Shown here: piece after piece, positions 1 through 64,000 of the stretch
Layout of the letters: each line of letters opens with the position of its first letter
Numbering within the stretch: the stretch's first letter is position 1
Source: a virus
Reading direction: 5' to 3' (one strand)
Length of the DNA stretch: 64,000 nucleotides
IMG/VR virus record: IMGVR_UViG_3300034418_006779
Span: 32,001 to 96,000 of that record
Position numbers and translations under genes: made by a program
The notes under the pieces: generated by a model
The model's input: only the letters and a program-made list of their open reading frames with translations
Databases searched by the model: none
Told to the model about the DNA's origin: nothing

Positions 1-251
1 GCAAAACTGAAACTATATCTGGACTCAACGCCGTTGATGATATACTAATTGGAAAACTTAATTATGGTACATCCGTCTATTTAGAAGGCTCACTGTCTGA
101 GTTAAGATTAATACAGGATACTAAATCATCAGATTGGATTACTACAGAATTTAATAATCAAAACTCCCCGTCTACTTTTTATTCAGTAGGTGCTGAGGAA
201 ACAAATGGTGGAGGACCAACGTTTAAACCAAGAGTAAATTGGTTTATGTAA
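1..251 (+). CDS. 3' end of LamG/concanavalin-like (DUF2341-type) tail-associated protein, partial
   Basis: Frame 3 reads ...YLEGSLSELRLIQDTKSSDWITTEFNNQNSPSTFYSVGAEE...WFM*, the typical LamG/DUF2341 C-terminal pattern. TAA at 249-251 overlaps the next ATG (TAATG). Confidence 0.7.
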   Translation, partial: KTETISGLNAVDDILIGKLNYGTSVYLEGSLSELRLIQDTKSSDWITTEFNNQNSPSTFYSVGAEETNGGGPTFKPRVNWFM

Positions 252-946
252 TGGAAAAGTGGATAATTATCATGCTAACAACTTTTTTGCTCATTTCGAT
301 GAAGATGTGTTCTAATAAGAACGATCACATTCAATCTATTATAGATTACAATACTGTACGAGTAGATTCTTTTAAGAATGAACTAGAACAGATGGAGTAT
401 CGGATTTATGCGAAAGACCAGACTCTTGATAATCTGAGAAAGATTAATGGAAAGAAATACTATGAACTGAAAAAAGATTTAAAAGTGAGAGACATCAAGA
501 TTAAAAACTTGGTGTCCCTTACTGAATTTCAAGCCAAGTTTGGCGGGAAAATAACAATAGAGAATACATTCAAGCAAGATACTATGTATCTGTATTTGCC
601 TATTGATGATATTGTAAAATTTGATGATGGATATTTATCTGCTGATCTCATGGTTGAGAACCAGAAGCTTGTACTACCTTATACATATAAGCCCGGAGAC
701 ATCTTTATAGATCAGTATTACAAACGACCCGGCTTTTTAAAGTCGAAACAACTAATGACATCTATTAGATTTCAAAATCCGAATGTAGATGTTGTTAATA
801 CTGACGTAGTTGTAAATCAACCCGAACTTAAATTTGTTATGGGTATAGGTGGAGGCGGGTCAGTTATATCACATGACGGGCAAATATTTTTAAAACCAAG
901 CTTGGGGATATATGCATTGTATCCCTTAATAAAAATACAAAGATAA
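251..946 (+). CDS. putative spanin-like lysis accessory protein
   Basis: N-terminal hydrophobic segment ending in Cys, then coiled coil, then a Gly-rich beta-hairpin C-terminus. Lies directly before the holin. Start moved to ATG 251 (TAATG coupling). Confidence 0.5.
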   Translation: MEKWIIIMLTTFLLISMKMCSNKNDHIQSIIDYNTVRVDSFKNELEQMEYRIYAKDQTLDNLRKINGKKYYELKKDLKVRDIKIKNLVSLTEFQAKFGGKITIENTFKQDTMYLYLPIDDIVKFDDGYLSADLMVENQKLVLPYTYKPGDIFIDQYYKRPGFLKSKQLMTSIRFQNPNVDVVNTDVVVNQPELKFVMGIGGGGSVISHDGQIFLKPSLGIYALYPLIKIQR

Positions 947-1293
947 TGTTACAACTACTACAAGCAACAGAGGGACTTACTCTTCTTGAGTCTTTAACTG
1001 TTTATGGACCATTAGGTGTATGGGCAGGTGTAGCGACTGTTGGCTGCTATGTATTATACAAACAAAATCAAAAGCTTCATGCTGACGCTAAAGACGCAAT
1101 GATAAAAGTAACAGAACTCGTGACCAAAACACTGTCTGCTATACAGATGAGTGAAAAGAATACCGGGAAAATCAATGAACTGTTATTTGTGTTAGAAGAC
1201 ACCAAACATCATTGGAAAGGCGTTCCTGATTTGAAGTCAAAGATTGAGGCTTTGATCACAATACTTGAAATGAAAAATAATGGAATGGCTTAA
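946..1293 (+). CDS. putative holin (single TM, BhlA/UviB-like layout)
   Basis: 115 aa with TM GPLGVWAGVATVGCYVLY followed by a helical tail; upstream of the endolysin. Confidence 0.55.
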   Translation: MLQLLQATEGLTLLESLTVYGPLGVWAGVATVGCYVLYKQNQKLHADAKDAMIKVTELVTKTLSAIQMSEKNTGKINELLFVLEDTKHHWKGVPDLKSKIEALITILEMKNNGMA

Positions 1294-1891
1294 CCGACTT
1301 AGGTATAAATTAGGGATGTGGTTCTTCGGAAAGAGGATCATGCGTCGCGCGTATAAAATGACACTAGGCGATGCTATCGATTCTTTATTAGAAGAATTAG
1401 AGAATCCAGATAATACATTTGCTAAACTATCTCATAGTAGATATTCACATCAACTATACGATATGTTCATCAAGACTCCCTTTCTATTGACACTACTAAT
1501 AGATGTCAAAACTAATATTCTTGATTGCTCGTCTACGTGGATGAAATATGCAGGGTGGTCAAAAGAAGAAATGTTAGATAAAACATTTTTAGATTTGCTC
1601 CATCCTGATGACAAGAATCGGACAATTGCTGGGCATAAAAATGTAGAAGATTTAGATACCTCTTCTGTATTCGAAAACCGATATCTTTGTAGAAACGAAA
1701 CTCGGTATTCATATGAAGAAAATGGTGAACATTGGATATGGGTAGAGTGGCAAGTTAATGTTGATTACAAGAACGATGATACTCATCGTATTTGTGTGGC
1801 AAGAGTAGTTAATCCTAATACACCTAAATTTAACTTTTTACAAGAACAATACAGTAATGACAAGAAAACACCAGCTCTTACGCCAGCGTAA
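1280..1891 (+). CDS. stand-alone PAS domain protein
   Basis: WMKYAGWSKEEMLDKTFLDLLHPDDKNRT...FENRYLCR...WIWVEW is a classic PAS/PAC signature. Confidence 0.85.
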   Translation: MEWLNRLRYKLGMWFFGKRIMRRAYKMTLGDAIDSLLEELENPDNTFAKLSHSRYSHQLYDMFIKTPFLLTLLIDVKTNILDCSSTWMKYAGWSKEEMLDKTFLDLLHPDDKNRTIAGHKNVEDLDTSSVFENRYLCRNETRYSYEENGEHWIWVEWQVNVDYKNDDTHRICVARVVNPNTPKFNFLQEQYSNDKKTPALTPA

Positions 1892-2048
1892 GAAAGACCG
1901 TCGATATAAGTTAATGAAACAATGGGGCGGAGATTGGACTCTAATGAAAAACAACCATGTACCTACAAAGATTACTAAGAACACTTCAGGTAATACCCCA
2001 ATCACCAAAACAACAGCCCTCAACGATGCCATACTTATCAAACAATAA
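1857..2048 (+). CDS. small basic hypothetical protein in lysis cassette
   Basis: 63-aa ORF bridging the PAS gene and endolysin and overlapping both. Confidence 0.4.
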   Translation: MTRKHQLLRQRKKDRRYKLMKQWGGDWTLMKNNHVPTKITKNTSGNTPITKTTALNDAILIKQ

Positions 2049-2445
2049 ACCAGAAGACTTTGATAAATACTTTAAAGAATCTGAGTTTAACATCGACGGA
2101 GTAACAGTTTACGACAAGATGGATCCACTAATGATCTATCTTCTTGTACAGCTTAGAAAGAACACGGGACTTCCTATAGTTCCTACCTCCACTTACAGGA
2201 GCCCTGAAAAGAACAAGGCAGTAGGTGGTAGTAAATATTCAAGACATTTGAAAGGTCAGGCAGTAGATTTCATCTGTGACAATTCTTCTGACAGAGCTAT
2301 CTTCGTTAGAGAAGCTCTATTACTAGGATTAACAGTAGGAGTTATGAAGACGGCTTTGCATGTAGATATGCGCGCTTATGATAACTCTAAGAGAAAACTT
2401 AATCCTGATAAAGTTATACTCTTCCATTATTACGGAAGATACTAG
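2026..2445 (+). CDS. endolysin, peptidase M15A family
   Basis: TSTYRSPEKNKAVGGSKYSRHLKGQAVD...LHVDMR (SxHxxGxAxD plus HVD zinc ligands). Likely start is ATG 2026. Confidence 0.9.
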   Translation: MPYLSNNKPEDFDKYFKESEFNIDGVTVYDKMDPLMIYLLVQLRKNTGLPIVPTSTYRSPEKNKAVGGSKYSRHLKGQAVDFICDNSSDRAIFVREALLLGLTVGVMKTALHVDMRAYDNSKRKLNPDKVILFHYYGRY

Positions 2446-2470
2446 AATTATTTTGTGGTTAGTGGTTCTT

Positions 2471-2518
2471 GGCTGGTGGTTGGATGATTTCATTTAGCTG
2501 CCAGCTTTTATTTTATTT
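2471..2518 (+). terminator. intrinsic terminator after lysis cassette
   Basis: GGCTGGTGGTTGGATG-ATTT-CATTTAGCTGCCAGCT hairpin (G.U rich) followed by a T-rich tract. Confidence 0.75.
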
Positions 2519-2539
2519 GGATTTTTCGTATATTTTGTT

Positions 2540-3280
2540 ATGGATATTTTAAATTTAAACGAGTGCTTTAACGACTTAGAGTTTACCGAATCAACTCACA
2601 CGTACACAAGAAACGGACAGACACTTCCTTCTGTTTCTAAAAAGATAAAGACATTTTACGAGCCCTTTAATGCTAAAAAGATAGCACCTCTCTACGCCAG
2701 AAAGCATGGTTTAAAGACTGCGGACGTATTAAAAATGTGGGCTAAGACAGGAGACGTTGCCTCAACCAAGGGAACTGAGTTCCATGATTGGGGAGAGCAG
2801 CATGCTAAATACATTAAAGTTGGTATTAAACCTGTATATGAAGACCTTGATTATATGAAGAAAAATGGACTAGCTTTTTGGGATGAATTAGATCCTAAGT
2901 ATGAGATAGCCGCATTAGAGTTAAGAATGTATCATGAGGAGTTCAGCTATGCTGGAACAGCAGATATTATTCTTCGCAACACAGAGACAGGTAACTACGT
3001 TATAGCAGATTACAAAACAAATAAAGATCTATTTAAGAACTACAAAGGCAAAACAATGAAGATGCCTTTCGAGCAGATGCTTGATTGTCCAATGAGCAAA
3101 TACGAGATACAGCTTAGCTATTATCAGATGATGTTAGAAGCTCAAGGAGTAACAGTAGAAGACCGTTGGATTATTCATGTTGATCTCGAAGACACATATA
3201 AAATATATAAAACACCAGACCACACTTCTACGCTCATAGAATACCATGAGCATAAGGAGTTATATGATTGGTTATCATGA
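2540..3280 (+). CDS. PD-(D/E)XK (Cas4/lambda-exo-like) nuclease
   Basis: HTY...SVS...KGTEFH...ELRM...AGTAD...IADYKT...YEIQLSYY motifs. Confidence 0.85.
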   Translation: MDILNLNECFNDLEFTESTHTYTRNGQTLPSVSKKIKTFYEPFNAKKIAPLYARKHGLKTADVLKMWAKTGDVASTKGTEFHDWGEQHAKYIKVGIKPVYEDLDYMKKNGLAFWDELDPKYEIAALELRMYHEEFSYAGTADIILRNTETGNYVIADYKTNKDLFKNYKGKTMKMPFEQMLDCPMSKYEIQLSYYQMMLEAQGVTVEDRWIIHVDLEDTYKIYKTPDHTSTLIEYHEHKELYDWLS

Positions 3281-3957
3281 CTATTAATGAAATGATCTCT
3301 CAGTTGAGAGAAACCCTTAGGTCAAGAACAGATGATTCTCACTATAGCGATCAGTACTTGTACGAGCTTGTGAAATCATTTAGAGCTGTTCTGCTTAAGC
3401 AGCGTGCTGAAAAGCACAAACCAATCTCTAAATTTAATTATCAGAAATTCTGCGTCGAACTAGAATGCGTATCCGCTTCTGATTGTATCGACTGCTCAAA
3501 GGATATTTCTTGTAATGTACTTAGGTCTACGAAGAAACTCCCAGTTTCGATTCATGGCAGGAACAAAGATTTACTCCGAGTTCGTTTAATGAATGGGGAA
3601 CAGGTAAGCTATGTTTCAGATTACACAGAGTTTAAGACTCTGCAATATTCTAAGACAAGAAAAAATAAAATGGCCTATACAATGACCAATGGTTATTTAG
3701 AGATATATGGTAATGACATACTAAAGTATGTTGTTGTTGAAGGACCTCTTAGTGATCCAACAGACTTAGTCGAATGGACTACTTGCGGTACTACAAACAC
3801 CGAGTCTTGTTATGATATTCGTAATGATGAGTTTCCAATGGAAGAAAGTATATTTCCTACAGTTCGAGATATGATCTACAAAGAATTGAACGTATCAATA
3901 AACTTGATGGATGACACAAAGAACGACTCAACAACCGACAAACAAAATCAAATCTGA
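3277..3957 (+). CDS. virion tail ring/connector-type structural protein
   Basis: Position before the IHF/tail tube/muzzle genes as in crAss-like phages; ATGA overlap with the upstream stop. Confidence 0.6.
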   Translation: MTINEMISQLRETLRSRTDDSHYSDQYLYELVKSFRAVLLKQRAEKHKPISKFNYQKFCVELECVSASDCIDCSKDISCNVLRSTKKLPVSIHGRNKDLLRVRLMNGEQVSYVSDYTEFKTLQYSKTRKNKMAYTMTNGYLEIYGNDILKYVVVEGPLSDPTDLVEWTTCGTTNTESCYDIRNDEFPMEESIFPTVRDMIYKELNVSINLMDDTKNDSTTDKQNQI

Positions 3958-4492
3958 TTCTCAGATTAATTCAAAAAGATACTCAATAAAGGATTCTTTC
4001 TCTACATATAAATATAGAGCAAGAGATATTGATAGTTACTTAGACGGTACATATGGAAGTCAGGGTTATGTAAAGAAAGAAGAAGCCTCTGATGGGAAGC
4101 TTTCACTTACTTACAAACAATATAACTCTGTTATAAAAGATGTATTCGAAGAAGCTTGGAAAGATATTACTCAGGGTAAGATGGTAGAAATTCCATATCT
4201 TGGATCTATAGGATTCAACAGATGGAAAGTGAAACGAAAGATTGTGGACTTTAAACAGACTAGAGAATTGTATGGAGAGTGGAATAAAAACAATCCGGAT
4301 GATAAGAAAGTAGTCTACGTAAAGAATATTAACACCCGTGGTTGGGGAGCAATGACCCGATGGAGAAAACCAAAATCTCCTAGAGATCTTAGCTTATACA
4401 AGTTTGTATTTGTTAGGAAACGAAAGGAAGAGCTGGCTAAGATGTTGAAAAAGAATCCTTCAAATATTTATAATTACGAAATAATAACATGA
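3911..4492 (+). CDS. HU/IHF-like DNA-binding protein
   Basis: VIKDVFEEAWKDITQGKMVEIPYLGSI matches the IHF/HU core; conserved crAss-like gene position. Confidence 0.65.
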   Translation: MTQRTTQQPTNKIKSDSQINSKRYSIKDSFSTYKYRARDIDSYLDGTYGSQGYVKKEEASDGKLSLTYKQYNSVIKDVFEEAWKDITQGKMVEIPYLGSIGFNRWKVKRKIVDFKQTRELYGEWNKNNPDDKKVVYVKNINTRGWGAMTRWRKPKSPRDLSLYKFVFVRKRKEELAKMLKKNPSNIYNYEIIT

Positions 4493-5376
4493 CTCCTATT
4501 AGACAAAACTATGTTAGCATAAGGTCTGTGTTACCTTATATAACAATTCCAAGATCGGAGTGGGAGGAAGACGTAGCTATTGAATATGCTGCTCAAGCAT
4601 ACGATACTGCTCTTGGTATTAAATCAGCAACATATGATGCTAAGGTTACTTTGATTAAGATCGAGAACTACAAAGGTAAAATGCCTAGTGGTTATCGTCG
4701 AATTGAAGCCGTAGCATATATGTGGGATCAACCAACGGACGATGAGGTCCAAGGATTTGAAGAGACAGTGGAAACAGATCCATTGACTCTTAACCCTATT
4801 AACGATCCTACCTACACTTACAACCAAGAACATATCGAGCGTATTCAATCTCAAGGTATTGTAAACAACTATAATTTGTACACTGGATTATGGGAAGCCA
4901 TCCTTCAGCAACAAGGATTTACAATTCTGAGACCCATTGATGATATATTTACAAGAGGTAGACATTGTACTTGGTGCCCAAATCTTCAATCTACATGTGA
5001 TGATACTTATACTATTCAGAAAGATGGAACTATCATTACCAGCGTAGAAAGCGGGTATTTATGTATAGCATATCTATCTGAACCGTATGATGAAGACGGC
5101 GATCTCCTAATCCTAGATGATTCTGATGTGCAGAATGCGCTAGCTACATATGTCATGTTCAAGCTTTGGGAAACCAAAATGCATCTGCATGAGCAGAATG
5201 CGATGAACATTAGACTTATGTATCTGAATGAATGGGAAAGACTCGCTATGAAAATCAAAGGAAAAATCAATTTAAAAACTCTAGACAGTAAAGCTATTTC
5301 AGCTTACCGACACCGTTTTCACCACATGGTCACTAGATCGACCAATTGGAATGATAACTATGGAATACCAGTATAA
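4489..5376 (+). CDS. tail tubular/ring protein (P22 gp4-like, crAss Ttub)
   Basis: YTIQKDGTIITSVESGYLCIAY...DEDGDLLI pattern; lies between the IHF-like and muzzle genes. Confidence 0.7.
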   Translation: MTPIRQNYVSIRSVLPYITIPRSEWEEDVAIEYAAQAYDTALGIKSATYDAKVTLIKIENYKGKMPSGYRRIEAVAYMWDQPTDDEVQGFEETVETDPLTLNPINDPTYTYNQEHIERIQSQGIVNNYNLYTGLWEAILQQQGFTILRPIDDIFTRGRHCTWCPNLQSTCDDTYTIQKDGTIITSVESGYLCIAYLSEPYDEDGDLLILDDSDVQNALATYVMFKLWETKMHLHEQNAMNIRLMYLNEWERLAMKIKGKINLKTLDSKAISAYRHRFHHMVTRSTNWNDNYGIPV

Positions 5377-8300
5377 TGGAAAATCAATCGACAACAAAAC
5401 AGAGTGCTAAGCGTCCTTATAATCTGAACACAGATTTAGCTAGTTGGGCGCAAGACGAGACAATGGCTACCATGATTATTAATGGGGTTATTAACCCTGA
5501 TCAAGAGCGTGGTTATGGATTGTCTAATGAGCCAGGTACTCAAACATGTTATGCGCTAACTAGCGGGTATGAACCATGTGGTCATATCAATGTTGACGAT
5601 GGAGGGGTTGTAGTATTCTCAACTAATGGTACTAATTCAGAGATTGGCATAGCTAGAGATTGCAACTATACTGCGCTAGTTAATAACACATGCATGGGGT
5701 TTGATACAGCTTACCCCATCAAAGGAACGTTTCGCATGCGTAATGGATGCGAGAAAAACATCTACTTTGTGGATGGAAATAATGTAGATAGACACATTAA
5801 CCTGGATAGACTTGATGATTATCAGAGTTCTCCGGGGGTATGGGATTGTGATACAATGACATTATCAGCTACCTTTAGCGTAGCTAGTGTAATTGATATA
5901 GAGGTTCAGGATTCAGGAGGATCCTTACCCATCGGTACCCTCAGAGTATCTTTTAGATATAAAGATAGTTCAGGCAATACTACTCCTGTATTTCTTATAA
6001 CTAACCCTATTATAATTTATGATGAAGGGTCTAATACTGATTATAATAATATAACGGGGGGCTATGATCAAGCATCTGGAATAACAGATTTTGTCACTAG
6101 TAATAAGTCGGTAATATTAACTTTGCAAGACTTGGATACTAGCTATGATACTCTTGAAGTACTGGCCACTCATTATATTACCGGAGACGGAGTTACCACT
6201 GCAAGTTATATTGTAGGAGAGCAAAGCATTAATGGAACTGATTGGACATACACATATTCTGGACTTGGGGTAGGAGCGATAAGTATTGACACAGCTGAGA
6301 TACAAATAGATCCAGTAGTATATCCTACATCTAAAGCTATTACTCAATTCGATAATAGGCTACTTAGAGCGAATGTATGTTCTCATGATATAGATTGGAA
6401 AGAGTTTCAAAAAGAAGCTAATGATATTGCAGTACTATATGCTGCTGCAGAAGAGAACGCATATGATGTATCAAATGATAGAAATGCTAAGAATCCAGTA
6501 ACTCCTCGTGGATTTATGGCTGATGAGATATATGCACTAGGGATTAGATGGATTCTTAATGATGGAACTTTTGGACCAGTGCTTCATATTCCAGGTAGAG
6601 AAGCTGATTCAGATGCCCGTATTAATATTACTACAGGTAACTCGTTTACCCATATTAGAAATCAAGTACCTGGAGGTGGTGATTGGGATACTCAAGATCT
6701 TGATGTAGTAGCAAGTATTACAGATGCAACCACTCAAGTACTTGAAGAAGATGTACATCATTTAGGATTTAGTGCTGGACAAGATCTTCCTAGATGGAAA
6801 GTATATAATACTGCACAACCGCTTGCACCTGGAAACCCGTTGTCTGGCATAATGGGATATCATGAATCCGCAACAACGTATCCTGATACGAGAGATTGCA
6901 ATGATGTACCTATATATCCTCATGATGATTTGGGAGGAGGTAGTTATGCAATGCATAACATTAGACATCACAGAATGCCTGATTCAAATCTAGTACATCC
7001 ATTTAATGGAGAAGATTTGAGATACTTTAGTATTGCTTTATCTAATATTTCTGTTCCAGCAGCTTATTCAGATGAGGTTCAAGGATATCAAATACTTGTT
7101 GGCAAATCAGAAAGAACTGTGTTGGCAAAAGGCATCTACACCTACGCGTTGGAAGCAGAAGTGCTTTCTACACCCCAAGATGTTTATTATCAACCAATGC
7201 CTTTCTACCAACAAGGTACAAGTGATTACAGACATAATTCTGAAACATCTGCGGACACTTCCATTAAGGCATTAGACTTTGGTTGCTTCGTAGGTCCTGA
7301 GTTTCTTTATGCTAATGAGTTTCCAAATGGAGCCTATGTAAAATTTGAAGGCACCGTGCAAGGGGACACGACCGTTGTTAGAGAATATGACAATGGTTCA
7401 GGAACTCCTCCAAATAGAACTGACATTGGATGGAAATCTGAATGGGATACATTTGCTAATCCATCGTGTGCGAATAGAACCATCGATAATTCTATAGCGC
7501 TTGGGTATGATAGAGTATTCGAGGGCTTTAGTCAATCAGGAGAAATTATTGATAATAGGGGACAGCAACAAGAAATTATCTTTTTTAAATTAGTAGACGA
7601 TGTCATAGATTATGCGTCTTCGGATACTGTTGCTTTTGGAGCAACCGGAAGTACCGCTGTCAATTATTATTGGTATGCAAGTATTAAAAACACGAATGAT
7701 GTATATTCTGATTTAGATGCAATTGTCTATGAAGCAGCAGATGATCAGTTTAATGATGCTGCCTTTGGTGCAACCGTGATTCAAAAAGGAGATACTATTA
7801 TTGCACCCTTTGTGCATAAGAAAACAGTAAACTCAGCAGGGGCATATGATGATCTTGTAGGAGGTTCGGACTTTCGAGAAGAGTATTCCGCATCATTTAC
7901 AGTAATGCCATGTGAGTCACGTATTAATTTTGCATTAGCTCATGAAGCATCAGATGTATTTGTTCTTAATAAAAACATTGATGAAGTAAAATTTCTTGAA
8001 GCTGTTATTGAAGATCGTGATGAAGATGGATTTGATGAATCCAACTTTGATGAGCACACTACTTTGTACAATCCAGATATGCATATAACGGAGCAGCTTA
8101 AACCTGCATTCCCTTCATATGTTACAGATTGTTCTGGATGCTCAAATTGCTTTCCTAATATGATAGTATATTCAGGAGTTGCATCTCAAGAAAATGTAGA
8201 CGCTTATAAGATAACTCTTGCTAATAACTTTACTCAAACTGAAGGAACTAGTGGTGAGATTACTGAAATGTTTTCCGCAGGAAGATCTTTGCTTCTTAGA

Positions 8301-9584
8301 ACAGAAGGATCATTATTCGAACAGACACCGAGTGCTGCCTCACTTAAAGGAAGTGGTGTCGATGTGTATTTAGGTACGGCTAGCTTCTTCTCATTACCGG
8401 CTAAAGAGATTATTAAAACAGCCTATGGGTATGGAGGATCTCAAGATAGATTTGATTTAATAGAAACCCAATTCGGTATATTTTATGTAGATAGAAATCA
8501 AGGTAAGGCATATCAATTTATTAATGGACAACTAGATCCCATATCTGATAGAGGAATGAGCAAGTTCTTCAAGAAGTACCTACCTTCTGATTTAATCAGA
8601 GAACTAAGGGCTCAAGGAATTGACTACAGTCTCAGAGATGCTATATGTGATGATAATGGACTAGGAGTCCAAACAGCATACGATCCTTTTCACGAAAGAA
8701 TAATCTTTAACGTTAAGGATTACTACCCAACCTTTAACTGGACCATCTATGATGACCAGGTATCATATAACGAAGGAGATCATGTTTTTGACACTTCAGA
8801 TAATAAATTCTATTTCTTCGATCAGTCCGTTATTAAGACTGGTATGCTCTTTACTCAGAAAGACAAGTTCGAGAACCGTAGTTTCACTATATCATATGAT
8901 CCTAAGGAAAAGAAATGGGTAAGTTTCCATTCTTATAATCCTCAGTGGATGTATAACAATGATGAGAAGTTGTTCTCATTCTTAGATAATCAAAACTATG
9001 AGCACTTGCATAGGAATAGGTACACTAATTTCTATGGTACACGCTATCCGTTTGTTGTAGAGACAACACATTATAGCCCGCAGAGTTCTACTCTTGAAGC
9101 TATTAACTGGCACACAAAAGTAGATGAGTATGACACAAGTAGAGAAAGGTTTAAGGCAGTAGACGACGTTACATTCGATAACTTTATTGCATATACACAT
9201 GAACAGTCTTCTGGCTCAACTACTATAAATGTTAAAGGACGAGACGATGCTTATATGACTTACGCTATAGATGAAAGTATGGCAGAGAAAGTAGATCAGA
9301 ACTGGAGAATGGGTAGAATTAGAGATAGAGTTATAGACCACACACTTCCTCTGTTCACTAGTTCGTGGACTGATACTGAATATTACAACCAGTACAATAG
9401 TAGCGGGCAAGGGTACAGGGATAAGATGCCATACAGTTCTGCATATTCTACATCAATATCTCAATATGATTTAGCAATGCTAAGAGACAAAGACCACTTT
9501 GTACGACTTTCGTTTAATCCTGAGAATGATTATCGAATCACCATAGATTATATCAACACAAAGAAAAAACATTCGTTCCGATGA
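5376..9584 (+). CDS. tail stabilization/muzzle protein (P22 gp10-like, crAss Tstab)
   Basis: 1402 aa, beta-rich; LSNEPGT near the N-terminus, GFMADEIYALGI, FTISY...WVSFHSY near the C-terminus. Confidence 0.8.
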   Translation: MENQSTTKQSAKRPYNLNTDLASWAQDETMATMIINGVINPDQERGYGLSNEPGTQTCYALTSGYEPCGHINVDDGGVVVFSTNGTNSEIGIARDCNYTALVNNTCMGFDTAYPIKGTFRMRNGCEKNIYFVDGNNVDRHINLDRLDDYQSSPGVWDCDTMTLSATFSVASVIDIEVQDSGGSLPIGTLRVSFRYKDSSGNTTPVFLITNPIIIYDEGSNTDYNNITGGYDQASGITDFVTSNKSVILTLQDLDTSYDTLEVLATHYITGDGVTTASYIVGEQSINGTDWTYTYSGLGVGAISIDTAEIQIDPVVYPTSKAITQFDNRLLRANVCSHDIDWKEFQKEANDIAVLYAAAEENAYDVSNDRNAKNPVTPRGFMADEIYALGIRWILNDGTFGPVLHIPGREADSDARINITTGNSFTHIRNQVPGGGDWDTQDLDVVASITDATTQVLEEDVHHLGFSAGQDLPRWKVYNTAQPLAPGNPLSGIMGYHESATTYPDTRDCNDVPIYPHDDLGGGSYAMHNIRHHRMPDSNLVHPFNGEDLRYFSIALSNISVPAAYSDEVQGYQILVGKSERTVLAKGIYTYALEAEVLSTPQDVYYQPMPFYQQGTSDYRHNSETSADTSIKALDFGCFVGPEFLYANEFPNGAYVKFEGTVQGDTTVVREYDNGSGTPPNRTDIGWKSEWDTFANPSCANRTIDNSIALGYDRVFEGFSQSGEIIDNRGQQQEIIFFKLVDDVIDYASSDTVAFGATGSTAVNYYWYASIKNTNDVYSDLDAIVYEAADDQFNDAAFGATVIQKGDTIIAPFVHKKTVNSAGAYDDLVGGSDFREEYSASFTVMPCESRINFALAHEASDVFVLNKNIDEVKFLEAVIEDRDEDGFDESNFDEHTTLYNPDMHITEQLKPAFPSYVTDCSGCSNCFPNMIVYSGVASQENVDAYKITLANNFTQTEGTSGEITEMFSAGRSLLLRTEGSLFEQTPSAASLKGSGVDVYLGTASFFSLPAKEIIKTAYGYGGSQDRFDLIETQFGIFYVDRNQGKAYQFINGQLDPISDRGMSKFFKKYLPSDLIRELRAQGIDYSLRDAICDDNGLGVQTAYDPFHERIIFNVKDYYPTFNWTIYDDQVSYNEGDHVFDTSDNKFYFFDQSVIKTGMLFTQKDKFENRSFTISYDPKEKKWVSFHSYNPQWMYNNDEKLFSFLDNQNYEHLHRNRYTNFYGTRYPFVVETTHYSPQSSTLEAINWHTKVDEYDTSRERFKAVDDVTFDNFIAYTHEQSSGSTTINVKGRDDAYMTYAIDESMAEKVDQNWRMGRIRDRVIDHTLPLFTSSWTDTEYYNQYNSSGQGYRDKMPYSSAYSTSISQYDLAMLRDKDHFVRLSFNPENDYRITIDYINTKKKHSFR

Positions 9585-10345
9585 GCAGTGAAATAATGTC
9601 AAAAATACTTCCATTTGCTAGCACTGCTGCAGGATTTATACCCGGTGTAGGACCTCTAATGTCCGCCGGGCTTTCTGTCTTTGGCAACATGGCAATGGAA
9701 GAGAATCAAAGAAAACAAGAATGGCAGGCCAATCAGATTATGAACAGGCAACAACGTAAGGTTAATTACACCGAACAGCTAGATAATGTGTTCAGATCTG
9801 GAGGGCAGATGAAAGGATTTCAGAATCCTCCTAAATATAGAACAGCAGATGTTCTTCGTATAGCACCAAGAACTGGAAATAGACCAAACAAAGATGGCTC
9901 TAATTCTACACATCTCATGTCATACGCAGAGATGAATGGAAAATTTGTAGCATACCCAACACTGTTTCAAAACAAGAAAGGCGAATGGTATGAATTAAGT
10001 GATGATAATGACTGGGCTGCAATGAAAGAAGCAGAGAAAAGAGGAGAACTGTTTGAGTTTAATGATGAACGCTCCGCTGAGAGTTTTGCAGGAGGCAGTT
10101 GGAAAGCAGATTCTCTAAAAAAGAAAGAATACCAGAGCGGTGGTAAAATGACCTCTACTTATAATCAAGGAGGAATGCTATTTAAACAATACGATTTTAA
10201 ATCTCATGCAAAAGGAGGTGGTAAAATTGATATGAATGGTAATCCCAACCCATGGGGTAGAGCTGAACTAGAGAAACAAGAAAATGCTTTTAAGTTACCA
10301 GACGGTAATTGGTATATATTTAGCGACCACTTAAAATTTAAATAA
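9581..10345 (+). CDS. internal virion/ejected cargo protein
   Basis: N-terminal AGFIPGVG hydrophobic helix, repeated [YF]xxGG motifs, and a SHAKGG...ELEKQE...IFSDHL domain; directly after the muzzle. Confidence 0.65.
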   Translation: MSSEIMSKILPFASTAAGFIPGVGPLMSAGLSVFGNMAMEENQRKQEWQANQIMNRQQRKVNYTEQLDNVFRSGGQMKGFQNPPKYRTADVLRIAPRTGNRPNKDGSNSTHLMSYAEMNGKFVAYPTLFQNKKGEWYELSDDNDWAAMKEAEKRGELFEFNDERSAESFAGGSWKADSLKKKEYQSGGKMTSTYNQGGMLFKQYDFKSHAKGGGKIDMNGNPNPWGRAELEKQENAFKLPDGNWYIFSDHLKFK

Positions 10346-11325
10346 TGTATAAACAATCAAACTATAAAGGTTTAACGTTCGCTGAAGTTGCCTCAAAGAT
10401 TAATAACAAGTATCGTAATAGAGCAGATTCTATTACTCAAGATACAATGAAAATTGAGTTTAGTAACTTAGCAAACAAAAACGACGTGACTCGTCAAGCC
10501 TCTCCTGAATTTAAGCAGGGAGGTGAGATGTACCGTAACGGAGGAGAGAAAGGGCTTCCTCCTGGTTGGGCAAAGACTGTTCAGCCTGGATTTATCAGCG
10601 AAGACACATGGAATAGTTATGAGCAAGCAGGACTTGACGCTATGAGTAATATAACTCCTCAGACAATCTCTACTGGAGGTGCCGCAGATAAAAAAAGATT
10701 TAGTCTACCTAAATTTGACTTTAATCTTAAAAGCAATTTTAGTCAAGGAGATCAAATGAATCTCTTAGCAGGAGCACTCAAGTCTGCATACTATACAAGT
10801 CAAGCTAACAGACCTGTAGCAGCTCCTAGATTTAACACAGGCTTTGACGAAGCTAAGAGTCAGATCAATCAGATGAGACTATCTACTCAAGCAGAACAAA
10901 ACCAAAGGGTTAGAAATAGGAATGCTTACATAAGAGGTGTTGAGCAGAACGCTCCTAACGCTGCTACTAGGCTTTCTAATCTTCAGGGTATTTACGCTCA
11001 AGATGACATGAATACTTCGATGATTAGTCAAAAGCAGCAACAGCTTCAGAATCAAGTTAGAGAGCGACTTGGTCAATTGGCAATTAGTCAAGGACAAGAT
11101 CGTCAGCAACAACTTGCTTATAGAGATGCTGCCATAGCCGAGAGAGACAAGTTCAAACATACAGGAGCTAACCTGGGAATTGACCAGCTAGCCAAAACAG
11201 GGAACACAATGAACCATTACCGAAACTTACAAGAGACCCTTCAAATGATAAAGGACCTACCCTCTGATTTTGATTATGGCACGTTGTTTAACCTAGGAAT
11301 TAGATTTGCAAATCCAAATGGCTAA
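10345..11325 (+). CDS. internal virion/ejected cargo protein
   Basis: Q/N/A-rich helical protein with TFAEVASKINNKY and [YF]xxGG motifs; TAATG-coupled to the previous gene. Confidence 0.6.
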   Translation: MYKQSNYKGLTFAEVASKINNKYRNRADSITQDTMKIEFSNLANKNDVTRQASPEFKQGGEMYRNGGEKGLPPGWAKTVQPGFISEDTWNSYEQAGLDAMSNITPQTISTGGAADKKRFSLPKFDFNLKSNFSQGDQMNLLAGALKSAYYTSQANRPVAAPRFNTGFDEAKSQINQMRLSTQAEQNQRVRNRNAYIRGVEQNAPNAATRLSNLQGIYAQDDMNTSMISQKQQQLQNQVRERLGQLAISQGQDRQQQLAYRDAAIAERDKFKHTGANLGIDQLAKTGNTMNHYRNLQETLQMIKDLPSDFDYGTLFNLGIRFANPNG

Positions 11326-14300
11326 TATTACACCGGGGTCCTTTGTGGCCCCTACTCAAGTAGAACATAGACTGTATCAGCCTAATTTTGAAATGATGCT
11401 GAAGTCTATCCAAGCTAACCAGAAGTTCTATGATGCTAGTATGGCAAAGGTGAACGAGGTAGTAGATGTATTACCTGGGGATGTTACTGAACGAGATGTG
11501 ATAGCTAAAGGATTTAGTGATAGAAGCGAACAAGTAACCGATGCTTATATGCAAGATGTAGGTAGAGGATCTACTAACATGAGACAACTCATTAGAGACA
11601 TTGAGAAGCAAAATAGACCTGGTGGAAAATATTTTGAATGGAAGAAGAAATATCAAATGTGGTCTGAGCACCAAAAGACTCAGAAAAAGAGATTAGACGA
11701 AGGAAAGATTAGACAATCTCAGTATTGGGATAGTGTAATGAAGCCTATTCAAGGGTACAAGACCTTTGGTGAAGATGGATCTATTAATCCATTGAACCTA
11801 ATGGGAAGCGCTGACGCTACTGACTTTCATAAAATGGCTATGGATTTAGTCAAGGAAAAGGAAGCTCAGCTTACAGAGACTTGGGGGAAACCTCAACGTA
11901 TTGGGGGCAATATTGTATGGGCACATGATACTGTTAATGAAATTAGATATGATGATCTCATGCAAGAGGTTAGTGCTGCGTTAATGGCTAAGGGAGTAGA
12001 AACAGGAGAGTTAGGGAGCGAGTTTGATTTTCAGTTCCGAAATGATGCAATGAAACAAGGCTTGGCTGCTACATATAGAAATCGTTATAATAGTCGTAGT
12101 GCAGAATTGCTCGAGCAACTTGCTCAAATAGATGCAGGACAAATACCTGACAGGTACGCTCAACAATTAGCAGGATTAACTCCAGGAAGCAAGGCTTACA
12201 CAAAAGCTCTCACAGACTTAAGAACCAGTATAAGCAGGCAGCAGCAGCAGGCACAGGCCATCGTCACCGATTTCGATACCAAAGACCCAGACGATAAAGC
12301 TGGGCTAGCGCAGTCAATGTGGACTTCCGATTACATTAGAAACATTGCTGATCCTTATGTAGGAATTAAAGTTAAGCGTGATGTTACTAGAGATTACAAG
12401 ATCTTTAAGGACCATGAATATAGCTGGCAACAAAAAAGAGCTTACTACAAGTGGCAAAAAGAGCAAGATATTCAATCTGCTATTGAAGCAACTCGCGAGA
12501 TGGGTAGAACAGTTAGAAATACTATGATTGATACCACAGCTGCTATGTATGGATTCAGCGGTAAGAATGCTAGAACAGATGTTGATCCTTATCATTCTGT
12601 ATTAGTAAGAGACAAGACTATTCTTGGCGCGTGGCAAAAACATAGAGCAAAATTTGCGGCTGATACTCAAAGTAGAGATGCTGCAGAAAAAGCAGTTATG
12701 GCATTCTTGAAAGATAATCCTAACTTGATTATTAATGGAATGACTGGAGAGAACTATAGAAAGCTCATACAAAGTGAAGCCGGTTACCAACAGATGGGCG
12801 ATCGCAAGAAATTATTCATGCAGAGAGTCGCTCCTGTTTTGGACTTATTTGTAAACAAACAACAAGAGAATTTTATATACAGAGAGTACCAAAACCCGGA
12901 CACTCAGAGAAGCGAAACTCAACTAGTTGTTGGAAAATTTGATGGTACTGGAGGCTGGGAAAGAGGTAACATGTCACAGAGACCTCTCAAAGTACATGAT
13001 CCTGAAACAGGAAAATGGGTTGATATACCTACAACGGATGCACTGGTAGAAAACTACACTCAAACTATTAAAACTGCTTCAGGTAAGAAGAAAAGTGGAT
13101 TTATAAGTGGGAGAGTATTAGGAACAGTTGGTCCTATTAACGCAGCTGGATTACCCACAGGAGATTTTATTAGTTTAACTAGGTCTGACGGAACTGAGAT
13201 CATCGTACTTGCTCAAGATAAAACAAGAGAGCAGAGCCGAGAACTTCAAATTATTAGTGACTTAGCAGAAGCTCAATATAGTCTACGTGCCGTAGAGAAG
13301 GATTGGACGATTATTGAAAAAGATAAGAACGGAGATCCGGTGGAAAGAAGATACACAATGCTCGCAAGACCCATTGTTTCTGTAGACGATAGCGGTTTAA
13401 GTACTGAGACAACTCAAAGTATGACATATGTCAATGTAGAGATTTATGATGAAGACGGAAATTTTGTATCATCTAGATCATTAGATGATATGGCTAGAGA
13501 GATTGAAAACACATCTCCTTATGCTAGAACTGAGAAATTGAACGAAGCATTTACATATCAACGTCAAGGTGATGGTAGAATGGGAGAGCAAAAATATGGA
13601 ATAAACACTACTCCTCAGTATGAATATTATGATCGAGCATTCATAGAAAGTAGAAGGAGGGCTAATCCAAGATTATTTAAGCCAGAAGAAAGACCTAAAG
13701 ATAATTTAGGCGATATCTGGATGACTCCTGATCAGAGATATATGGCTAATCGGATGAACCAATCAAGACCCTCATCGACTCCTAGACCTATTAAACCTAT
13801 CAAGCACGTTGATGCAGGTAAAGACATGACTATAATGCCTATATCCAGTTTAGATGGAGATAGTTTCACAGGAAAAGATATTTTAGATGTAAGTTCTGGT
13901 GATATAGTGTTTACAATTATTAAACCAGATCAATTTGATAATAAATGGACTGCACTATATAATGACTCTGCAGGTAGGTTACAAAGGATAGAAGCGAACG
14001 AGCTCTCAGATATACAAATAAAAATAAGAGGTTTATCGAATAATAAATCTAATAGTATTCCAAGAACTTCCAATGCTCTCGATACATTAGGTACTTCTAG
14101 TACTAGTAATACTTCTAGTTCTAGCAGCAGTTCTGGTAGAACTAAAGGCAAAAACGATTATAAAACAATATCTAAAGATGATATTGTTGATAATAAAATT
14201 AAGACGACAATTAACGGTGACGATTTAATAATTCATGCACCAGTTGGTGGCGCTTCCAGTGAGCATCCTTATTGGACATATGTATGGATTAATGATACTC

Positions 14301-14362
14301 CTCATTATGTACAAGGTGTTACTCTTGCTGAATTAAAACTACAAATAGAAAAAATAAAATAA
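11318..14362 (+). CDS. large ejected cargo protein
   Basis: ~1014 aa helical protein immediately upstream of the virion RNAP; likely start ATG 11318. Confidence 0.6.
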   Translation: MANITPGSFVAPTQVEHRLYQPNFEMMLKSIQANQKFYDASMAKVNEVVDVLPGDVTERDVIAKGFSDRSEQVTDAYMQDVGRGSTNMRQLIRDIEKQNRPGGKYFEWKKKYQMWSEHQKTQKKRLDEGKIRQSQYWDSVMKPIQGYKTFGEDGSINPLNLMGSADATDFHKMAMDLVKEKEAQLTETWGKPQRIGGNIVWAHDTVNEIRYDDLMQEVSAALMAKGVETGELGSEFDFQFRNDAMKQGLAATYRNRYNSRSAELLEQLAQIDAGQIPDRYAQQLAGLTPGSKAYTKALTDLRTSISRQQQQAQAIVTDFDTKDPDDKAGLAQSMWTSDYIRNIADPYVGIKVKRDVTRDYKIFKDHEYSWQQKRAYYKWQKEQDIQSAIEATREMGRTVRNTMIDTTAAMYGFSGKNARTDVDPYHSVLVRDKTILGAWQKHRAKFAADTQSRDAAEKAVMAFLKDNPNLIINGMTGENYRKLIQSEAGYQQMGDRKKLFMQRVAPVLDLFVNKQQENFIYREYQNPDTQRSETQLVVGKFDGTGGWERGNMSQRPLKVHDPETGKWVDIPTTDALVENYTQTIKTASGKKKSGFISGRVLGTVGPINAAGLPTGDFISLTRSDGTEIIVLAQDKTREQSRELQIISDLAEAQYSLRAVEKDWTIIEKDKNGDPVERRYTMLARPIVSVDDSGLSTETTQSMTYVNVEIYDEDGNFVSSRSLDDMAREIENTSPYARTEKLNEAFTYQRQGDGRMGEQKYGINTTPQYEYYDRAFIESRRRANPRLFKPEERPKDNLGDIWMTPDQRYMANRMNQSRPSSTPRPIKPIKHVDAGKDMTIMPISSLDGDSFTGKDILDVSSGDIVFTIIKPDQFDNKWTALYNDSAGRLQRIEANELSDIQIKIRGLSNNKSNSIPRTSNALDTLGTSSTSNTSSSSSSSGRTKGKNDYKTISKDDIVDNKIKTTINGDDLIIHAPVGGASSEHPYWTYVWINDTPHYVQGVTLAELKLQIEKIK

Positions 14363-14369
14363 AATTATA

Positions 14370-17300
14370 ATGGCTGAAACAACTCAAAATACAAACCCAG
14401 TATTTGATAAAATATTACAGCAAAATAGAGCGCAGGCACTCCACGGAGCGTCTGCGTCTAAAGGTTTAGGAACAACTCTAGTAGACGGTCCAATCTACAC
14501 AGGATACGACGATCCTAGAATGAGCCTACTCACCCAATCGGGGTGGGAACAAGCACGGAGAGCAATCGGAGGTGGACTAACCTTGGGTGCTTTAGGTGCT
14601 ATGAAGAACACATATCAATTCGCACATGATATTGGTAACTTCTTCGAAACAATGTTTAGTTCTGATAAATCTATGTCAGATTTATTGGATATGGAACAAT
14701 ACTCTCAATCAACGATCGCAAAGAACTTAGGAGAGATCATTGATGAGAAGAGAGAAGCATTTGCAATCCATAAAGCAGATCCCAATGATGTGTTTGATTG
14801 GGATGATTCAGGATTTTATTGGCAGTCAGTTCAAGGAATCCTAGACTCAGCGGTACAGTTTGCTCTTCCTGGTGCAGGGGCAGTAAAGGCTGTAGGGGCT
14901 ATTCAAAAAATACCTAGACTATTTAGCTACTTCAAGAAAACAGAGAAGTTAGGACAAATGCTTACAGCAAGTAAGAGTGGACAACAGATCGCCAACTCTG
15001 TTGGTTCAGGTCTTTTAAGTAACCATATAGAAGGTACTTCTATGGCTTCAGAGATCTACAACAATACCATGAAGAACTTTGAGAAAGATATTCAGAAGTA
15101 TAGAGATAGTGAGGGTAGAGAAGGAATTTCTTTAGAAGAAGCTAAAAGGAGATCAGCATTCTCTGCTAACTCATTTAGAGAATGGAATAGACTCATGTTC
15201 TTTACTGACGCAGTTCAGTTACATGGTCTATTTAAAGGAAAAGGTTTCACACGAAATTTATTAGATGCCAAAGGATTTAAAGAAAGTGTAGGTAACTTAA
15301 CTAAGTTCAATACTAAAAACCCAATTTATGGTTTCCTTAAGCAAGGAGTAACAGAGGCCGGGGAAGAGATTGTACAAGGAATTAGTCAGCGTCTTCATGA
15401 AGATATGGCTAAAGGAGTAGACACCCCTATTGGGGAAAGACTCCTAGATTATGTCACTGATTCAGAGTTACTATATGAAGGATTCTTAGGATTTTTTGGC
15501 GGCGGCCCTCAAAAAATAGCCACCCAGTTTGCACAAGAAGGAGATGCAGTTCTTACTGGTAAGTTTTTCACTAAAAAGTACTGGAATGATAAGAATGCCA
15601 TGTACAACCAACAGCAGGAAATAATCAAGGAAACTAATGATTATTTTAAAAGCGAGTTAGGAAGACAAATGGTAGGACATAATATTGCTGCCGATGCTGT
15701 TATTGCGGGCCGTCCTGAGTTAGGGGAGATTGCCACTAATCGTGAGTTCTCTCGACTAGCTACAATGCATTTTGAAGCTGGTACAACCGAGGTGTTCGAA
15801 CAACACCTAGATGACATTGCTAACAACGCAGAGTACCGAAAGGAGAATAAATATAGTGACGATGATGCGGCTAATGCCAAAGAGTTACTGAAAGAGTTAG
15901 ATCGTTTAGAGCAGCAATGGATGAAGACATCCCGATATGCTGTTGACGACAAACATCAAGTAAGACTCTTCGAGACAAACAATATCATCAATAGCCTAGA
16001 GAAGCTGGTTGGATCCCAGCAAGAACATATAGATAAGCTAACGCAGAATCTTAATGAAACTATTATAGACGATGCTGTTGAAGCAGCCAATCTAAAAATT
16101 AGTAATGAGAAGAAGGACGCACTTCGTAAAATCTTATCTATAGATGAGCAAGGCAAGCTTAGAGCTCCAGTAGATGAGCTGGCTGAAGCTGATTTACATC
16201 CTGCTCATGCTAAAGCTGTAGCTGAGGTATTCGATACTCAATCTCAAGTAACAGATTTAAAAGACCAGCAAGCTATTCTTGATGAAATGAATAGTAAGTT
16301 GAGAGACGCCAAAAAAGATAGGGCTAACTATAACTCTTTTGGATATCGTAAATCTTATATTGAACATAAGAAGAGGCAGGAAAAAAGGCTGAAGGATAAG
16401 ATTAAAAGAGAGGAAGCTGCTGAAAGAAAACAACGACGTGCAGATAAAAAACTAAAGAGAGCTGAGACAAGTAAAAAGCTTAAAGGAAAAGCTAAGCAGC
16501 TTGCTAAGAAAGGAGAACTTAAGAAAGAAGCTAAGAAGATAATGGATAAGGCTGCTACTAAAGCTAAGCTAGCTCCTGAAAATAAAAAGTCAGAACCGTT
16601 ACAGACTGTTGATCCTGCAACTAAACAACCAGTCACACCAACTCAACCTACTCCTAATGAATATATAGGAAAAGAGAGAGGAACGCTGCTGGCAGAGAGA
16701 AGTAAGAAAGAAGCTGTACTGAGTAGTAGCAAACCTGAAGAAATAATGCCTGTACTAGACGTACTAGCAGAGATAGGAGATGCGCTTGAGGAGCTCAGAG
16801 CTCAGCCATTTCAGCATAGTGGTAAATATGAATTTGCCCCACCAGCACATATCAAAGATGCTCTGGATGAGATGATCAATAGATCTAAGAGAATTATTCT
16901 CAATGAAGATACTAATGAGTATGAGCTGAAAGATGAGAACGGGAAGGTTGTCAGAACTTACAAAAGAGTAAGTAATGTTAGCAATCCTGACTATGATGAT
17001 TCTAATAAGTATGCTCATCATGCTACTCAGATTGGTTCAGCACTAGACTTGATTGCTAGAGATTTCTTTTCAGGCAATCTCAAGGCTTGGGACACATACT
17101 TAGTTGCAGACAAATTCGATAAGACTAAGAGTTATCCAGTGTTTAAAGGCAAGAAAGAGTTTGAACACTATCTTCATCAACTGGAAGATCTGAAGCTTGT
17201 TCTTAAAAGTAAAGGGCAAGTCATTATTGATCCAGGAATTGTAGATGGGAAAACATCTGAGTTTAAATTAGCTGATGATGAGAATGGAGTAGCTGGAACT

Positions 17301-20300
17301 GTTGACTTAATGACTTATGACAAAGAGGGTAATGTTTATATTTATGACCTCAAGTCGATGAGAAGCAACAAACTAGAAGGGAATGACTATTACTCCAGAA
17401 CACACGGGAGAAAGAAATCGGATGCAGAAACTCACCAAGACCAGTTATCACTTTACCGCATTCTGTTAGCAAACAGCACTGGACTTTTGGCTGCTGAATT
17501 AGCAGTAATTCCAACAGTAGTTGGGGGGTACAATCCTGACGGAGAAGTAAAAGTTCCAAGCACTGTTAACATTCTAACCAAAAGATTTGGTCCTGATGTT
17601 ACTAGTATGGTAGACTTCTTTGTCTTCATGGATCCAAAAGATTCAGTGAGTGGTATTGAACTTAGTCCTTTGAGGACATTCATTACAACTCCACCGTCAA
17701 CTCCTATCCAAGTTCCACCATCTACTCCACAAGCATCTGAAGAGGAAGCAGAGGCAAGAGCTGACTTAGCAGCTGTTGTAGGTCTTACTAATAAGATTGA
17801 CGCAGAGCTAAGAAAGATTGATCAAGACCAAGAATTTCATGCGGATGCCGAGGAAGATCTACTTGAAGGGTTGACTAAGAAAGAGAAGGAGATGCTATCT
17901 AAAATTCGTAAGAAGCATTCTTCTTTTTGGGTGGGGTCTAGAGAAGAATTAGCTAAGCTAGTTGGGACTAAACAGAAGAAGGTTGATGAGTTCATTGAAA
18001 AACTCGAACAGAAAGGATTTCTAGAGTTCAACGATGAGACTGTTGTACTAACGCTTTCTGATCTACCGGCACGCTTTGCTGCTAGGAATGGATTCTCCGC
18101 AATCATTGAAGCTGCTGAAGATAACTTCAACGGAGTTATTGCACGAATTAGAAAGAGACTAGAGAAAGGAGAGGATTACCAAGTTGAGTTTGCTGATCTT
18201 ATTAACTTCATTCAGCATCAGTTGGAAGCAGTTAATAGCGCTATCTCCGAAAGACAATATGACATGTATGAGATGCTTTACTTGCATTATGTATTTGTCA
18301 ATAAGTCAAGAGACTTCCAGAAACCCCAAATTCCCAGCTACGAAGAGTGGTTAAAGCAATCCATTGTTCCTGGAGCAGATGTTAAGATTGATGACCAGTA
18401 TGATGAAAATACAATAGATGAAGTTAAGAACATGTCTGACTTCATCAAGCGATTCTTTGAACTTCCTGATAAGAAATTAGGAGAGCAGGGAACGAAGGCT
18501 GCTGTAGATAAGGTTGCTTACTTAGCTCGTGAATATTTTAACGAGGCTTTAACGTCAGAGGGATTCAGTGCTCAAGAGATTAGTGATAGTCTAAATGAAG
18601 GAAAAGTTCACCCGGATGTTTTCAATAGAAAGAAGCTTCTCCCCGGCACAAAGCTCAAGATTAAAGTTAACCATAATTATACTGGAGTAACTAAGTATCA
18701 TCCTGAGCTGATGGGAGACCTCCCTACACAAGAGACGCCTCAAGGAAGAGTAGTGCAGTGGAGCGATTTTATCGCTAAGTATCCACAAGGTACTTTAGAG
18801 TATAACATGTTTGTCCCTCTTGAGATCAGAACTGAAGATGATAGACTGATCGGATGGTACCACACCGTAGGATTTGCTACTAAGCATACTATCAAAATCA
18901 AAGATGGCCAGACTTCTGATGAAGCGGTCGAGGAAGCAAGAGAAGCAGTGATAGACGCTCGTGACATTATTCTGAACAACTTAAACTCTCAAGGAGAATT
19001 TGATGCAGGAGGACAATTACAAATTGAAGAGACTAGCATAGGTCAGTTACTTCGACCAGAGAATAAGAATAGAGTACGTGCTTCAGAAGGAATAGAAGAA
19101 GATCTAGACATTGTGGTTGGTCGTATGACTGGTCAAAAAGCTAGTTTGCGTACAGGACCTAGTGATAAGGAAAGGGTTCAGCAGAACCGTGTCCATAGAA
19201 TGAAAGGGTTTAAAGTCATTCGCGGCCTAACGTACCTGATGTTCCCAGTAGGAACTAAGGAAATTAAAGTAGGTAAGAAGAAAACAAAACGAACTGTGAC
19301 TACATTCGCTCCTGTTCCTTTGTACAAACACAAGATGGGAACAACCAAAGCTAATGAGGAAGATCAATACAGTGATATCAGATCGTCCATTGCTAAGGTA
19401 ATTGAGCTATTCATCGACACTAGTAATGAAAACAACATGCCTCTGATCAGAGAGTTTGAAAAACAAACCGGATATAATCTGAGAAAATGGGAGCATGTTA
19501 AAAAGTACTTGGAGCAGTTTCTCTATGACAGAACTATTCCAGCTGAGTACACTGAGATTATTGACTTCATCAAAGACTCTAATCTAGACGATAGTAAAAT
19601 GGTATTTGCTCTAAAGTTTAGAGAAGACAGTAATGACAAGAGAGCACAGTTAGTTCTTGGAAGTAAATTATCTGCAGACGGAAGCCAGTTCATTAATCTT
19701 AGAAGAGGAGATCAATTCACAGAGCAGCACAGGGCGCTCATTGAGAAGCACCTTAAAGCTATGTTCTTTAACACATCTCTTGCAGCAGTTAAAAACAATA
19801 AACCAGTCTTTATAATTAAGAAAGGCAAGGTTGAGCAGATCGCCAAAACGTACAAAGAGTTTGTAAAAAGCACATCAGATGTTCCTTTTATTGGGATGAA
19901 GTATACTGATGAGAATGGTGAAACTCAGCATACATACACAGCACAGAGATTGTTGTTAATGAACTCAGATTCTATCATGGACTACACTGCTCCTGAAACA
20001 TCTGCTACTGAGGCAAAACAGGAGACGGTGGAACAGCAACGTGCTAAGCATGAGCTTACGTATAAGCCTAATCGATTGAAGCAAAAGATTGATAAGTATC
20101 AGTTTGAAAGGATTGCTAAGAGACTTAAAGAACTGCGCTCTAGTGATGCTACGCTTGCTTTATACAATCAGTTAGTAGATGTATACAGAGGTATTCATGA
20201 TCAGATAATCATTGCCAAGAGTCATAATGTTGATGTTGGTAACTTTATCTCAGGAGACTTAGAGACAATGGTTGATCCTTACATGGAAGAAGGACTAGAT

Positions 20301-23300
20301 GTTTTCACACAAGAAGAACTTACTGGTTTGATCTCCTATGTTCAAGAGTACTTTGCTGGTACTGAGAAAGCATCTCTATTGGATTTGATTGACTACCAGA
20401 ACAAGATCATTCGCCCTGCTCAAGATGTCGCTAAAGCTGTTGAGACCCGACACGCATATGGTATTGAGTTTATGGATTCATTATCTTATGAAGCTGCTAA
20501 AGAACTTAGCAACTTGGTTAGTGATATGAAGAAAAGGTACAACGAAAACGATGAGGAAATCAAGCCCGATGATGTAGGTAAACTCGTTATGCTAATGACC
20601 AAAGGTCTTAAAACCAGCATAAGTTCTGCCAACATGACTAAGCTTAAGACTTATTTAATAGATGTAATTCATGACAGAGCAATGTCAGTTGAAGAAATCT
20701 ATACAGCAACAGAGTCTTATACCATTAGCCCATATGGAGAAGAAGATATTAAAGCAGTGGAGAAAGAGTTTAAGGCAGAAGAGTCTACCGGGGCAGTCAG
20801 CGCCGTAAACCCACCTTCTGACGAACAAGAGGCTGCGGACTTGGCAGAGCTAGATGCTATTAGAGCTATGTTCCCTAACTCAGATGATGAATCTGCTAGC
20901 CTATATGGATTTACTCCGGCTCAGCAAAAGTTTGTAGACACTCATTATGTTGAAGGAGTTGATGTACTCAATCAAGGAGCTTTCATTAAGAACATGTTAG
21001 CTGAATTGTTTGATAAAGTAATCTATAATCCTAAGGGAGTTAAAGTGAAGTTGGAAGAGTATGTTCCTCAATTAAAGTACAATACTGTTAACATGAGGAA
21101 AGATCTTCGAAGAAAAGCAGCTGCTATTCATGAGCAGATCAAAAGCAAGTATGATGCGGATACCTACAGTATGCAACAAGCAGCAAAAGATCCTGATAAT
21201 GCAGCACAGTTCAGCGAGATTCTTCAGCTTGATGCCAGAGCGAAAAAGCTTGACTTGATGATAGCTGGTTGGGACAAAATAGAAGGATTGTTATATGAGA
21301 GACTTACTAACACTGCCGGGTTTAAAATGTCAAAGGACAAATCAGCTCGTAAAGAAGTTGACCTAGACACTCCTGCCGAACATGAGGGAGAGAATGTAAG
21401 CTCTGATGAGGAAATGACCGAGTCAGATTTCTCAAAGAAGAAATTTGATTCTCTTGTTGGTGAAGTAGATCCTAAAGCTAGTGCATCTCCCTTGCTTAAG
21501 ATGTTCTTGTCCACTATTCCTAGAAGTGAGATTGATCCAGAAACCGGAAAAGCTATTGGAGGATTTAGTTGGTATAAAGGAACTGAATATGTAGACTTTG
21601 ATAAGGTGTGGGGATTCTTGAAAGAGACTCTAGCAAACAAGTGGTCTGACCGTAAGGCAATGATTGAGGAGTTAGAAAACTATACTACTTCTCATCCGTA
21701 TGTTCAACACATCATTGACTTGCTACAGCGTGACAAAACTCATGCTGCTACATTACAGCCTAGGATTTTAGCAGAACTACAGAACGATCCAGCATATTTT
21801 ACTAAGTATACAAACGAGCAACTAGAGAAGATGTCTTGGGACCGAGCAAACTATCGGGTCCAGAAACAAATGCAATTAGCTAGACAGCTTATCGTAGCCG
21901 TTCGTTCTACTGCGATCAATATGTACATGGTGATGGCTTACTCCAACTTGACAGGAGGAGACAGCTATAGTAGATATAAAACTATCCCGGCTAACAGGAA
22001 TAAGGTGGACAAAAAGGTTAGAGATCAATGGACTATTAACCTAAAACAAACTGCTTTGTACTCTCCTAAGTCAGAGTTTGATGCTACGTTATATCCTAAT
22101 ACATCTAGAATAGACGCACTGTTTAACAAGTATGATAATCAGTATCGTAAAACTTTAGATCATCTTGTAGGTTTCCTATCTGAGATAGGAGTTACTCTAT
22201 CTGACGAAGTAATAGCTGACATCATTAAATGGGATGGTAACATTCCACTAAGTGGGGGAGAGTGGGTAGAAGCTGGAGAATTATTGTCAGTATTGCTCAG
22301 TGATAAAGGACTTCGTCCTAAAATGGTTAACAATCTACCTCTAGCAGCATCCAACCCTCTTAACGATGGATATATTCAGAGTCTATCCCGTCTACAAGCT
22401 AAGCATGAACAAGGTCTAAGACCTCAGTCAGCAAGGATTAACAATAAATCTATTTATGAGTATACGACTACTCAGTTTAATGCGGACCATTTAAGAGAGC
22501 TACAAGAAGATGGAGATATGATTGCAAACTTCTCAAAGTCTCATTTCTCTGCTAAGTCACTATGGCTTCAAGATTCTTATGATCATACAGGAGGAGTAAT
22601 GATGATCGATGAGGAAACAGGTCAACCTGTATCTACTGGTTTAGGTCTTCATGAAATGGAGTTCTTTACCGTATCGCTTAATCCATACAAAGAAGATTGG
22701 CAAACAAGTTCTGGTAACCCGGTTCCATTACAGGATCGTAATGAGTTACAGCATGAACTTACAAAGATTGCTCACTTCCAAGAAGGATTTGAAGGCGGTT
22801 CCGAGTTTCAAACATATGAAGAAGGAGAACCTGTTAGACGTAGACGCACTAGTCTGTTTTATCCTACTAACTCTAACAAAGAGAGGGCTACAGGCTTTAG
22901 AGGAATCAAGGCTATTGTCAGTTCTTTTTATGGACAAGAGAATCGAATTGTGCTTACAGACGAGACTCTTGATGTCGCGATGGAACAGTTAGTGGAACCT
23001 GAGTTTAACAGAATTGTAAAGATTCAGTCTCTAATTGCTGCAGGGGACACTCCTAGAATTAAAGCATATGCTCACGGAGGACAGATGTTTCACTTTATTC
23101 CATCTCTTAATAATATGGAAGAACTTTGGGATGAATTTGGACAACTGAATACAGAGGCATTAAATGATCCTAAGATTCAAGAACTAGTTAGAGATCGAGT
23201 TAGTAAACATTTAATTAAACTAGGACAGAAGAAATATAAATTCTGGAAAAAGGCTGGTATCGGAGCTACTAAAGAAATCGAAACTAAGAGTGGTAACACT

Positions 23301-26300
23301 ATTAAGAAGCATTTTCAGGGGCTCGACAAGTTCTACATGCACAAGATGTTTGGAGCCAACAAGAACATGACTGATCAACAAAGAGAGTTGGCCATTCAGA
23401 AAGCAGCTCTTGATATGGAGATCAACTACATGATTGCAAATGCAAACATGTATATGTTATTTATTGGTGACCCAGCTTTGTATTTTAAACCTAGCATGAC
23501 TAAGGATCTCATCAAGAAATATCCAGACCCTATTGATTTTATCAGGGCGTATCATTCTGAGGTTAACGATGAGTATAGAATCAATGTGGTCAAAGATACA
23601 TTCGATAATGCTGGTAAACGTCTAGCAGGGGATATTGCTCCTGGATATGAGTTAGCAGATACAGCTAACCCAGATTTTGCAGATGATCTTGAGATTAATT
23701 ATATGTTCTTAGGCGATGTTAAAATTGCTAGTGTAGAAAAAGAATACTTAAAACGATTAGGATTGGGAGATGCCTATGATGGGCTCGAAGGTGCAGATGG
23801 TCAGGAGTATACTCACTGGTCAGAGCACTTAAAAATACTATATCATTTGGGTAGACTGACAGATGATGATTATGAGAGAATTACAGATAAACTAGACAGA
23901 GGTGAAGACCTGAATGATTCAGATTTGAAGACTGTTCTTCAGCCAATGAAACCTGTTTATGTTAACAACAGATGGGATGAGGGATTAAGTACTTACATCA
24001 GAACCTATGTTAAAACGTCTGCATTCCCTCTACTTCCACAGCTGACTCGTGATCTCGAAATAGATAAGCTAACTCAATTTTTAGAAGAAAGATACCAAGA
24101 TCCAGAAGCACTGACAATACATCGCGTTCCTATGATGTCTGGTACTAAGGTTGGTGGATTTAGCGATGCCGTTGAGTTCATGAATGCAGATGGTACATTT
24201 AAGACATCGGAAGAATTGGCAGAGGCCGGAGCCTTTAATCAAGATCTACACGTGATTACTGTACCTCGCCAAGGATTTAGAATTCAGCAAGATGTTCCTT
24301 ACAAAGAAGATAAAGATGAGATCAACCGTGTATCGCAGGCTGCTAAACTTTTGGTAGTAAACATGATGGGGCAGAAAGGATTTGAACCCAAGAGGTTTAT
24401 TATAGATAATAGAATCTATGACCTCGTTCCTTCTATTAGAGAGTTCTTCATTGATGATGAAGGCAATGAAATAGACCATGACTTCTCAGGAGAGGATATG
24501 AATAAGATCTATAATGCCATATTCAAATATCTGTATGAGGAAGACATGAGAGGATTCGTAAACGAATTCATGGAAGAGAATGGAGAAGACCTCGACTGGA
24601 ATAAAGTAAAGGATGTAATTAGAGACGAGGCAATAGCACGTAACTATCCACCAACAATGGTGGACGCTATTGATATGTTTGATGATGTAGCATTCTTGAA
24701 GTTCTCACCATACGCTCTACAGTTTCAAGCCTTGCTTAACTCTATTGTTAATAACAGAGTGTTGAAGAAAACAATGCCAGGCCACTCATACGTACTTGGA
24801 TCAGAGGAAGGATTTAGAATTCAGGAAGGACTTACAGAAGATAATCTTAAGAATACTGAGATTATCTATACTGGTTCATTCAATGGTAAATATCTACAAC
24901 CCGCTAGATACTTGACAGTAGAAAATGCTAATGAAAAAGAAATTGCTGATGCTAGAAAGGAGAACAGAATTCTTAAAGAGGAGAAAGATGGTGTAGAAGT
25001 AGAATACATTGTAACCGAAAAAGGTAAAAAAATTATGAGGGGAGATCAAGTATTTGTAGCTCCTAGATTTAAAATTGAAGATAAAAACGGGAAAGAGCGT
25101 TATATTGATCTTAGAGAAACTTATTCAGATGGTACATATAAGTGGTTGAACAAGGACAAGAACGGAAGGCTTACTCTCAAGAAGAGTAAATTCTCTAAAC
25201 AAGCTCTTGAGATGTTTGGAATGCGTATCCCTAACCAGGGTCCTAACTCCACAGCATATATTGAGATTGCAGGGTTCTTACCTAAGAAGATGGGGGACTT
25301 GATTATTGCACCTCGTGACTTCACAGCTCGAATGGGTTCTGACTTTGACGTTGATAAACTGTACTGTTATCAATATTACTATTCTGTTAACAAGTCTGGT
25401 AAGATTGTGGCTTATAAAGGAAAAAATGATAAGAAGAGATTAAAAAATGCATTGGTGAATGTTCACATGACTATTACTAGTAACCCGGATGAGAATGTAC
25501 AGAAAGCTATCAGTACTCCATTGAATGAGTGGAGACTTGGTGAGATTGGTAATACCATATTAGGATTCAGAGAGAAGAGATTTTCTGAAAGAGATCCTGA
25601 GACTGGCGAAGTTATTCCAGCTAATGAATCCTTTAGTGGAATATCCTCTGAGTATCAGAGAACTAAGTATCTCAATGCTCGTGCTGGTAAGATTGGTGTA
25701 GGTGTATTCTCTCAGGATTCAGTATTTAATGCTATGCTGCAGCAGCATAGAGTTACCTTAATGAGACAACAAACTGACGATTCTTGGGATGACCATTTCG
25801 AAAAGTTTGGGGATCAGGACTCGAAGCTAATGTACACAACGGACACTACTGATGGAACACTAACTAAGATGGAGGTTATCTCTGCTTGGCAGTCTGCGGC
25901 GGTGGACGATGAAACATTACAGATTCTTTATAAGCTGAATGTTAACTCTACTACTATGCCGGTTGTTAGGTATATGAACCAGATTGGTTTTGTTGAGGAG
26001 ACTCCATGGTTCTTGACTCAAGATGCTATGTTTGACTACTTAGACTTTTTGAACCAAGGTATGAAAAGAGCTGATGCGGTTAGTGCAGTATTTAAAAAGT
26101 ACAACATCAAATTTCCTGATGAAGCTGAAAAACTGAAGGAGTTTAAGAACGATTTATATGAAGAAGCTAATGAAATTGGATTAGATAAACTCAAGCACAT
26201 GGTTGAGAATGGCCCTGACTCTGATGATTATACTCCAGAAGAGTATGCTAGAATTCAAGGAGCACTGTTCTATAAGTTTCTAGACTTCACTAAGAAAGGC

Positions 26301-29300
26301 GAAGACATTGGAGACTTACAGCGTAGGCTGGGTCGTGATACCAAAACAGTTGGTAAGAACTTGATTGAAACTTTGGAGATTCTTAAGCCAGCGGAGAATA
26401 AATCTAAGATGTATAAGATGGCTAATGAAGAGAAGTTATTTAATGAGACAATTCCTGGTTGGATTTACATGAATGCTTTACCATTGGCTCTTAAGTTTGA
26501 TGATATATTTCAAGTACAGTCACCTCTTATAGAAGAAGTATATTCGTTCTTAGATGACGCTGTACGCTGGACACTACCCAATGATACTCGTGAGAAAATC
26601 TACAAACATATGATTTCTTACTTTTTCTCACTACCTAAATTTGGTATGTTTGATGGAGACGTTGTGTCAGCTAGAGAAAGACTATTTTTTGACAGCAGGG
26701 TAACAAATGGAATGCTGTGGGATAGAATGATCGAGCAACAACTGCAAGGATTGAGAGATAAAATCTCTTCTCGATTTGTAGTAGGAGAGACTACTGATAA
26801 TCAAGCTATTGAGTATGTAGCTGCCTCAGATACTTACATTATCTCATCGGCTCTTGATCTAAACGCTGTTACATCTATGATGGATAGAGCAGCTATATTT
26901 GATGAGAAATCTACTAAGAACAGCTTTATCATTAAGCATTGGAACAAACCTACTAAGAAAGAGCGAAACAAAGCAGTTAATACAGACGGGAAGAAAGGAC
27001 GGTTAGAGTCTACTTTTAATAGTGACCCTACTCAACTTCAGAAGTTTGTAGTAGCAGCAAAAATATATTCTTTGGCTAATCAATCAGAGAAAATTGAAGC
27101 AGCTCATTTTAAGTACGCGTTGAATAACTTCATTAAACTAGCGCAAGCTAGAGATGTGAATCCTGTGAATAATATGTCATTGGCATCTATTTTCTCAAAT
27201 ATTATGTCACATGATTATGTTAGGAACAATCCTTTCTTGATTGGTATGACCGCAGACATTAATGAACAAGGAATTAGTAAGCTAACTTTCAATGCTACCG
27301 AAGGAACGTTAATGAACGAGCGAGTTTATAGTGAGGCTTTTCTAAATCTATTTAATGACGTACGCCAACCTGTGTTAGGAGTATTCAACGGAATACGATA
27401 TACGCCCAAGTTATTAGGACAGGAATTAATTAAGTATGCTATGCTCTCCGGTGCTAAACAGGAAGCGATTGAATTTACTAAATATATTCCGCCAAGTATT
27501 CTATACAATCTCCCTCTTGCTTCTCCAGATGGTAGAACAATAGGTGACGAGGTTAGTAACGCTTCACTTAGAGATCTAGACATGTTCCAGAACTTTAAGT
27601 ACCAGTTCCTACAGCACATGTCAGAGCATCTGATCAAGGTTAGTTCTTACTCAATGGATCTTGACAACTACGTTAAGAAAGGTAAGAAGTTTAACCATAA
27701 AGAAGACCTACTTCCTGCTGTTATTGATAAGTCCAGAATTAACTTCAAGGATAACAATATCAAAACAGAAGAGGGTGAGTTCTTCATTCCACATGCTTTT
27801 GTTACTGAAGAGGTAGCTACTAAAAAGATGGTAGTATATGTCAGTAACAGAAATAACAAGTACCATAAGGTAGATAGTCTTGGAGTATTCGGTATGAGAG
27901 AGTATGATCCTAGTAAGCAGTTTGCTGCGTCAACAGTGAACCATGCGGCTAATACTACTACTCATGTAAACTTTGCTGATAACTATAGTGATGATCTTGT
28001 TAAGTGGGAGAAAGCTCAAGTACTCAAACCTATGGAAGTAGAGGAGTTTGAGAGACTCATAGATGCAAACTTAATGAGTGAGACAGCTACTCCTAGTATG
28101 GCCGAAGTTATTACTGCAACTAAGAAGTATACTAAGTTTGACTTTGAAAAGAGTATGCTTGAAACCTACGCTCAGATGGCAATTCTAACTGGTGTAGAGT
28201 TTAGTGTTAATCAACCTGTTGAAGGAACTTCAAGATATGATAATGAAACATATTATGATCCAGCATCTAACAGAGTTAACATCAACAAAGACACTCTAGA
28301 TAAAGTAACTGAGATCTTAGGCTCGAAAGGAGAAGCGTTTAAGTACTTGCTGATGCACGAGCTGGGTCACGCCTTTACTAAAATGTTTATTCATAAACAT
28401 CCTTCACATCGCTTGACCATTCAGATCAAACAACTACAACAAGAGTTTGTTAGAAACTTGGATAAAGAATCTGATGCATGGAAAGAATTGGTAGAAGAAA
28501 ATGCTTACATTGAAAATACTCTTACTGACATTCATGAGTTCATAGCTTACGCTATGAGCGATAACAAGTTCCAGAAAGTACTTGCCGGGATGAAGAGAAA
28601 GAACGAATCAATGTTGAACAAGTTCTTCCGTTTGATCAAAGGGATCATAGGAGATTTGGCTAGAATGTTGGGAGTTAAAATCAATGACACTCTCTTGGAA
28701 ATCACATTAACTAATGTAATGCAGATGCAATCTCTGTACGCAGCTTCCGTTTCGGATGTAGATCCGGATACTGGAGTCTCAGCTTTTGAACAACTTACAG
28801 AGGGATCTAATGCAGGAATAGTAATTTATGAGATGGATGGAAAGATGTATGAGTTCACTCTTGATGGAGTAGGCGTTCCGATTAGTTATCGTAGAGGAAC
28901 TGATCTAACTAACCTACAAAGTCCTCGTTCGTACACAGGAGATAGATTAGTAGCAAAAACTAAGGAGCTCTATTATGATGCTCTCAAAGATGGAGCTATG
29001 ATTCTAGGTAAGACTACTGAGTCTACTCAAATGAGTTCAGAAATAAGCAAGAGACCTAGCATTGAAGAGACCATTGCTGCGATGGATAGAGCAGGTAGGA
29101 TCGAAAGAGATAGCGAAGGAAATTTGACAGATGTTAAAGCACTTAACGGTAAGTCATCTAAACTTTTCCATTCTCTTACTGAGATTGTTCCTGACGCTGA
29201 GCAAGCTCTTAGAGAGTATGCTAATGTAACAGCGTATAAGGGTGATTGGGATCAACTAGAACTAGACTCCAATGGGGAACCTGATTTGGTTGAACTAAAT

Positions 29301-32300
29301 GACATGGACGATGTTTCGTTCTTTGCTGCTTCTTCTAAAGGGAATAAAGGCGGTGCGGTTACGTATCAGTTCTTTATTGATAGTTTTAATCGTAGAAAAA
29401 TTAAGCTTGAGCGTGAGATGAATGTACTCTCTAAGGAGAGAGATCACCATGCCACAGCAATTGATAGAAAAGCATTCATTGAACTTCGAGTTCGTCAGAT
29501 TCAACAGGCAATTAATATTCTTAATGGACGGATAGAGCTCTTAAGACCTTTGACTAAGATTAGGAGTTTGAAAACCGAATTGAATAAGGATGTTACTATA
29601 CTGGAGAATTTAATTGGAGCTAATAAAAATCCAACTCTTCACGATTTAGAATTAGCTAGAGAGATTATTGAGTTTTGGAAAGTAGTAGGTAACTACTCAG
29701 GAGAAGAACATCCGTTCTTTGATGAGTCAGAGTTGATATCTATTAGAGAGCAGAAGCCCCCTAAAGGAAAGCGAATGAACGCCATGCAACAAGAGCGCAC
29801 GAAGCAGACTTTAGATAGAGCTATAAGTAATATGCAGACTTACCAAGGTATTCTACTTAGCAGATACAAAGACATTATTGATGATAGGAATAAGAAAACT
29901 TATGGAGCAGATCATGATATTAATTGGAATGACTTTATTAAAGATGTATCTGGAGTTGAAGCTCAGTTCTTAGATATTTCTCAAACAGATAATGAAGTAC
30001 TTCATCTATTGGGTGAGGCTGTTAAGGATGCTAACTGGAGAGCTAAAGTAGAATCGAATAAGATTGTAGCAGAAGTTGATGAAATGTTAGACAAACTGAG
30101 AGACTGGGCGAGCACAAGAGATGTAAGTTTGAATGAGGCTTTCGAAAGTTTGGCACAAACATTCTCTAATGACCATGATGAAAGAACCGGTAACTTGGTT
30201 GAGTTCGCTACATACGAATGGAGAAAAGAATTGCTACGTAAGAGACGATGGGCACAGCGACAAGGTACAATTGACGCAAGAAGTGCGGCAGAGTTCTCAC
30301 GCTTTGGTACCACAGGATTTGAAACAGAAAACGTACAGATATTCGACGACTCTCGTTATAGGGTGGAACAAGCCTATAGAGATAAAATGAATGATTTGTT
30401 TGGTGAGGAGGTTGCTCAAGATTTGTCTAACCAGGCTCGGGCATTAAGAGGTGAGTTTAGACGAGCTAAAGATGGATTTATCAGATTCTTAGATGGATTA
30501 ACTCTTACTACTGAGCAACGGGATCTTAGAATGAAGATGTGGGAATTTGAAAACGATCCAGAAGTTCATAGGAATATTTTAAAACACGGATACGTTAATA
30601 CAATTAAAGCAAACCAAATTGCTAAGATTAAAACAGGGAAGAAGTTTAAGTTGAGAAACGAAAAGAACTTCTTACCTATAGTAAGTGGTAAGTTTGTACT
30701 GACTGTTCCTAAATCTGCAGATCATGTAGATAAAAACTTCAAACGTTTATATAAACCTGAGAATAAACCTCTCTTGGATATGTATAAGTACGCAATAGAT
30801 AAGATTAATGAAATAAATGATTATCTTCCTGCGTATAAAACTAGGAATCTTCAAGAGAATACTCTCCCTTACATGTTACAGACTCATATCAATGAGTTCT
30901 GGCACGATCGTAAAAACCATGGTATGATCCATGCGAGTAAGGCTATCTGGGATCGCTTCCTTGTAGAAACAAGGCAAAGTAATTTTGATGAGGAATCATT
31001 TAGAATGAAAGATCCAAACGGCCAGCTGTCTGATGAGATTCAGGTTAGGTATATTAGAGGTAGAAAGAAGATTGATGACCATATTGACTTCAAAGTTACC
31101 GAATGGTTAGTTAACCAAGGAGATAGGAAGAAAGATGATGCTTATAAGAAAGACTTACAAGAGGTAAGAGCTGCTGCTGAAAGAGAGATCATAAATAAGT
31201 TGTCTGAAAAGCAAAGCTTTGACTTAGGACAAGTACTTAAAGCGTATGCTATTTTTGGTCTTAACTACAAGCACAAGGCTGCTACTGAGGATCTTGTACG
31301 AGCTGTAGGGTATGTTGTTGACAAATCCGATGAGGCTCCTACACTAGATGGAAGTGCCGCACCTGCTGGTGGGCGTATGAGAAATATTAAGACTATGGTA
31401 GATTCATACAAAGATTCTTTCTTTAACTATCGTCCTATAGACAAAAACTTTGTTAGTAAAAAGAAAGAAGTTCTCACTCAAGATGAGAAAAAAGAACGTG
31501 AAGAGATTAAAGGGTTGATAGACACATTGAAAGATGACATTGTTCAGATGGGTGCAGACATGAAGAACGATAAGCTTACTAAGAAAGAGAAGCGTGCATT
31601 GAAAAATAAGATTGACGACTATGAAGATAGAATCAGCCGTCTTGAAGATCAGTATGCTAGAATTGGTGGAAAATTTAAGAGCGCATCTTATATTGATTTG
31701 TTACTTAGATACACTCGACTCAAAGGTATGGCGTGGAACGTCCCTGCGGCGTTTAGCAACATTGCTTTTGGACTTGTAGCAGGCATGAATCAAGCAGCTG
31801 ATGGACGAGTCTACGGCGACAACGAATACTTCACAGCGCTTTCGATTGCACTCAATGGGGTAGGTAGAAACTGGAGCTTTGGTAAAAAGACAATATTGCA
31901 TAAAGCAGATGTTAGCGAGAAGATTAGAAACGCAATGGACCATCTTGATATCTTAAAAGAGACTAAGTATGAGATCTTTAGTAAGAGTAAAGAAGGTACC
32001 AGAAAGTGGGATGATAAGATCAAATTCTTAGACCCATACAATCCTCAAGCTCGTTCGGAGTACTTCGTACAGTCTATTGATTTAATAGCTACAGCTTTAG
32101 CAACTAAAGTTACGCTTGCTGATGGAACCGAAACTAATCTATGGCATGCGATGGACAACAATCTGAATGTACCAGTTGGAGCAACCATCACTACTGATGC
32201 GGCTAGAGATAATATTACTGTTACTGAAGATAATCAATTAGATGCTCAGTTTTATCTTAAACAAAGAGCAGATAAAGTGATTAGAGAAAACCATGGTAAC

Positions 32301-33137
32301 TATGATCCTGATTATACTATCAAAGCTAAAAGATCAGTATTGGGTAGGATGGTATCTATCTTTAATACGTGGTTGTTCGAAGCTGTACAGCAACGCTTCG
32401 GTAGAGTTAGAGATGACAAACAATTTGGATTCAAAAGGAAGGGTAGATACCATAGTGGTGTTGCAATGCCTTTCTTACCAGTAATGTTTGGATGGTCTAA
32501 TGAAACTGGAATGGGGGCTATACAACAGAGCTTATTTGCTACTAAATACCTCTGGAACCAACTTGGTAAATCTCTTAGTCTAGGTAAACTAGACATCAAC
32601 AAGCAGATTACCGGGCAGGAACTTTCCTTTGAGGAAGCAGGATTTAGTGAAGTAGACGCGGCAAATATGAGACGTAACATTCGTGATGCGCAATTCCAAC
32701 TTCTGTTGATAGCTATGTTCTATTGCTTCAAAGCAATGGCTACTGGAGACAAAGAAGAACGAGAGGAAGAGGGAATTCCTTCTCATGAGAAAGGATTTGG
32801 CAGTGAGTGGATGAATAATTACATGGCTAACATGTCATTAAGAATCTATAATGAATTGACGCTGTATAACAACCCAGTTCAAATCTTCTCATCGCCTCAG
32901 AATTTTGCAACGCTTGGTCGAACCTTAGCAGACTTCGGTCACTTGATTGACGCTACTTTCGCACAGTTTGGTGAAAAACCTAACTATGAACAAGGAGCAT
33001 TCAAAGGTGTGAATAAACTGTGGGTAAGATCTACAGGCATGATCCCAGGATCTACACCATTCACTTCAGCAATCAAGTCTGGACATCAGATATACGGAAC
33101 ACCAATATCATCTACATTGGGAACTCGTATGAGATAA
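14370..33137 (+). CDS. giant virion-packaged DNA-dependent RNA polymerase polyprotein (double-psi beta-barrel type)
   Basis: 6255 aa. DGQ (23796), QPMKPVY/YVKTS, RIPNQG (25224) and catalytic GSDFDVDKL (DFDVD at 25341-25355, aa 3658). Also carries PD-(D/E)XK, wHTH and HELGH zincin motifs. Confidence 0.92.
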   Translation: MAETTQNTNPVFDKILQQNRAQALHGASASKGLGTTLVDGPIYTGYDDPRMSLLTQSGWEQARRAIGGGLTLGALGAMKNTYQFAHDIGNFFETMFSSDKSMSDLLDMEQYSQSTIAKNLGEIIDEKREAFAIHKADPNDVFDWDDSGFYWQSVQGILDSAVQFALPGAGAVKAVGAIQKIPRLFSYFKKTEKLGQMLTASKSGQQIANSVGSGLLSNHIEGTSMASEIYNNTMKNFEKDIQKYRDSEGREGISLEEAKRRSAFSANSFREWNRLMFFTDAVQLHGLFKGKGFTRNLLDAKGFKESVGNLTKFNTKNPIYGFLKQGVTEAGEEIVQGISQRLHEDMAKGVDTPIGERLLDYVTDSELLYEGFLGFFGGGPQKIATQFAQEGDAVLTGKFFTKKYWNDKNAMYNQQQEIIKETNDYFKSELGRQMVGHNIAADAVIAGRPELGEIATNREFSRLATMHFEAGTTEVFEQHLDDIANNAEYRKENKYSDDDAANAKELLKELDRLEQQWMKTSRYAVDDKHQVRLFETNNIINSLEKLVGSQQEHIDKLTQNLNETIIDDAVEAANLKISNEKKDALRKILSIDEQGKLRAPVDELAEADLHPAHAKAVAEVFDTQSQVTDLKDQQAILDEMNSKLRDAKKDRANYNSFGYRKSYIEHKKRQEKRLKDKIKREEAAERKQRRADKKLKRAETSKKLKGKAKQLAKKGELKKEAKKIMDKAATKAKLAPENKKSEPLQTVDPATKQPVTPTQPTPNEYIGKERGTLLAERSKKEAVLSSSKPEEIMPVLDVLAEIGDALEELRAQPFQHSGKYEFAPPAHIKDALDEMINRSKRIILNEDTNEYELKDENGKVVRTYKRVSNVSNPDYDDSNKYAHHATQIGSALDLIARDFFSGNLKAWDTYLVADKFDKTKSYPVFKGKKEFEHYLHQLEDLKLVLKSKGQVIIDPGIVDGKTSEFKLADDENGVAGTVDLMTYDKEGNVYIYDLKSMRSNKLEGNDYYSRTHGRKKSDAETHQDQLSLYRILLANSTGLLAAELAVIPTVVGGYNPDGEVKVPSTVNILTKRFGPDVTSMVDFFVFMDPKDSVSGIELSPLRTFITTPPSTPIQVPPSTPQASEEEAEARADLAAVVGLTNKIDAELRKIDQDQEFHADAEEDLLEGLTKKEKEMLSKIRKKHSSFWVGSREELAKLVGTKQKKVDEFIEKLEQKGFLEFNDETVVLTLSDLPARFAARNGFSAIIEAAEDNFNGVIARIRKRLEKGEDYQVEFADLINFIQHQLEAVNSAISERQYDMYEMLYLHYVFVNKSRDFQKPQIPSYEEWLKQSIVPGADVKIDDQYDENTIDEVKNMSDFIKRFFELPDKKLGEQGTKAAVDKVAYLAREYFNEALTSEGFSAQEISDSLNEGKVHPDVFNRKKLLPGTKLKIKVNHNYTGVTKYHPELMGDLPTQETPQGRVVQWSDFIAKYPQGTLEYNMFVPLEIRTEDDRLIGWYHTVGFATKHTIKIKDGQTSDEAVEEAREAVIDARDIILNNLNSQGEFDAGGQLQIEETSIGQLLRPENKNRVRASEGIEEDLDIVVGRMTGQKASLRTGPSDKERVQQNRVHRMKGFKVIRGLTYLMFPVGTKEIKVGKKKTKRTVTTFAPVPLYKHKMGTTKANEEDQYSDIRSSIAKVIELFIDTSNENNMPLIREFEKQTGYNLRKWEHVKKYLEQFLYDRTIPAEYTEIIDFIKDSNLDDSKMVFALKFREDSNDKRAQLVLGSKLSADGSQFINLRRGDQFTEQHRALIEKHLKAMFFNTSLAAVKNNKPVFIIKKGKVEQIAKTYKEFVKSTSDVPFIGMKYTDENGETQHTYTAQRLLLMNSDSIMDYTAPETSATEAKQETVEQQRAKHELTYKPNRLKQKIDKYQFERIAKRLKELRSSDATLALYNQLVDVYRGIHDQIIIAKSHNVDVGNFISGDLETMVDPYMEEGLDVFTQEELTGLISYVQEYFAGTEKASLLDLIDYQNKIIRPAQDVAKAVETRHAYGIEFMDSLSYEAAKELSNLVSDMKKRYNENDEEIKPDDVGKLVMLMTKGLKTSISSANMTKLKTYLIDVIHDRAMSVEEIYTATESYTISPYGEEDIKAVEKEFKAEESTGAVSAVNPPSDEQEAADLAELDAIRAMFPNSDDESASLYGFTPAQQKFVDTHYVEGVDVLNQGAFIKNMLAELFDKVIYNPKGVKVKLEEYVPQLKYNTVNMRKDLRRKAAAIHEQIKSKYDADTYSMQQAAKDPDNAAQFSEILQLDARAKKLDLMIAGWDKIEGLLYERLTNTAGFKMSKDKSARKEVDLDTPAEHEGENVSSDEEMTESDFSKKKFDSLVGEVDPKASASPLLKMFLSTIPRSEIDPETGKAIGGFSWYKGTEYVDFDKVWGFLKETLANKWSDRKAMIEELENYTTSHPYVQHIIDLLQRDKTHAATLQPRILAELQNDPAYFTKYTNEQLEKMSWDRANYRVQKQMQLARQLIVAVRSTAINMYMVMAYSNLTGGDSYSRYKTIPANRNKVDKKVRDQWTINLKQTALYSPKSEFDATLYPNTSRIDALFNKYDNQYRKTLDHLVGFLSEIGVTLSDEVIADIIKWDGNIPLSGGEWVEAGELLSVLLSDKGLRPKMVNNLPLAASNPLNDGYIQSLSRLQAKHEQGLRPQSARINNKSIYEYTTTQFNADHLRELQEDGDMIANFSKSHFSAKSLWLQDSYDHTGGVMMIDEETGQPVSTGLGLHEMEFFTVSLNPYKEDWQTSSGNPVPLQDRNELQHELTKIAHFQEGFEGGSEFQTYEEGEPVRRRRTSLFYPTNSNKERATGFRGIKAIVSSFYGQENRIVLTDETLDVAMEQLVEPEFNRIVKIQSLIAAGDTPRIKAYAHGGQMFHFIPSLNNMEELWDEFGQLNTEALNDPKIQELVRDRVSKHLIKLGQKKYKFWKKAGIGATKEIETKSGNTIKKHFQGLDKFYMHKMFGANKNMTDQQRELAIQKAALDMEINYMIANANMYMLFIGDPALYFKPSMTKDLIKKYPDPIDFIRAYHSEVNDEYRINVVKDTFDNAGKRLAGDIAPGYELADTANPDFADDLEINYMFLGDVKIASVEKEYLKRLGLGDAYDGLEGADGQEYTHWSEHLKILYHLGRLTDDDYERITDKLDRGEDLNDSDLKTVLQPMKPVYVNNRWDEGLSTYIRTYVKTSAFPLLPQLTRDLEIDKLTQFLEERYQDPEALTIHRVPMMSGTKVGGFSDAVEFMNADGTFKTSEELAEAGAFNQDLHVITVPRQGFRIQQDVPYKEDKDEINRVSQAAKLLVVNMMGQKGFEPKRFIIDNRIYDLVPSIREFFIDDEGNEIDHDFSGEDMNKIYNAIFKYLYEEDMRGFVNEFMEENGEDLDWNKVKDVIRDEAIARNYPPTMVDAIDMFDDVAFLKFSPYALQFQALLNSIVNNRVLKKTMPGHSYVLGSEEGFRIQEGLTEDNLKNTEIIYTGSFNGKYLQPARYLTVENANEKEIADARKENRILKEEKDGVEVEYIVTEKGKKIMRGDQVFVAPRFKIEDKNGKERYIDLRETYSDGTYKWLNKDKNGRLTLKKSKFSKQALEMFGMRIPNQGPNSTAYIEIAGFLPKKMGDLIIAPRDFTARMGSDFDVDKLYCYQYYYSVNKSGKIVAYKGKNDKKRLKNALVNVHMTITSNPDENVQKAISTPLNEWRLGEIGNTILGFREKRFSERDPETGEVIPANESFSGISSEYQRTKYLNARAGKIGVGVFSQDSVFNAMLQQHRVTLMRQQTDDSWDDHFEKFGDQDSKLMYTTDTTDGTLTKMEVISAWQSAAVDDETLQILYKLNVNSTTMPVVRYMNQIGFVEETPWFLTQDAMFDYLDFLNQGMKRADAVSAVFKKYNIKFPDEAEKLKEFKNDLYEEANEIGLDKLKHMVENGPDSDDYTPEEYARIQGALFYKFLDFTKKGEDIGDLQRRLGRDTKTVGKNLIETLEILKPAENKSKMYKMANEEKLFNETIPGWIYMNALPLALKFDDIFQVQSPLIEEVYSFLDDAVRWTLPNDTREKIYKHMISYFFSLPKFGMFDGDVVSARERLFFDSRVTNGMLWDRMIEQQLQGLRDKISSRFVVGETTDNQAIEYVAASDTYIISSALDLNAVTSMMDRAAIFDEKSTKNSFIIKHWNKPTKKERNKAVNTDGKKGRLESTFNSDPTQLQKFVVAAKIYSLANQSEKIEAAHFKYALNNFIKLAQARDVNPVNNMSLASIFSNIMSHDYVRNNPFLIGMTADINEQGISKLTFNATEGTLMNERVYSEAFLNLFNDVRQPVLGVFNGIRYTPKLLGQELIKYAMLSGAKQEAIEFTKYIPPSILYNLPLASPDGRTIGDEVSNASLRDLDMFQNFKYQFLQHMSEHLIKVSSYSMDLDNYVKKGKKFNHKEDLLPAVIDKSRINFKDNNIKTEEGEFFIPHAFVTEEVATKKMVVYVSNRNNKYHKVDSLGVFGMREYDPSKQFAASTVNHAANTTTHVNFADNYSDDLVKWEKAQVLKPMEVEEFERLIDANLMSETATPSMAEVITATKKYTKFDFEKSMLETYAQMAILTGVEFSVNQPVEGTSRYDNETYYDPASNRVNINKDTLDKVTEILGSKGEAFKYLLMHELGHAFTKMFIHKHPSHRLTIQIKQLQQEFVRNLDKESDAWKELVEENAYIENTLTDIHEFIAYAMSDNKFQKVLAGMKRKNESMLNKFFRLIKGIIGDLARMLGVKINDTLLEITLTNVMQMQSLYAASVSDVDPDTGVSAFEQLTEGSNAGIVIYEMDGKMYEFTLDGVGVPISYRRGTDLTNLQSPRSYTGDRLVAKTKELYYDALKDGAMILGKTTESTQMSSEISKRPSIEETIAAMDRAGRIERDSEGNLTDVKALNGKSSKLFHSLTEIVPDAEQALREYANVTAYKGDWDQLELDSNGEPDLVELNDMDDVSFFAASSKGNKGGAVTYQFFIDSFNRRKIKLEREMNVLSKERDHHATAIDRKAFIELRVRQIQQAINILNGRIELLRPLTKIRSLKTELNKDVTILENLIGANKNPTLHDLELAREIIEFWKVVGNYSGEEHPFFDESELISIREQKPPKGKRMNAMQQERTKQTLDRAISNMQTYQGILLSRYKDIIDDRNKKTYGADHDINWNDFIKDVSGVEAQFLDISQTDNEVLHLLGEAVKDANWRAKVESNKIVAEVDEMLDKLRDWASTRDVSLNEAFESLAQTFSNDHDERTGNLVEFATYEWRKELLRKRRWAQRQGTIDARSAAEFSRFGTTGFETENVQIFDDSRYRVEQAYRDKMNDLFGEEVAQDLSNQARALRGEFRRAKDGFIRFLDGLTLTTEQRDLRMKMWEFENDPEVHRNILKHGYVNTIKANQIAKIKTGKKFKLRNEKNFLPIVSGKFVLTVPKSADHVDKNFKRLYKPENKPLLDMYKYAIDKINEINDYLPAYKTRNLQENTLPYMLQTHINEFWHDRKNHGMIHASKAIWDRFLVETRQSNFDEESFRMKDPNGQLSDEIQVRYIRGRKKIDDHIDFKVTEWLVNQGDRKKDDAYKKDLQEVRAAAEREIINKLSEKQSFDLGQVLKAYAIFGLNYKHKAATEDLVRAVGYVVDKSDEAPTLDGSAAPAGGRMRNIKTMVDSYKDSFFNYRPIDKNFVSKKKEVLTQDEKKEREEIKGLIDTLKDDIVQMGADMKNDKLTKKEKRALKNKIDDYEDRISRLEDQYARIGGKFKSASYIDLLLRYTRLKGMAWNVPAAFSNIAFGLVAGMNQAADGRVYGDNEYFTALSIALNGVGRNWSFGKKTILHKADVSEKIRNAMDHLDILKETKYEIFSKSKEGTRKWDDKIKFLDPYNPQARSEYFVQSIDLIATALATKVTLADGTETNLWHAMDNNLNVPVGATITTDAARDNITVTEDNQLDAQFYLKQRADKVIRENHGNYDPDYTIKAKRSVLGRMVSIFNTWLFEAVQQRFGRVRDDKQFGFKRKGRYHSGVAMPFLPVMFGWSNETGMGAIQQSLFATKYLWNQLGKSLSLGKLDINKQITGQELSFEEAGFSEVDAANMRRNIRDAQFQLLLIAMFYCFKAMATGDKEEREEEGIPSHEKGFGSEWMNNYMANMSLRIYNELTLYNNPVQIFSSPQNFATLGRTLADFGHLIDATFAQFGEKPNYEQGAFKGVNKLWVRSTGMIPGSTPFTSAIKSGHQIYGTPISSTLGTRMR

Positions 33138-33154
33138 TCAAGATAGCTTGTAGG

Positions 33155-33205
33155 TAAAAAAAAGCCTAAGCAGTCTAAACAGATGTATAAAAAAAAGCCT
33201 AAGCA
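33155..33205. repeat. 18-bp direct repeat TAAAAAAAAGCCTAAGCA (33155-33172, 33188-33205)
   Basis: Exact duplication seen; the second copy is the left arm of the terminator. Confidence 0.9.
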
Positions 33206-33238
33206 TCCCGTAAGGGGTGCCTAGGCTTTCTTGTTTTT
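33189..33238. terminator. bidirectional intrinsic terminator between convergent late and early blocks
   Basis: A8-GCCTAAGCATCCC-GTAA-GGGGTGCCTAGGC-TTTCTTGTTTTT at the strand switch. Confidence 0.9.
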
Positions 33239-33250
33239 AAACCGTTAGGT

Positions 33251-33685
33251 TTAGAGCTCGATCAGTCTAAGAATATCTGTCTTAGTCTGTCGCTCATGTA
33301 CTTGAACTAGTTGTGCAAAGTTGATATCAACATCAACACTCATTTCTTCGGTTCCTTTCTGGACAATAACACGGACTTCCTCTTGGTCAGGTAGTCGGTG
33401 AATGCGATAGCTGCTACCTTTATGAGAAAAAGAGTACAGACCACCATGAATAGCTTCATTATATGAAACTTCAATGTTATCATCGTCAACGATGTTAAGG
33501 AGTTTGTTAAGGGTTGATTCAACAGTTACAGGGGTTGATGTTAGTTCTGACATATGTAAAAATATTTTAGGTGCGGGGGCCTGACTCGAACAGACGGTCT
33601 CTGGGTCTGAGACCCAGCGAGATACACCAACTTCTCTACCCCGCAGGAGGAGCTCAGATGTCATCAACCTGATATGGTGATTCAA
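33251..33685 (-). CDS. hypothetical protein
   Basis: 144-aa ORF in the tightly packed - strand block. Confidence 0.65.
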   Translation of the reverse strand: MNHHIRLMTSELLLRGREVGVSRWVSDPETVCSSQAPAPKIFLHMSELTSTPVTVESTLNKLLNIVDDDNIEVSYNEAIHGGLYSFSHKGSSYRIHRLPDQEEVRVIVQKGTEEMSVDVDINFAQLVQVHERQTKTDILRLIEL

Positions 33686-34859
33686 TCCAATGGGATTTGG
33701 GAATCACCCATCTGAGCTTTGCTTTACTAGTCTTCCTGTTTTCCTTGTATTGCTCATGAGTATAAGCACCGGCAGGAGGCATGTGTATGACCGAGTCATA
33801 TTTCCTCGGTATTTTTTTCTTGTTTGTGTCCTTCACAAACTTACGGTAGCGTCTATTAGATGGAGCAATTGCTTTCTTGAATGGGATAGTCTTGACATAC
33901 ACTTCCACATCAAGATGATATGTTCCGGGCATATCTCTGTACTCTGGTATGAGCTCCTTGTCTATCCACTCAACAACGACTCTCTGATTAAAGTCTGCTA
34001 AGATAGCTTCGTGGTTTTTCTTCTTGTGCCAACTAGGAAAGTCAAAATATTTCTCCTCAGAGAATATCAACCTCTCGTTGTCATACACATTAGCCACTAC
34101 TTTATTCCAATTTTGCCAACCGATATATATTTCATCGAACTCTCGTTTGGATGAATAAATGTCGATCTCAAATCCATTATACTCAATGTGATCTGCCCAA
34201 CACTTATGTATACCCATATTCTTACTCTCCTCATCAATGTATCTTTTAAACATGATGAAGATACTTCTACCCATTACTCTTGATCGCTTTCTACAGCGAT
34301 AGGCAATGGGATGGAGTATACCATCGTCATCCTCTGCGTACAGACGTCCGTGACTAATTTGCTTAGTCCCTTCCTCGAGTTCAATGGTTTGAGTAAAGTT
34401 ATTTACATGGTTTAAACGAAAGCTCCAAACGCTACGAGCTTCTACCTTCTTATTAATCTGAATAATGACTTCTCTGCTGAGAATAAACCCAGCGTCTTCA
34501 TGATTAACAAAGGGAGTAGGTACTCTACTTTCAAATTGTAATGTTTTAGGTAAAAAGAATGAAATGTCTCCTTCGACAAGGTTCTCTACTACTTGTGAGC
34601 TAGTATAGCCTCCAGCATTAGCGATTTGAATGTCGATAGGAACGAGCTGGTCAATATCATATGCTTTTTCACACGCTGTGAGGTAATCCTCTAGCTGCTT
34701 AAACATCTCGACTGCTTCCGCTCGATCTTCTCCAAGTCGTAGAGTTATTTTATCTGCCAACTTGAGCAGATCTTCTAAGTCCGCAAACTTGGACAAGTCT
34801 AGTTCACTATCGAAGCCGAAGAACACGGCTTCATAGCTAAGTTGTGGAGTAATACTCAT
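33654..34859 (-). CDS. hypothetical protein
   Basis: 401-aa ORF, no motif recognised. Confidence 0.8.
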   Translation of the reverse strand: MSITPQLSYEAVFFGFDSELDLSKFADLEDLLKLADKITLRLGEDRAEAVEMFKQLEDYLTACEKAYDIDQLVPIDIQIANAGGYTSSQVVENLVEGDISFFLPKTLQFESRVPTPFVNHEDAGFILSREVIIQINKKVEARSVWSFRLNHVNNFTQTIELEEGTKQISHGRLYAEDDDGILHPIAYRCRKRSRVMGRSIFIMFKRYIDEESKNMGIHKCWADHIEYNGFEIDIYSSKREFDEIYIGWQNWNKVVANVYDNERLIFSEEKYFDFPSWHKKKNHEAILADFNQRVVVEWIDKELIPEYRDMPGTYHLDVEVYVKTIPFKKAIAPSNRRYRKFVKDTNKKKIPRKYDSVIHMPPAGAYTHEQYKENRKTSKAKLRWVIPKSHWIESPYQVDDI

Positions 34860-35367
34860 CTTCAGGAGTTATTCTAGAGTCAAGCTCTTTAATCATCTCA
34901 TTAAATTTATCATACTCACTAGCGTATGTACGCTTGTCCACAATAAATGATTCGATTAGAGTTCTTTTGAATTCTTGATTGATAGTCATTACATCTATGA
35001 TGTGACCATCATGCCAGTATAGTTGAAATACTCTAGTACATATTTTACTGTACTCTGACCTTATAAAGGCTGATACATCAACAAACTCTGGTAATTCGCA
35101 AGTAACAAAAAGCCTACCCTTACTGTACTTAATTGATTTAACAAAGATGGATTTTTTTAGGTCTGCTATTGGCACATATAATGGTGCCACCATAAGAATT
35201 CCATTCTCTATTGGTCCGTCTAATCCTTCTTGGACATAGTCAATACCTAAATAGAATTGAATAGAATCTCTGTAAGTGTCTATAATATTTCTCATAGACT
35301 CGTCAGTCTTCAGGAACGGAGCTAGATAGCTCGCGGTTCTGTTTTTCTTTAAGGGTTTTAAGTTCAC
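34837..35367 (-). CDS. hypothetical protein
   Basis: 176-aa ORF overlapping both neighbours. Confidence 0.75.
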   Translation of the reverse strand: MNLKPLKKNRTASYLAPFLKTDESMRNIIDTYRDSIQFYLGIDYVQEGLDGPIENGILMVAPLYVPIADLKKSIFVKSIKYSKGRLFVTCELPEFVDVSAFIRSEYSKICTRVFQLYWHDGHIIDVMTINQEFKRTLIESFIVDKRTYASEYDKFNEMIKELDSRITPEDEYYSTT

Positions 35368-35701
35368 TGATGATATCGAAGTAGTGATCTTCAGGCATCA
35401 CTACCAGTTTAGTTGACTTTCTCCTCCCATCTTTGGTATGAAATATCACGATGGGTAAATCCGCATATTCAGTTTTTTTCGTCAGCTTTTCCATATCTTC
35501 AATTAACTTACTATATGATAGTCCTCGGTGTGCTCCGTATTTACATTGCACACGGTAGGGTATATTCATTAGATCAAGCTTACAATTATCTAGAAAGCGT
35601 GATCCGTTTCGCGTCGTTAGACATGAGTCATAACCTAGATCTTTGAAGCGCTTCATTATACGCCTCTCAAAGTTATGACCTCGGGTTCTTTGGTTTGCCA
35701 T
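35303..35701 (-). CDS. Holliday junction resolvase (Hjc-like PD-(D/E)XK)
   Basis: RTRGHNFERRIMKRFKDLGY...LDL...VQCK. Confidence 0.8.
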   Translation of the reverse strand: MANQRTRGHNFERRIMKRFKDLGYDSCLTTRNGSRFLDNCKLDLMNIPYRVQCKYGAHRGLSYSKLIEDMEKLTKKTEYADLPIVIFHTKDGRRKSTKLVVMPEDHYFDIISELKTLKEKQNRELSSSVPED

Positions 35702-35718
35702 ACCGTAAGGTACGACAT

Positions 35719-36051
35719 TTATTCTATAGAGTCAAGGATCTTTTTGAGCCGTCTCTCATAGACTTTATCTTCTAGAGATTCAGTAATGAATTTAAGCATC
35801 ATGTTTGCCTTACCGGCATCGAAGGTGTCTAGCCATTCGTCAACAATCCTTGCTTGTTCCTCCGTAGAGAATTCTGAACAAAGTAACTCAACCATTCCTT
35901 TGATCGAAGATCCCTTACCATACTTGTGATTCCAAGCACGAAAGATCAATCTAGGAACCATCGAACGGAAGATAGGGTTTTGAATCCATCTCTTGATTAC
36001 TCCTTTCTGAAACCTCTCGGGGTCGAATAGAAATGATTTAGGTTTTTTCAT
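35719..36051 (-). CDS. hypothetical protein
   Basis: ATG at 36051, downstream of a terminator hairpin. Confidence 0.65.
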   Translation of the reverse strand: MKKPKSFLFDPERFQKGVIKRWIQNPIFRSMVPRLIFRAWNHKYGKGSSIKGMVELLCSEFSTEEQARIVDEWLDTFDAGKANMMLKFITESLEDKVYERRLKKILDSIE

Positions 36052-36081
36052 AGAAAGATGGGGGTCCGAAGACCCCCTTTT
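36052..36081 (-). terminator. intrinsic terminator-like hairpin (cUUCGg loop)
   Basis: GGGGGTC-TTCG-GACCCCC-ATCTTT on the - strand. Confidence 0.65.
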
Positions 36082-36094
36082 CAATATTCAGAAG

Positions 36095-36634
36095 TTAGGC
36101 AGCAGCCACAAATTTGTTCACCAATTTCTTGGCCTCAGCTTTGTCGCTGAAAGCCTTGGTGATTTCCTCATCCGTCGGCAAAGCCTTGCCATGATTGATA
36201 TGGTTCATCGCCATAGCAATCTGAGCACGAAGCTGTGCTCGATAAAGCTGCTCATTCTCTTCAGGAATAAGCTGCTCAGGCAAAGACTTATAGTCTATCT
36301 CGTCATCCCAGGATGAGGTGTAGACTCCGGGTGCGCCAAGAGCATCTAACGTATTGTCAGAATTACTCCAGGTATTCAAGGTCACATAGACATCCAAAGC
36401 TTTCACAATGGTGTCATTTTCAGGCTTGTACTGGCCATTACAGTCAGAGTCACGATAGAATCGTGAAGTAATGCCGGAACAATCGTCATTTTGTTTTGAG
36501 CGGTAAAGGCTCATGTCCAATACGTATGGACGCAGCGGACTCTCATTGGAGTACGCCGATTTATCGCGTGTGTTTCTGTTGAAAGAAACACTAGTGATAT
36601 TTATGATTCGGTTTTGATTTTTCTGAGTTTGCAT
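36095..36634 (-). CDS. hypothetical protein (ends VAAA)
   Basis: 179-aa ORF with an A-rich leader. Confidence 0.75.
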   Translation of the reverse strand: MQTQKNQNRIINITSVSFNRNTRDKSAYSNESPLRPYVLDMSLYRSKQNDDCSGITSRFYRDSDCNGQYKPENDTIVKALDVYVTLNTWSNSDNTLDALGAPGVYTSSWDDEIDYKSLPEQLIPEENEQLYRAQLRAQIAMAMNHINHGKALPTDEEITKAFSDKAEAKKLVNKFVAAA

Positions 36635-36674
36635 AATTTTCTACTTAAAAAAGTTTGATAGGTTTAAGAACGGT

Positions 36675-36872
36675 TTATCCTGTAACGACGGAAAAGCCGA
36701 GCGGATGCTCTTTGTAGAGCTCATCCTCCACTGAGATGTACCTGACTGGTTCACCATCATCTCCTATGCCGATATTCACTAGGAATACGTCTTGGGAAAG
36801 TGGGGAGCTCGCCTCGCAACGAGGCATTGGGAATGACAGATCGTCATTCAGATAAGTAAATCGTTTATCCAT
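36675..36872 (-). CDS. hypothetical protein
   Basis: 65-aa ORF overlapping the ung stop. Confidence 0.55.
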   Translation of the reverse strand: MDKRFTYLNDDLSFPMPRCEASSPLSQDVFLVNIGIGDDGEPVRYISVEDELYKEHPLGFSVVTG

Positions 36873-37570
36873 TGTATTTTTTCTTCTTCTGGTAATTGTT
36901 GGTTTATCTTCTTAAAATGTTCGGTTCCATAAAAGCCTCCTTTACCCCCTCTATATATCTCGTTCATCGGATGGGGGGACTCTAAGATTGCTTTAGATTG
37001 TGATATGTTTTTCTTGTAGCTCTTGGCATAGTTGCCCCAGAGCACCCATATCAAATCAGGTTTCTCTTCGCTGAGTTTTGTTATCAGATCAAGAGTAAAG
37101 TTTTTCCAGTGATCTAGGTGAGATCCTGCTGCTTTCTCCTGTACTGTCAGCGCTGTGTTTAGTAATAATACTCCTTGTCCAGGTAGATGCTCCCAATTTC
37201 CCGCTGAAGGGTGTTTAACGAGCTCCTCAAAGCGTTCTTCTTGCCCTGCGTTAGTCAGCATCTCCTTTAAAATAACGCGCATAGAGGGCGTCATAAAGGT
37301 CTCTGGGAGGCTGAAGCAAAGGCCTTGTGCTACATCAGGTGTAGGGTAAGGGTCTTGACCAAGAATAATTACTTTAGTATTATCAAAATCGCATTCTTCA
37401 AATGCACGAAATCTCTTTTCTTTTGTTGGGTAAGATTCAATCCCAAGTTCCCGAGCTTCTGCAATCTTATTGCTTAACGCAACTAGATCTTCCTTATTGT
37501 CCTCAATTATAGGGTATAAAAAATCAGCCCACCTCTCTGAGGTACGCTGTTGCAATTGCTCTTTTGTCAT
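36848..37570 (-). CDS. ung: uracil-DNA glycosylase family 1
   Basis: KVIILGQDPY, GLCFS, QGVLLLNTALTV, LWGNYA and SPHP motifs. Confidence 0.95.
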   Translation of the reverse strand: MTKEQLQQRTSERWADFLYPIIEDNKEDLVALSNKIAEARELGIESYPTKEKRFRAFEECDFDNTKVIILGQDPYPTPDVAQGLCFSLPETFMTPSMRVILKEMLTNAGQEERFEELVKHPSAGNWEHLPGQGVLLLNTALTVQEKAAGSHLDHWKNFTLDLITKLSEEKPDLIWVLWGNYAKSYKKNISQSKAILESPHPMNEIYRGGKGGFYGTEHFKKINQQLPEEEKIQWINDLLI

Positions 37571-37577
37571 GTAAAAG

Positions 37578-38036
37578 TTAGTTTGAAGAATTCACTTTTT
37601 TGATTAGGTATGCTCGATCTTCATCATTTAAGTTGGGTAAACTTTTGATAGTTCGTTCATACATTGCTTTGGTATTTTCGATTTGCTTCTTCTTTCGCTC
37701 ACGTTCGTAATCAGCTTTTAAATCCGCCAGGATATGTTTGTCAATGATTCCAAACTCAATCAAGTCATTTATATAATATGTATTAGCTAATGAGCTAACA
37801 CAGAATTGTTGTCCAGATTCATTGGACTCCAATAGATCATATGGATAGTTAGAATCATACTCTATATAATCATCGCTTCCATAATGACATCGATTAAGTA
37901 AGACAAATTCATCATTGCGTTCGAACAATGCAGCAAAATCGGTACCATCCTCTAGTACTTTGACTAGTTGCATTCCTGCTACATCATCAAAGTCAGTAGT
38001 ACTTGTGAGTTTTTTTCTAAACAAATTCATAGCCAT
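37578..38036 (-). CDS. hypothetical protein
   Basis: 152-aa ORF. Confidence 0.7.
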   Translation of the reverse strand: MAMNLFRKKLTSTTDFDDVAGMQLVKVLEDGTDFAALFERNDEFVLLNRCHYGSDDYIEYDSNYPYDLLESNESGQQFCVSSLANTYYINDLIEFGIIDKHILADLKADYERERKKKQIENTKAMYERTIKSLPNLNDEDRAYLIKKVNSSN

Positions 38037-38560
38037 TCAATATCTAAATTATAGTATGGTCTACAAAGACGGAGTTCCATATCCTCCTCATCATTTAACT
38101 CATCGAAGTCACAACTGTCATTTGTCAACCACCAGTACGTGTAGAACTTGTCTCCATCAGTCACAACAATGTGGTTAGACACATCACCATGCTCCTCGTG
38201 TTCATATTTACAAGTCACGTACTCAAATTTTCTATTATATTTACGAGACAACGCAATACAGGCAGTGAAACCTATGTCATCCGCATCAAATAATCCATTC
38301 GCAAACGCTACTTGATTCCAATGACTATATCCATGCTCCCGTTCATATGTTTGAGCAGCTTGTCCAAAGTCATCAACAGTGACGCATAAAGTATCTGCTT
38401 TCAATCTGTCTAGAAATGTCAGCTTATGCTTTTCGGCTGTCTCTTCCATGATTACATTAGCCTTGTCTACGAGCTCAGTCAGCTCTTTTTTCAAAGATTT
38501 GTGGTCCTCTAACATAGGCTGAATCAATTTCGGTAGAATCTCTACCTTCAGTTTTCGCAA
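38027..38560 (-). CDS. hypothetical protein
   Basis: 177-aa ORF; start uncertain (ATG 38515 is an alternative). Confidence 0.7.
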   Translation of the reverse strand: MRKLKVEILPKLIQPMLEDHKSLKKELTELVDKANVIMEETAEKHKLTFLDRLKADTLCVTVDDFGQAAQTYEREHGYSHWNQVAFANGLFDADDIGFTACIALSRKYNRKFEYVTCKYEHEEHGDVSNHIVVTDGDKFYTYWWLTNDSCDFDELNDEEDMELRLCRPYYNLDIEWL

Positions 38561-38717
38561 GCTGTATAACGTCTTGCTTGTTCACATACATAGTATCACC
38601 ATCCCAATTAGGATAGTATACTTTCTTGGGCGTCCAACCAAGGTTTAGTATGGATAGAAAAATGCCTAGACATAAGCCTAGGCAAGACGCAAGTAATAAT
38701 TTAAAATCTTGGTTCAT
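38475..38717 (-). CDS. small membrane protein
   Basis: N-terminal TM LLLASCLGLCLGIFLSIL. Confidence 0.6.
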   Translation of the reverse strand: MNQDFKLLLASCLGLCLGIFLSILNLGWTPKKVYYPNWDGDTMYVNKQDVIQLAKTEGRDSTEIDSAYVRGPQIFEKRAD

Positions 38718-38748
38718 CTTTTCATAAAAATTCTGGGAAATAAATTTA

Positions 38749-39804
38749 CTATATACCGCTTTTTACCAGCTCTGAAATCACCTTTTTTGTTTTTTCAGTA
38801 CCGTATTTCTCAATAAATTCGGCAGCATCTTTACACCCAAATCTAGGATCTAACTCTATTTGAGTAAGACCGTACTTTTCAGCTAGGATTTTACCAGCTA
38901 CTCGACCCGGCTCATCATTGTCAAATAGTATATAACCATTTACCTCGATATTCGGTTCACACCCTTCATTCTGAAAGGCAATAACATTAAAACCAAGCTG
39001 TTTTAGAGCAACTCTATCCTTCCAGGATTTTGTTACTATAACAGGAGAATCTGGGTCATAGTCATGCTGACCAAAAATATCGTCAACAGAACAGTTCGTG
39101 AAGAACTTCTTTTCCTTTTCCTGTGGGAAGGGGGTGTAGATTTTGAACTTGTTAGTATCCTCAAAGTAAAATGCAAAGCATAAGTTACTAGGAGTTACTT
39201 GGATCCAAGCTCCGGAACGATCAGTATAGTAATACGTCACGACCTCATAAATCTTCTCGTTTTCTGTGTTAGCATTGAATTCAGCTGGGTCAATACCAAA
39301 GGTATGCCAGTAATCCATTGCTTTTTCGGAGAAACCATCCAGACTTCTGATTCTGATATCTGGAGCAGATGCACCGTAGTGTATCTTGGTTTTTTGGTAG
39401 GTTCGGTCTTTGTGATCGATGATTGTCTGCTGACTTCGTCCTAATCCTAAGCCATATCGTTCATTTACGACTTTTAAACATTCAGAGAATGTGCGGATTG
39501 GGCGTACGTCATTTTCAGACTTTAGCATCAAAAGATCGAAACAAGAGCAGCGATTGTACTTCTTAGCTGCGAAATCGACAAGGCGAATGATCTCATCTGC
39601 ATCGCCAACAACAAATTGGCACGATGGGTTCTGTTCACCACGTAGAGTATTCAAGTATTTTGTTCCATCGGTAGTTATTTCATACCCCATGACATCTTGG
39701 ATAATGTCAATCTGAACATAGTACTTGTCTCCGTAAATCTCCTCAGACTTCTTTAATATGTTCTGCCATGTGCAGGGCAAGTATGTCGAGGTAGAAATGT
39801 TCAT
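38749..39804 (-). CDS. DNA primase (crAss-type TOPRIM)
   Basis: LRGEQNPSC, IVTKSWKD, FDNDEPG and CKDAAE motifs. Confidence 0.85.
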   Translation of the reverse strand: MNISTSTYLPCTWQNILKKSEEIYGDKYYVQIDIIQDVMGYEITTDGTKYLNTLRGEQNPSCQFVVGDADEIIRLVDFAAKKYNRCSCFDLLMLKSENDVRPIRTFSECLKVVNERYGLGLGRSQQTIIDHKDRTYQKTKIHYGASAPDIRIRSLDGFSEKAMDYWHTFGIDPAEFNANTENEKIYEVVTYYYTDRSGAWIQVTPSNLCFAFYFEDTNKFKIYTPFPQEKEKKFFTNCSVDDIFGQHDYDPDSPVIVTKSWKDRVALKQLGFNVIAFQNEGCEPNIEVNGYILFDNDEPGRVAGKILAEKYGLTQIELDPRFGCKDAAEFIEKYGTEKTKKVISELVKSGI

Positions 39805-39809
39805 AATAG

Positions 39810-39843
39810 AAACAAGAAAAGCCTGCCCCCGTAGAGGCAGACT
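39810..39843 (-). terminator. intrinsic terminator
   Basis: AGTCTGCCTC-TACG-GGGGCAGGCT-TTTCTTGTTT on the - strand. Confidence 0.75.
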
Positions 39844-39850
39844 AATAGAT

Positions 39851-40441
39851 TTATATCTGTACTTCGTCTACTGATGCGTCACCAGTAGGCTGATTAATAG
39901 TAACTGTTTTTGTGGGTACCTGTACTTGTGTCAGTCTCTTCTGAAAATCATCTCCCCATGATAGAGGTTCAGATTCAGTGGACGGATCACGGAACCAACG
40001 TTTCCCAACGAGCTCCTTACGGTAACGGTTTTCGCTAGCCACATTAAGATAGGTTTTTCCTTCTTTATTAGGCTTGCCATAACACATTACGACTTCCAGG
40101 TTTTTTGTAGTAAAATCTTCAGGTAAAAGTTGATTAAATTTCGAAATCATATCTTCAAAAGAAGAGAATTCTTGTCCTTCCATTTGCTCAAGTGGGATGA
40201 AGAGTTCATAGACTTCCATGATCTCTCTTGCCATCTTAGAGGCTAGTTCGTCAACAGTAGCCCACGAAGTAGGTTGTTGGGGGATGAACCATGAAGCATC
40301 CTTAGGATAGTCTGCTCCTTTAGTATAGAAAGGGATTGATACCATTTTATAGGCTCCACGCATACCGACGTATGGCTTACCCATGGTTACATTATTGATT
40401 CCTGCTTTTGGAGTTACGATTTTGTTAGTGTTAATTTTCAT
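39851..40441 (-). CDS. putative ssDNA-binding/replication protein
   Basis: Between the AAA ATPase and primase, with a flexible acidic C-terminal tail (DASVDEVQI). Call is inferred from synteny. Confidence 0.45.
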   Translation of the reverse strand: MKINTNKIVTPKAGINNVTMGKPYVGMRGAYKMVSIPFYTKGADYPKDASWFIPQQPTSWATVDELASKMAREIMEVYELFIPLEQMEGQEFSSFEDMISKFNQLLPEDFTTKNLEVVMCYGKPNKEGKTYLNVASENRYRKELVGKRWFRDPSTESEPLSWGDDFQKRLTQVQVPTKTVTINQPTGDASVDEVQI

Positions 40442-40459
40442 TTAAGCTTTCAATTTGTC

Positions 40460-41194
40460 TCATTGTTGGGTTGTATCCGTAGTATTTTCTTCAATGTTGA
40501 CAAATATCCTCGACCAGTCGAAATCGAATACATCTACTAGATGATCAAATCTCGAACCAGCTTCAATGTCATCCGAAGCCTTAAAGGAAACTCTAAGTTC
40601 GCCTTCATCTCCTCGGAACATATAACCAATAGCATCTGCATCTGCGCAAACAACGTTTTTCAACTTACCAGACAAGTCCAGTGAGCTAACGTTAACTTCG
40701 ACAGAATCAGTACCAATCAGCGTCTTCTTTCTATGACCAATCAGAACAAGGTGATCGCAACAATCTTTCAGATGGTTGATCACGTTCATGACCTTCTCTC
40801 TAACTAATCCGTAGCCCTTACCAAAAGCAAGGTCTCCGATTGACTCTACTTCATGTGTTTCGCAAACAAGTTTTTCAACCCATTCAACAATAACATCGAG
40901 AGTATCTAGTACGAGGAAGTCCACTTTGTTCTTCTTTCCATGTGCAATATATGCTTTCAAATCATTCAGACTTTGAAGGTTTGTAGCCCTCTTCTTCTGT
41001 TTGATAGGAGCAGTACCTTTCTCTGTATCGAGAATCATGGAGGTCATATTCGGTTTGTGTTTCTTCAACCAGTTTTGGAATTCAACAATTTGAGTTGTTT
41101 TCCCGACTTTAGTTGCACCGAATAATATCAAGAGGCGGGGGTTATGTACAGTAGCTTCGGTCCACTCATCGGGACCAGGAATATGGAGATTCAT
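40460..41194 (-). CDS. AAA_24/Sak4-like ATPase
   Basis: GATKVGKT Walker A, DTEKG, LVLDTLD, FGKGY, LIGH, DAIGY. Confidence 0.85.
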   Translation of the reverse strand: MNLHIPGPDEWTEATVHNPRLLILFGATKVGKTTQIVEFQNWLKKHKPNMTSMILDTEKGTAPIKQKKRATNLQSLNDLKAYIAHGKKNKVDFLVLDTLDVIVEWVEKLVCETHEVESIGDLAFGKGYGLVREKVMNVINHLKDCCDHLVLIGHRKKTLIGTDSVEVNVSSLDLSGKLKNVVCADADAIGYMFRGDEGELRVSFKASDDIEAGSRFDHLVDVFDFDWSRIFVNIEENTTDTTQQ

Positions 41195-41205
41195 AAATTA
41201 GCGAT

Positions 41206-42351
41206 TCATGACGTTGATTGTTTATTAGATTTTACTGTCAACATATGTTTCACTTTCTCCTGTTGTTCTGAATACGTCAGAGACGAATCTGTCAGAACAT
41301 CGTAAATTGGCTGCATTTCATCAGCCTTGGGTAATTCATGGAAGAAGTCTATAGCTCCATCGAAATAGAGAGGCATTTTCACATTTGGTATTCCGTCTCG
41401 ATCCTTAATAATCTTTAGCATCCTAAAATGGTTGCCAAGAATATTAATATCGTATTTACCATAGCTTCCCAAGTCGTGTCGGGAGGCATCGAATAACCCT
41501 AGAATGACATTCGCATTCCTTCCAGTCAGCTTTGAATCGCCGAGACCGTCCATACTAGGCTCTAATTTCTTAGCCTTGGCACGTTCTACTGATTCTTGGG
41601 CTGCTGATTGTTGCTGTACGTCTATTATTGTACAGCCATAAAAGTCTCGTAGTTTAAGAGCAAGTGTGTCAGACCAATAATTCATAGCTTCTCTATCCGA
41701 TTTCTTTTTGGCCCGGATTAAGCTAGCATGGTCAACCACTACTAGAGTGTATTGCTCTGGATCATTAGGAATGTACTCACTTTCAAATGAAATTTCCTCA
41801 TACTCGTTAGTATCAGAATTATACTCTTCTCGAGTCTCCATTTTAACAGTTCCATTCCTGAGCAAATATGCTCTAACGATGTTAAACATCCTATCAGGAT
41901 CTCTAATATCGTCAATAATCGTTACATTATCAAAAAATTTATTTAGTCGAGGCGTTGTTTGTTCAAGCTTACTAATGGTATCATGACTGATAGTATTAAA
42001 TCTACCAACCGATAGGAGCTCTCTCGTATTCTTACGAATTTTAAAACGAGTGTAGAGCTCCCTGCTCATTTCTGTAAGCTCAAACTTTTGTCGACTTTCT
42101 TCAAAAGAAAAAAGGAAGACTTTGATTTTCTTCCCATTCTTAATTGCCCAATCTACAGGGTGATGTACAAACATACTACGCATAAGCTTGGATTTACCAA
42201 CGCCTGAGTTTGCAGTTACGATGTAATAGGTTGATTGCATAATTCCTGGAATGAATTTCTCAATCTTACCTAACCCCTCAAAGGGTATACAGTTATAGTT
42301 CCCCGACTCCCAATTTTGTTTGTTCTTTTTTATCCTTTCGAGAGTCGTCAT
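41206..42351 (-). CDS. DnaB-like replicative helicase
   Basis: ANSGVGKS Walker A, FSFEE, VVVDH, VQQQ, LGDSK, KDRDG. Confidence 0.9.
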   Translation of the reverse strand: MTTLERIKKNKQNWESGNYNCIPFEGLGKIEKFIPGIMQSTYYIVTANSGVGKSKLMRSMFVHHPVDWAIKNGKKIKVFLFSFEESRQKFELTEMSRELYTRFKIRKNTRELLSVGRFNTISHDTISKLEQTTPRLNKFFDNVTIIDDIRDPDRMFNIVRAYLLRNGTVKMETREEYNSDTNEYEEISFESEYIPNDPEQYTLVVVDHASLIRAKKKSDREAMNYWSDTLALKLRDFYGCTIIDVQQQSAAQESVERAKAKKLEPSMDGLGDSKLTGRNANVILGLFDASRHDLGSYGKYDINILGNHFRMLKIIKDRDGIPNVKMPLYFDGAIDFFHELPKADEMQPIYDVLTDSSLTYSEQQEKVKHMLTVKSNKQSTS

Positions 42352-42365
42352 AGAGTATAAAGATA

Positions 42366-42869
42366 CTAATTTTTTCGGATATTCTCCTTAATTTGTTGAC
42401 TTATTTCATACACTTTTTCACATACACAAACAGTGCTAGTGTTGCGATATAAGCATTCAGGAATCCTCTTACTGCCTTTACAAATCTTCTTACGTCTGTT
42501 AAGAGTAATCTTAAAGCATTCAGAAGAAATTCGCAGTCTTCGGATGTTCCATCTTGAAAAGTCAACAACAGACCAATCAGGATTCATCGTAAATAAGAAG
42601 CCGAAGCTACCTATATATTGATGACTTGACATGAATTGTCTGTATTTGCTAGAGGACGTAATAATGTCCAAATGCTCGTTAGATCTTTTCGGGATGAGCA
42701 CTATATCAACCTTTTTCAAGCTTTCGATTCCTTGTTTAGCATCAAACCAACCATCTTTGGTGATGTAACATAGGTAATTTCCTCTTTCTTTCTGAGGCAT
42801 ATGACCATAGAATTTGTTGATAGCATTGAAAATGACTCTAAATGTTGTGAAGTAAGTCAATTGAATCAT
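42366..42869 (-). CDS. hypothetical protein
   Basis: 167-aa ORF with ATGA overlap. Confidence 0.65.
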   Translation of the reverse strand: MIQLTYFTTFRVIFNAINKFYGHMPQKERGNYLCYITKDGWFDAKQGIESLKKVDIVLIPKRSNEHLDIITSSSKYRQFMSSHQYIGSFGFLFTMNPDWSVVDFSRWNIRRLRISSECFKITLNRRKKICKGSKRIPECLYRNTSTVCVCEKVYEISQQIKENIRKN

Positions 42870-43321
42870 ATCCAGTTGTCCGTTGTGTTATTTGTGGATT
42901 CAGTTTCTTCAGTCTCTAAATATTCAAGCAATCTGCTTGAGTGAGTGCCGTCTTCATACAATTTCTTGATGAAGTTATCAGCTCTCATGATCATATCAGG
43001 GGCATCGGAATCGAGCCTATCCTGAACGTAGCGTTTGGCCGCATCAACGATCTCAGTCCACTCATAATCTGGATTTACCAGAAGGAACCACTCTAGGAGA
43101 GCAGTAACATGGGCGGTATCGCTCATTAAGCCTTTCTTGAAGGTTGTTTTCTTGGAGAAAACCTGTCTAAACTCCTTTACGTGTTCAGGAGTCAGATCAA
43201 AATCAAGAATTATAGGAGTATCTTCAATTATTCCTAATCTCTTCAGCTCTTGATATATTTTGCGGGTTGTCCCGCCTTGCAGACCGAAATCACGGTCTAC
43301 CTTGAGCATTTGAAGATACAT
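42866..43321 (-). CDS. putative replication-initiator/helicase-associated protein
   Basis: EFRQVF...WFL..NPDYEWTEIVDAAKRYV...FIKK pattern and position upstream of DnaB. Confidence 0.5.
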   Translation of the reverse strand: MYLQMLKVDRDFGLQGGTTRKIYQELKRLGIIEDTPIILDFDLTPEHVKEFRQVFSKKTTFKKGLMSDTAHVTALLEWFLLVNPDYEWTEIVDAAKRYVQDRLDSDAPDMIMRADNFIKKLYEDGTHSSRLLEYLETEETESTNNTTDNWI

Positions 43322-43324
43322 TGA

Positions 43325-43807
43325 TCAAATTAATTCGTACTTAAATGACCCATTCTCTTCGGCGAGATAAGTCATAATAAGCTTTTCTTGGACGAGTCCT
43401 TGCCCGTCATTATAATATATAAAGGAATAGTTTCCTAAAGGAAGTCGGCGACATACATCTCTAATGAACGCAGTCTTCATCTTCTGACGCAAATCTTTCT
43501 TGTTGTAAGAAGCAAGAGTTACGTATCTGATGGGGGAATCCTGTGCAACTCCTTGTACGACTTGAATACTTTCAAACATGCATGGAGATAGTTGATTCTC
43601 ATTAACGATATGATATGCATAAGTAATAGAGCTATAATAGTCCATAACAATCTTTCGACTAACATTTATAGCACTCTTATACATTATATCAAGCTTTCGG
43701 TAGATGTCTAAACCCTTCTTAAAAGAAGGAGCAGAATTATTCGTTATCTTATACAAGATAGCGTAGAAATGTTTTCCAGATTCGTAAAATACAACTGTGT
43801 AATTCAT
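43325..43807 (-). CDS. hypothetical protein
   Basis: 160-aa ORF. Confidence 0.65.
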   Translation of the reverse strand: MNYTVVFYESGKHFYAILYKITNNSAPSFKKGLDIYRKLDIMYKSAINVSRKIVMDYYSSITYAYHIVNENQLSPCMFESIQVVQGVAQDSPIRYVTLASYNKKDLRQKMKTAFIRDVCRRLPLGNYSFIYYNDGQGLVQEKLIMTYLAEENGSFKYELI

Positions 43808-43809
43808 AT

Positions 43810-43840
43810 GAATGAAGGAGAGTAGGTTTCCCTACTCTCC
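43810..43840 (-). terminator. terminator-like hairpin
   Basis: GGAGAGTAGG-GAAA-CCTACTCTCC-TTCATT on the - strand. Confidence 0.65.
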
Positions 43841-43851
43841 AATTATAGCGT

Positions 43852-44934
43852 TTACCTTGATGTCAAAGTCTGGCGGTCATAGCCAGCTCGAGTCGGAACA
43901 ACAATGAGGCTATCGTTAGATATCTGTAAGCTAACCTCAACGAACATTCCGTTTGCTTCGATGATCTGTTTCTGATCTTCTTGAGCAAGAATTCTCTCGA
44001 GACGGTATGTGTTCACCTTATGGGTTATAAGGCTCTCCTGAAGGGTCTCGTTCATTTCAGAAATAACTTGATAATCTCTCTGGAAATTTTGAAGGGTTTG
44101 AGTAGCTTCCCGGGTTTGCCGGTTAGCATCACGAACCTGAGACTGTGAAGCATTCAGGTCAACCTGAAGCTGATAGTTCTCTTCTTCCAGGTTATCAATG
44201 ATACCAATTTGGTCACTAATAACGGCAGAGTCCTGAGCAATGATGTCTTTTTGGGACAGGATGACGCTGTCTTTGACAATCATCCGCTCATTAAAGTCAT
44301 TCTGAAGCCGGTCGATCTCTTCGTCCATTTGCTCTTGCATTGTGGCGCTAAGAGCTCTCAGACTACTTTTGAGTTGAACCTGAAGAACCAGGAACAGGGC
44401 GATGGCAATAACGCCAGCAGGGATTAACCGGGCACCAATACTGTTCACATTGATCTTGGGAGACCAATTAGCCAGGTTTGGCTTCCAGGTAGTGGGCCAG
44501 GTCCACAGAGAGAAATTCATAGAGTTCTTCACTCCGGCAACGATAGGATCATCGTCTGCTTCCTCTGGAGGTCCGTTACGACCATTCAAGCTACCGTCCT
44601 CTTTGCGAGCCATAGGGATCCCCCCTACTTTGCTGTCAGGATGAGGCTTCTGGTTCTCAGCTTCCTCTTTCTCCTTAGCTTCTTTCGCAGCAGCGATCTC
44701 GTCCTTCATGGACTCAGCTACATCGGTGGCGGTTGCCATGTTTTTCTGGATCTTATCCAGGTTGGTCTGAACCTTTTTGCGGCTTTCAGCCATTGCTTTC
44801 TCAGTGGCCTCCTTATCTCGCTTCTCACGAGCTGCAGTTTCAGCAGCTACCTTCTCTGCAGCTTCCTTAGCGATACGAGCGGCTTTTTGTTCCTGAGTTT
44901 CTTTGGGGTTGTTTTTTAATTTGTTGTCTGCCAT
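43852..44934 (-). CDS. bitopic membrane protein with long coiled coils
   Basis: K/E/A-rich N-terminus, central TM (IPAGVIAIALFLVL), C-terminal coiled coil. Confidence 0.8.
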   Translation of the reverse strand: MADNKLKNNPKETQEQKAARIAKEAAEKVAAETAAREKRDKEATEKAMAESRKKVQTNLDKIQKNMATATDVAESMKDEIAAAKEAKEKEEAENQKPHPDSKVGGIPMARKEDGSLNGRNGPPEEADDDPIVAGVKNSMNFSLWTWPTTWKPNLANWSPKINVNSIGARLIPAGVIAIALFLVLQVQLKSSLRALSATMQEQMDEEIDRLQNDFNERMIVKDSVILSQKDIIAQDSAVISDQIGIIDNLEEENYQLQVDLNASQSQVRDANRQTREATQTLQNFQRDYQVISEMNETLQESLITHKVNTYRLERILAQEDQKQIIEANGMFVEVSLQISNDSLIVVPTRAGYDRQTLTSR

Positions 44935-44942
44935 TTGGCTTC

Positions 44943-46106
44943 CTATTGAATATTGAAATAATTAATAGTTGTGCGTTGAAAGGCTTGGATGGCCTTCCTA
45001 AACCAAACTTCATCTTGAGTACCCTTGCTCACAAAAATGTAAACATTGGCCTCTTGGTCTCCGTCCTTACGGACAGCGCGACCTACGCGTTGAGTCAGAT
45101 TTAATTTCTTAGAATCTAAACTCATTACAACAATAGTTTTGAGATGTGGTAGATTAGCGCCCTCATTGAGGCCGTCTACCACTGCTAGTCTTTTTGACTC
45201 CCCAGAACAGAACGCGTCGAGATCACTTGAATCTTTCTTCTTGGAATGGAACGTACCCATATCAAGTTGATTGATTGCGTCTATGCGTTTCCCATAAACT
45301 AATACGGGTTCATCGTCGGGGAGAGTGAGTAAAAATTTCTTCGCGGCTCGAATCTTAGATGGTAGATTATATATGAAGTTTGATCGTCTTCCTATCTTAC
45401 CAAACCAGAGTTGTTTCTTTTTCTCTGTTGGATCCGAGAAATATACATGTTTATATTTTTCTACTTCCTTAGTGTAATACTCATACTGACGCTTTTCAGT
45501 AGTCCAGAAATGATGGTCTTTAGTCTTTACCTCTATGTCTTTTGTTTCATCTTCTAGAGATGTGTAACAGACATGGATATTAACCTTCTTCACTATTTCA
45601 TCGTCAATAGCGTCTTCAATAGAATAAGTGAATCTAATAGGAGCAAGTCGTTGAATTAATTCAGCTTTAACTTCATCTTCAGGGAACGTAGCAGTCACGC
45701 ATACTAACCTCTTGATATCGTTATTAAAAATGAATTGAATATTGTTCTCTGTAATATGATGACACTCATCAAATATACACAGATCAAACTCTTCTCCTCT
45801 AAGCTTAGTTAGAGAACTATAACATATGAATGTTGTATTCTCTTTCTCATCTTTTGCTTTCCATTTATCAAATTCAGCTGGAGCATCTACATCTCTAAGG
45901 CGTTCTGTCGGAGTAACCCATAATACTCTAGGAGTACCTTCTAAGTACTTACCCAATGCCTTGATCGTGTCGATCGCAACTTTGGTTTTCCCCGTTCCAG
46001 TACCCATGAGTAGGGTTCCCGACAGAACATCCTTATCTTTGTCAAGCAAGGAGCCAACCGCGTCCTTTTGGACTAAGTCGATTACTTGCTTCTGTTGTTC
46101 TTCCAA
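44943..46106 (-). CDS. superfamily 2 (DExH) helicase
   Basis: GTGTGKT, DECH, TAT, LNEGANLP and QRVGRAVR motifs. Confidence 0.92.
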   Translation of the reverse strand: MEEQQKQVIDLVQKDAVGSLLDKDKDVLSGTLLMGTGTGKTKVAIDTIKALGKYLEGTPRVLWVTPTERLRDVDAPAEFDKWKAKDEKENTTFICYSSLTKLRGEEFDLCIFDECHHITENNIQFIFNNDIKRLVCVTATFPEDEVKAELIQRLAPIRFTYSIEDAIDDEIVKKVNIHVCYTSLEDETKDIEVKTKDHHFWTTEKRQYEYYTKEVEKYKHVYFSDPTEKKKQLWFGKIGRRSNFIYNLPSKIRAAKKFLLTLPDDEPVLVYGKRIDAINQLDMGTFHSKKKDSSDLDAFCSGESKRLAVVDGLNEGANLPHLKTIVVMSLDSKKLNLTQRVGRAVRKDGDQEANVYIFVSKGTQDEVWFRKAIQAFQRTTINYFNIQ

Positions 46107-46681
46107 AAGATTTCTAAATCTTCATCACGGTCCTTCCTTGTCTTAATCTGATAATCAATATCGCGAATAAGATCCTCTTTGCTGTAATCATCAGGTGTTT
46201 GCCTAATACGACCGCTAAGAGCTCTCTTAAACTCACTAAGAGCTTGAGGGAAAGGTGACCTCGGTTTGCTTTTGTATGTACCTTCGAGATGGTAGGATAC
46301 ATAGTCTGCCACATACTGGTTGAATCTAGGAAATTGCTTTTCCAGATAACCGAAGTTAGTGTCAAATTCGGTATGGTGACTAAGAGTGTATAAAACATCT
46401 CCAAGATTCACAGCTCTGTTTCCTACTGTTTTATCAAAGGTAAATTCCGTTACGTGGGGCAAGGCCCAAGATATCACTGCTGCCATCCACTTTGAACCAA
46501 CTCTCCATTTAGCTCTCGCCACATTATCCATTTCGGCCCCTTTATACCTAGATGGATTTTTCTGAAAGTGTTTCCTGTCATCTTTGGCTTGTTTGATTAA
46601 GTCCTCGGTTGAGTACTTAGCCATCCAATCCTCAATGTCAGGGTATGACTTCTGCTTTTTAGTGATGTAGAGCAAAGGCAA
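46082..46681 (-). CDS. hypothetical protein; possibly the C-terminal domain of a -1 frameshift fusion with 46726-47625
   Basis: TTG start only (first ATG internal at 46624); frame stays open upstream to ~46798, past a GGGAAAG site. Confidence 0.7.
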   Translation of the reverse strand: MPLLYITKKQKSYPDIEDWMAKYSTEDLIKQAKDDRKHFQKNPSRYKGAEMDNVARAKWRVGSKWMAAVISWALPHVTEFTFDKTVGNRAVNLGDVLYTLSHHTEFDTNFGYLEKQFPRFNQYVADYVSYHLEGTYKSKPRSPFPQALSEFKRALSGRIRQTPDDYSKEDLIRDIDYQIKTRKDRDEDLEIFWKNNRSK

Positions 46682-46725
46682 CAGAATCTCAAGATCATCT
46701 TGAACTTCCGACGTTATAGGCGGAG

Positions 46726-47625
46726 TTAGATTACTCCCCCCTTCGGTCGATTCTTCACCTTGCCCGTCTTCTTTCCCGAGCCACTTCCTCCACCGCCTGA
46801 ATTACCACCTCCAGATCCACCAGAGTTAGGTCGTTTTTTAGGTTTCTTAGTTCCGCCACCTCCTTTACTAGAGGAAGCAGACGCATTTTTTACAAGCAGT
46901 AATACATCACTATTCTGTAACAATAGGATGATTAGAAGTGCGTAATGGAATACCACACTACCGAACGGAGCCGGTAAAAACGGGTTTGCGGATAGAACAT
47001 CAACCCAACAATTCGTGTTGAGCCACCATCCACATTTTTCAGCAGCTTCGACAACAAGAGTTGCTCCATTGGGGAATAGCATTCCCGTATACTGGTCTAC
47101 TCCTGTTGCCATCGATGAAATCAAATTGAACAAGGTCCATGGACCTTTATAGGTGAATAGTCCAGCTACAATCACCGCTATAAATAACGAGGACAGCCGG
47201 ATGAACCCAACAATCTGATTTTGTTTATTCTTTTTGTCAATTTTCTGACCCAACTCAATCATCTGCCTAATAATTGAGAAGAAAGCGATGGAGAAAAAGA
47301 TACAAGCAAATGCCTGTGTCGAGTGAACTCCAACTCTAATCAAACTAGGTACGCCAAAGTGACTTCCTAGATAGGCAGCATACAGGGCTTCGAAGAAGAA
47401 CATCGCAAAGACGACTACCTCGACCCAGTATTTTAGGTAGGTGGCGAAATTGACATGAATCCGAACTACTGTTGGATCCTTTTTCTTTTTCTCGTCACTC
47501 ATTGTTTGTTTTCTTACTTCTTCACTTTTTAGCCGAGCTATTTGTTCGGCCTGTACCAGATCCATCGACACTGTCGTTAGGTCGATTAGACGATCCGTCA
47601 GGTCTTTTGGGGTTATCTGGGTCAT
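46726..47625 (-). CDS. multi-pass membrane protein with Gly/Ser-rich tail
   Basis: About 4 hydrophobic helices; ends in an SGGSGGGNSGGGGSGSG linker. Confidence 0.8.
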   Translation of the reverse strand: MTQITPKDLTDRLIDLTTVSMDLVQAEQIARLKSEEVRKQTMSDEKKKKDPTVVRIHVNFATYLKYWVEVVVFAMFFFEALYAAYLGSHFGVPSLIRVGVHSTQAFACIFFSIAFFSIIRQMIELGQKIDKKNKQNQIVGFIRLSSLFIAVIVAGLFTYKGPWTLFNLISSMATGVDQYTGMLFPNGATLVVEAAEKCGWWLNTNCWVDVLSANPFLPAPFGSVVFHYALLIILLLQNSDVLLLVKNASASSSKGGGGTKKPKKRPNSGGSGGGNSGGGGSGSGKKTGKVKNRPKGGVI

Positions 47626-47965
47626 GAATTAAAAATTGTAAATGTCTTCCTTGTAATGAGGGCCCATAGCACTCACATTTGATTCGCAAACTTACAACCT
47701 CACCGTTCGTTCCCTCCATCTCCACAAGCGCAACACACATGGGGTTGGGAGTATCCGGCTTAGCATTCGGATCCAGGGGCGTTACATTCTTGACAACCCA
47801 TTTGTTATCAATAGAAATGTCCAAAGTCTTGGCCCCTAAGATAGGACCTTGTTGCCTGCCTTGAACCGTCTGGTTTTGGGCAGAACTCATCGGGCTTCCC
47901 CAGTCATCGCAAGAACCGAAGAAAAAGAAGCTCAAGATGAGTGCTATCGTTAATGCTCTCTTCAT
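47522..47965 (-). CDS. lipoprotein
   Basis: MKRALTIALILSFFFFGS-C lipobox; TAATG-coupled to the polymerase stop. Confidence 0.75.
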   Translation of the reverse strand: MKRALTIALILSFFFFGSCDDWGSPMSSAQNQTVQGRQQGPILGAKTLDISIDNKWVVKNVTPLDPNAKPDTPNPMCVALVEMEGTNGEVVSLRIKCECYGPSLQGRHLQFLIHDPDNPKRPDGSSNRPNDSVDGSGTGRTNSSAKK

Positions 47966-48703
47966 TAGAATAAATCGTTAAAAGATTCAACGGACTGAAT
48001 AAGTTTGTTAGCCTCTTTAATGTAGTAATCATAATTGATCTCTACGTCTTCTAACTTCTCATCAGTAATAAGATTGAAATCCGATAAAAGATTTCCTACA
48101 TAGACTCCTATCTTACGTCCATCGGTGAACCGCTTATACATCGGCACTCCTGATTTCGATACGATTAGCCTATTGATCCGCTGCAGAGGGGAATCCTCAC
48201 CATCTAATTCGTGGCAAAGCATGGACGTTTTTTTACACCTAACGAATACGAAGAAGTCTTCGACTTTATCGTGGTTCCGTATAGTGACTTCGACCGGCGT
48301 GCCATTCTGCACATACTCTTGTACGGCAATGGGCACAACGCGTTTGCTGTGGTCTTTATTTATCCATTTATTAACCTCGAACGCACCCTTTTGTTTAAGC
48401 TTTCCAGACGTCGTGATCGCACAGTAATTATTTACGTTTGCTACAAACATCTTTCTATATGTTTCATACTCAAGGGTAAGGTTGGTGAGAGACTCCCACT
48501 CCTCGCAGATCTTGATGATGGCGTCGTAATCGACTTTCGAGATTATACACTCGAGACCATCAGTGTTGGCCATGATGACCTGGGCTCCTGCTTTTGTAAG
48601 CTTTTCAGCTAACATGGCTAAGAGCAACTGCCCATTAATGGTAATGGACATTGTAAATTGGCGGTCATATAGGAATGACCATTTGTCGTTGGATTTACCG
48701 TAA
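47965..48703 (-). CDS. family B DNA polymerase, exon 3
   Basis: (V)YGKSNDKWSFLYDRQFTMSITINGQLL...ANTDG...VNNY...KQKGAF; begins after the omega-G at 48704. Confidence 0.92.
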
Positions 48704-49794
48704 CAGCATAATCACATATTTCTATGTGGGCTGGACTATATCATCATCCCATAGGGATGGAGGACGCTCTAGCTGGTTATTAAGAACACTATAGTTCTCC
48801 AGTAGTCTCTGCACGTTCCTGAAGTGTACCTCAGGCTTCGCTCAGGATTGCCATACCTTTCGGCTTAGGTTTCCCTGAATTCATCCTCTGCTAACTCAAC
48901 TATTACTAGCTGAGAGGGCTTACTGAAAATAGTAATCCTTTGTAAGGTTTTCCAGTTTTAGTTGCTTTATTCACATTAGGCGCACGTAAAATATGAGCAG
49001 GTAATCCGTTTCTCCCGTTAGGGTTTCGAAGAATCATGTGATCAATTAATTCAAACGATTTTTTCAAGGATTGTCGCTCAAGCTCTGCCGCAGAAGTATA
49101 CTTACCAAGTAGAGTTTTAGATTGGTTATACACATAAACATCAGGCACTCTAGCTGAGAATGCTTTTTGTCTTTGTTTACGTCCTTTCTGACTAATCTTT
49201 CTTGTTTTCGCTGCCGCAGAAAGCTTTTTATTATGCGCTTTCGACATTTTCTTTCCTGTATTCCATACGGGTTTCAACCACTTAGAAACCTGCTTTTGGT
49301 ATTTTTCGGGAACGTCTTTTAATCTAAGTTTAGACGCCTTCACTTGTTTAAAGTATTTTCGAGCTTTCTTGTTGAATTCTCGAAGACTTTTACCTCTATC
49401 TTGTAATTGCTTAGAGGTTAAATGAATAGAATCTGTCGCTAATGGATTAATATTAAATAACATATTCCAATCTCTAGAATCAATATACTTTTGCTCGATA
49501 GCAAGACATTGATTCTTTGGAACACGTTGTAAAATACTAAATTCAAAGGCTTCATAACCATATTTATCAAAAGCATTCTGAAGATGCTTATTCTTATGAG
49601 TTTTATTCTCTAACGATAAAAAATGATGATAGATCCTTTTTGCAAAACTAACTCTGGTAGACCCTATGTAGGATTTACCATTCTCTTTGCACTTTATCTC
49701 ATATATTCCTGTATTCATAATAATCATAATTTAATATAATATACTATAAACCACAGTTAAATACAATAAAGATTGCTGATTTGTGCAAAATCAA
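48704..49794 (-). mobile_element. group I intron 2 in DNA polymerase (1091 nt)
   Basis: P GAATTCAGGGAAA, Q AATCCTGAG, R GTGCAGAGACTA, S ATGATATAGTCC. IGS GTTGAGTT (48900-48893) pairs with exon AACTCGGT ending in U.G. The intron ends in G and splicing restores LNSV|YGK. Confidence 0.92.
48906..49727 (-). CDS. intron-encoded GIY-YIG homing endonuclease
   Basis: TGIYEI...SYIGS; NUMOD3-like PVWNTGKKMS..HNKKLS. Confidence 0.92.
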   Translation of the reverse strand: MIIMNTGIYEIKCKENGKSYIGSTRVSFAKRIYHHFLSLENKTHKNKHLQNAFDKYGYEAFEFSILQRVPKNQCLAIEQKYIDSRDWNMLFNINPLATDSIHLTSKQLQDRGKSLREFNKKARKYFKQVKASKLRLKDVPEKYQKQVSKWLKPVWNTGKKMSKAHNKKLSAAAKTRKISQKGRKQRQKAFSARVPDVYVYNQSKTLLGKYTSAAELERQSLKKSFELIDHMILRNPNGRNGLPAHILRAPNVNKATKTGKPYKGLLFSVSPLS

Positions 49795-49953
49795 ACCGAG
49801 TTTAACGCAAGCTTGTACGCCCCGTTTCTCGGATCACTTTTGGGAATAGACTTCCGTAGCTTATACAAGTCCTCGTATACATCACAGAACTTCTCTGAGA
49901 GATGCTCGGGAAATAAACGATTTTTGATTGCTAGGTTCGGGTAGTATGAACTT
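49795..49953 (-). CDS. family B DNA polymerase, exon 2 (159 nt)
   Basis: (V)SSYYPNLAIKNRLFPEHLSEKFCDVYEDLYKLRKSIPKSDPRNGAYKLALNS(V): end of motif A through motif B. Confidence 0.92.
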
Positions 49954-50883
49954 CATACCTGTTAATCTTCAGTTTCCTGAAGTGTCGGACTATATCTTTA
50001 GTTCTTTCTTCCAAATAAATTGCCTATAATGAGGTTTATACCCATTGCAAGCATTATATATGCTGGAAGCAGTAAAAGTTGGATTTTTTTCTAGAATATC
50101 CTTCATAGAAGGATAAGTATTTAACAAAGTACCTGATGAATCATATTGATGAAAAATGTATTTCTCTTTACTTTTTGAAAGTTTTCTCTTCATTACTTCT
50201 TTTTTTTCTGGGTTGTCTTCCCAGAATTTCTTGAAGAATTTAGATACTTTTTCTCTTTCTTTTGGGTCAGAAAAACGACGTTTGCCACTTTCAGATAGAA
50301 GGTCTCTAGTTTCTTGAGCAGGCATTAATCCTCCTTCAGAATCTAGTCTAAGATTATAACCATGCTTTCTGTCTAAAGAATTAAAACACTTCATCCAATA
50401 TAGTTCTCTTTTAGAGAGATCATCATATTCTGCGTATTCAATAACGAAATATTCAAAATTAGACTCTCCATGCTTATGCCAAGAATTGATTAGATAACGA
50501 TTCTCATCCTTAGATTTCCTATTTAAAGATGATTTATGAGCTTGTATTCTTCTATAGACATCTACAGATTTACCAATATATACTTTATTAGTTATTTTAT
50601 TTCTGATACAGTAAATACCAGATTTTTCCTTGTGTTGTAATTGAGCTTTCATACCTTAATATAAGGTATTATTCTCATAGTTACAACTTATTACCCAACT
50701 AATTGAACTACCGGACGCTTTTTCACACAAGCATTACCATGTGCTACTTCCTGTTATTAAGCCATATCGCTATAGCTCAGGTAGTCTCTGAACGTTCCCG
50801 CTCTGCGGGCTTCGCTGCTGATTGCCTTATTTTATAACTTAGGTTTCCAGCAATTCATCCGGTTAGGACGCAAGTTCGTTTTT
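49954..50883 (-). mobile_element. group I intron 1 in DNA polymerase (930 nt)
   Basis: P AATTGCTGGAAA, Q AATCAGCAG, R GTTCAGAGACTA, S AAGATATAGTCC. IGS GAACTTGCGTCC (50877-50866) pairs with both GGACGT (P1, U.G) and AAGTTC (P10). Omega-G at 49954. Confidence 0.95.
49990..50652 (-). CDS. intron-encoded GIY-YIG homing endonuclease
   Basis: SGIYCI...VYIGKS...GYNL; C-terminal NUMOD1/IENR1-like HTH. The stop codon overlaps the intron S element. Confidence 0.92.
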   Translation of the reverse strand: MKAQLQHKEKSGIYCIRNKITNKVYIGKSVDVYRRIQAHKSSLNRKSKDENRYLINSWHKHGESNFEYFVIEYAEYDDLSKRELYWMKCFNSLDRKHGYNLRLDSEGGLMPAQETRDLLSESGKRRFSDPKEREKVSKFFKKFWEDNPEKKEVMKRKLSKSKEKYIFHQYDSSGTLLNTYPSMKDILEKNPTFTASSIYNACNGYKPHYRQFIWKKELKI

Positions 50884-51851
50884 ACGTCCACACTTAGGAT
50901 CATCTGGTGATCTTCTGGTTCATGAGTTCCAGCCACAACAGCGTGTAATCCGCCGAGGGCAAAAGTATAAACCATACCGCCAAATGCTTGGTCGATAGAG
51001 ACTTTATCTTTCGGCCCTAACAACATCTCTCGATATTGATCAAGGACTCCCTGAAACTCTGGCGCATCGAATTCTACGTAATCCAGAATTATATCATTCA
51101 CGATGATTTGATCTCGCTCCGTTTTCCACTGACGTAGAACAGAAGGAGGGAGATTTAATGCTTTCGACATGTAGTCGAGGAAAATCCGTTCCCCGATTGA
51201 GGAATTTGACGCATTGAGGAAGTTATAATGGTATTCCTCCATTAGTACCTCACGCAACTCAATCATAGCTTGTGTATCTTCCTGTACCTCAGGCTTTTTA
51301 AACCAGAGGAATTTTTTTGTAGCGTTGACATCATTCCAACAGTACTCAATTAAGTCGTTGGCCTCCTGCTCAGAAACAAATTGACCGGGGTCAATCGGAA
51401 GCTCCTGAATATTGTGGAAGCCAATCGCAGCCTCAACGGCTTTGAGTGACATCGATCTAGCTCTGTTGTTAAAATGCCATAATCTCCATAGGTCCAAGGA
51501 ATAGAATACGCGATCAGCATCGGAAACCTTCCTAACTTCATTATTAATAATTCGGTCAGATAGTTCCTTCAACGTCGAGCAAAATTCTTTTGGAGAACTA
51601 CCCATAAGATCTAACGCCTTGTGGAGAATAATATCATCGTAACCGACGCTATTAAAGCCCACAAAGAAATTGTCTTCAGCTAAAAATTTCAGCAGTTCAA
51701 GAATTTCGTCAATAGGTTCATTTTCATCAAAAGGATCGTACCAAACAGTAAACTGCCGGGTGTCCTCTAACGACTCCTCTGCCCTAACAAAGTTAGCACA
51801 GAAGAAATTATGATATACTTCTATATCATAAACCCACTGAGTTAGGTCCAT
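50884..51851 (-). CDS. family B DNA polymerase, exon 1 (3'-5' exonuclease to motif A)
   Basis: YDIE, GFNSVGYD, YCWNDV exonuclease motifs, GGLH, SVDV. Spliced product is 1866 nt = 621 aa. Confidence 0.93.
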
Positions 51852-52177
51852 AGTTGATGAAGTTCGTTAACTGATAGAGCCCATACGGGCCTTGATTTAT
51901 TACGCTTAAAGGCTTCCCATGTCTGAAGCAATTTCTTGCCTGCATCAGTGATGCGAAATGGGCCTTGGTTCGTGGAATAATAATTCTCTTCCATGAACCC
52001 CTTCTGAAGAAGGTCTTTCACACATTTGGTGATAGTCCTATCATAGGACGAACCACCAAATAAGACGCGATACCCTTGCTTCTCTGGCTCAGCTTGGAAC
52101 AAAAGAAGAGTTCTTAAGTGCCTAGCGGCGAGCTTTCGATGCTTGAGTCGCGACAGGAACAATTTATATGATGACAT
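51842..52177 (-). CDS. winged-helix DNA-binding protein
   Basis: CVKDLLQKGFME...FRITDAGKKLL is a typical wHTH wing. Confidence 0.6.
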   Translation of the reverse strand: MSSYKLFLSRLKHRKLAARHLRTLLLFQAEPEKQGYRVLFGGSSYDRTITKCVKDLLQKGFMEENYYSTNQGPFRITDAGKKLLQTWEAFKRNKSRPVWALSVNELHQLWT

Positions 52178-52189
52178 GATTAGATACAA

Positions 52190-52220
52190 ATAAGAAAGGA
52201 CTGCCAGAGACAGTCCTTAG
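52190..52220 (-). terminator. terminator-like hairpin
   Basis: AAGGACTG-TCTCTGG-CAGTCCTT-TCTTATTT on the - strand. Confidence 0.6.
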
Positions 52221-52229
52221 GTTATTTTT

Positions 52230-52805
52230 CTATGCAGCTCTGGCACGGTTTTGAACCCATTTGCCTAGCTGTATAATGCGGTCTCCAGTTTTAACCACCA
52301 GTGACCTGATTTTGTTATCAGGTTCGGGGGGAAGAGGTTCTTCGATTTGGACTCGTCGAACCGGCCTTGGTCTGGGAACTACCGCAACAGGCCCAACATC
52401 TGATGAGGGCCGCTCTTTCTTTCGTTTTCGAACTACTGTATCGAAAGACTCAATGCCCATATCCGCTGTGGGATCAAGAAGGGTATCGAAGTTCTTTCCA
52501 GTAAGTTCAAGGATGGCATCCTTAATGCCGTTGAAGGCAATCGTATCGTGCTTGGTCTTCGGTGGATGCTCAGGGAGCAGTTCTACCACTGCTGTAATAC
52601 AATTCTCTATTTCAACGACATCTCTGTCGTCCTCCATTAAGTCAAGTTGATCATTGAAGAAATGAAGGACAACTTCATAAGCACGAAACACTTTGGGTTG
52701 ATTCAAGACCTTAGTCTTGTAATCTCTCTCAATGCGTTGAAATTCCTTGAACTCCTCAGGAGACATAGTCTCTCGATAAGGATCGAAATATGGTTGCTTA
52801 TTCAT
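52230..52805 (-). CDS. hypothetical protein (ends RARAA)
   Basis: ~191-aa ORF. Confidence 0.7.
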   Translation of the reverse strand: MNKQPYFDPYRETMSPEEFKEFQRIERDYKTKVLNQPKVFRAYEVVLHFFNDQLDLMEDDRDVVEIENCITAVVELLPEHPPKTKHDTIAFNGIKDAILELTGKNFDTLLDPTADMGIESFDTVVRKRKKERPSSDVGPVAVVPRPRPVRRVQIEEPLPPEPDNKIRSLVVKTGDRIIQLGKWVQNRARAA

Positions 52806-52828
52806 GATCAATAATTAAAGTATAAGGT

Positions 52829-53089
52829 TTAGTCCTCTTCTACAGGAACCCCCTTGTCTTTACACACCTTTTTGTACTCTGCATAAAACTTTTCTTGCAC
52901 CTTTTCAGGAGCATAATCGTCCAGTTCATGTTTTTCCATTAAGTCCATGTAGATACCACAACGAAGCAGATTTTCATATTTTTTCTTCTCTACTACGTGG
53001 TAATTAGGGGCTTCAAAATTCTCATTATAGAAGTCAATGAGTTCTTGTATTCCCTCTGCGAAATCATGTTCTTGCTTTTTCTTAGCCAT
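52829..53089 (-). CDS. hypothetical protein
   Basis: 86-aa ORF. Confidence 0.7.
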   Translation of the reverse strand: MAKKKQEHDFAEGIQELIDFYNENFEAPNYHVVEKKKYENLLRCGIYMDLMEKHELDDYAPEKVQEKFYAEYKKVCKDKGVPVEED

Positions 53090-53095
53090 AATTTG

Positions 53096-53443
53096 TTAGA
53101 TTTGTATTTGGAACAGCTCGTCGTCAATGACTTCCAATACGTCAGAATAATTCTTTTGTAGGTTGCTTAATTCTTTTTCGTATTTCTTTTTTCTGAGCTG
53201 TAGTTGTTCAATTCTTTTATTATATTCGGAATCAGTTTCTAATCTCTTGGTTGTTATAATAAGGTTGGCATCATCGATATCATAGTCATCCATGAAATAA
53301 TCATATTCAACGTCTATTTCACACGACGTATCTTCACCATGTTTTTCAATCAACTCATTAATGTAATCTCTGAAGCTTCGTAAAGTCCAGTCACCAATAA
53401 TAGAAACCGAGATTTCCTCGTCAATGTAAATTTTTTCAGTCAT
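53096..53443 (-). CDS. hypothetical acidic coiled-coil protein
   Basis: RLETDSEYNKRIEQL; ATG 53443. Confidence 0.7.
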   Translation of the reverse strand: MTEKIYIDEEISVSIIGDWTLRSFRDYINELIEKHGEDTSCEIDVEYDYFMDDYDIDDANLIITTKRLETDSEYNKRIEQLQLRKKKYEKELSNLQKNYSDVLEVIDDELFQIQI

Positions 53444-53500
53444 AGTTATATAAATAAACCCCCAAGACACATTACATGCCTTGAGGGTGTTTTTTATTTC

Positions 53501-54199
53501 TTATTTTTCTGCTATGGGGTTTTGAGGGTTAATATCATCAATGAATACATACTTTCCGCTGTTGGGATCAACAGGTTCATACTTCAACGTTTCTTCGTTG
53601 AACTCGTGGATCTCATAATGAAGATGTGTAGCTGTCGAGGAAGTCCCCGTACTGCCTATAATACCAAATACTTCAGCTGCGTTGATGAAATCACCGCGCT
53701 TAATCGCTTTCGTCTTACCTGTCGTAGTGGATGGGTTATAACGTAAGTGCATGTACTTGATAATTATGTTGTGTTCTTCATTGTGTATTGCAACTGTCCA
53801 ACCACTTTTCTTGTAGTATTTTACAGAAATGATCTTACCGTCTGTTGACGATCGGATTGGGTTCAGTTTATTGGTACTACCAAAATCTAAACCTTCGTGA
53901 TTTCTTCTGACTTTATATACAGGGTGGACCTGTAAGCCAAAGGGACGAGTTGTATATGCTTTATCCACCTCTTTCAATGGGTGAATAATAATTCGACTTT
54001 TCAGTTCAGCTAACTCAAGACGTTCCATCTTTACACTGTCTTTCAACGCTTCGATTTCTTGGTTAGCTTGGGCAGTTTGCTGTTGATATTCAGCTTTCAC
54101 CTGCTCAAGTGCTTCCTCGTATTGACTACTATTCCAGTAGAATACGCCTCCAACACTTGAACTCAGGAGTAAGCTAATACTCAGAACAAGTGCTTTCAT
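53501..54199 (-). CDS. M23 family peptidase with N-terminal signal/TM and coiled coil
   Basis: HPVYKVRRNHEGLDF (HxxxD), YMHL, GSTGTSSTATHLHYEI (HxH). Confidence 0.9.
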   Translation of the reverse strand: MKALVLSISLLLSSSVGGVFYWNSSQYEEALEQVKAEYQQQTAQANQEIEALKDSVKMERLELAELKSRIIIHPLKEVDKAYTTRPFGLQVHPVYKVRRNHEGLDFGSTNKLNPIRSSTDGKIISVKYYKKSGWTVAIHNEEHNIIIKYMHLRYNPSTTTGKTKAIKRGDFINAAEVFGIIGSTGTSSTATHLHYEIHEFNEETLKYEPVDPNSGKYVFIDDINPQNPIAEK

Positions 54200-54342
54200 A
54201 TGTATGATTTGTGCTACTCTGAACGTCCAGAGCGCGGGGTTGGAGGAACTACCTACTGAGGTAGGTAACTAGCTGTTCGGTAATTCCCGAACACGATTCT
54301 GTGTTCATTTGTTTAACGACTGAGAACGTTTCAGTCGACCGC

Positions 54343-54831
54343 TTATTGAAGCTTAGACATCTCTAGCTTAGACCGAAGCTCGGTCATTGTAGCAGGAGAT
54401 TGACTAATACCAGAAGAATTTATCTCCTGGATTCGTTTCTTCAACACTTTCAAGAGGTGCTCAACGGTTCCGGTTGTGAGGTGTCGTGACGCCTCCTCTA
54501 GGAACCCCTCTCGCTTCGATGCGAGGTTAAGCAGTCTGGATATGAATGATCCAGCTCTTTCTACGGAGTTACGAAGAAGTGTGTTGATAAAACGAACAAA
54601 GTTCATTCTGCCAACATTATATGAATTATCCATCATAGATAATCCTTTCTCTGTAAGTCTAAACGGGTTTTCAGAGTCGATATAACCCTGTTCTTGGAGG
54701 AACGCTAGTTCATCCTTGAAAACTAAAAGAGTTTCTTCAATTTGGTCTCGGTTTTCTATCTTGTAGAAAATCATCTTCAGGAGACCTTCGTAAAATTTGG
54801 TTTGGTAAAAGGTTAAGTTAACTTCGTTCAT
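54343..54831 (-). CDS. winged-helix domain protein
   Basis: LAFLQEQGYID...FRLTEKGLSM. Confidence 0.6.
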   Translation of the reverse strand: MNEVNLTFYQTKFYEGLLKMIFYKIENRDQIEETLLVFKDELAFLQEQGYIDSENPFRLTEKGLSMMDNSYNVGRMNFVRFINTLLRNSVERAGSFISRLLNLASKREGFLEEASRHLTTGTVEHLLKVLKKRIQEINSSGISQSPATMTELRSKLEMSKLQ

Positions 54832-55435
54832 CTAATTCATCTTCATTTGAGATTTTAGTTTCTATAAAATCCGGATGAAGGGGGTATCTCTCTTCAACTG
54901 GTTTGCTATACCAGCTCATGAAAGATTCACCATTATACCATCTAACTTTAGTAAGCTCTTTATCGAGGTTTATTTGTACCACGTCAAGAGGCTTCTTCTG
55001 TTTAACAGGCTCGTAAGTTCTATCGAAAGAACGAGTAGCTGAGACCTCAAGAATTTTAACATTCTCATCTTGGTCTGGGACAGTAATGTTCAAAGAGTCA
55101 TCTACAAACTCCACACTGTACGAATCTTTGAAACGTAGTGGCTGTCTGTATCTGGTCTTTTTTCCATCTTCTTCAGTTTTTTCAAACAAAGCAATGACTT
55201 TGCTAGTATCATTGGTAGGTCTGAATGTCCGATTATGCAGAGCCCAGTCAGAGGCGATTCTTTGATCTTCAATGACTTTTCTCTTTTGTGCGGAACTTAA
55301 TTTTCTCCACTCATCCGGTGAGTGAGATTTTCCATCATTCAAGTTATTTAGCCAAGCTAATACTTGACGGATAGAAAAATTCAAGTTGTTGTGGACTATC
55401 TCGTAGTCCTTAATAGTAGGTTCAGTAAATTTCAT
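54818..55435 (-). CDS. hypothetical protein
   Basis: ATG 55435 after an A/T-rich leader. Confidence 0.7.
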   Translation of the reverse strand: MKFTEPTIKDYEIVHNNLNFSIRQVLAWLNNLNDGKSHSPDEWRKLSSAQKRKVIEDQRIASDWALHNRTFRPTNDTSKVIALFEKTEEDGKKTRYRQPLRFKDSYSVEFVDDSLNITVPDQDENVKILEVSATRSFDRTYEPVKQKKPLDVVQINLDKELTKVRWYNGESFMSWYSKPVEERYPLHPDFIETKISNEDELDERS

Positions 55436-55561
55436 TTTGTCTTCAGTTAAGGGTAAAAAATAGTAAAAGACGATATAAGATAGCAAAAAGTTGGAACAAA
55501 ACCAAGAAATTCTTGGCTTTGCTCCTCACGTCTTTATTCAGGTATCATGATTCTACAGGGA

Positions 55562-55834
55562 TCAGGCAGGCATCCCCCCTGAGGGGAGAGTTCCAACAAC
55601 TACAAGTCGTCGGAGGCGCTGGCTAATATCAACTAAGGCATCCTCTGGGAGCGTAGCTACCAAAGGAGGTGTATGCAAGACCTTAGGAGGATTCTCCCAA
55701 GGTGGAATTGCAGGGGAAACGATTTCCGTAGCTGTGATAAGAGGGGGATGGGATGTGTCTTGGGTTGGGGGTCTTGCGATCCCCAGACTGAATGCCATCA
55801 GCAATGCTAATAGCAAAATTTGTAATCTTTTCAT
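55562..55834 (-). CDS. small secreted Pro-rich protein
   Basis: MKRLQILLLALLMAFSLGIA signal peptide. Confidence 0.6.
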   Translation of the reverse strand: MKRLQILLLALLMAFSLGIARPPTQDTSHPPLITATEIVSPAIPPWENPPKVLHTPPLVATLPEDALVDISQRLRRLVVVGTLPSGGMPA

Positions 55835-56037
55835 GTCAATCACTTGTTCAGTGTTCAAATTTCTTCACAGTGTTGTATCGGGGTCGGTAACGACATTAAC
55901 CGATCTCTTCTACTTAACTCTCAATTCGGCATCGTAAGGGGTAATGCAGCTTGATCCGCAGATCTTCTGCATCCAGCCTTCGTAATCACTTAGAGAGTGG
56001 TGGGACAAAGTCCAGTACATTTCCGCAAATTAATGAA

Positions 56038-56517
56038 TCACGCAGCCTTTTTCGTCTCGTCAAGACTAGCTTCCGCAAGCTGTTGCTCGCGCTCCCTAGC
56101 CTGCTTTTGCTGCTCCAGCCTTACAATCTGCTTCCGGTAAAAGGGTTTGTTCCCCCCTGCACGAATATTACGTCTCCTGCTAGCACGGTTTTCATCGAGG
56201 AGAGAGACGAACTTCGTACGATTCTGCCGTAAAAGAGCATTACGCTCGGCATCATACACAGGAGTTTCGATTGGGACAATCTTTACATTCCGGTTCGCCT
56301 TGATTCGAGCTCGCTGAGCAGCCCTTCGCTTCAGCTCTTTCTGATGAGCCTCCTCTGCTGCTAATTTATTTTTTCTGTTCTCGAGCTTAGACTTACTCCT
56401 GTTACTCATACGAGCAAATAGGAGAAGTTGGTCAATAAACTTTTGAGATCTCGTCAGGAGATAATTACCTCGAAATCGAGGTCCGCTTTTCTTGCGTTCA
56501 AGTCGTGATTTACGCAT
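56038..56517 (-). CDS. highly basic hypothetical protein (ends KKAA)
   Basis: 159 aa, R/K-rich. Confidence 0.65.
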   Translation of the reverse strand: MRKSRLERKKSGPRFRGNYLLTRSQKFIDQLLLFARMSNRSKSKLENRKNKLAAEEAHQKELKRRAAQRARIKANRNVKIVPIETPVYDAERNALLRQNRTKFVSLLDENRASRRRNIRAGGNKPFYRKQIVRLEQQKQAREREQQLAEASLDETKKAA

Positions 56518-56962
56518 TAAATAAATTGTTTAACGGATTAAAAGAAAACTTAAAAGTAAAAACGGGCGCGAGTGAGTGATTCACTCTAACCGGAGGTTCT
56601 ACCCTCTGGGGCCCTTACCAGTTACGGGTTTTTAAACTGGCGCAGCCCAGGACTCACACATCTTATCAGAGTCACCAACACTCCAAGAAAAAGAATATTG
56701 TCCCTCCAAACGCAATGGCATCGGTTATACTCGCGCCGGTATCATTGTTCAATAAAAAGAAGGGGGGCTATGCCCCAATAAGTCAGATGTTCTATGACGA
56801 CTTCGTCCAGCTCCCTTTCAGGTTTTCCCACTCCACAAGGAAGTGTTGAGATAGGCGAAACTCTCTCGAGCAAGTCGTATCAGGATGCTCGTCTTCTGTC
56901 CATTCCGGACCTGTTCAGTACGTCAACATATAACTCCTGCATGATTAGTACAGTTTGCCCCC

Positions 56963-57029
56963 TATCGCCGCTCTACCAGATTGGCGTACTCCTAAATAGG
57001 AGAGAGGATTCGAACCTCCACATCGACAT
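56963..57029 (-). ncRNA. circularly permuted tRNA-like element (YrlA-like topology)
   Basis: UGUCG-AUGU-GGAGG UUCGAAU CCUCU-CUCCUA UU UAGGAG-UA-CGCCAAUCUGGUAGAGCG-G-CGAUA: T arm, looped acceptor stem, D arm, closed by a 5-bp stem. Confidence 0.7.
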
Positions 57030-57193
57030 TGTAATTAGCCGACTCCACGATATTTTAAGCGCACGGCGAGTTCATAACGCTCGCGCCCCTTGCGGGGAAA
57101 ATACAGTCGTCAGTCCGGGACGTGACCTGCCTACGTACGCCGATCCCGAGGATCCCGCCCTGGCTTGCGCTCAGAGCTTTCGAGAATTTCTCT

Positions 57194-57424
57194 TTATACT
57201 CTACGTCCAACATCAAGTCGAGCGTAGCGTCTTGAAGCCAATGAATGGCCTCGACCTTGCGAAATCATAGAATTATAATCCCCTCTACGAGGATCTGACT
57301 TTCTCCAATAAGTATTGGATCGTTCTTTACTTTTAGCTCTGCCAATCAGCGCCAACGTAGTGAGAATAAGTGCCATGGAAAGTACATAGTTTCCAGGCAT
57401 TCCGAATATTGTGAATAATAACAT
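57194..57424 (-). CDS. small membrane protein
   Basis: Hydrophobic N-terminal half. Confidence 0.55.
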   Translation of the reverse strand: MLLFTIFGMPGNYVLSMALILTTLALIGRAKSKERSNTYWRKSDPRRGDYNSMISQGRGHSLASRRYARLDVGRRV

Positions 57425-57542
57425 GGTTTCGATCTTTTGTGGTTAAAAGATAAAGGGGCCGTCTCATCGAGACGTACCCCAGTACCTTGCGCGTTAAACA
57501 TCAGAAGTAAGATTCCGGGGGTTGGATAGCCACGCTGTCGGG

Positions 57543-57842
57543 CTATTCGGGAGCGTCATCGAACTCCGCGCTTCCGTAAAGTATTCGAGACATGAATGGT
57601 TTTACGGATCTTTCCTCTTCTTCGTTCTGTTCTTGCACGTATATGTCGTTTTCGGAAGGAGTGATGCTATCACCACCTAACAGCCAGATACCGACTAACA
57701 TTGATATACTACCGAGGGCGGAAAACAATGATGGTCCGCCAGTCATGATATCGTTCATTATGAATTTTAAGCGATCTGGGAAAATTAGGCTAGCGGCAAT
57801 AGTTGCCATTACCAATCCTATTCCGATTAATTTCCTTTTCAT
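57543..57842 (-). CDS. small two-TM membrane protein
   Basis: Two hydrophobic segments and an acidic tail. Confidence 0.7.
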   Translation of the reverse strand: MKRKLIGIGLVMATIAASLIFPDRLKFIMNDIMTGGPSLFSALGSISMLVGIWLLGGDSITPSENDIYVQEQNEEEERSVKPFMSRILYGSAEFDDAPE

Positions 57843-57852
57843 GGATTATTAG

Positions 57853-58283
57853 CTAAGGTGCTCTTGTCATGATCAGATATTATCTGCATGAAATCTCAAA
57901 GAAATAATTTCTGGAATCTATCCTTGATAGATCCTCCAAGTAGTCTCAGTGGACTACACTCTTATAGTAATTCGAATAAGCGGCCTCCTACCAACTTTCG
58001 TTTTCAAAGGGAGGGAACTTAGCGCCCTAACGGGCATAGACGCCTGTACACAAGCCATCTCTCTGTCTACGTCCTTACTAGATTTCACCTAGTAGGACTT
58101 ATATCAAATTACCAAGAATACGTTCGCGCATCTTACCATAACAGTGTACTTAATCTCAGCCTTTGGACAGCTATATTGATAAGTTCTTATCATGGGGATA
58201 CTGGGGGTGTTTTTGAATCGTCTTTTGTTCGTGAAAGATAAATTAAAGGGTAAGAACGGCCTCTTATCTGAATGGACCAGCTC
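57853..58283 (-). ncRNA. candidate large structured non-coding RNA
   Basis: ~430 nt without a convincing ORF and containing at least 6 hairpins. Confidence 0.4.
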
Positions 58284-58338
58284 TCAAAAACAAACATTAC
58301 AATGTGATACCGGGCTAAGGTAAGAAAAGACGTGTATC

Positions 58339-58947
58339 TTAAGCGGCTGACCGCTTAGTATTCTTTTTTTTGACCCAACAATTGTTGTTAGGGTCGAAGG
58401 TGTGCAAAGCATTACCAATGGATGCTCTGACTGGATGGGAATCCAGCTTAGAGATTGATAATGCAATAGTTTTTGGTATGGAAAAATTCGCCATTGTCAT
58501 TTTTGTGCGGTTAATTGAAAACAGGTTAGGACTAACCCCCTCAGTGATTACCGCCATACCTTTTGCGTCGAAGAACTGGGTTCGTCGTGCATTGGGTAAG
58601 AAACCAAATTTGTGAAACTCAGAAATGAGAATCGACATTTTGGTGCTCCCGTTTGGAGTACAAAACATTTGAATCCGATCTCTATGAAATCGAAAGTTTG
58701 CTGAGCAATTTGGGAAAATTATCTCATTCTCTCCTACAAAATGGTATTGCGGAGGCTCCTCCATTGCTTTGTCATTATACATAACGTGCACTGGAAAATT
58801 GTTGACTATCAAGTCAAACATTCCGTTCGGGGCACTCACCTCAGAATTGAGGGTCCCCGAGATGTAATTTAGCGATATCATCGTTTGTCCATTCGGGTTC
58901 GTCGTTGAATAATGATACGAGAGATGGTTTGTTATTCCCATTCTCAA
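58339..58947 (-). CDS. hypothetical protein (ends RSAA)
   Basis: ORF; start uncertain (ATG 58941 or 58881). Confidence 0.7.
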   Translation of the reverse strand: MRMGITNHLSYHYSTTNPNGQTMISLNYISGTLNSEVSAPNGMFDLIVNNFPVHVMYNDKAMEEPPQYHFVGENEIIFPNCSANFRFHRDRIQMFCTPNGSTKMSILISEFHKFGFLPNARRTQFFDAKGMAVITEGVSPNLFSINRTKMTMANFSIPKTIALSISKLDSHPVRASIGNALHTFDPNNNCWVKKKNTKRSAA

Positions 58948-59491
58948 GTATCGAGATGAATTTTCTTTGCTTCAACCTGTTCAGCTCCTCTTTAACAACT
59001 CTCTTAGGTTGAGGCAAAAGCGTATACCGAAAGAGTTCGACAAAAATATCAGATGATATTTTTTGCTGGTACTCACTTCGATCATGAATCATAGCGACAT
59101 TATTAAGTACATTAATAATCGCTGCCCGCGCACTATCTGTATCTATCACAACTGTTTTATTTCTGACATTAGGAAGTTGTACACGAACGTACTCAATTTC
59201 CTTTTTTGTCAAACACATGATATCTACAGTCTTCTCATCAATTAATCGTCCTGACCCATAAACATTTCCTTCAAACAAAGCAAGGGCCGCAAAGTTGACA
59301 CTTAATAAATAAGTCGCCAGCTCTTGCTTCGTTTGAACTTCCAATAAGGTCTTAATAAAAGGACTCTTTCTGATGATTCGGTATTTTTCTGGTTCCATGA
59401 AAAGATCGTAAGATCTTATGGATCCAAATGATCTCTTTACTCCTCTACGGAGAACAGGAATTTTGTGATCTACGATAAATTTATTCGCCAT
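58841..59491 (-). CDS. hypothetical protein with possible C-terminal wHTH
   Basis: PKRVVKEELNRLKQRKFISI. Confidence 0.7.
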   Translation of the reverse strand: MANKFIVDHKIPVLRRGVKRSFGSIRSYDLFMEPEKYRIIRKSPFIKTLLEVQTKQELATYLLSVNFAALALFEGNVYGSGRLIDEKTVDIMCLTKKEIEYVRVQLPNVRNKTVVIDTDSARAAIINVLNNVAMIHDRSEYQQKISSDIFVELFRYTLLPQPKRVVKEELNRLKQRKFISILENGNNKPSLVSLFNDEPEWTNDDIAKLHLGDPQF

Positions 59492-60150
59492 GTCTTCTTT
59501 TTTGCTCCGCGTTGTACGGAATAGATTTGAGAAAAATAATGTTGAAATAAGCCATGTTCAATGAGATACGCAATCGCTGTAGGAGTACGCAAAATCTCAT
59601 GGGGAAACAAGGTGAACTTGTCATTCACATCTCGTACCCAGGTTTCAATTGGGTTGAGTCTGAACCAGCCGTGGTTGGGGTAACGCTTCTTAAGCGCTTC
59701 CATCTCTAACCCGGCCGATTTTTCAATGTACTCGATAGCCTCTAATCTTTTGATTCCTGTCTTCAAGAGACCTTCCTCATAAGCTAACAAACGGATGTTA
59801 GAGGCTATGTAAGAATTGTAAACTCCTAAGTAGAAGTCTATAGGCATTTTCCGAGGACTAAGCTTTACACTAATGTCTTTCGGTTCCAACGGGTATTGTT
59901 CCTCAAGAATCGTAGGATAACACTCTAAAATAGGAGTGTAAATTCCTGCTCCTTGTAGATTAAGAAAAGATCGAACAGTGCCGATAATTTTCTGGTTAAG
60001 TTCCTCGATGCTTTCAGCTTTCATGAACAAGTCATAGTGGTGAAGATCTTGGTTCTTTTCCAAAAAGTTGAACAGCATTGCGTAAGCATTATATAAATGC
60101 TCTTGTTTGAGATCAGCCAAATGACTGAGTACGCCTTCCTTTGTGATCAT
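59470..60150 (-). CDS. hypothetical protein
   Basis: 226-aa ORF. Confidence 0.75.
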   Translation of the reverse strand: MITKEGVLSHLADLKQEHLYNAYAMLFNFLEKNQDLHHYDLFMKAESIEELNQKIIGTVRSFLNLQGAGIYTPILECYPTILEEQYPLEPKDISVKLSPRKMPIDFYLGVYNSYIASNIRLLAYEEGLLKTGIKRLEAIEYIEKSAGLEMEALKKRYPNHGWFRLNPIETWVRDVNDKFTLFPHEILRTPTAIAYLIEHGLFQHYFSQIYSVQRGAKKKTWRINLS

Positions 60151-60177
60151 TGAAAATAAATTTGTTTGTTTAAAAAT

Positions 60178-60222
60178 GCTGGATGGAGAGGAATCGAACC
60201 TCTCTTAAGACCGTCCATCCAG
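60178..60222 (-). ncRNA. minimal tRNA-like element (acceptor stem plus T arm only)
   Basis: CUGGAUGG-ACGGUCUUAAG-AGAGG UUCGAUU CCUCU-CCAUCCAG. Confidence 0.6.
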
Positions 60223-60360
60223 TGTCGGGCACCATGCTTCCCTATTCAGGTTAGAATCATGGCCGGGGCGGTAACTGCGTCACCACTGTCTTGCACAATA
60301 GCTCTCCTTTCGGAGGGGAATCCAAAACTTTCTGTTCCCTAGACCCGTTGCCCTTGGTTG

Positions 60361-60663
60361 TTACATTGATTGTACAATTTTCTTTACGAATTCCTGTTGA
60401 TGTGGTTGAAGGGTTTCTAAATAAGTTTCCCATTGCGATTCAGAGACTTTTGATGGATTGACTAGTCTAGCCCAATCCAAAGTATCTGCTCCCGCAAAAA
60501 CTAAATCCCTTTCTTGTAACATAACAGGGTCGACCAGATAAAGATTTCCTAACAAGTGACTAAACGCAGTCATATTATGAGGATTCTCTGCACGATCTAA
60601 TGTTAGCAATCCGTTTATCAAATTAAACTTGATAAACTCTTGCTTTGAAAGAACTGCTTTCAT
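60361..60663 (-). CDS. hypothetical protein
   Basis: ATG 60663, 100 aa. Confidence 0.65.
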   Translation of the reverse strand: MKAVLSKQEFIKFNLINGLLTLDRAENPHNMTAFSHLLGNLYLVDPVMLQERDLVFAGADTLDWARLVNPSKVSESQWETYLETLQPHQQEFVKKIVQSM

Positions 60664-60852
60664 GGTTGTTGAATTTAACGTACTGTAAAAACGAATAGGG
60701 GCGATCATCGATCACGTCAGGAGATGAACCCGATAAGACACCCGTGTAGGTACCCTTCAGGTGTCTCAACCCTATTCATTAAATTACCCCTAAAGGTTCC
60801 GAGGAACACACCCCTCTACCAAGATGAAAACTATGGCGAGGGCAGTAGGGGT

Positions 60853-61566
60853 TTAAGGCATGACATAAATTTTATGCCACGTATCTTGTCGGAGCATCGC
60901 ATATAAGGTATTTGCTTGCAAGTAATCTGCATGCATTAACCCTTGTTGCGTGATCCGATACAGGTCAATTTGTGGAGTTTCCGGTTCAACTTCAGCGAAA
61001 GCTTGAGAGATGATTCTCCCGTCGAAATCGATTTCCCGAATCTCTACTAATCGACAATGAGGATTTGAAGTACTATACCCCATCTCTTGAGTTATAGCCT
61101 CGAATTCCCCATCAAGGTATATTTCGTAACATTCTCCTTCGAGTTCTCCGCCCCAGTTGAGATATATAAAGTTACCTCTCCTTTTGGCTTCAAGACTTGA
61201 TTTATTAATAGAGAACGCTGAACAATTTTGAGCATAGATTTGACTCAAATGGAATATAGCAATGCCTGTAGGTCCTCGCATCAAAGTAACCGAGAAGGTC
61301 ACAAATTGATTGGGAGCTGTAGCAAATTGAAATCTGTAAAGCTCTCGCTTTTGATTATCAATCGGTACATAGACATTGCCGAAGAACGCAGATTGGGCGA
61401 CGAGCGTATCGCCTACCTGAACCTGCGCTGTATCAACCTCAACCTGTATATATTGTACAGGGAGGCCATTTACGCAATCAGACCCCAACAGGGTGACTGA
61501 CTGAATCTGTGCTGACAACGGCACCAAGGCCAAAAGCAGCATGAATAGTAGCATTAGCTTCTTCAT
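60853..61566 (-). CDS. secreted protein with Ig/FnIII-like domain and T9SS-sorting-like C-terminus
   Basis: Signal MKKLMLLFMLLLALVPLSA|Q; SLEAKRRGNFIYLNW...YEI...EIREIDFDGRI; ends LYAML...HKIYVMP. Confidence 0.65.
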   Translation of the reverse strand: MKKLMLLFMLLLALVPLSAQIQSVTLLGSDCVNGLPVQYIQVEVDTAQVQVGDTLVAQSAFFGNVYVPIDNQKRELYRFQFATAPNQFVTFSVTLMRGPTGIAIFHLSQIYAQNCSAFSINKSSLEAKRRGNFIYLNWGGELEGECYEIYLDGEFEAITQEMGYSTSNPHCRLVEIREIDFDGRIISQAFAEVEPETPQIDLYRITQQGLMHADYLQANTLYAMLRQDTWHKIYVMP

Positions 61567-61783
61567 GACAGTACGTAATGGTTTTGTTGTTATTAATATG
61601 ACAGAAGATTGCATTAATGGTGGTCGCTGCTTCTTCTGCGGTAAGAAGTTTGATAGAATACCCAACGGTATCCATAAACAATCTGCGTATCTCAGCCTTT
61701 GTCAGAGCGAGTTCATACAGAAAATGGAGCGCTACGTCTTCGACGAAACACGCAATATTATCTTTCGTTTGCTTAGTATGCAT
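61478..61783 (-). CDS. hypothetical protein
   Basis: TGATG-coupled to the upstream gene. Confidence 0.55.
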   Translation of the reverse strand: MHTKQTKDNIACFVEDVALHFLYELALTKAEIRRLFMDTVGYSIKLLTAEEAATTINAIFCHINNNKTITYCHEEANATIHAAFGLGAVVSTDSVSHPVGV

Positions 61784-62109
61784 CAGTTATCACTATAAGA
61801 AAATGGAAAAGATGAGAATAAAGTCTGCTCAAGTGGGCCGGTTGCTAACATTCCTGGAAACGTAATCCTAGGAAATAAGAAAGGTTTTGGTTTATACTCT
61901 TTAAATAACAACCGTCTTTCGTACTCCATCTCCACACAATCTTTGGTGAATTTTTGAAGTGCTGGATGCATTGCGTCTACGCGTATACCGTATCTACGAT
62001 ATATAGTGTTATAATCACTGACCTCATACAACGGATTCGTAATTATCTCGTCCGCTGCCATCGGTGCGTAGACATTTATCACTTGTATAATAAATGCTGT
62101 ATTGAACAT
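61783..62109 (-). CDS. hypothetical protein
   Basis: TAATG-coupled to the upstream gene. Confidence 0.65.
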   Translation of the reverse strand: MFNTAFIIQVINVYAPMAADEIITNPLYEVSDYNTIYRRYGIRVDAMHPALQKFTKDCVEMEYERRLLFKEYKPKPFLFPRITFPGMLATGPLEQTLFSSFPFSYSDN

Positions 62110-62300
62110 TACTCTATATAATAATCATCTTTCTCATACTTGCCCATCACTCTGATGAACCATATGAACGAAAGAATGGTAGCTCCAAGAGGCCAGCGAA
62201 GTTGAATATCAAAGATATCAAATATGCTAGCAGCCAGGAGGGCGGCACTGAAAAGGAGTGCGGCCATACTAATAAAAAATTGAATGTCAGTTCTTTTCAT
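62109..62300 (-). CDS. small two-TM membrane protein
   Basis: 63 aa with two hydrophobic helices. Confidence 0.7.
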   Translation of the reverse strand: MKRTDIQFFISMAALLFSAALLAASIFDIFDIQLRWPLGATILSFIWFIRVMGKYEKDDYYIE

Positions 62301-62311
62301 GACTTAAGTGT

Positions 62312-62336
62312 TAAAGAGAAGGACCCCGAAGGGTCC
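62312..62336 (-). terminator. intrinsic terminator (cUUCGg)
   Basis: GGACCC-TTCG-GGGTCC-TTCTCTTT on the - strand. Confidence 0.7.
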
Positions 62337-62362
62337 AACTCAACATGGCGAAAAAAGGATTC

Positions 62363-62857
62363 TTAGAAGTTGCTTGGGTCAAAAGCAACATCGCGTGCGT
62401 GAGCACGAGTGTATTTCCGGATCATCATATAGATCTCACCGAGGTTACTATAAAATTTCTCTTGCTGAGATTCTTCAGCGAGAGGACCGGGGCGATCCAT
62501 ACCTATGATGGTGATACGGAAGGAGAATTCCTGCTTTGTAGGCTCGGGTACTCCAGGTACAAATACAATGATCTCAAGACCTTTGTTTGCGGCCTGGATT
62601 TCAGGGATAACAACGTCTTGCAAGAAATTGCGATATTGACTGTCATTCTCAAAAGGGTTTTCAATGAACGTCCCCTCGGGGTTCGAATCATTTCCTTTTG
62701 TCAGTCTGAGATGGTCCTTGAGGAGGACGGGTTTCTTAACTCCGAAACATGGTTTGCCTTCGAATCCAAAGCTGCCAAAGCGGCCTTTAAGGGACTCTCT
62801 GCGAATTTCGGTGTTAATAGCATTGTCTTGGTCGACGGGAATCACTTTTGATGTCAT
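62363..62857 (-). CDS. hypothetical protein
   Basis: ATG 62857 after an A-rich leader; terminator downstream. Confidence 0.7.
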   Translation of the reverse strand: MTSKVIPVDQDNAINTEIRRESLKGRFGSFGFEGKPCFGVKKPVLLKDHLRLTKGNDSNPEGTFIENPFENDSQYRNFLQDVVIPEIQAANKGLEIIVFVPGVPEPTKQEFSFRITIIGMDRPGPLAEESQQEKFYSNLGEIYMMIRKYTRAHARDVAFDPSNF

Positions 62858-62887
62858 GATTGAGAAAATTAAATTAATTAATAATGA

Positions 62888-62922
62888 TAAAAGATATAGG
62901 GTGGTCCGAATGACCACCCTAT
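62888..62922 (-). terminator. intrinsic terminator
   Basis: ATAGGGTGGTC-ATTCG-GACCACCCTAT-ATCTTTT on the - strand. Confidence 0.75.
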
Positions 62923-62941
62923 GTAAAAAAGAACTAAAATT

Positions 62942-63835
62942 TCATTTTGAAGCAATCCCATCTACTTTCTTTTGCCGATGTCTTTCGACGTTCAAAAGTA
63001 TTTGGTGAGCATATGTTTTGAGGAACTCTATTCCGAGCTCCTCACCTCTTGTTTCAAGTTCATCCATCACATCATCAGCAGCCCAGGCTTTTGCTGAGTC
63101 CATGACTGCTAATAGTTGTTCAGGAGTCGGGCGCTTTGTTGCCGCGAATGCAGAAGGGTACTTGCGCTGAACATGGGCTTCGATGTCGAATATGGTAACT
63201 TTACCATCTCTATCTTCATCAAGGCCAATGTTCTGCTTGTATGCTTTTGACGGAGACGCATATAACACATATGTGTTAAAATCCCTCCCCCACCTCTTTA
63301 CCCCAGGATGTTTTAATCGCTGAGCAGCGAAATAACTCTGAGCATTTAATGCCTTTGGGTATAGTACGGCGAGGTACGTATCTGTCAAATTTTCTAACGG
63401 TCTGTAACGTCGTTTAACAAGATCAAAATACTTATAAACATAATCCAATTGTTCTTCATGGGTCATCTCTTTAAGTCGTTTGGTCGTTGTTCCAAGTTCC
63501 TTCGCGGTCTTTGGCATCCACTGAATTAATCCAGTGGCACCACTACCTTTCAGGTTTTCTACATTCTTATCAAATTTAGACTCATTGTACATAACGGCCA
63601 TAAGCCATTCTGGTTGTACATCTAAATCTGTAGCAACATCTCGTACTTTATCAGAGAAACCGTCTGTGTCTAAGACAAAGTATGAAGCCTGCTCTATCAA
63701 ATAGAGTGGCTCCTCAAAGTGGGTTTTGAAACTTATGTTACCCAACCCTACAAGAAAAAGAACTGCGAGCAAGATACCAGAAACACGTCCTGTGAATCTG
63801 GTGGACACTGTTGTGTCAGTTGTTACAAGTTTCAT
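62942..63835 (-). CDS. membrane-anchored SLT-type lytic transglycosylase
   Basis: TM ILLAVLFLVGL; WLMAVMYNESKF...ATGLIQWMPKTA; EF-hand-like DEDRDGKVT. Confidence 0.88.
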   Translation of the reverse strand: MKLVTTDTTVSTRFTGRVSGILLAVLFLVGLGNISFKTHFEEPLYLIEQASYFVLDTDGFSDKVRDVATDLDVQPEWLMAVMYNESKFDKNVENLKGSGATGLIQWMPKTAKELGTTTKRLKEMTHEEQLDYVYKYFDLVKRRYRPLENLTDTYLAVLYPKALNAQSYFAAQRLKHPGVKRWGRDFNTYVLYASPSKAYKQNIGLDEDRDGKVTIFDIEAHVQRKYPSAFAATKRPTPEQLLAVMDSAKAWAADDVMDELETRGEELGIEFLKTYAHQILLNVERHRQKKVDGIASK

Positions 63836-63861
63836 AATAAATGAATTTTTAGTAAAAATAG

Positions 63862-63980
63862 AGCACGTGGTAGGATTCGAACCTACATCGTTCCCAACTA
63901 GGAAACTGAGAGACTATCAGCACCTAGCAACCTTACAGTCAGTTGAAGGGCGCTCTGGTTTCCGATTGAGCTACACGTGC
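63862..63980 (-). ncRNA. tRNA-like RNA with 64-nt structured insert replacing the anticodon/variable arms
   Basis: GCACGUG/CACGUGC acceptor, UA-GCUC...GAGC D arm, GUAGG UUCGAAU CCUAC T arm. No canonical 7-nt anticodon loop and no encoded CCA. Confidence 0.75.
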
Positions 63981-64000
63981 AGAAAAACCTTTATGCTAGC

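What the first reader, a model, noticed from the sequence alone, without database searches (positions are those of the whole stretch)
56963..63980. Set of three architecturally different anticodon-less tRNA mimics in the early region
Seen: three - strand intergenic elements each keep a perfect T arm (GG-UUCGA[A/U]U-CC), an acceptor-like stem and a D-loop-like GG, but none has a usable anticodon. One is circularly permuted (56963-57029), one is reduced to a minihelix (60178-60222) and one is expanded (63862-63980). No normal tRNA lies in the window. Known: tRNA-elbow mimics are read by RNase P, tRNA-modifying enzymes and Ro60/PNPase, and several anti-phage systems (PrrC, PARIS AriB) attack tRNAs. 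Inference: three independent solutions that conserve the elbow and discard decoding suggest selection for a non-translational role. Candidates are decoys for tRNA-targeting defences, RNase P/Z punctuation of early transcripts, or stabilising caps on larger ncRNAs.
Basis: partly seen in the sequence, partly recalled or inferred. Interest (0 to 1): 0.85.

Follow-up and report, generated by a model that had tools for sequence, protein, structure and literature searches.

The report
Anticodon-less tRNA-shaped RNAs in a phage
A distant crAss-like phage from a metagenome carries three real tRNA-shaped RNA elements, part of a set of at least nine, that keep the acceptor stem and T arm of a tRNA but cannot read a codon; what they do is unknown.

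Summary

- **Element 3 (63862-63980)** passes Rfam's tRNA threshold (39.4 bits against a cut-off of 29). About 54 nt replace the 13-nt centre of the anticodon arm.
- **Element 1 (56963-57028)** has the permuted order T arm, closed acceptor hairpin, D arm. That order matches the tRNA-like domain of YrlA Y RNAs. It scores only 19 bits against YrlA, shows no Ro60-binding stem, and the 109-kb record has no Ro60 gene.
- **Element 2 (60178-60222)** is an acceptor plus T-arm minihelix that follows a structured domain of about 125 nt.

The claim that no normal tRNA lies in the window needs correction. A tRNA(UCA) is called at 33570-33645, though its anticodon loop is also abnormal.

The three belong to a set of nine - strand elements. 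Across that set, 104 of 107 acceptor and T-stem positions pair, yet none has a canonical anticodon loop. That pattern argues against simple decay.

No informative relatives could be fetched: the two related contigs are identical over element 3. So there is no covariation and no expression evidence.

My best guess, at 0.4, is that these are handles for the host's tRNA-processing enzymes, which would cut up and stabilise the transcripts. Decoy, Y-RNA and pseudogene readings remain open. The closest known RNAs are YrlA and T4 species 1 RNA. I class this as a new variant of a known kind.

Other readers of this scan noted the same elements on overlapping windows of this genome.

The parts
56963..57028 (-). 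Element 1: circularly permuted tRNA fold. Order: stem strand UGUCG, 4-nt variable region, T arm (GGAGG/UUCGAAU/CCUCU), closed acceptor hairpin (CUCCUA-UU-UAGGAG), UA linker, D arm with UGGUA, stem strand CGAUA. The RNA chain enters and leaves through the stem that corresponds to the anticodon stem.
   Evidence: colinear with YrlA model positions 30-81, 19.1 bits; un-permuted form called tRNA by ARAGORN, score 108
56755..57193 (-). GC-rich non-coding stretch around element 1 (46% GC; genome mean 39.6%) with GNRA-capped hairpins. It ends at a terminator-like hairpin at 56764-56776 followed by a T run. Possibly a larger host RNA of about 420 nt; its limits and fold are not established.
   Evidence: No Rfam family. 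Folding z-score is only -0.95.
60178..60222 (-). Element 2: acceptor plus T-arm minihelix. Acceptor stem CUGGAUGG/CCAUCCAG (8 bp), 11-nt linker ACGGUCUUAAG, T arm AGAGG/UUCGAUU/CCUCU, discriminator C, then AUUUUUA. The next ORF starts 27 nt downstream.
60228..60353 (-). Structured domain of about 125 nt directly upstream of element 2: a multi-branch fold including a GAAA-capped hairpin.
   Evidence: 201-nt stretch containing this domain and element 2: -64.9 kcal/mol, z -2.4, 1 of 200 shuffles as good. No Rfam family.
63862..63980 (-). Element 3: tRNA with normal acceptor stem (GCACGUG/CACGUGC), D arm, variable loop and T arm. The middle of the anticodon arm is replaced by about 54-58 nt that can form a two-hairpin junction on a CCC/GGG stem. 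Discriminator U, no encoded CCA. The SLT gene starts 26 nt downstream.
   Evidence: Identical in two metagenome contigs.
33570..33645 (-). Sibling element inside the window: tRNA(UCA) with anticodon loop UCUCAGA (C33, self-complementary).

Best explanation
The three elements are real tRNA-derived structured RNAs that do not decode. They belong to a set of at least nine spread through the - strand gene block of a distant crAss-like phage. What is kept in every one is the coaxial acceptor/T-arm helix with a canonical T loop, and in elements 1 and 3 the D-loop partner that forms the tRNA elbow.

That part of a tRNA is what bacterial RNase P, the 3' trimming enzymes, the CCA-adding enzyme and the T-loop modifying enzymes recognise. 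So the most likely mechanism is that host tRNA-maturation enzymes treat the elements as pre-tRNAs:
- Elements 2 and 3 would be cut out of polycistronic transcripts. That would fix the 3' end of the upstream RNA and the 5' end of the downstream mRNA, about 26 nt before the start codon. It would also yield stable small RNAs.
- Element 1, whose acceptor is closed, would act as a folded tRNA-like domain inside a larger RNA.

Shown: the folds, their placement, and the contrast between intact stems and aberrant anticodon regions. Inferred: transcription, processing and any downstream role.
For: - Rfam tRNA match for element 3.
- YrlA-type colinearity of element 1, and an ARAGORN tRNA call after un-permuting it.
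- T-loop and minihelix enrichment over chance.
- 104/107 acceptor and T-stem positions paired over nine elements, with no canonical anticodon loop in any.
- All lie in intergenic gaps of one strand.
- Six of the nine are followed by an ORF start within 3-47 nt in this genome, and a seventh is in the variant contig L078.
- In L078 the elements stay intact around a 185-nt insertion. A sibling's acceptor stem gains a C on one strand together with an A-to-G change opposite it.
- A relative with about 73% DNA identity keeps a different odd cloverleaf at the site syntenic to this phage's tRNA-Gly-like gene.
- T4 species 1 RNA (rnaC), a stable RNA annotated in the T4 tRNA gene region, has a T arm near its 3' end and a large insert; its ends pair only weakly in the fold.
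- M. smegmatis YrlA is cleaved by RNase P in vitro and receives CCA in vivo (PMC4201824).
Against: - There is no expression, end-mapping or cleavage data.
- There is no covariation for any of the three. Relatives are identical over element 3, and none was found for elements 1 and 2.
- Folding z-scores for elements 1 and 2 alone are unremarkable (0.02 and -1.0).
- A pure processing signal does not need a D arm (elements 1, 3) or the long insert in element 3.
- Element 1 has no free acceptor end. Its 6-bp stem is shorter than the 7 bp that RNase P cleavage of YrlA was linked to.
- The closeness to ORF starts may only reflect dense gene packing.
Confidence: 0.4

Rival explanations
1. RNA decoys or sponges. 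The elements present a tRNA body without a cleavable or decodable anticodon loop. They would titrate host proteins that bind tRNA, such as anticodon-arm nucleases of defence systems (PrrC, PARIS AriB, PtuAB, bacterial Schlafens).
For: - Every anticodon region in the set is altered, while the tRNA body is kept.
- Phage tRNAs are reported to evade such nucleases through anticodon-loop changes (PMC10264068, seen only as a reference inside PMC13056530; the paper itself was not read).
- Several defence nucleases cut the anticodon arm (PMC13056530).
- Three siblings have anticodon loops that can pair down to 3-4 nt (two of them are 6-nt loops), which would remove the target.
Against: - No defence system or host is known for this uncultured phage.
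- Elements 1 and 2 lack an anticodon arm altogether, so they would bind anticodon-directed nucleases poorly.
- A decoy must be abundant, and nothing here speaks to abundance.
- No published case of an anticodon-less decoy turned up in two literature searches.
Confidence: 0.2
2. Decaying or recently damaged tRNA genes (pseudo-tRNAs) with no function of their own. Element 3 would be a tRNA hit by an insertion, element 2 a deletion remnant and element 1 a rearrangement.
For: - Phage tRNA content turns over quickly. The relative G001 has tRNA-like genes at different sites.
- There is no covariation evidence for the three.
- Thermodynamic z-scores for elements 1 and 2 are weak.
- Element 3's insert has several near-equal folds.
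Against: - Decay should hit acceptor and T stems as often as anticodon loops, yet 104/107 stem positions pair across nine elements and all T loops fit the consensus.
- Element 1 needs a precise permutation that keeps U8, A14, G18-G19, U48 and G53-C61 in register.
- The elements stay intact in variant contigs around an insertion and next to a highly divergent block.
Confidence: 0.15
3. Element 1 only: a Y RNA of the YrlA kind that binds the host's Ro60 (Rsr) and redirects Ro60/PNPase RNA decay during infection.
For: - It has the same V, T arm, closed acceptor hairpin, D arm order as YrlA.
- Phage YrlA-like RNAs of this design are common in IMG/VR.
- A Bacteroidota genome, B. thetaiotaomicron, encodes TROVE (control rows), so a host Ro60 is conceivable.
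Against: - It scores 19.1 bits against a cut-off of 69, and against 33-44 bits for phage YrlA-like RNAs.
- Only model positions 30-81 match, so the Ro60-binding stem is not found.
- There is no TROVE gene in the 109-kb record, against 5 of 5 records for the better-scoring phage examples.
- The surrounding non-coding RNA would be about 420 nt rather than about 100.
Confidence: 0.1
4. Element 3 only: a working tRNA whose insert is removed by splicing or tolerated, so that it still decodes.
For: It is over Rfam's tRNA threshold with all tertiary-contact bases in place. ARAGORN in intron mode offers tRNA-Ile(GAU).
Against: - The ARAGORN solution places the intron at position 29/30 and re-uses the D-stem strand.
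- 1085 deletion variants give many conflicting anticodons.
- The insert is far too short for a group I intron, and bacteria lack the tRNA splicing endonuclease (established knowledge).
- The 7-nt tip loop UAGUCUC lacks U33 and a purine at position 37.
Confidence: 0.05

Closest known systems
YrlA Y RNA-like RNAs (Rfam RF02553; Chen et al. 2014, PMC4201824)
   Same: Element 1 has the same permuted tRNA-like domain: variable region, T arm, closed acceptor-like hairpin, GUA linker, D arm. The chain leaves through the stem that corresponds to the anticodon stem. Such RNAs also occur in phages.
   Different: It scores 19 bits against a cut-off of 69. No Ro60-binding stem is matched, there is no TROVE gene in the record (against 5/5), and it sits in a much longer non-coding stretch.
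Phage T4 species 1 RNA (rnaC), a stable RNA annotated in the T4 tRNA gene region
   Same: It has a canonical T arm near its 3' end and a large non-tRNA insert instead of an anticodon arm, and it is encoded among tRNA genes. Its ends pair only weakly in the fold. This resembles element 2, element 3 and the 153-nt and 115-nt siblings.
   Different: There is no sequence similarity. The T4 RNAs are clustered with ordinary decoding tRNAs, whereas here the elements are dispersed and almost no ordinary tRNA accompanies them. The function of the T4 RNA is, to my knowledge, also unknown.
Canonical tRNA (Rfam RF00005)
   Same: Element 3 passes the family threshold and keeps the acceptor stem, D arm, T arm and elbow contacts.
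   Different: It has no 7-nt anticodon loop; about 54 nt replace the loop and inner stem. Elements 1 and 2 do not match the family.
MALAT1/mascRNA-type 3' end formation by RNase P at a tRNA-like structure (analogy from established knowledge)
   Same: Element 2 is a tRNA-like module placed right after a structured RNA domain. A cut by RNase P at its 5' end would define that domain's 3' end.
   Different: That system is eukaryotic and unrelated in sequence. Processing here is untested.

Membership tests
tRNA (RF00005) | Score at or above Rfam's gathering threshold (29 bits) | tested here: met
   Element 3: 39.4 bits over model positions 1-71. Elements 1 and 2 give no RF00005 match even at E up to 10.
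tRNA (RF00005) | A 7-nt anticodon loop with U33 and a purine at 37 on a 5-bp stem | tested here: not met
   Element 3 has 54 nt where the model has 13, and no unique deletion restores a canonical arm. Element 1 is open at this stem. Element 2 has only an 11-nt linker.
tRNA (RF00005) | Acceptor stem, T arm with T54-Psi55-C56-R57-A58, and D-loop G18-G19 | tested here: met
   All three have fully paired acceptor and T stems and UUCGAWU loops. GG is present in the D loop of elements 1 and 3, and in the linker of element 2.
YrlA (RF02553) | Permuted tRNA-like domain: T arm, closed acceptor-like hairpin, D arm | tested here: met
   Element 1 aligns colinearly to model positions 30-81. Un-permuted, it is called a tRNA.
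YrlA (RF02553) | Rfam gathering score (69 bits) and the long terminal stem that carries the Ro60-binding site | tested here: not met
   It scores 19.1 bits, E 0.2 in a 501-nt search. Model positions 1-29 and 82-114 are not matched. No convincing pairing of the flanks appears in folds; the attempt to force the tRNA-like core did not take effect.
YrlA (RF02553) | Encoded in a genome with, and usually next to, a Ro60/TROVE gene | tested here: not met
   There is no PF05731 match in the 109-kb record. By contrast, 5 of 5 phage records with YrlA-like RNAs of 39-44 bits have one. The record may be incomplete, and a host Ro60 cannot be excluded.
T4 species 1 RNA type (stable tRNA-like RNA of phage tRNA regions) | T arm near the 3' end, paired ends, a non-tRNA insert, and a location among tRNA genes | tested here: met
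   This is an architectural match for elements 2 and 3. It is a resemblance of design only; there is no sequence homology. In T4 rnaC itself the ends pair only weakly.
T4 species 1 RNA type (stable tRNA-like RNA of phage tRNA regions) | Accumulates as a discrete stable RNA after RNase P processing | not testable with these tools
   This needs RNA from infected cells or in vitro cleavage.
tmRNA | tRNA-Ala-like acceptor with G3:U70, plus a tag reading frame | tested here: not met
   ARAGORN finds no tmRNA at default settings. None of the three has G3:U70. The best cyano_tmRNA match is 8.2 bits.
Group I intron, including a permuted intron-exon layout around element 1 | A match to the intron core on either flank | tested here: not met
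   There is no Intron_gpI match at E up to 10 in 56700-57200. Two real group I introns elsewhere in the window are detected at 92 and 59.9 bits.

The most novel reading that the evidence does not exclude
A lytic crAss-like phage has turned almost its whole tRNA gene set into elbow-and-acceptor-only mimics: a permuted form, a minihelix, forms with an expanded arm and forms with a shortened loop. These would act as an RNA-based counter-defence or host-takeover kit. They would soak up or misdirect tRNA-binding host factors, such as defence nucleases that cut tRNA, Ro60/PNPase and RNase P, rather than supply translation.
Probability: 0.15. Interest if true: 0.85.

Novelty: new variant of a known kind. 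Interest (0 to 1): 0.6.

Why it matters
Phage tRNA genes are usually explained by codon supply or, more recently, by replacing tRNAs that host defences destroy. Here nearly every tRNA-shaped gene in one phage has lost a usable anticodon while keeping flawless acceptor and T arms. That points to a use of the tRNA body that has nothing to do with decoding.

To my knowledge the same question has stayed open for T4 species 1 and 2 RNAs since the 1970s, and it is open for the tRNA-like domain of bacterial Y RNAs. This set offers several minimal, differently built versions that could be tested side by side for RNase P cleavage, CCA addition, Ro60 binding and protection against tRNA-cutting defence systems.

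If they prove to be only processing signals, they would be a bacterial-virus counterpart of tRNA punctuation in mitochondria.

Tried and rejected
**Searches for relatives**
- Protein-anchored searches found nothing in IMG/VR, JGI metagenomes or GTDB genomes. Anchors were ORF 59470-60150, the SLT gene and an AAA ATPase.
- The INPHARED phage collection holds no DNA match.
- Exact-motif scans for elements 1 and 2 found nothing.
- The element 3 T-arm motif hit only an unrelated phage with 53 tRNA matches.
- The element 3 D-arm motif found two near-identical strain contigs and one chance hit. Element 3 lies in a block with no differences at all, so its identity says nothing about selection.

**Element 3 as an intron-bearing tRNA:** rejected.

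**Element 1 region**
- It is not coding under TGA=W or TAG=Q.
- The overlapping ORFs match no Pfam family.
- It is not flanked by halves of a group I intron, and it is not a tmRNA.
- My attempt to fold the region with the tRNA-like core forced did not take effect.

**Element 2 as a phage attachment site:** no tyrosine integrase in the record. Other integrase types were not searched.

**Other checks that gave nothing**
- Neighbouring ORFs match no informative family or Atlas cluster; the only exceptions are SLT and M23 cell-wall hydrolase domains and an AAA ATPase domain.
- The record encodes no RtcB, CCA-adding enzyme or RNA ligase.
- No paralogous large RNAs exist in the genome; only the T loops match each other.


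Full report
**Setting**

The window is bases 32001-96000 of a 109,078-bp linear IMG/VR virus record. The record encodes a large terminase, a portal and a major head protein that match PHROG families, and a 6260-codon open frame on the + strand. The nearest terminases in the phage collection are those of crAss-like Flavobacterium and Bacteroides phages, at about 28% identity. The phage is therefore a distant crAss-like virus, probably of a Bacteroidota host.

From about 33.6 kb of the window to the end of the record, the genes run on the - strand. Long + strand frames are open in the standard code, so the phage does not appear to need a suppressor tRNA.

**Checking the observation**

- The T-loop motif GGTTCRANYCC occurs 4 times in the window against 0.30 expected. 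Three of those are the elements. Five more lie on the - strand in the next 13 kb.
- I ran a composite test: a 5-bp T stem, a UUCRANN loop and an adjoining acceptor stem, open or closed. It finds 4 sites, all on the - strand, against a mean of 0.46 and a maximum of 3 in 100 simulations.

Element 3 (63862-63980)
- It is an Rfam tRNA match over the whole model: 39.4 bits, cut-off 29. It has 54 nt where the model has 13.
- The acceptor stem is 7/7 and the T arm 5/5. U8, A14, G18-G19, A15/U48 and G53-C61 are all present.

Element 1 (56963-57028)
- It aligns colinearly with the T arm, closed hairpin, GUA linker and D arm of Rfam YrlA.
- UGUCG before it and CGAUA after it can form the equivalent of an anticodon stem.
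- When I cut it in the hairpin loop and closed it with a generic anticodon loop, ARAGORN called a tRNA with score 108.

Element 2 (60178-60222)
- It has an 8-bp acceptor stem, an 11-nt linker and a 5-bp T stem with loop UUCGAUU.

None of the three has a usable anticodon loop.

One side claim is wrong as written. ARAGORN and Rfam call a tRNA(UCA) at 33570-33645. Its loop UCUCAGA has C at position 33 and can pair down to a 3-nt loop.

**The three are part of a larger set**

Notes from other first readers on overlapping windows pointed to nine such elements. I checked them.

Beyond the window, all on the - strand, lie:
- a tRNA-Leu(CAA)-like gene with C37;
- a 153-nt RNA with a G3:U70 acceptor stem and a T arm;
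- two cloverleaves with 6-nt anticodon loops, CUGGUG and UUGGUA;
- a 115-nt RNA with an acceptor stem and a T arm.

Over all nine, 104 of 107 acceptor and T-stem positions pair and every T loop fits the consensus. No anticodon region is canonical.

The single + strand tRNA-Gly(GCC)-like gene also has C33. This contrast between intact stems and aberrant anticodon regions is the main argument that the tRNA body, not decoding, is under selection.

**Relatives**

Protein-anchored searches in IMG/VR, JGI metagenomes and GTDB genomes found nothing for three nearby ORFs.

A D-arm motif of element 3 found two metagenome contigs. These are strain-level relatives.
- Element 3 is identical in both. It lies in a block with no differences at all, next to a block in the SLT gene that differs at 24-48 positions per 100 nt. 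Its identity is therefore uninformative.
- One contig carries a 185-nt insertion with a small ORF between two sibling elements, which stay intact.
- In that contig, sibling UGGU-C gains a C in the 5' acceptor strand together with an A-to-G change opposite it. Its loop changes from UUGGUA to UUGAUA.

A 27-kb relative has a terminase 80% identical and about 73% DNA identity over the shared structural-gene region. At the site syntenic to this phage's tRNA-Gly-like gene it keeps a different odd cloverleaf, with an 8-nt anticodon loop and a 9-nt T loop.

The lineage therefore seems to maintain odd tRNA-shaped genes. For the three elements of this finding, however, there is no covariation evidence.

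**What each element is closest to**

Element 1 has the topology that Chen et al. described for YrlA Y RNAs (PMC4201824).
- A motif scan of IMG/VR returned 40 loci, many with the same T arm, hairpin, D arm order.
- Those I tested score 33-44 bits against YrlA, with E values from 1e-3 to 6e-7.
- Five of five such phage records encode a TROVE/Ro60 protein.
- Five records with a different, shorter variant do not.
- Element 1 scores only 19 bits, matches only the tRNA-like part of the model, and its record has no TROVE gene.
- I therefore do not file it as a YrlA, though it is built like one.

Element 1 also sits in a 537-676-nt stretch with no convincing ORF in any code tried. That stretch contains GNRA-capped hairpins and a terminator-like hairpin at 56764-56776. 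It matches no Rfam family, and its folding energy is not exceptional.

Element 2 follows a structured domain of about 125 nt (z -2.4) and is followed by AUUUUUA and an ORF start 27 nt later. Element 3 is followed by an ORF start 26 nt later.

In design, elements 2 and 3 and the 153-nt and 115-nt siblings resemble T4 species 1 RNA. That RNA is annotated as a stable RNA in the T4 tRNA gene region. It has a T arm near its 3' end and a large insert, and its ends pair only weakly in the fold.

**Element 3 is not an intron-bearing tRNA**
- ARAGORN's intron mode gives a forced tRNA-Ile with the intron at position 29/30.
- 1085 single-deletion variants give many conflicting anticodons.
- The insert has several folds within 0.2 kcal/mol of each other. 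One is a two-hairpin junction on a CCC/GGG stem.

**Mechanism**

The part kept in every element is the acceptor/T-arm helix and elbow. From established knowledge, that is the substrate determinant for RNase P, 3' end maturation, CCA addition and T-loop modification.

I therefore think the most likely reading is that host tRNA-maturation enzymes act on these RNAs. That would excise elements 2 and 3 and so cut the transcripts, leaving stable small RNAs. Element 1 would serve as a folded domain of a larger RNA. I put this at 0.4. Everything beyond the folds and their placement is inference.

Rival readings:
- decoys for proteins that target tRNA, 0.2 (context in PMC13056530);
- decay, 0.15, which the intact stems argue against;
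- a Y RNA that binds host Ro60, for element 1 only, 0.1;
- a decoding tRNA, for element 3 only, 0.05.

The record encodes no TROVE protein, RtcB, CCA-adding enzyme, RNA ligase or tyrosine integrase. Neighbouring ORFs give no functional clue.

**Verdict**

The kind of RNA is known from YrlA tRNA-like domains and T4 stable RNAs. What is unusual is a whole set of differently built anticodon-less forms in one phage, with almost no ordinary tRNA beside them. I rate it a new variant of a known kind, interest 0.6.

Noticed in passing
window 33570-33645 (-): tRNA(UCA), which ARAGORN labels 'SeC', has anticodon loop UCUCAGA (C33). Positions 32-38 and 33-37 can pair, leaving a 3-nt loop. The phage's long + strand ORFs are open in the standard code, so it has no evident need for a suppressor.
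   Followed up: partly
L047:1923-5704 (genome 97923-101704, just beyond the window end): Five more - strand tRNA-shaped elements: a Leu(CAA)-like gene with C37, a 153-nt RNA with a G3:U70 acceptor stem and a T arm, two cloverleaves with 6-nt anticodon loops (CUGGUG, UUGGUA), and a 115-nt RNA with an acceptor stem and a T arm.
   Followed up: partly
window about 63000-63750 (inside the SLT gene 62942-63835, - strand) against L077: This block differs from a strain-level metagenome contig at 24-48 positions per 100 nt, while both flanks are identical. It looks like a swapped or hypervariable cassette in the lytic transglycosylase gene.
   Followed up: no
L078, at the position matching genome 98162-98169: A related contig carries a 185-nt insertion with a small ORF between two tRNA-like elements that are only 6 nt apart in this genome.
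   Followed up: no
L051:2125-2200 (+), relative G001: At the site syntenic to this phage's tRNA-Gly-like gene, the relative has a different cloverleaf with an 8-nt anticodon loop and a 9-nt T loop. Rfam's tRNA search of that record missed it.
   Followed up: partly
L007, L008, L029, L042, L012 (IMG/VR phage records): Phage YrlA-like RNAs in records that encode a TROVE/Ro60 protein score about 39-44 bits where scored (L012 was not scored), well under Rfam's YrlA cut-off of 69. Standard annotation would therefore miss them.
   Followed up: partly
window 48712-48943 and 50710-50864 (-): Two group I introns, at 92 and 59.9 bits, lie in the - strand gene block. The genes they interrupt were not examined.
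   Followed up: no
window 14358-33137 (+): A single open frame of 6260 codons. Another reader suggested a virion RNA polymerase polyprotein.
   Followed up: no
L053 and its record (IMGVR_UViG_3300044998_000260): An unrelated 105-kb phage contig has 53 Rfam tRNA matches, including a 100-nt tRNA with a very long variable region.
   Followed up: no

Follow-up and report, generated by a model that had tools for sequence, protein, structure and literature searches.

Whether a phage gene that keeps every arm of a tRNA except the one that reads codons still serves decoding, awaits splicing, carries another RNA or is used as a shape is the question raised by a 119-nt element that stands ahead of a transglycosylase gene. 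We analysed it within a window of 64,000 nt, the whole stretch of DNA under study, which covers bases 32001–96000 of a 109-kb IMG/VR viral contig (IMGVR_UViG_3300034418_006779) that is 61% complete. The contig also encodes a GroEL-like protein, a large terminase, a major head protein and an ORF of 6,255 aa; the chaperonin is full-length (L011 8781–10346, plus strand; PHROG 5725, E 9e-137) and lies just upstream of the large terminase. Since the best homologues of the SLT (transglycosylase) protein that adjoins the element come from Chitinophagales and Bacteroidia MAGs and the DNA of the locus is found in freshwater metagenomes only, we infer, without proof, that the source is a phage of freshwater Bacteroidota.

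Locus and tRNA body

The Rfam tRNA model RF00005 matches 63862–63980 on the minus strand end to end (model positions 1–71) with 39.4 bits against a cut-off of 29, corresponding to an E-value of 2.6e-6 in 2 kb and 1.4e-4 in 111 kb. The initial annotation, made from the letters of the sequence, had placed a 119-nt tRNA at these same coordinates, leaving the strand unstated, and had described the acceptor, D and T arms as intact, a description with which both the Rfam alignment and a direct reading agree. Its count of 64 nt between G26 and the T stem, compared with about 22 in a normal tRNA, is likewise exact. The alignment puts a 54-nt insertion at the place expected for the anticodon arm, and overall the insert amounts to 54–58 nt. 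The features are listed below in 5' to 3' order, with L019 denoting the homologous locus of a second phage.

63974–63980, minus strand: acceptor stem, 5' strand GCACGUG; 7 of 7 pairs with 63863–63869 are Watson-Crick, and pairs 5-68 and 6-67 are changed on both sides in L019
Between acceptor and D stem, minus strand: U8, read from the sequence
63952–63971, minus strand: D arm with a 4-bp stem GCUC/GAGC and a 12-nt loop containing A14, G18G19 and A21 (Rfam alignment); stem identical in L019
63951, minus strand: G26, read from the sequence and also present in L019
63946–63950, minus strand: CCCUU, 5' strand of the anticodon-stem remnant; CCC pairs with GGG at 63893–63895 and two U face two U
63893–63897, minus strand: UUGGG, 3' strand of the anticodon-stem remnant
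63887–63892, minus strand: 6-nt variable region AACGAU, whose last U can form the 15-48 Levitt pair with A15; also 6 nt in L019 in that register
63870–63886, minus strand: T arm GUAGG / UUCGAAU / CCUAC with a 5-bp stem (Rfam alignment); pair 51-63 is A-U here and G-C in L019
63862–63869, minus strand: acceptor 3' strand CACGUGC and discriminator U73, CCA not encoded; U73 is the same in L019
62942–63835, minus strand: SLT gene, whose product of 297 aa has a hydrophobic segment at the N terminus and an SLT lytic transglycosylase domain (PF01464 at 36.2 bits, PHROG matches)

All 16 of the 16 body pairs are Watson-Crick and every nucleotide of the tertiary core is intact. What the gene lacks is a canonical 5-bp anticodon stem with a 7-nt loop that holds U33, an anticodon and a purine at 37. 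Default ARAGORN calls no gene at 63862–63980, and the Ile(GAU) call returned in intron mode was rejected as forced, as it takes a D-stem strand for the anticodon stem and so breaks the D stem. A tmRNA is not indicated either, with neither an RF00023 nor an ARAGORN match at the locus, a length of 119 nt that is too short and a D arm that is full. No RNA run contains the locus. Contigs from four freshwater DNA runs carry the identical allele and none is without the insert, which in a genome search is no repeat or mobile element within its own genome. A 13-nt complementarity to the mRNA of the giant ORF is at chance level (E 0.55) and was set aside.

The ATG of the SLT gene lies 26 nt after U73 on the same strand, as the description of the element as directly upstream of a transglycosylase gene had implied. 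This adjacency carries no tRNA meaning, the enzyme being a peptidoglycan lytic transglycosylase by its PF01464 match and not a tRNA-guanine transglycosylase. The best relatives of the protein are P0002, at 68% identity, and P0003, at 56% and encoded on a contig of 109.9 kb. ORF165, the tRNA-like gene and SLT are not set apart by any terminator-like site or Bacteroidetes −7 box.

A homologue in a second phage

A scan of metagenome contigs from JGI, first with aligned SLT proteins and then with Rfam, identified L019, where a 123-nt tRNA-model match (2386–2508, 39.5 bits) ends 31 nt ahead of the SLT start codon. The order ORF202-ORF166-ORF165-tRNA-like-SLT is common to both phages, with protein identities of 21–45% over the aligned parts for the three upstream ORFs and 48% for SLT. 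The two tRNA bodies are identical at 39 of 46 positions (85%). Over the 16 pairs of the body stems in both sequences, 31 of 32 cells are paired, the sole exception being 1-72 in L019, and three pairs (5-68, 6-67 and 51-63) differ on both sides; with a family of two members only, these compensatory changes are not assignable to a lineage. The span from G26 to the T stem is 64 nt in the target and 72 nt in L019. The inserts have no significant sequence in common (global alignment z of 0.6), and their MAFFT alignment is unreliable and was not used to build a covariance model. The best local match between them is the 7-mer CAACUGA, at the 5' edge of both.

Since this arrangement is common to phages whose neighbouring proteins are 21–48% identical, the insert-bearing state is, judged from this comparison, ancient and maintained, and not a recent insertion into a dead gene. 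The initial annotation had named just such an unconserved recent insertion in a dead tRNA gene as the case against its own reading, and both the synteny with L019 and the compensatory changes in the tRNA frame speak against it. A body conserved with compensatory changes around inserts that do not align excludes that case, and shows, as far as two sequences can, that the tRNA shape is what selection kept. The target could have lost its anticodon recently.

The comparison also refines which part of the molecule has changed. The anticodon arm had been described as replaced; it is the anticodon loop that is replaced or expanded, whereas the arm is not wholly gone, because the 3-bp CCC/GGG remnant that closes the insert stands in the same register as the 5-bp anticodon stem of L019. 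Both closing stems share one 3' register, separated from the T stem by 6 nt, with CCC/GGG followed by two U-U in the target and CUUAG/CUAAG in L019; one C-G pair is kept, and two C-G pairs of the target are U-A in L019.

Further family members of use were found neither by blastn and tblastn of GenBank phages nor in IMG/VR searches by protein and DNA patterns. Two scans of GTDB genome contigs returned none, the 22 matches of one of them being chance hairpins upstream of ordinary tRNAs, intron-bearing archaeal tRNAs and an unrelated repeat. Separately, a stretch of about 140 nt is near-identical in three soil MAGs labelled Saccharimonadales, Methylomirabilota and Eisenbacteria (L099, L107 and L115), which probably reflects either a mobile element common to them or contamination during binning.

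Excision and folding of the insert

For each of the two sequences we scored the stem and loop left by every single excision that retains 17 nt and a 4–6-nt variable loop. In L019, removal of 50 nt at 37/38 leaves UCUUA / GUGCCA(A/C) / UAAGU with the variable loop GGGUU, that is, a tRNA-Gly(GCC) with U33 and A37 that is consistent with its U73. No single excision from the target yields a stem of at least 4 of 5 pairs together with U33 and R37. The best, with 40–41 nt out, leaves CCC(G/U)U / UUCCUAG / UUGGG, which has the anticodon CCU and keeps U33, C35, U36 and A37 on a stem in which three pairs are G-C, one is G-U and one is a U-U opposition. In an alignment of the two anchored on CAACUGA, the UGC by which L019 completes U33-G34-C35 is precisely what the target is missing. 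Verdicts of ARAGORN on single-deletion variants were dropped as an excision test, as hundreds were accepted even for controls. Because L019 resembles an intron-bearing tRNA-Gly(GCC), the insert probably originated as an intron-like insertion rather than as a displayed domain.

Inserts of this kind are not confined to the two homologues. A pattern requiring the same D arm and an overlong middle found four other insert-bearing phage tRNAs, all of which are restored perfectly or nearly so by a single excision. Two lie on a 102-kb IMG/VR contig (L002 1267–1382 and 2030–2155, hereafter L002a and L002b, with near-identical copies in L005–L008) and carry inserts of 42 and 54 nt on the 5' side of the anticodon; taking 42 nt out of the 5' strand of the anticodon stem gives L002a a UGA arm, and taking 54 nt out at 31/32 turns L002b into Gly(GCC). 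Their common core AAGUUCGCUGACAGCAA and a hairpin with compensatory changes look, at this level of comparison, like those of a small mobile family of tRNA inserts outside group I. The third (L004 6345–6450, minus strand, 106-kb IMG/VR contig) is a tRNA(CAU) whose anticodon stem is intact and whose anticodon loop is enlarged by a 32-nt insert. Perfect 5-bp anticodon stems follow precise excision in L002a, L002b and L004. The fourth (L010 1257–1356, minus strand, 105-kb IMG/VR contig) is a 100-nt tRNA with a normal UAU arm and 26 extra nt, among them the hairpin CCGC-CUGAUAU-GCGG in the variable region, which amounts to a second, Ile(GAU)-like anticodon loop. The L010 record holds 53 tRNA-model matches, one of which, a tRNA-CAU-like neighbour at 1171–1229, matches model positions 8–63 only since its acceptor strands are unpaired. 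That short inserts of other phage tRNAs are precisely excisable on paper suggests that a splicing route may exist in such phages.

These observations bear on the first explanation to be weighed, namely that the gene encodes an intron-containing pre-tRNA whose insert is removed by a route other than group I, with a host or phage nuclease and a ligase, for example host RtcB, producing a tRNA that can decode. The spliced products would be an Arg-type tRNA with the loop UUCCUAG (CCU) in the target and tRNA-Gly(GCC), or less well a UCU tRNA, in L019. Beyond the restored arm of L019 and the clean excisions in the other phages, the target has A20 in its D loop, which is an Arg identity element for E. 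coli ArgRS, and another tRNA of the same phage likewise has a variable region of 6 nt. Set against this are the weakness of the best stem obtained for the target, the fact that the implied splice positions and anticodons of target and L019 do not correspond, and a competing 6-bp hairpin GUUUCC/GGGAAC by which the restored target can bury its anticodon. Both AGG and GGC are also rare codons in the target phage.

Nor does the search for a splicing apparatus favour this course. No profile for RtcB, RNA ligase or splicing endonuclease (PF01974, PF01139, PF09414 and PF09511) has a match in the 61%-complete contig, a result to be read with the failure of the PF09511 control to match anything. Group I introns occur in the anticodon loops of bacterial and phage tRNAs (tRNA-Leu(UAA), fMet, Arg(CCU) and Ile(CAU)), where they are self-splicing and about 200 nt or longer. 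The target likewise has an insertion in the anticodon loop of a bacterial-type tRNA gene, but at 54–58 nt, and with no RF00028 match at E up to 1, it lacks the catalytic core (P3–P9), so that the earlier remark that the insert is too short for a group I intron stands. The insert has no Rfam match to any ribozyme family, while a search with that library detects two group I introns in other parts of the window (48712–48943 and 50710–50864, both minus strand, 92 and 59.9 bits), in the replication-gene block, where they presumably interrupt protein genes. Small self-cleaving ribozymes (hammerhead, twister, pistol and hatchet) have no Rfam match at E up to 1, and a hammerhead was rejected as CUGAUAG deviates from its core. 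The protein-spliced introns of archaea and eukaryotes are similar in being short and in drifting while the exons stay, and L019 has its insert at their canonical 37/38 position, but no 3-4-3 bulge-helix-bulge could be drawn for the target in the sequence or its suboptimal folds (by inspection, not by formal search) and its contig has no EndA-type endonuclease. We know of no such splicing endonuclease, and of no protein-based tRNA splicing, in bacteria.

The nearest precedent is found in the Lak megaphages, some of whose tRNAs contain "enigmatic introns" of 79–114 nt at 37/38 within intact anticodon stems, so that the anticodon is readable (Devoto et al., 2019, PMC6784885, Table S6). These inserts carry a T-arm-like motif of their own (GGTTCGAWTCC-like), have no Rfam match and are left without a mechanism; the Lak hosts are Bacteroidota by CRISPR targeting (PMC6784885). 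The likeness lies in phage tRNA inserts that are far too short for group I and absent from Rfam and in probable Bacteroidota hosts, which for the target is a deduction from the SLT homologues. The target differs in having no T-arm-like motif in its 64-nt region and no restorable anticodon; the Lak pattern of an insert at 37/38, an intact stem and a restored anticodon is found in L019 and not in the target. On balance we consider a spliced, decoding product somewhat unlikely.

A second explanation is the one that the initial annotation proposed, a natural tRNA scaffold on which the body provides processing, stability and the L-shape while the branched insert is the active part, for example as a protein-binding hairpin or decoy. 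Ponchon and Dardel reportedly engineered a tRNA scaffold of this design in 2007, with cargo in place of the anticodon arm for stable expression. The topology of the target is identical, with intact acceptor, D and T arms and a foreign domain closed by the anticodon stem; the difference is that the scaffold is a laboratory design and that sequence comparison does not show the domain of the target to be a conserved cargo. Two hairpins can be drawn within the insert.

63928–63945, minus strand: hairpin P1, CAACU / 8-nt loop / GGUUG; pair probabilities 0.75–0.81, weak taken alone (shuffle p 0.1)
63898–63927, minus strand: hairpin P2, CUAGG-U-GCUGA / UAGUCUC / UCAGU-UU-CCUAG; −10.0 kcal/mol compared with −3.7 ± 2.0 for shuffles

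The pairings listed for the insert in the initial annotation, four in all, are each possible in the sequence, but the 7-bp UUCAACU/AGUUGGG has an ensemble probability of about 0 and cannot form in L019. L019 can form CCAAC/GUUGG at the place that matches P1. Its second hairpin (−8.0 kcal/mol compared with −2.5 ± 1.8 for shuffles, probability about 1.0) is unrelated to P2 in stem sequence and similar in its apical heptamer (UUGUCUA and UAGUCUC, 5 of 7 identical), and in the target P2 competes with the hairpin GUUUCC/GGGAAC (0.57 vs. 0.4–0.5).

For a scaffold with cargo it can be said that the insert has been held at 64–72 nt over a very deep divergence, that both members have a strong hairpin of 9–10 bp near the 3' side, each about 3 sd stabler than shuffles, with similar apical nucleotides, and that the closing stem is maintained by double changes. 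The shuffle tests are biased, as the hairpin segments were picked for their pairing, and the comparison comprises two sequences. In the target, joining the closing stem, P1 and P2 into a three-way junction costs 0.2 kcal/mol over the optimal fold, but in L019 the cost is 3.1–4.5 kcal/mol; the minimum-energy folds of the two central domains differ, and as wholes these domains are not clearly more stable than shuffles (z of −0.8 and −1.8). The hexamer CUGAUA, the anticodon-loop sequence of tRNA-Ile(GAU), occurs in the inserts of the target and L002a and in the extra arm of L010, all found by criteria blind to insert sequence; a rough and post hoc estimate puts its chance occurrence in three unrelated inserts at a few in a thousand. 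Two further structural readings were discarded, a class II tRNA with an anticodon arm and a long variable arm, for which both sequences show two arms in opposite long/short order, and a kissing pair between the P1 and P2 loops (GACU with AGUC), which is possible in the target and not in L019. The only features that recur in the two inserts are one strong hairpin and the closing stem. What remains of the proposed scaffold is an RNA gene that has been maintained within a tRNA frame and bears a foreign domain where the anticodon belongs, while the unalignable inserts, the differing folds and the domain z values give no support to a conserved cargo, and we regard a functional cargo as unlikely.

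tRNA-shaped RNAs of the phage and their possible role

The same genome contains five other matches to the tRNA model or ARAGORN, and four more tRNA-shaped elements were recognized by eye.

Window 33571–33645, minus strand: tRNA-model/ARAGORN match
L001 3924–3998, minus strand: tRNA-model/ARAGORN match
L001 4169–4243, minus strand: tRNA-model/ARAGORN match
L001 7630–7705, minus strand: tRNA-model/ARAGORN match
Genome 8132–8209, plus strand: tRNA-model/ARAGORN match
Window 56963–57029, minus strand: tRNA-shaped element, by eye
Window 60179–60222, minus strand: tRNA-shaped element, by eye
L001 4008–4163, minus strand: tRNA-shaped element, by eye
L001 6556–6696, minus strand: tRNA-shaped element, by eye

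In the ARAGORN drawings all five of the former have abnormal anticodon loops: UC-UCA-GA and AC-GCC-AU (both with C33), CU-CAA-CA (C37), and two 6-nt loops, CUGGUG and UUGGUA. The "Leu"(CAA) gene combines its C37 with a short variable loop despite its Leu anticodon. The by-eye elements comprise a circularly permuted form (T arm, looped acceptor, D arm), an acceptor/T-arm minihelix that stands 28 nt before an ORF start, and two insert-bearing forms with acceptor and T arm around a middle of 80–110 nt; in Rfam these four give only a weak tmRNA-model match (17.5 bits, L001 4008–4163). The "UCA" tRNA does not recode, since TGA is an ordinary stop, used by 31 of the 111 ORFs, and the standard code gives a coding density of 92%. 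The codons matched by these anticodons are rare ones in the phage, making up 11–15% of their families. Taken together, the abnormal loops, the lack of TGA recoding and the match to rare codons do not suggest that these genes serve to supplement decoding. Four tRNA-shaped elements including the target end 3–37 nt before the start of an ORF on the same strand.

This set also weighs on a third explanation, that the target is a decaying relic, an intron-bearing tRNA-Gly whose anticodon was lost, for instance by the 3-nt U33–C35 deletion seen relative to L019, and which is now a pseudogene with arms as yet undamaged. We think this quite unlikely: the missing UGC, the weakening of the anticodon stem to 3 bp and the separate Gly(GCC)-like gene of the phage would fit, but the target body is fully paired with its core intact, the sole mismatch (1-72) is in L019 rather than in the target, all the other tRNA-shaped genes are anticodon-aberrant yet otherwise well formed, which would be unlikely for independent pseudogenes, and inserts that are saturated while the body is 85% identical imply constraint on the body for most of the divergence that separates the two phages.

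Our preferred reading, which we hold tentatively, is that the element specifies an RNA of tRNA shape that does not decode, goes back to an intron-bearing tRNA and acts via its tRNA body. An ancestral tRNA, probably Gly(GCC), would have acquired an intron-like insertion in its anticodon loop. From then on selection would maintain the L-shaped body (U73, the nucleotides of the elbow and the acceptor, D and T arms), whereas the anticodon region was free to drift and in the target phage lost its usable stem-loop. For expression and action we infer the following course. The gene would share a transcript with its neighbours in the early region, which is read leftward; this transcript would be cut at G1 by host RNase P and trimmed after U73 by RNase Z or exonucleases. 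Such processing would free a stable RNA of about 119 nt and leave the SLT mRNA with a 5' end 26 nt upstream of its AUG. The freed RNA would not decode and may work through its body, by signalling where to process or by imitating a tRNA and so occupying a host factor that binds tRNA, and the insert would be inherited baggage, kept folded by the closing stem.

It is the combination of an intact body above the RF00005 cut-off, synteny and compensation with L019, unalignable inserts, the missing anticodon of the target, the aberrant tRNA set, proximity to ORF starts and a single allele in four runs that supports the non-decoding reading. Other observations count against it or its parts. The insert stays at 64–72 nt with one strong hairpin, which argues for some role of the insert, since deletions should have shrunk it if the body alone mattered; a weak tRNA(CCU) can be drawn for the target; and closeness to ORF starts, cited above for a punctuation role, is also normal for ordinary phage tRNA genes.

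Non-decoding tRNA shapes have parallels elsewhere. In plant mitochondria, t-elements are tRNA-shaped, non-decoding elements beside coding regions that RNase P and RNase Z use to form mRNA ends, a form of "tRNA punctuation" (PMC1920247). The target resembles them in its tRNA shape, its want of a usable anticodon and its position on the same strand 26 nt before the SLT start, with cleavage here only proposed; it differs in belonging to another biological system and in being expanded where t-elements are usually reduced. The tRNA-like module of YrlA and bacterial Y RNAs is a circular permutation in which a loop closes the acceptor and the two ends lie in the "anticodon" stem. The topology of the target is the opposite, with open acceptor ends and a closed anticodon side. 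Some phage tRNAs with mutated anticodon loops escape anticodon nucleases while keeping a 7-nt loop and decoding (PMC10264068), whereas the target has no anticodon loop; what it has in common with these and with YrlA is that of a tRNA look-alike, or an abnormal anticodon region, in a setting of phage-host conflict.

Taken one step further, and as a possibility that is itself doubtful, the lineage may maintain a set of non-decoding tRNA-shaped RNAs (expanded, 6-nt-loop, C33/C37, minihelix, permuted and insert-bearing) that are used via the body, for punctuation of early transcripts by host RNase P and RNase Z, for saturating or misleading host factors that bind tRNA, such as tRNA-targeting immune nucleases, or for both, with the anticodon deliberately disabled so that these RNAs stay off the ribosome.

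Short inserts without a ribozyme have been reported in phage tRNA genes once in print, for the Lak megaphages, and without explanation. To these the present locus adds a case in which the insert-bearing state is ancient, the tRNA frame is under selection and the anticodon is dispensable, and in doing so it separates the tRNA as decoder from the tRNA as shape. If the RNA is spliced, it would point to a new bacterial or phage route of tRNA splicing; a stable RNA that keeps its insert would instead give the laboratory tRNA scaffold a counterpart in nature and speak for a class of tRNA mimics in phages.
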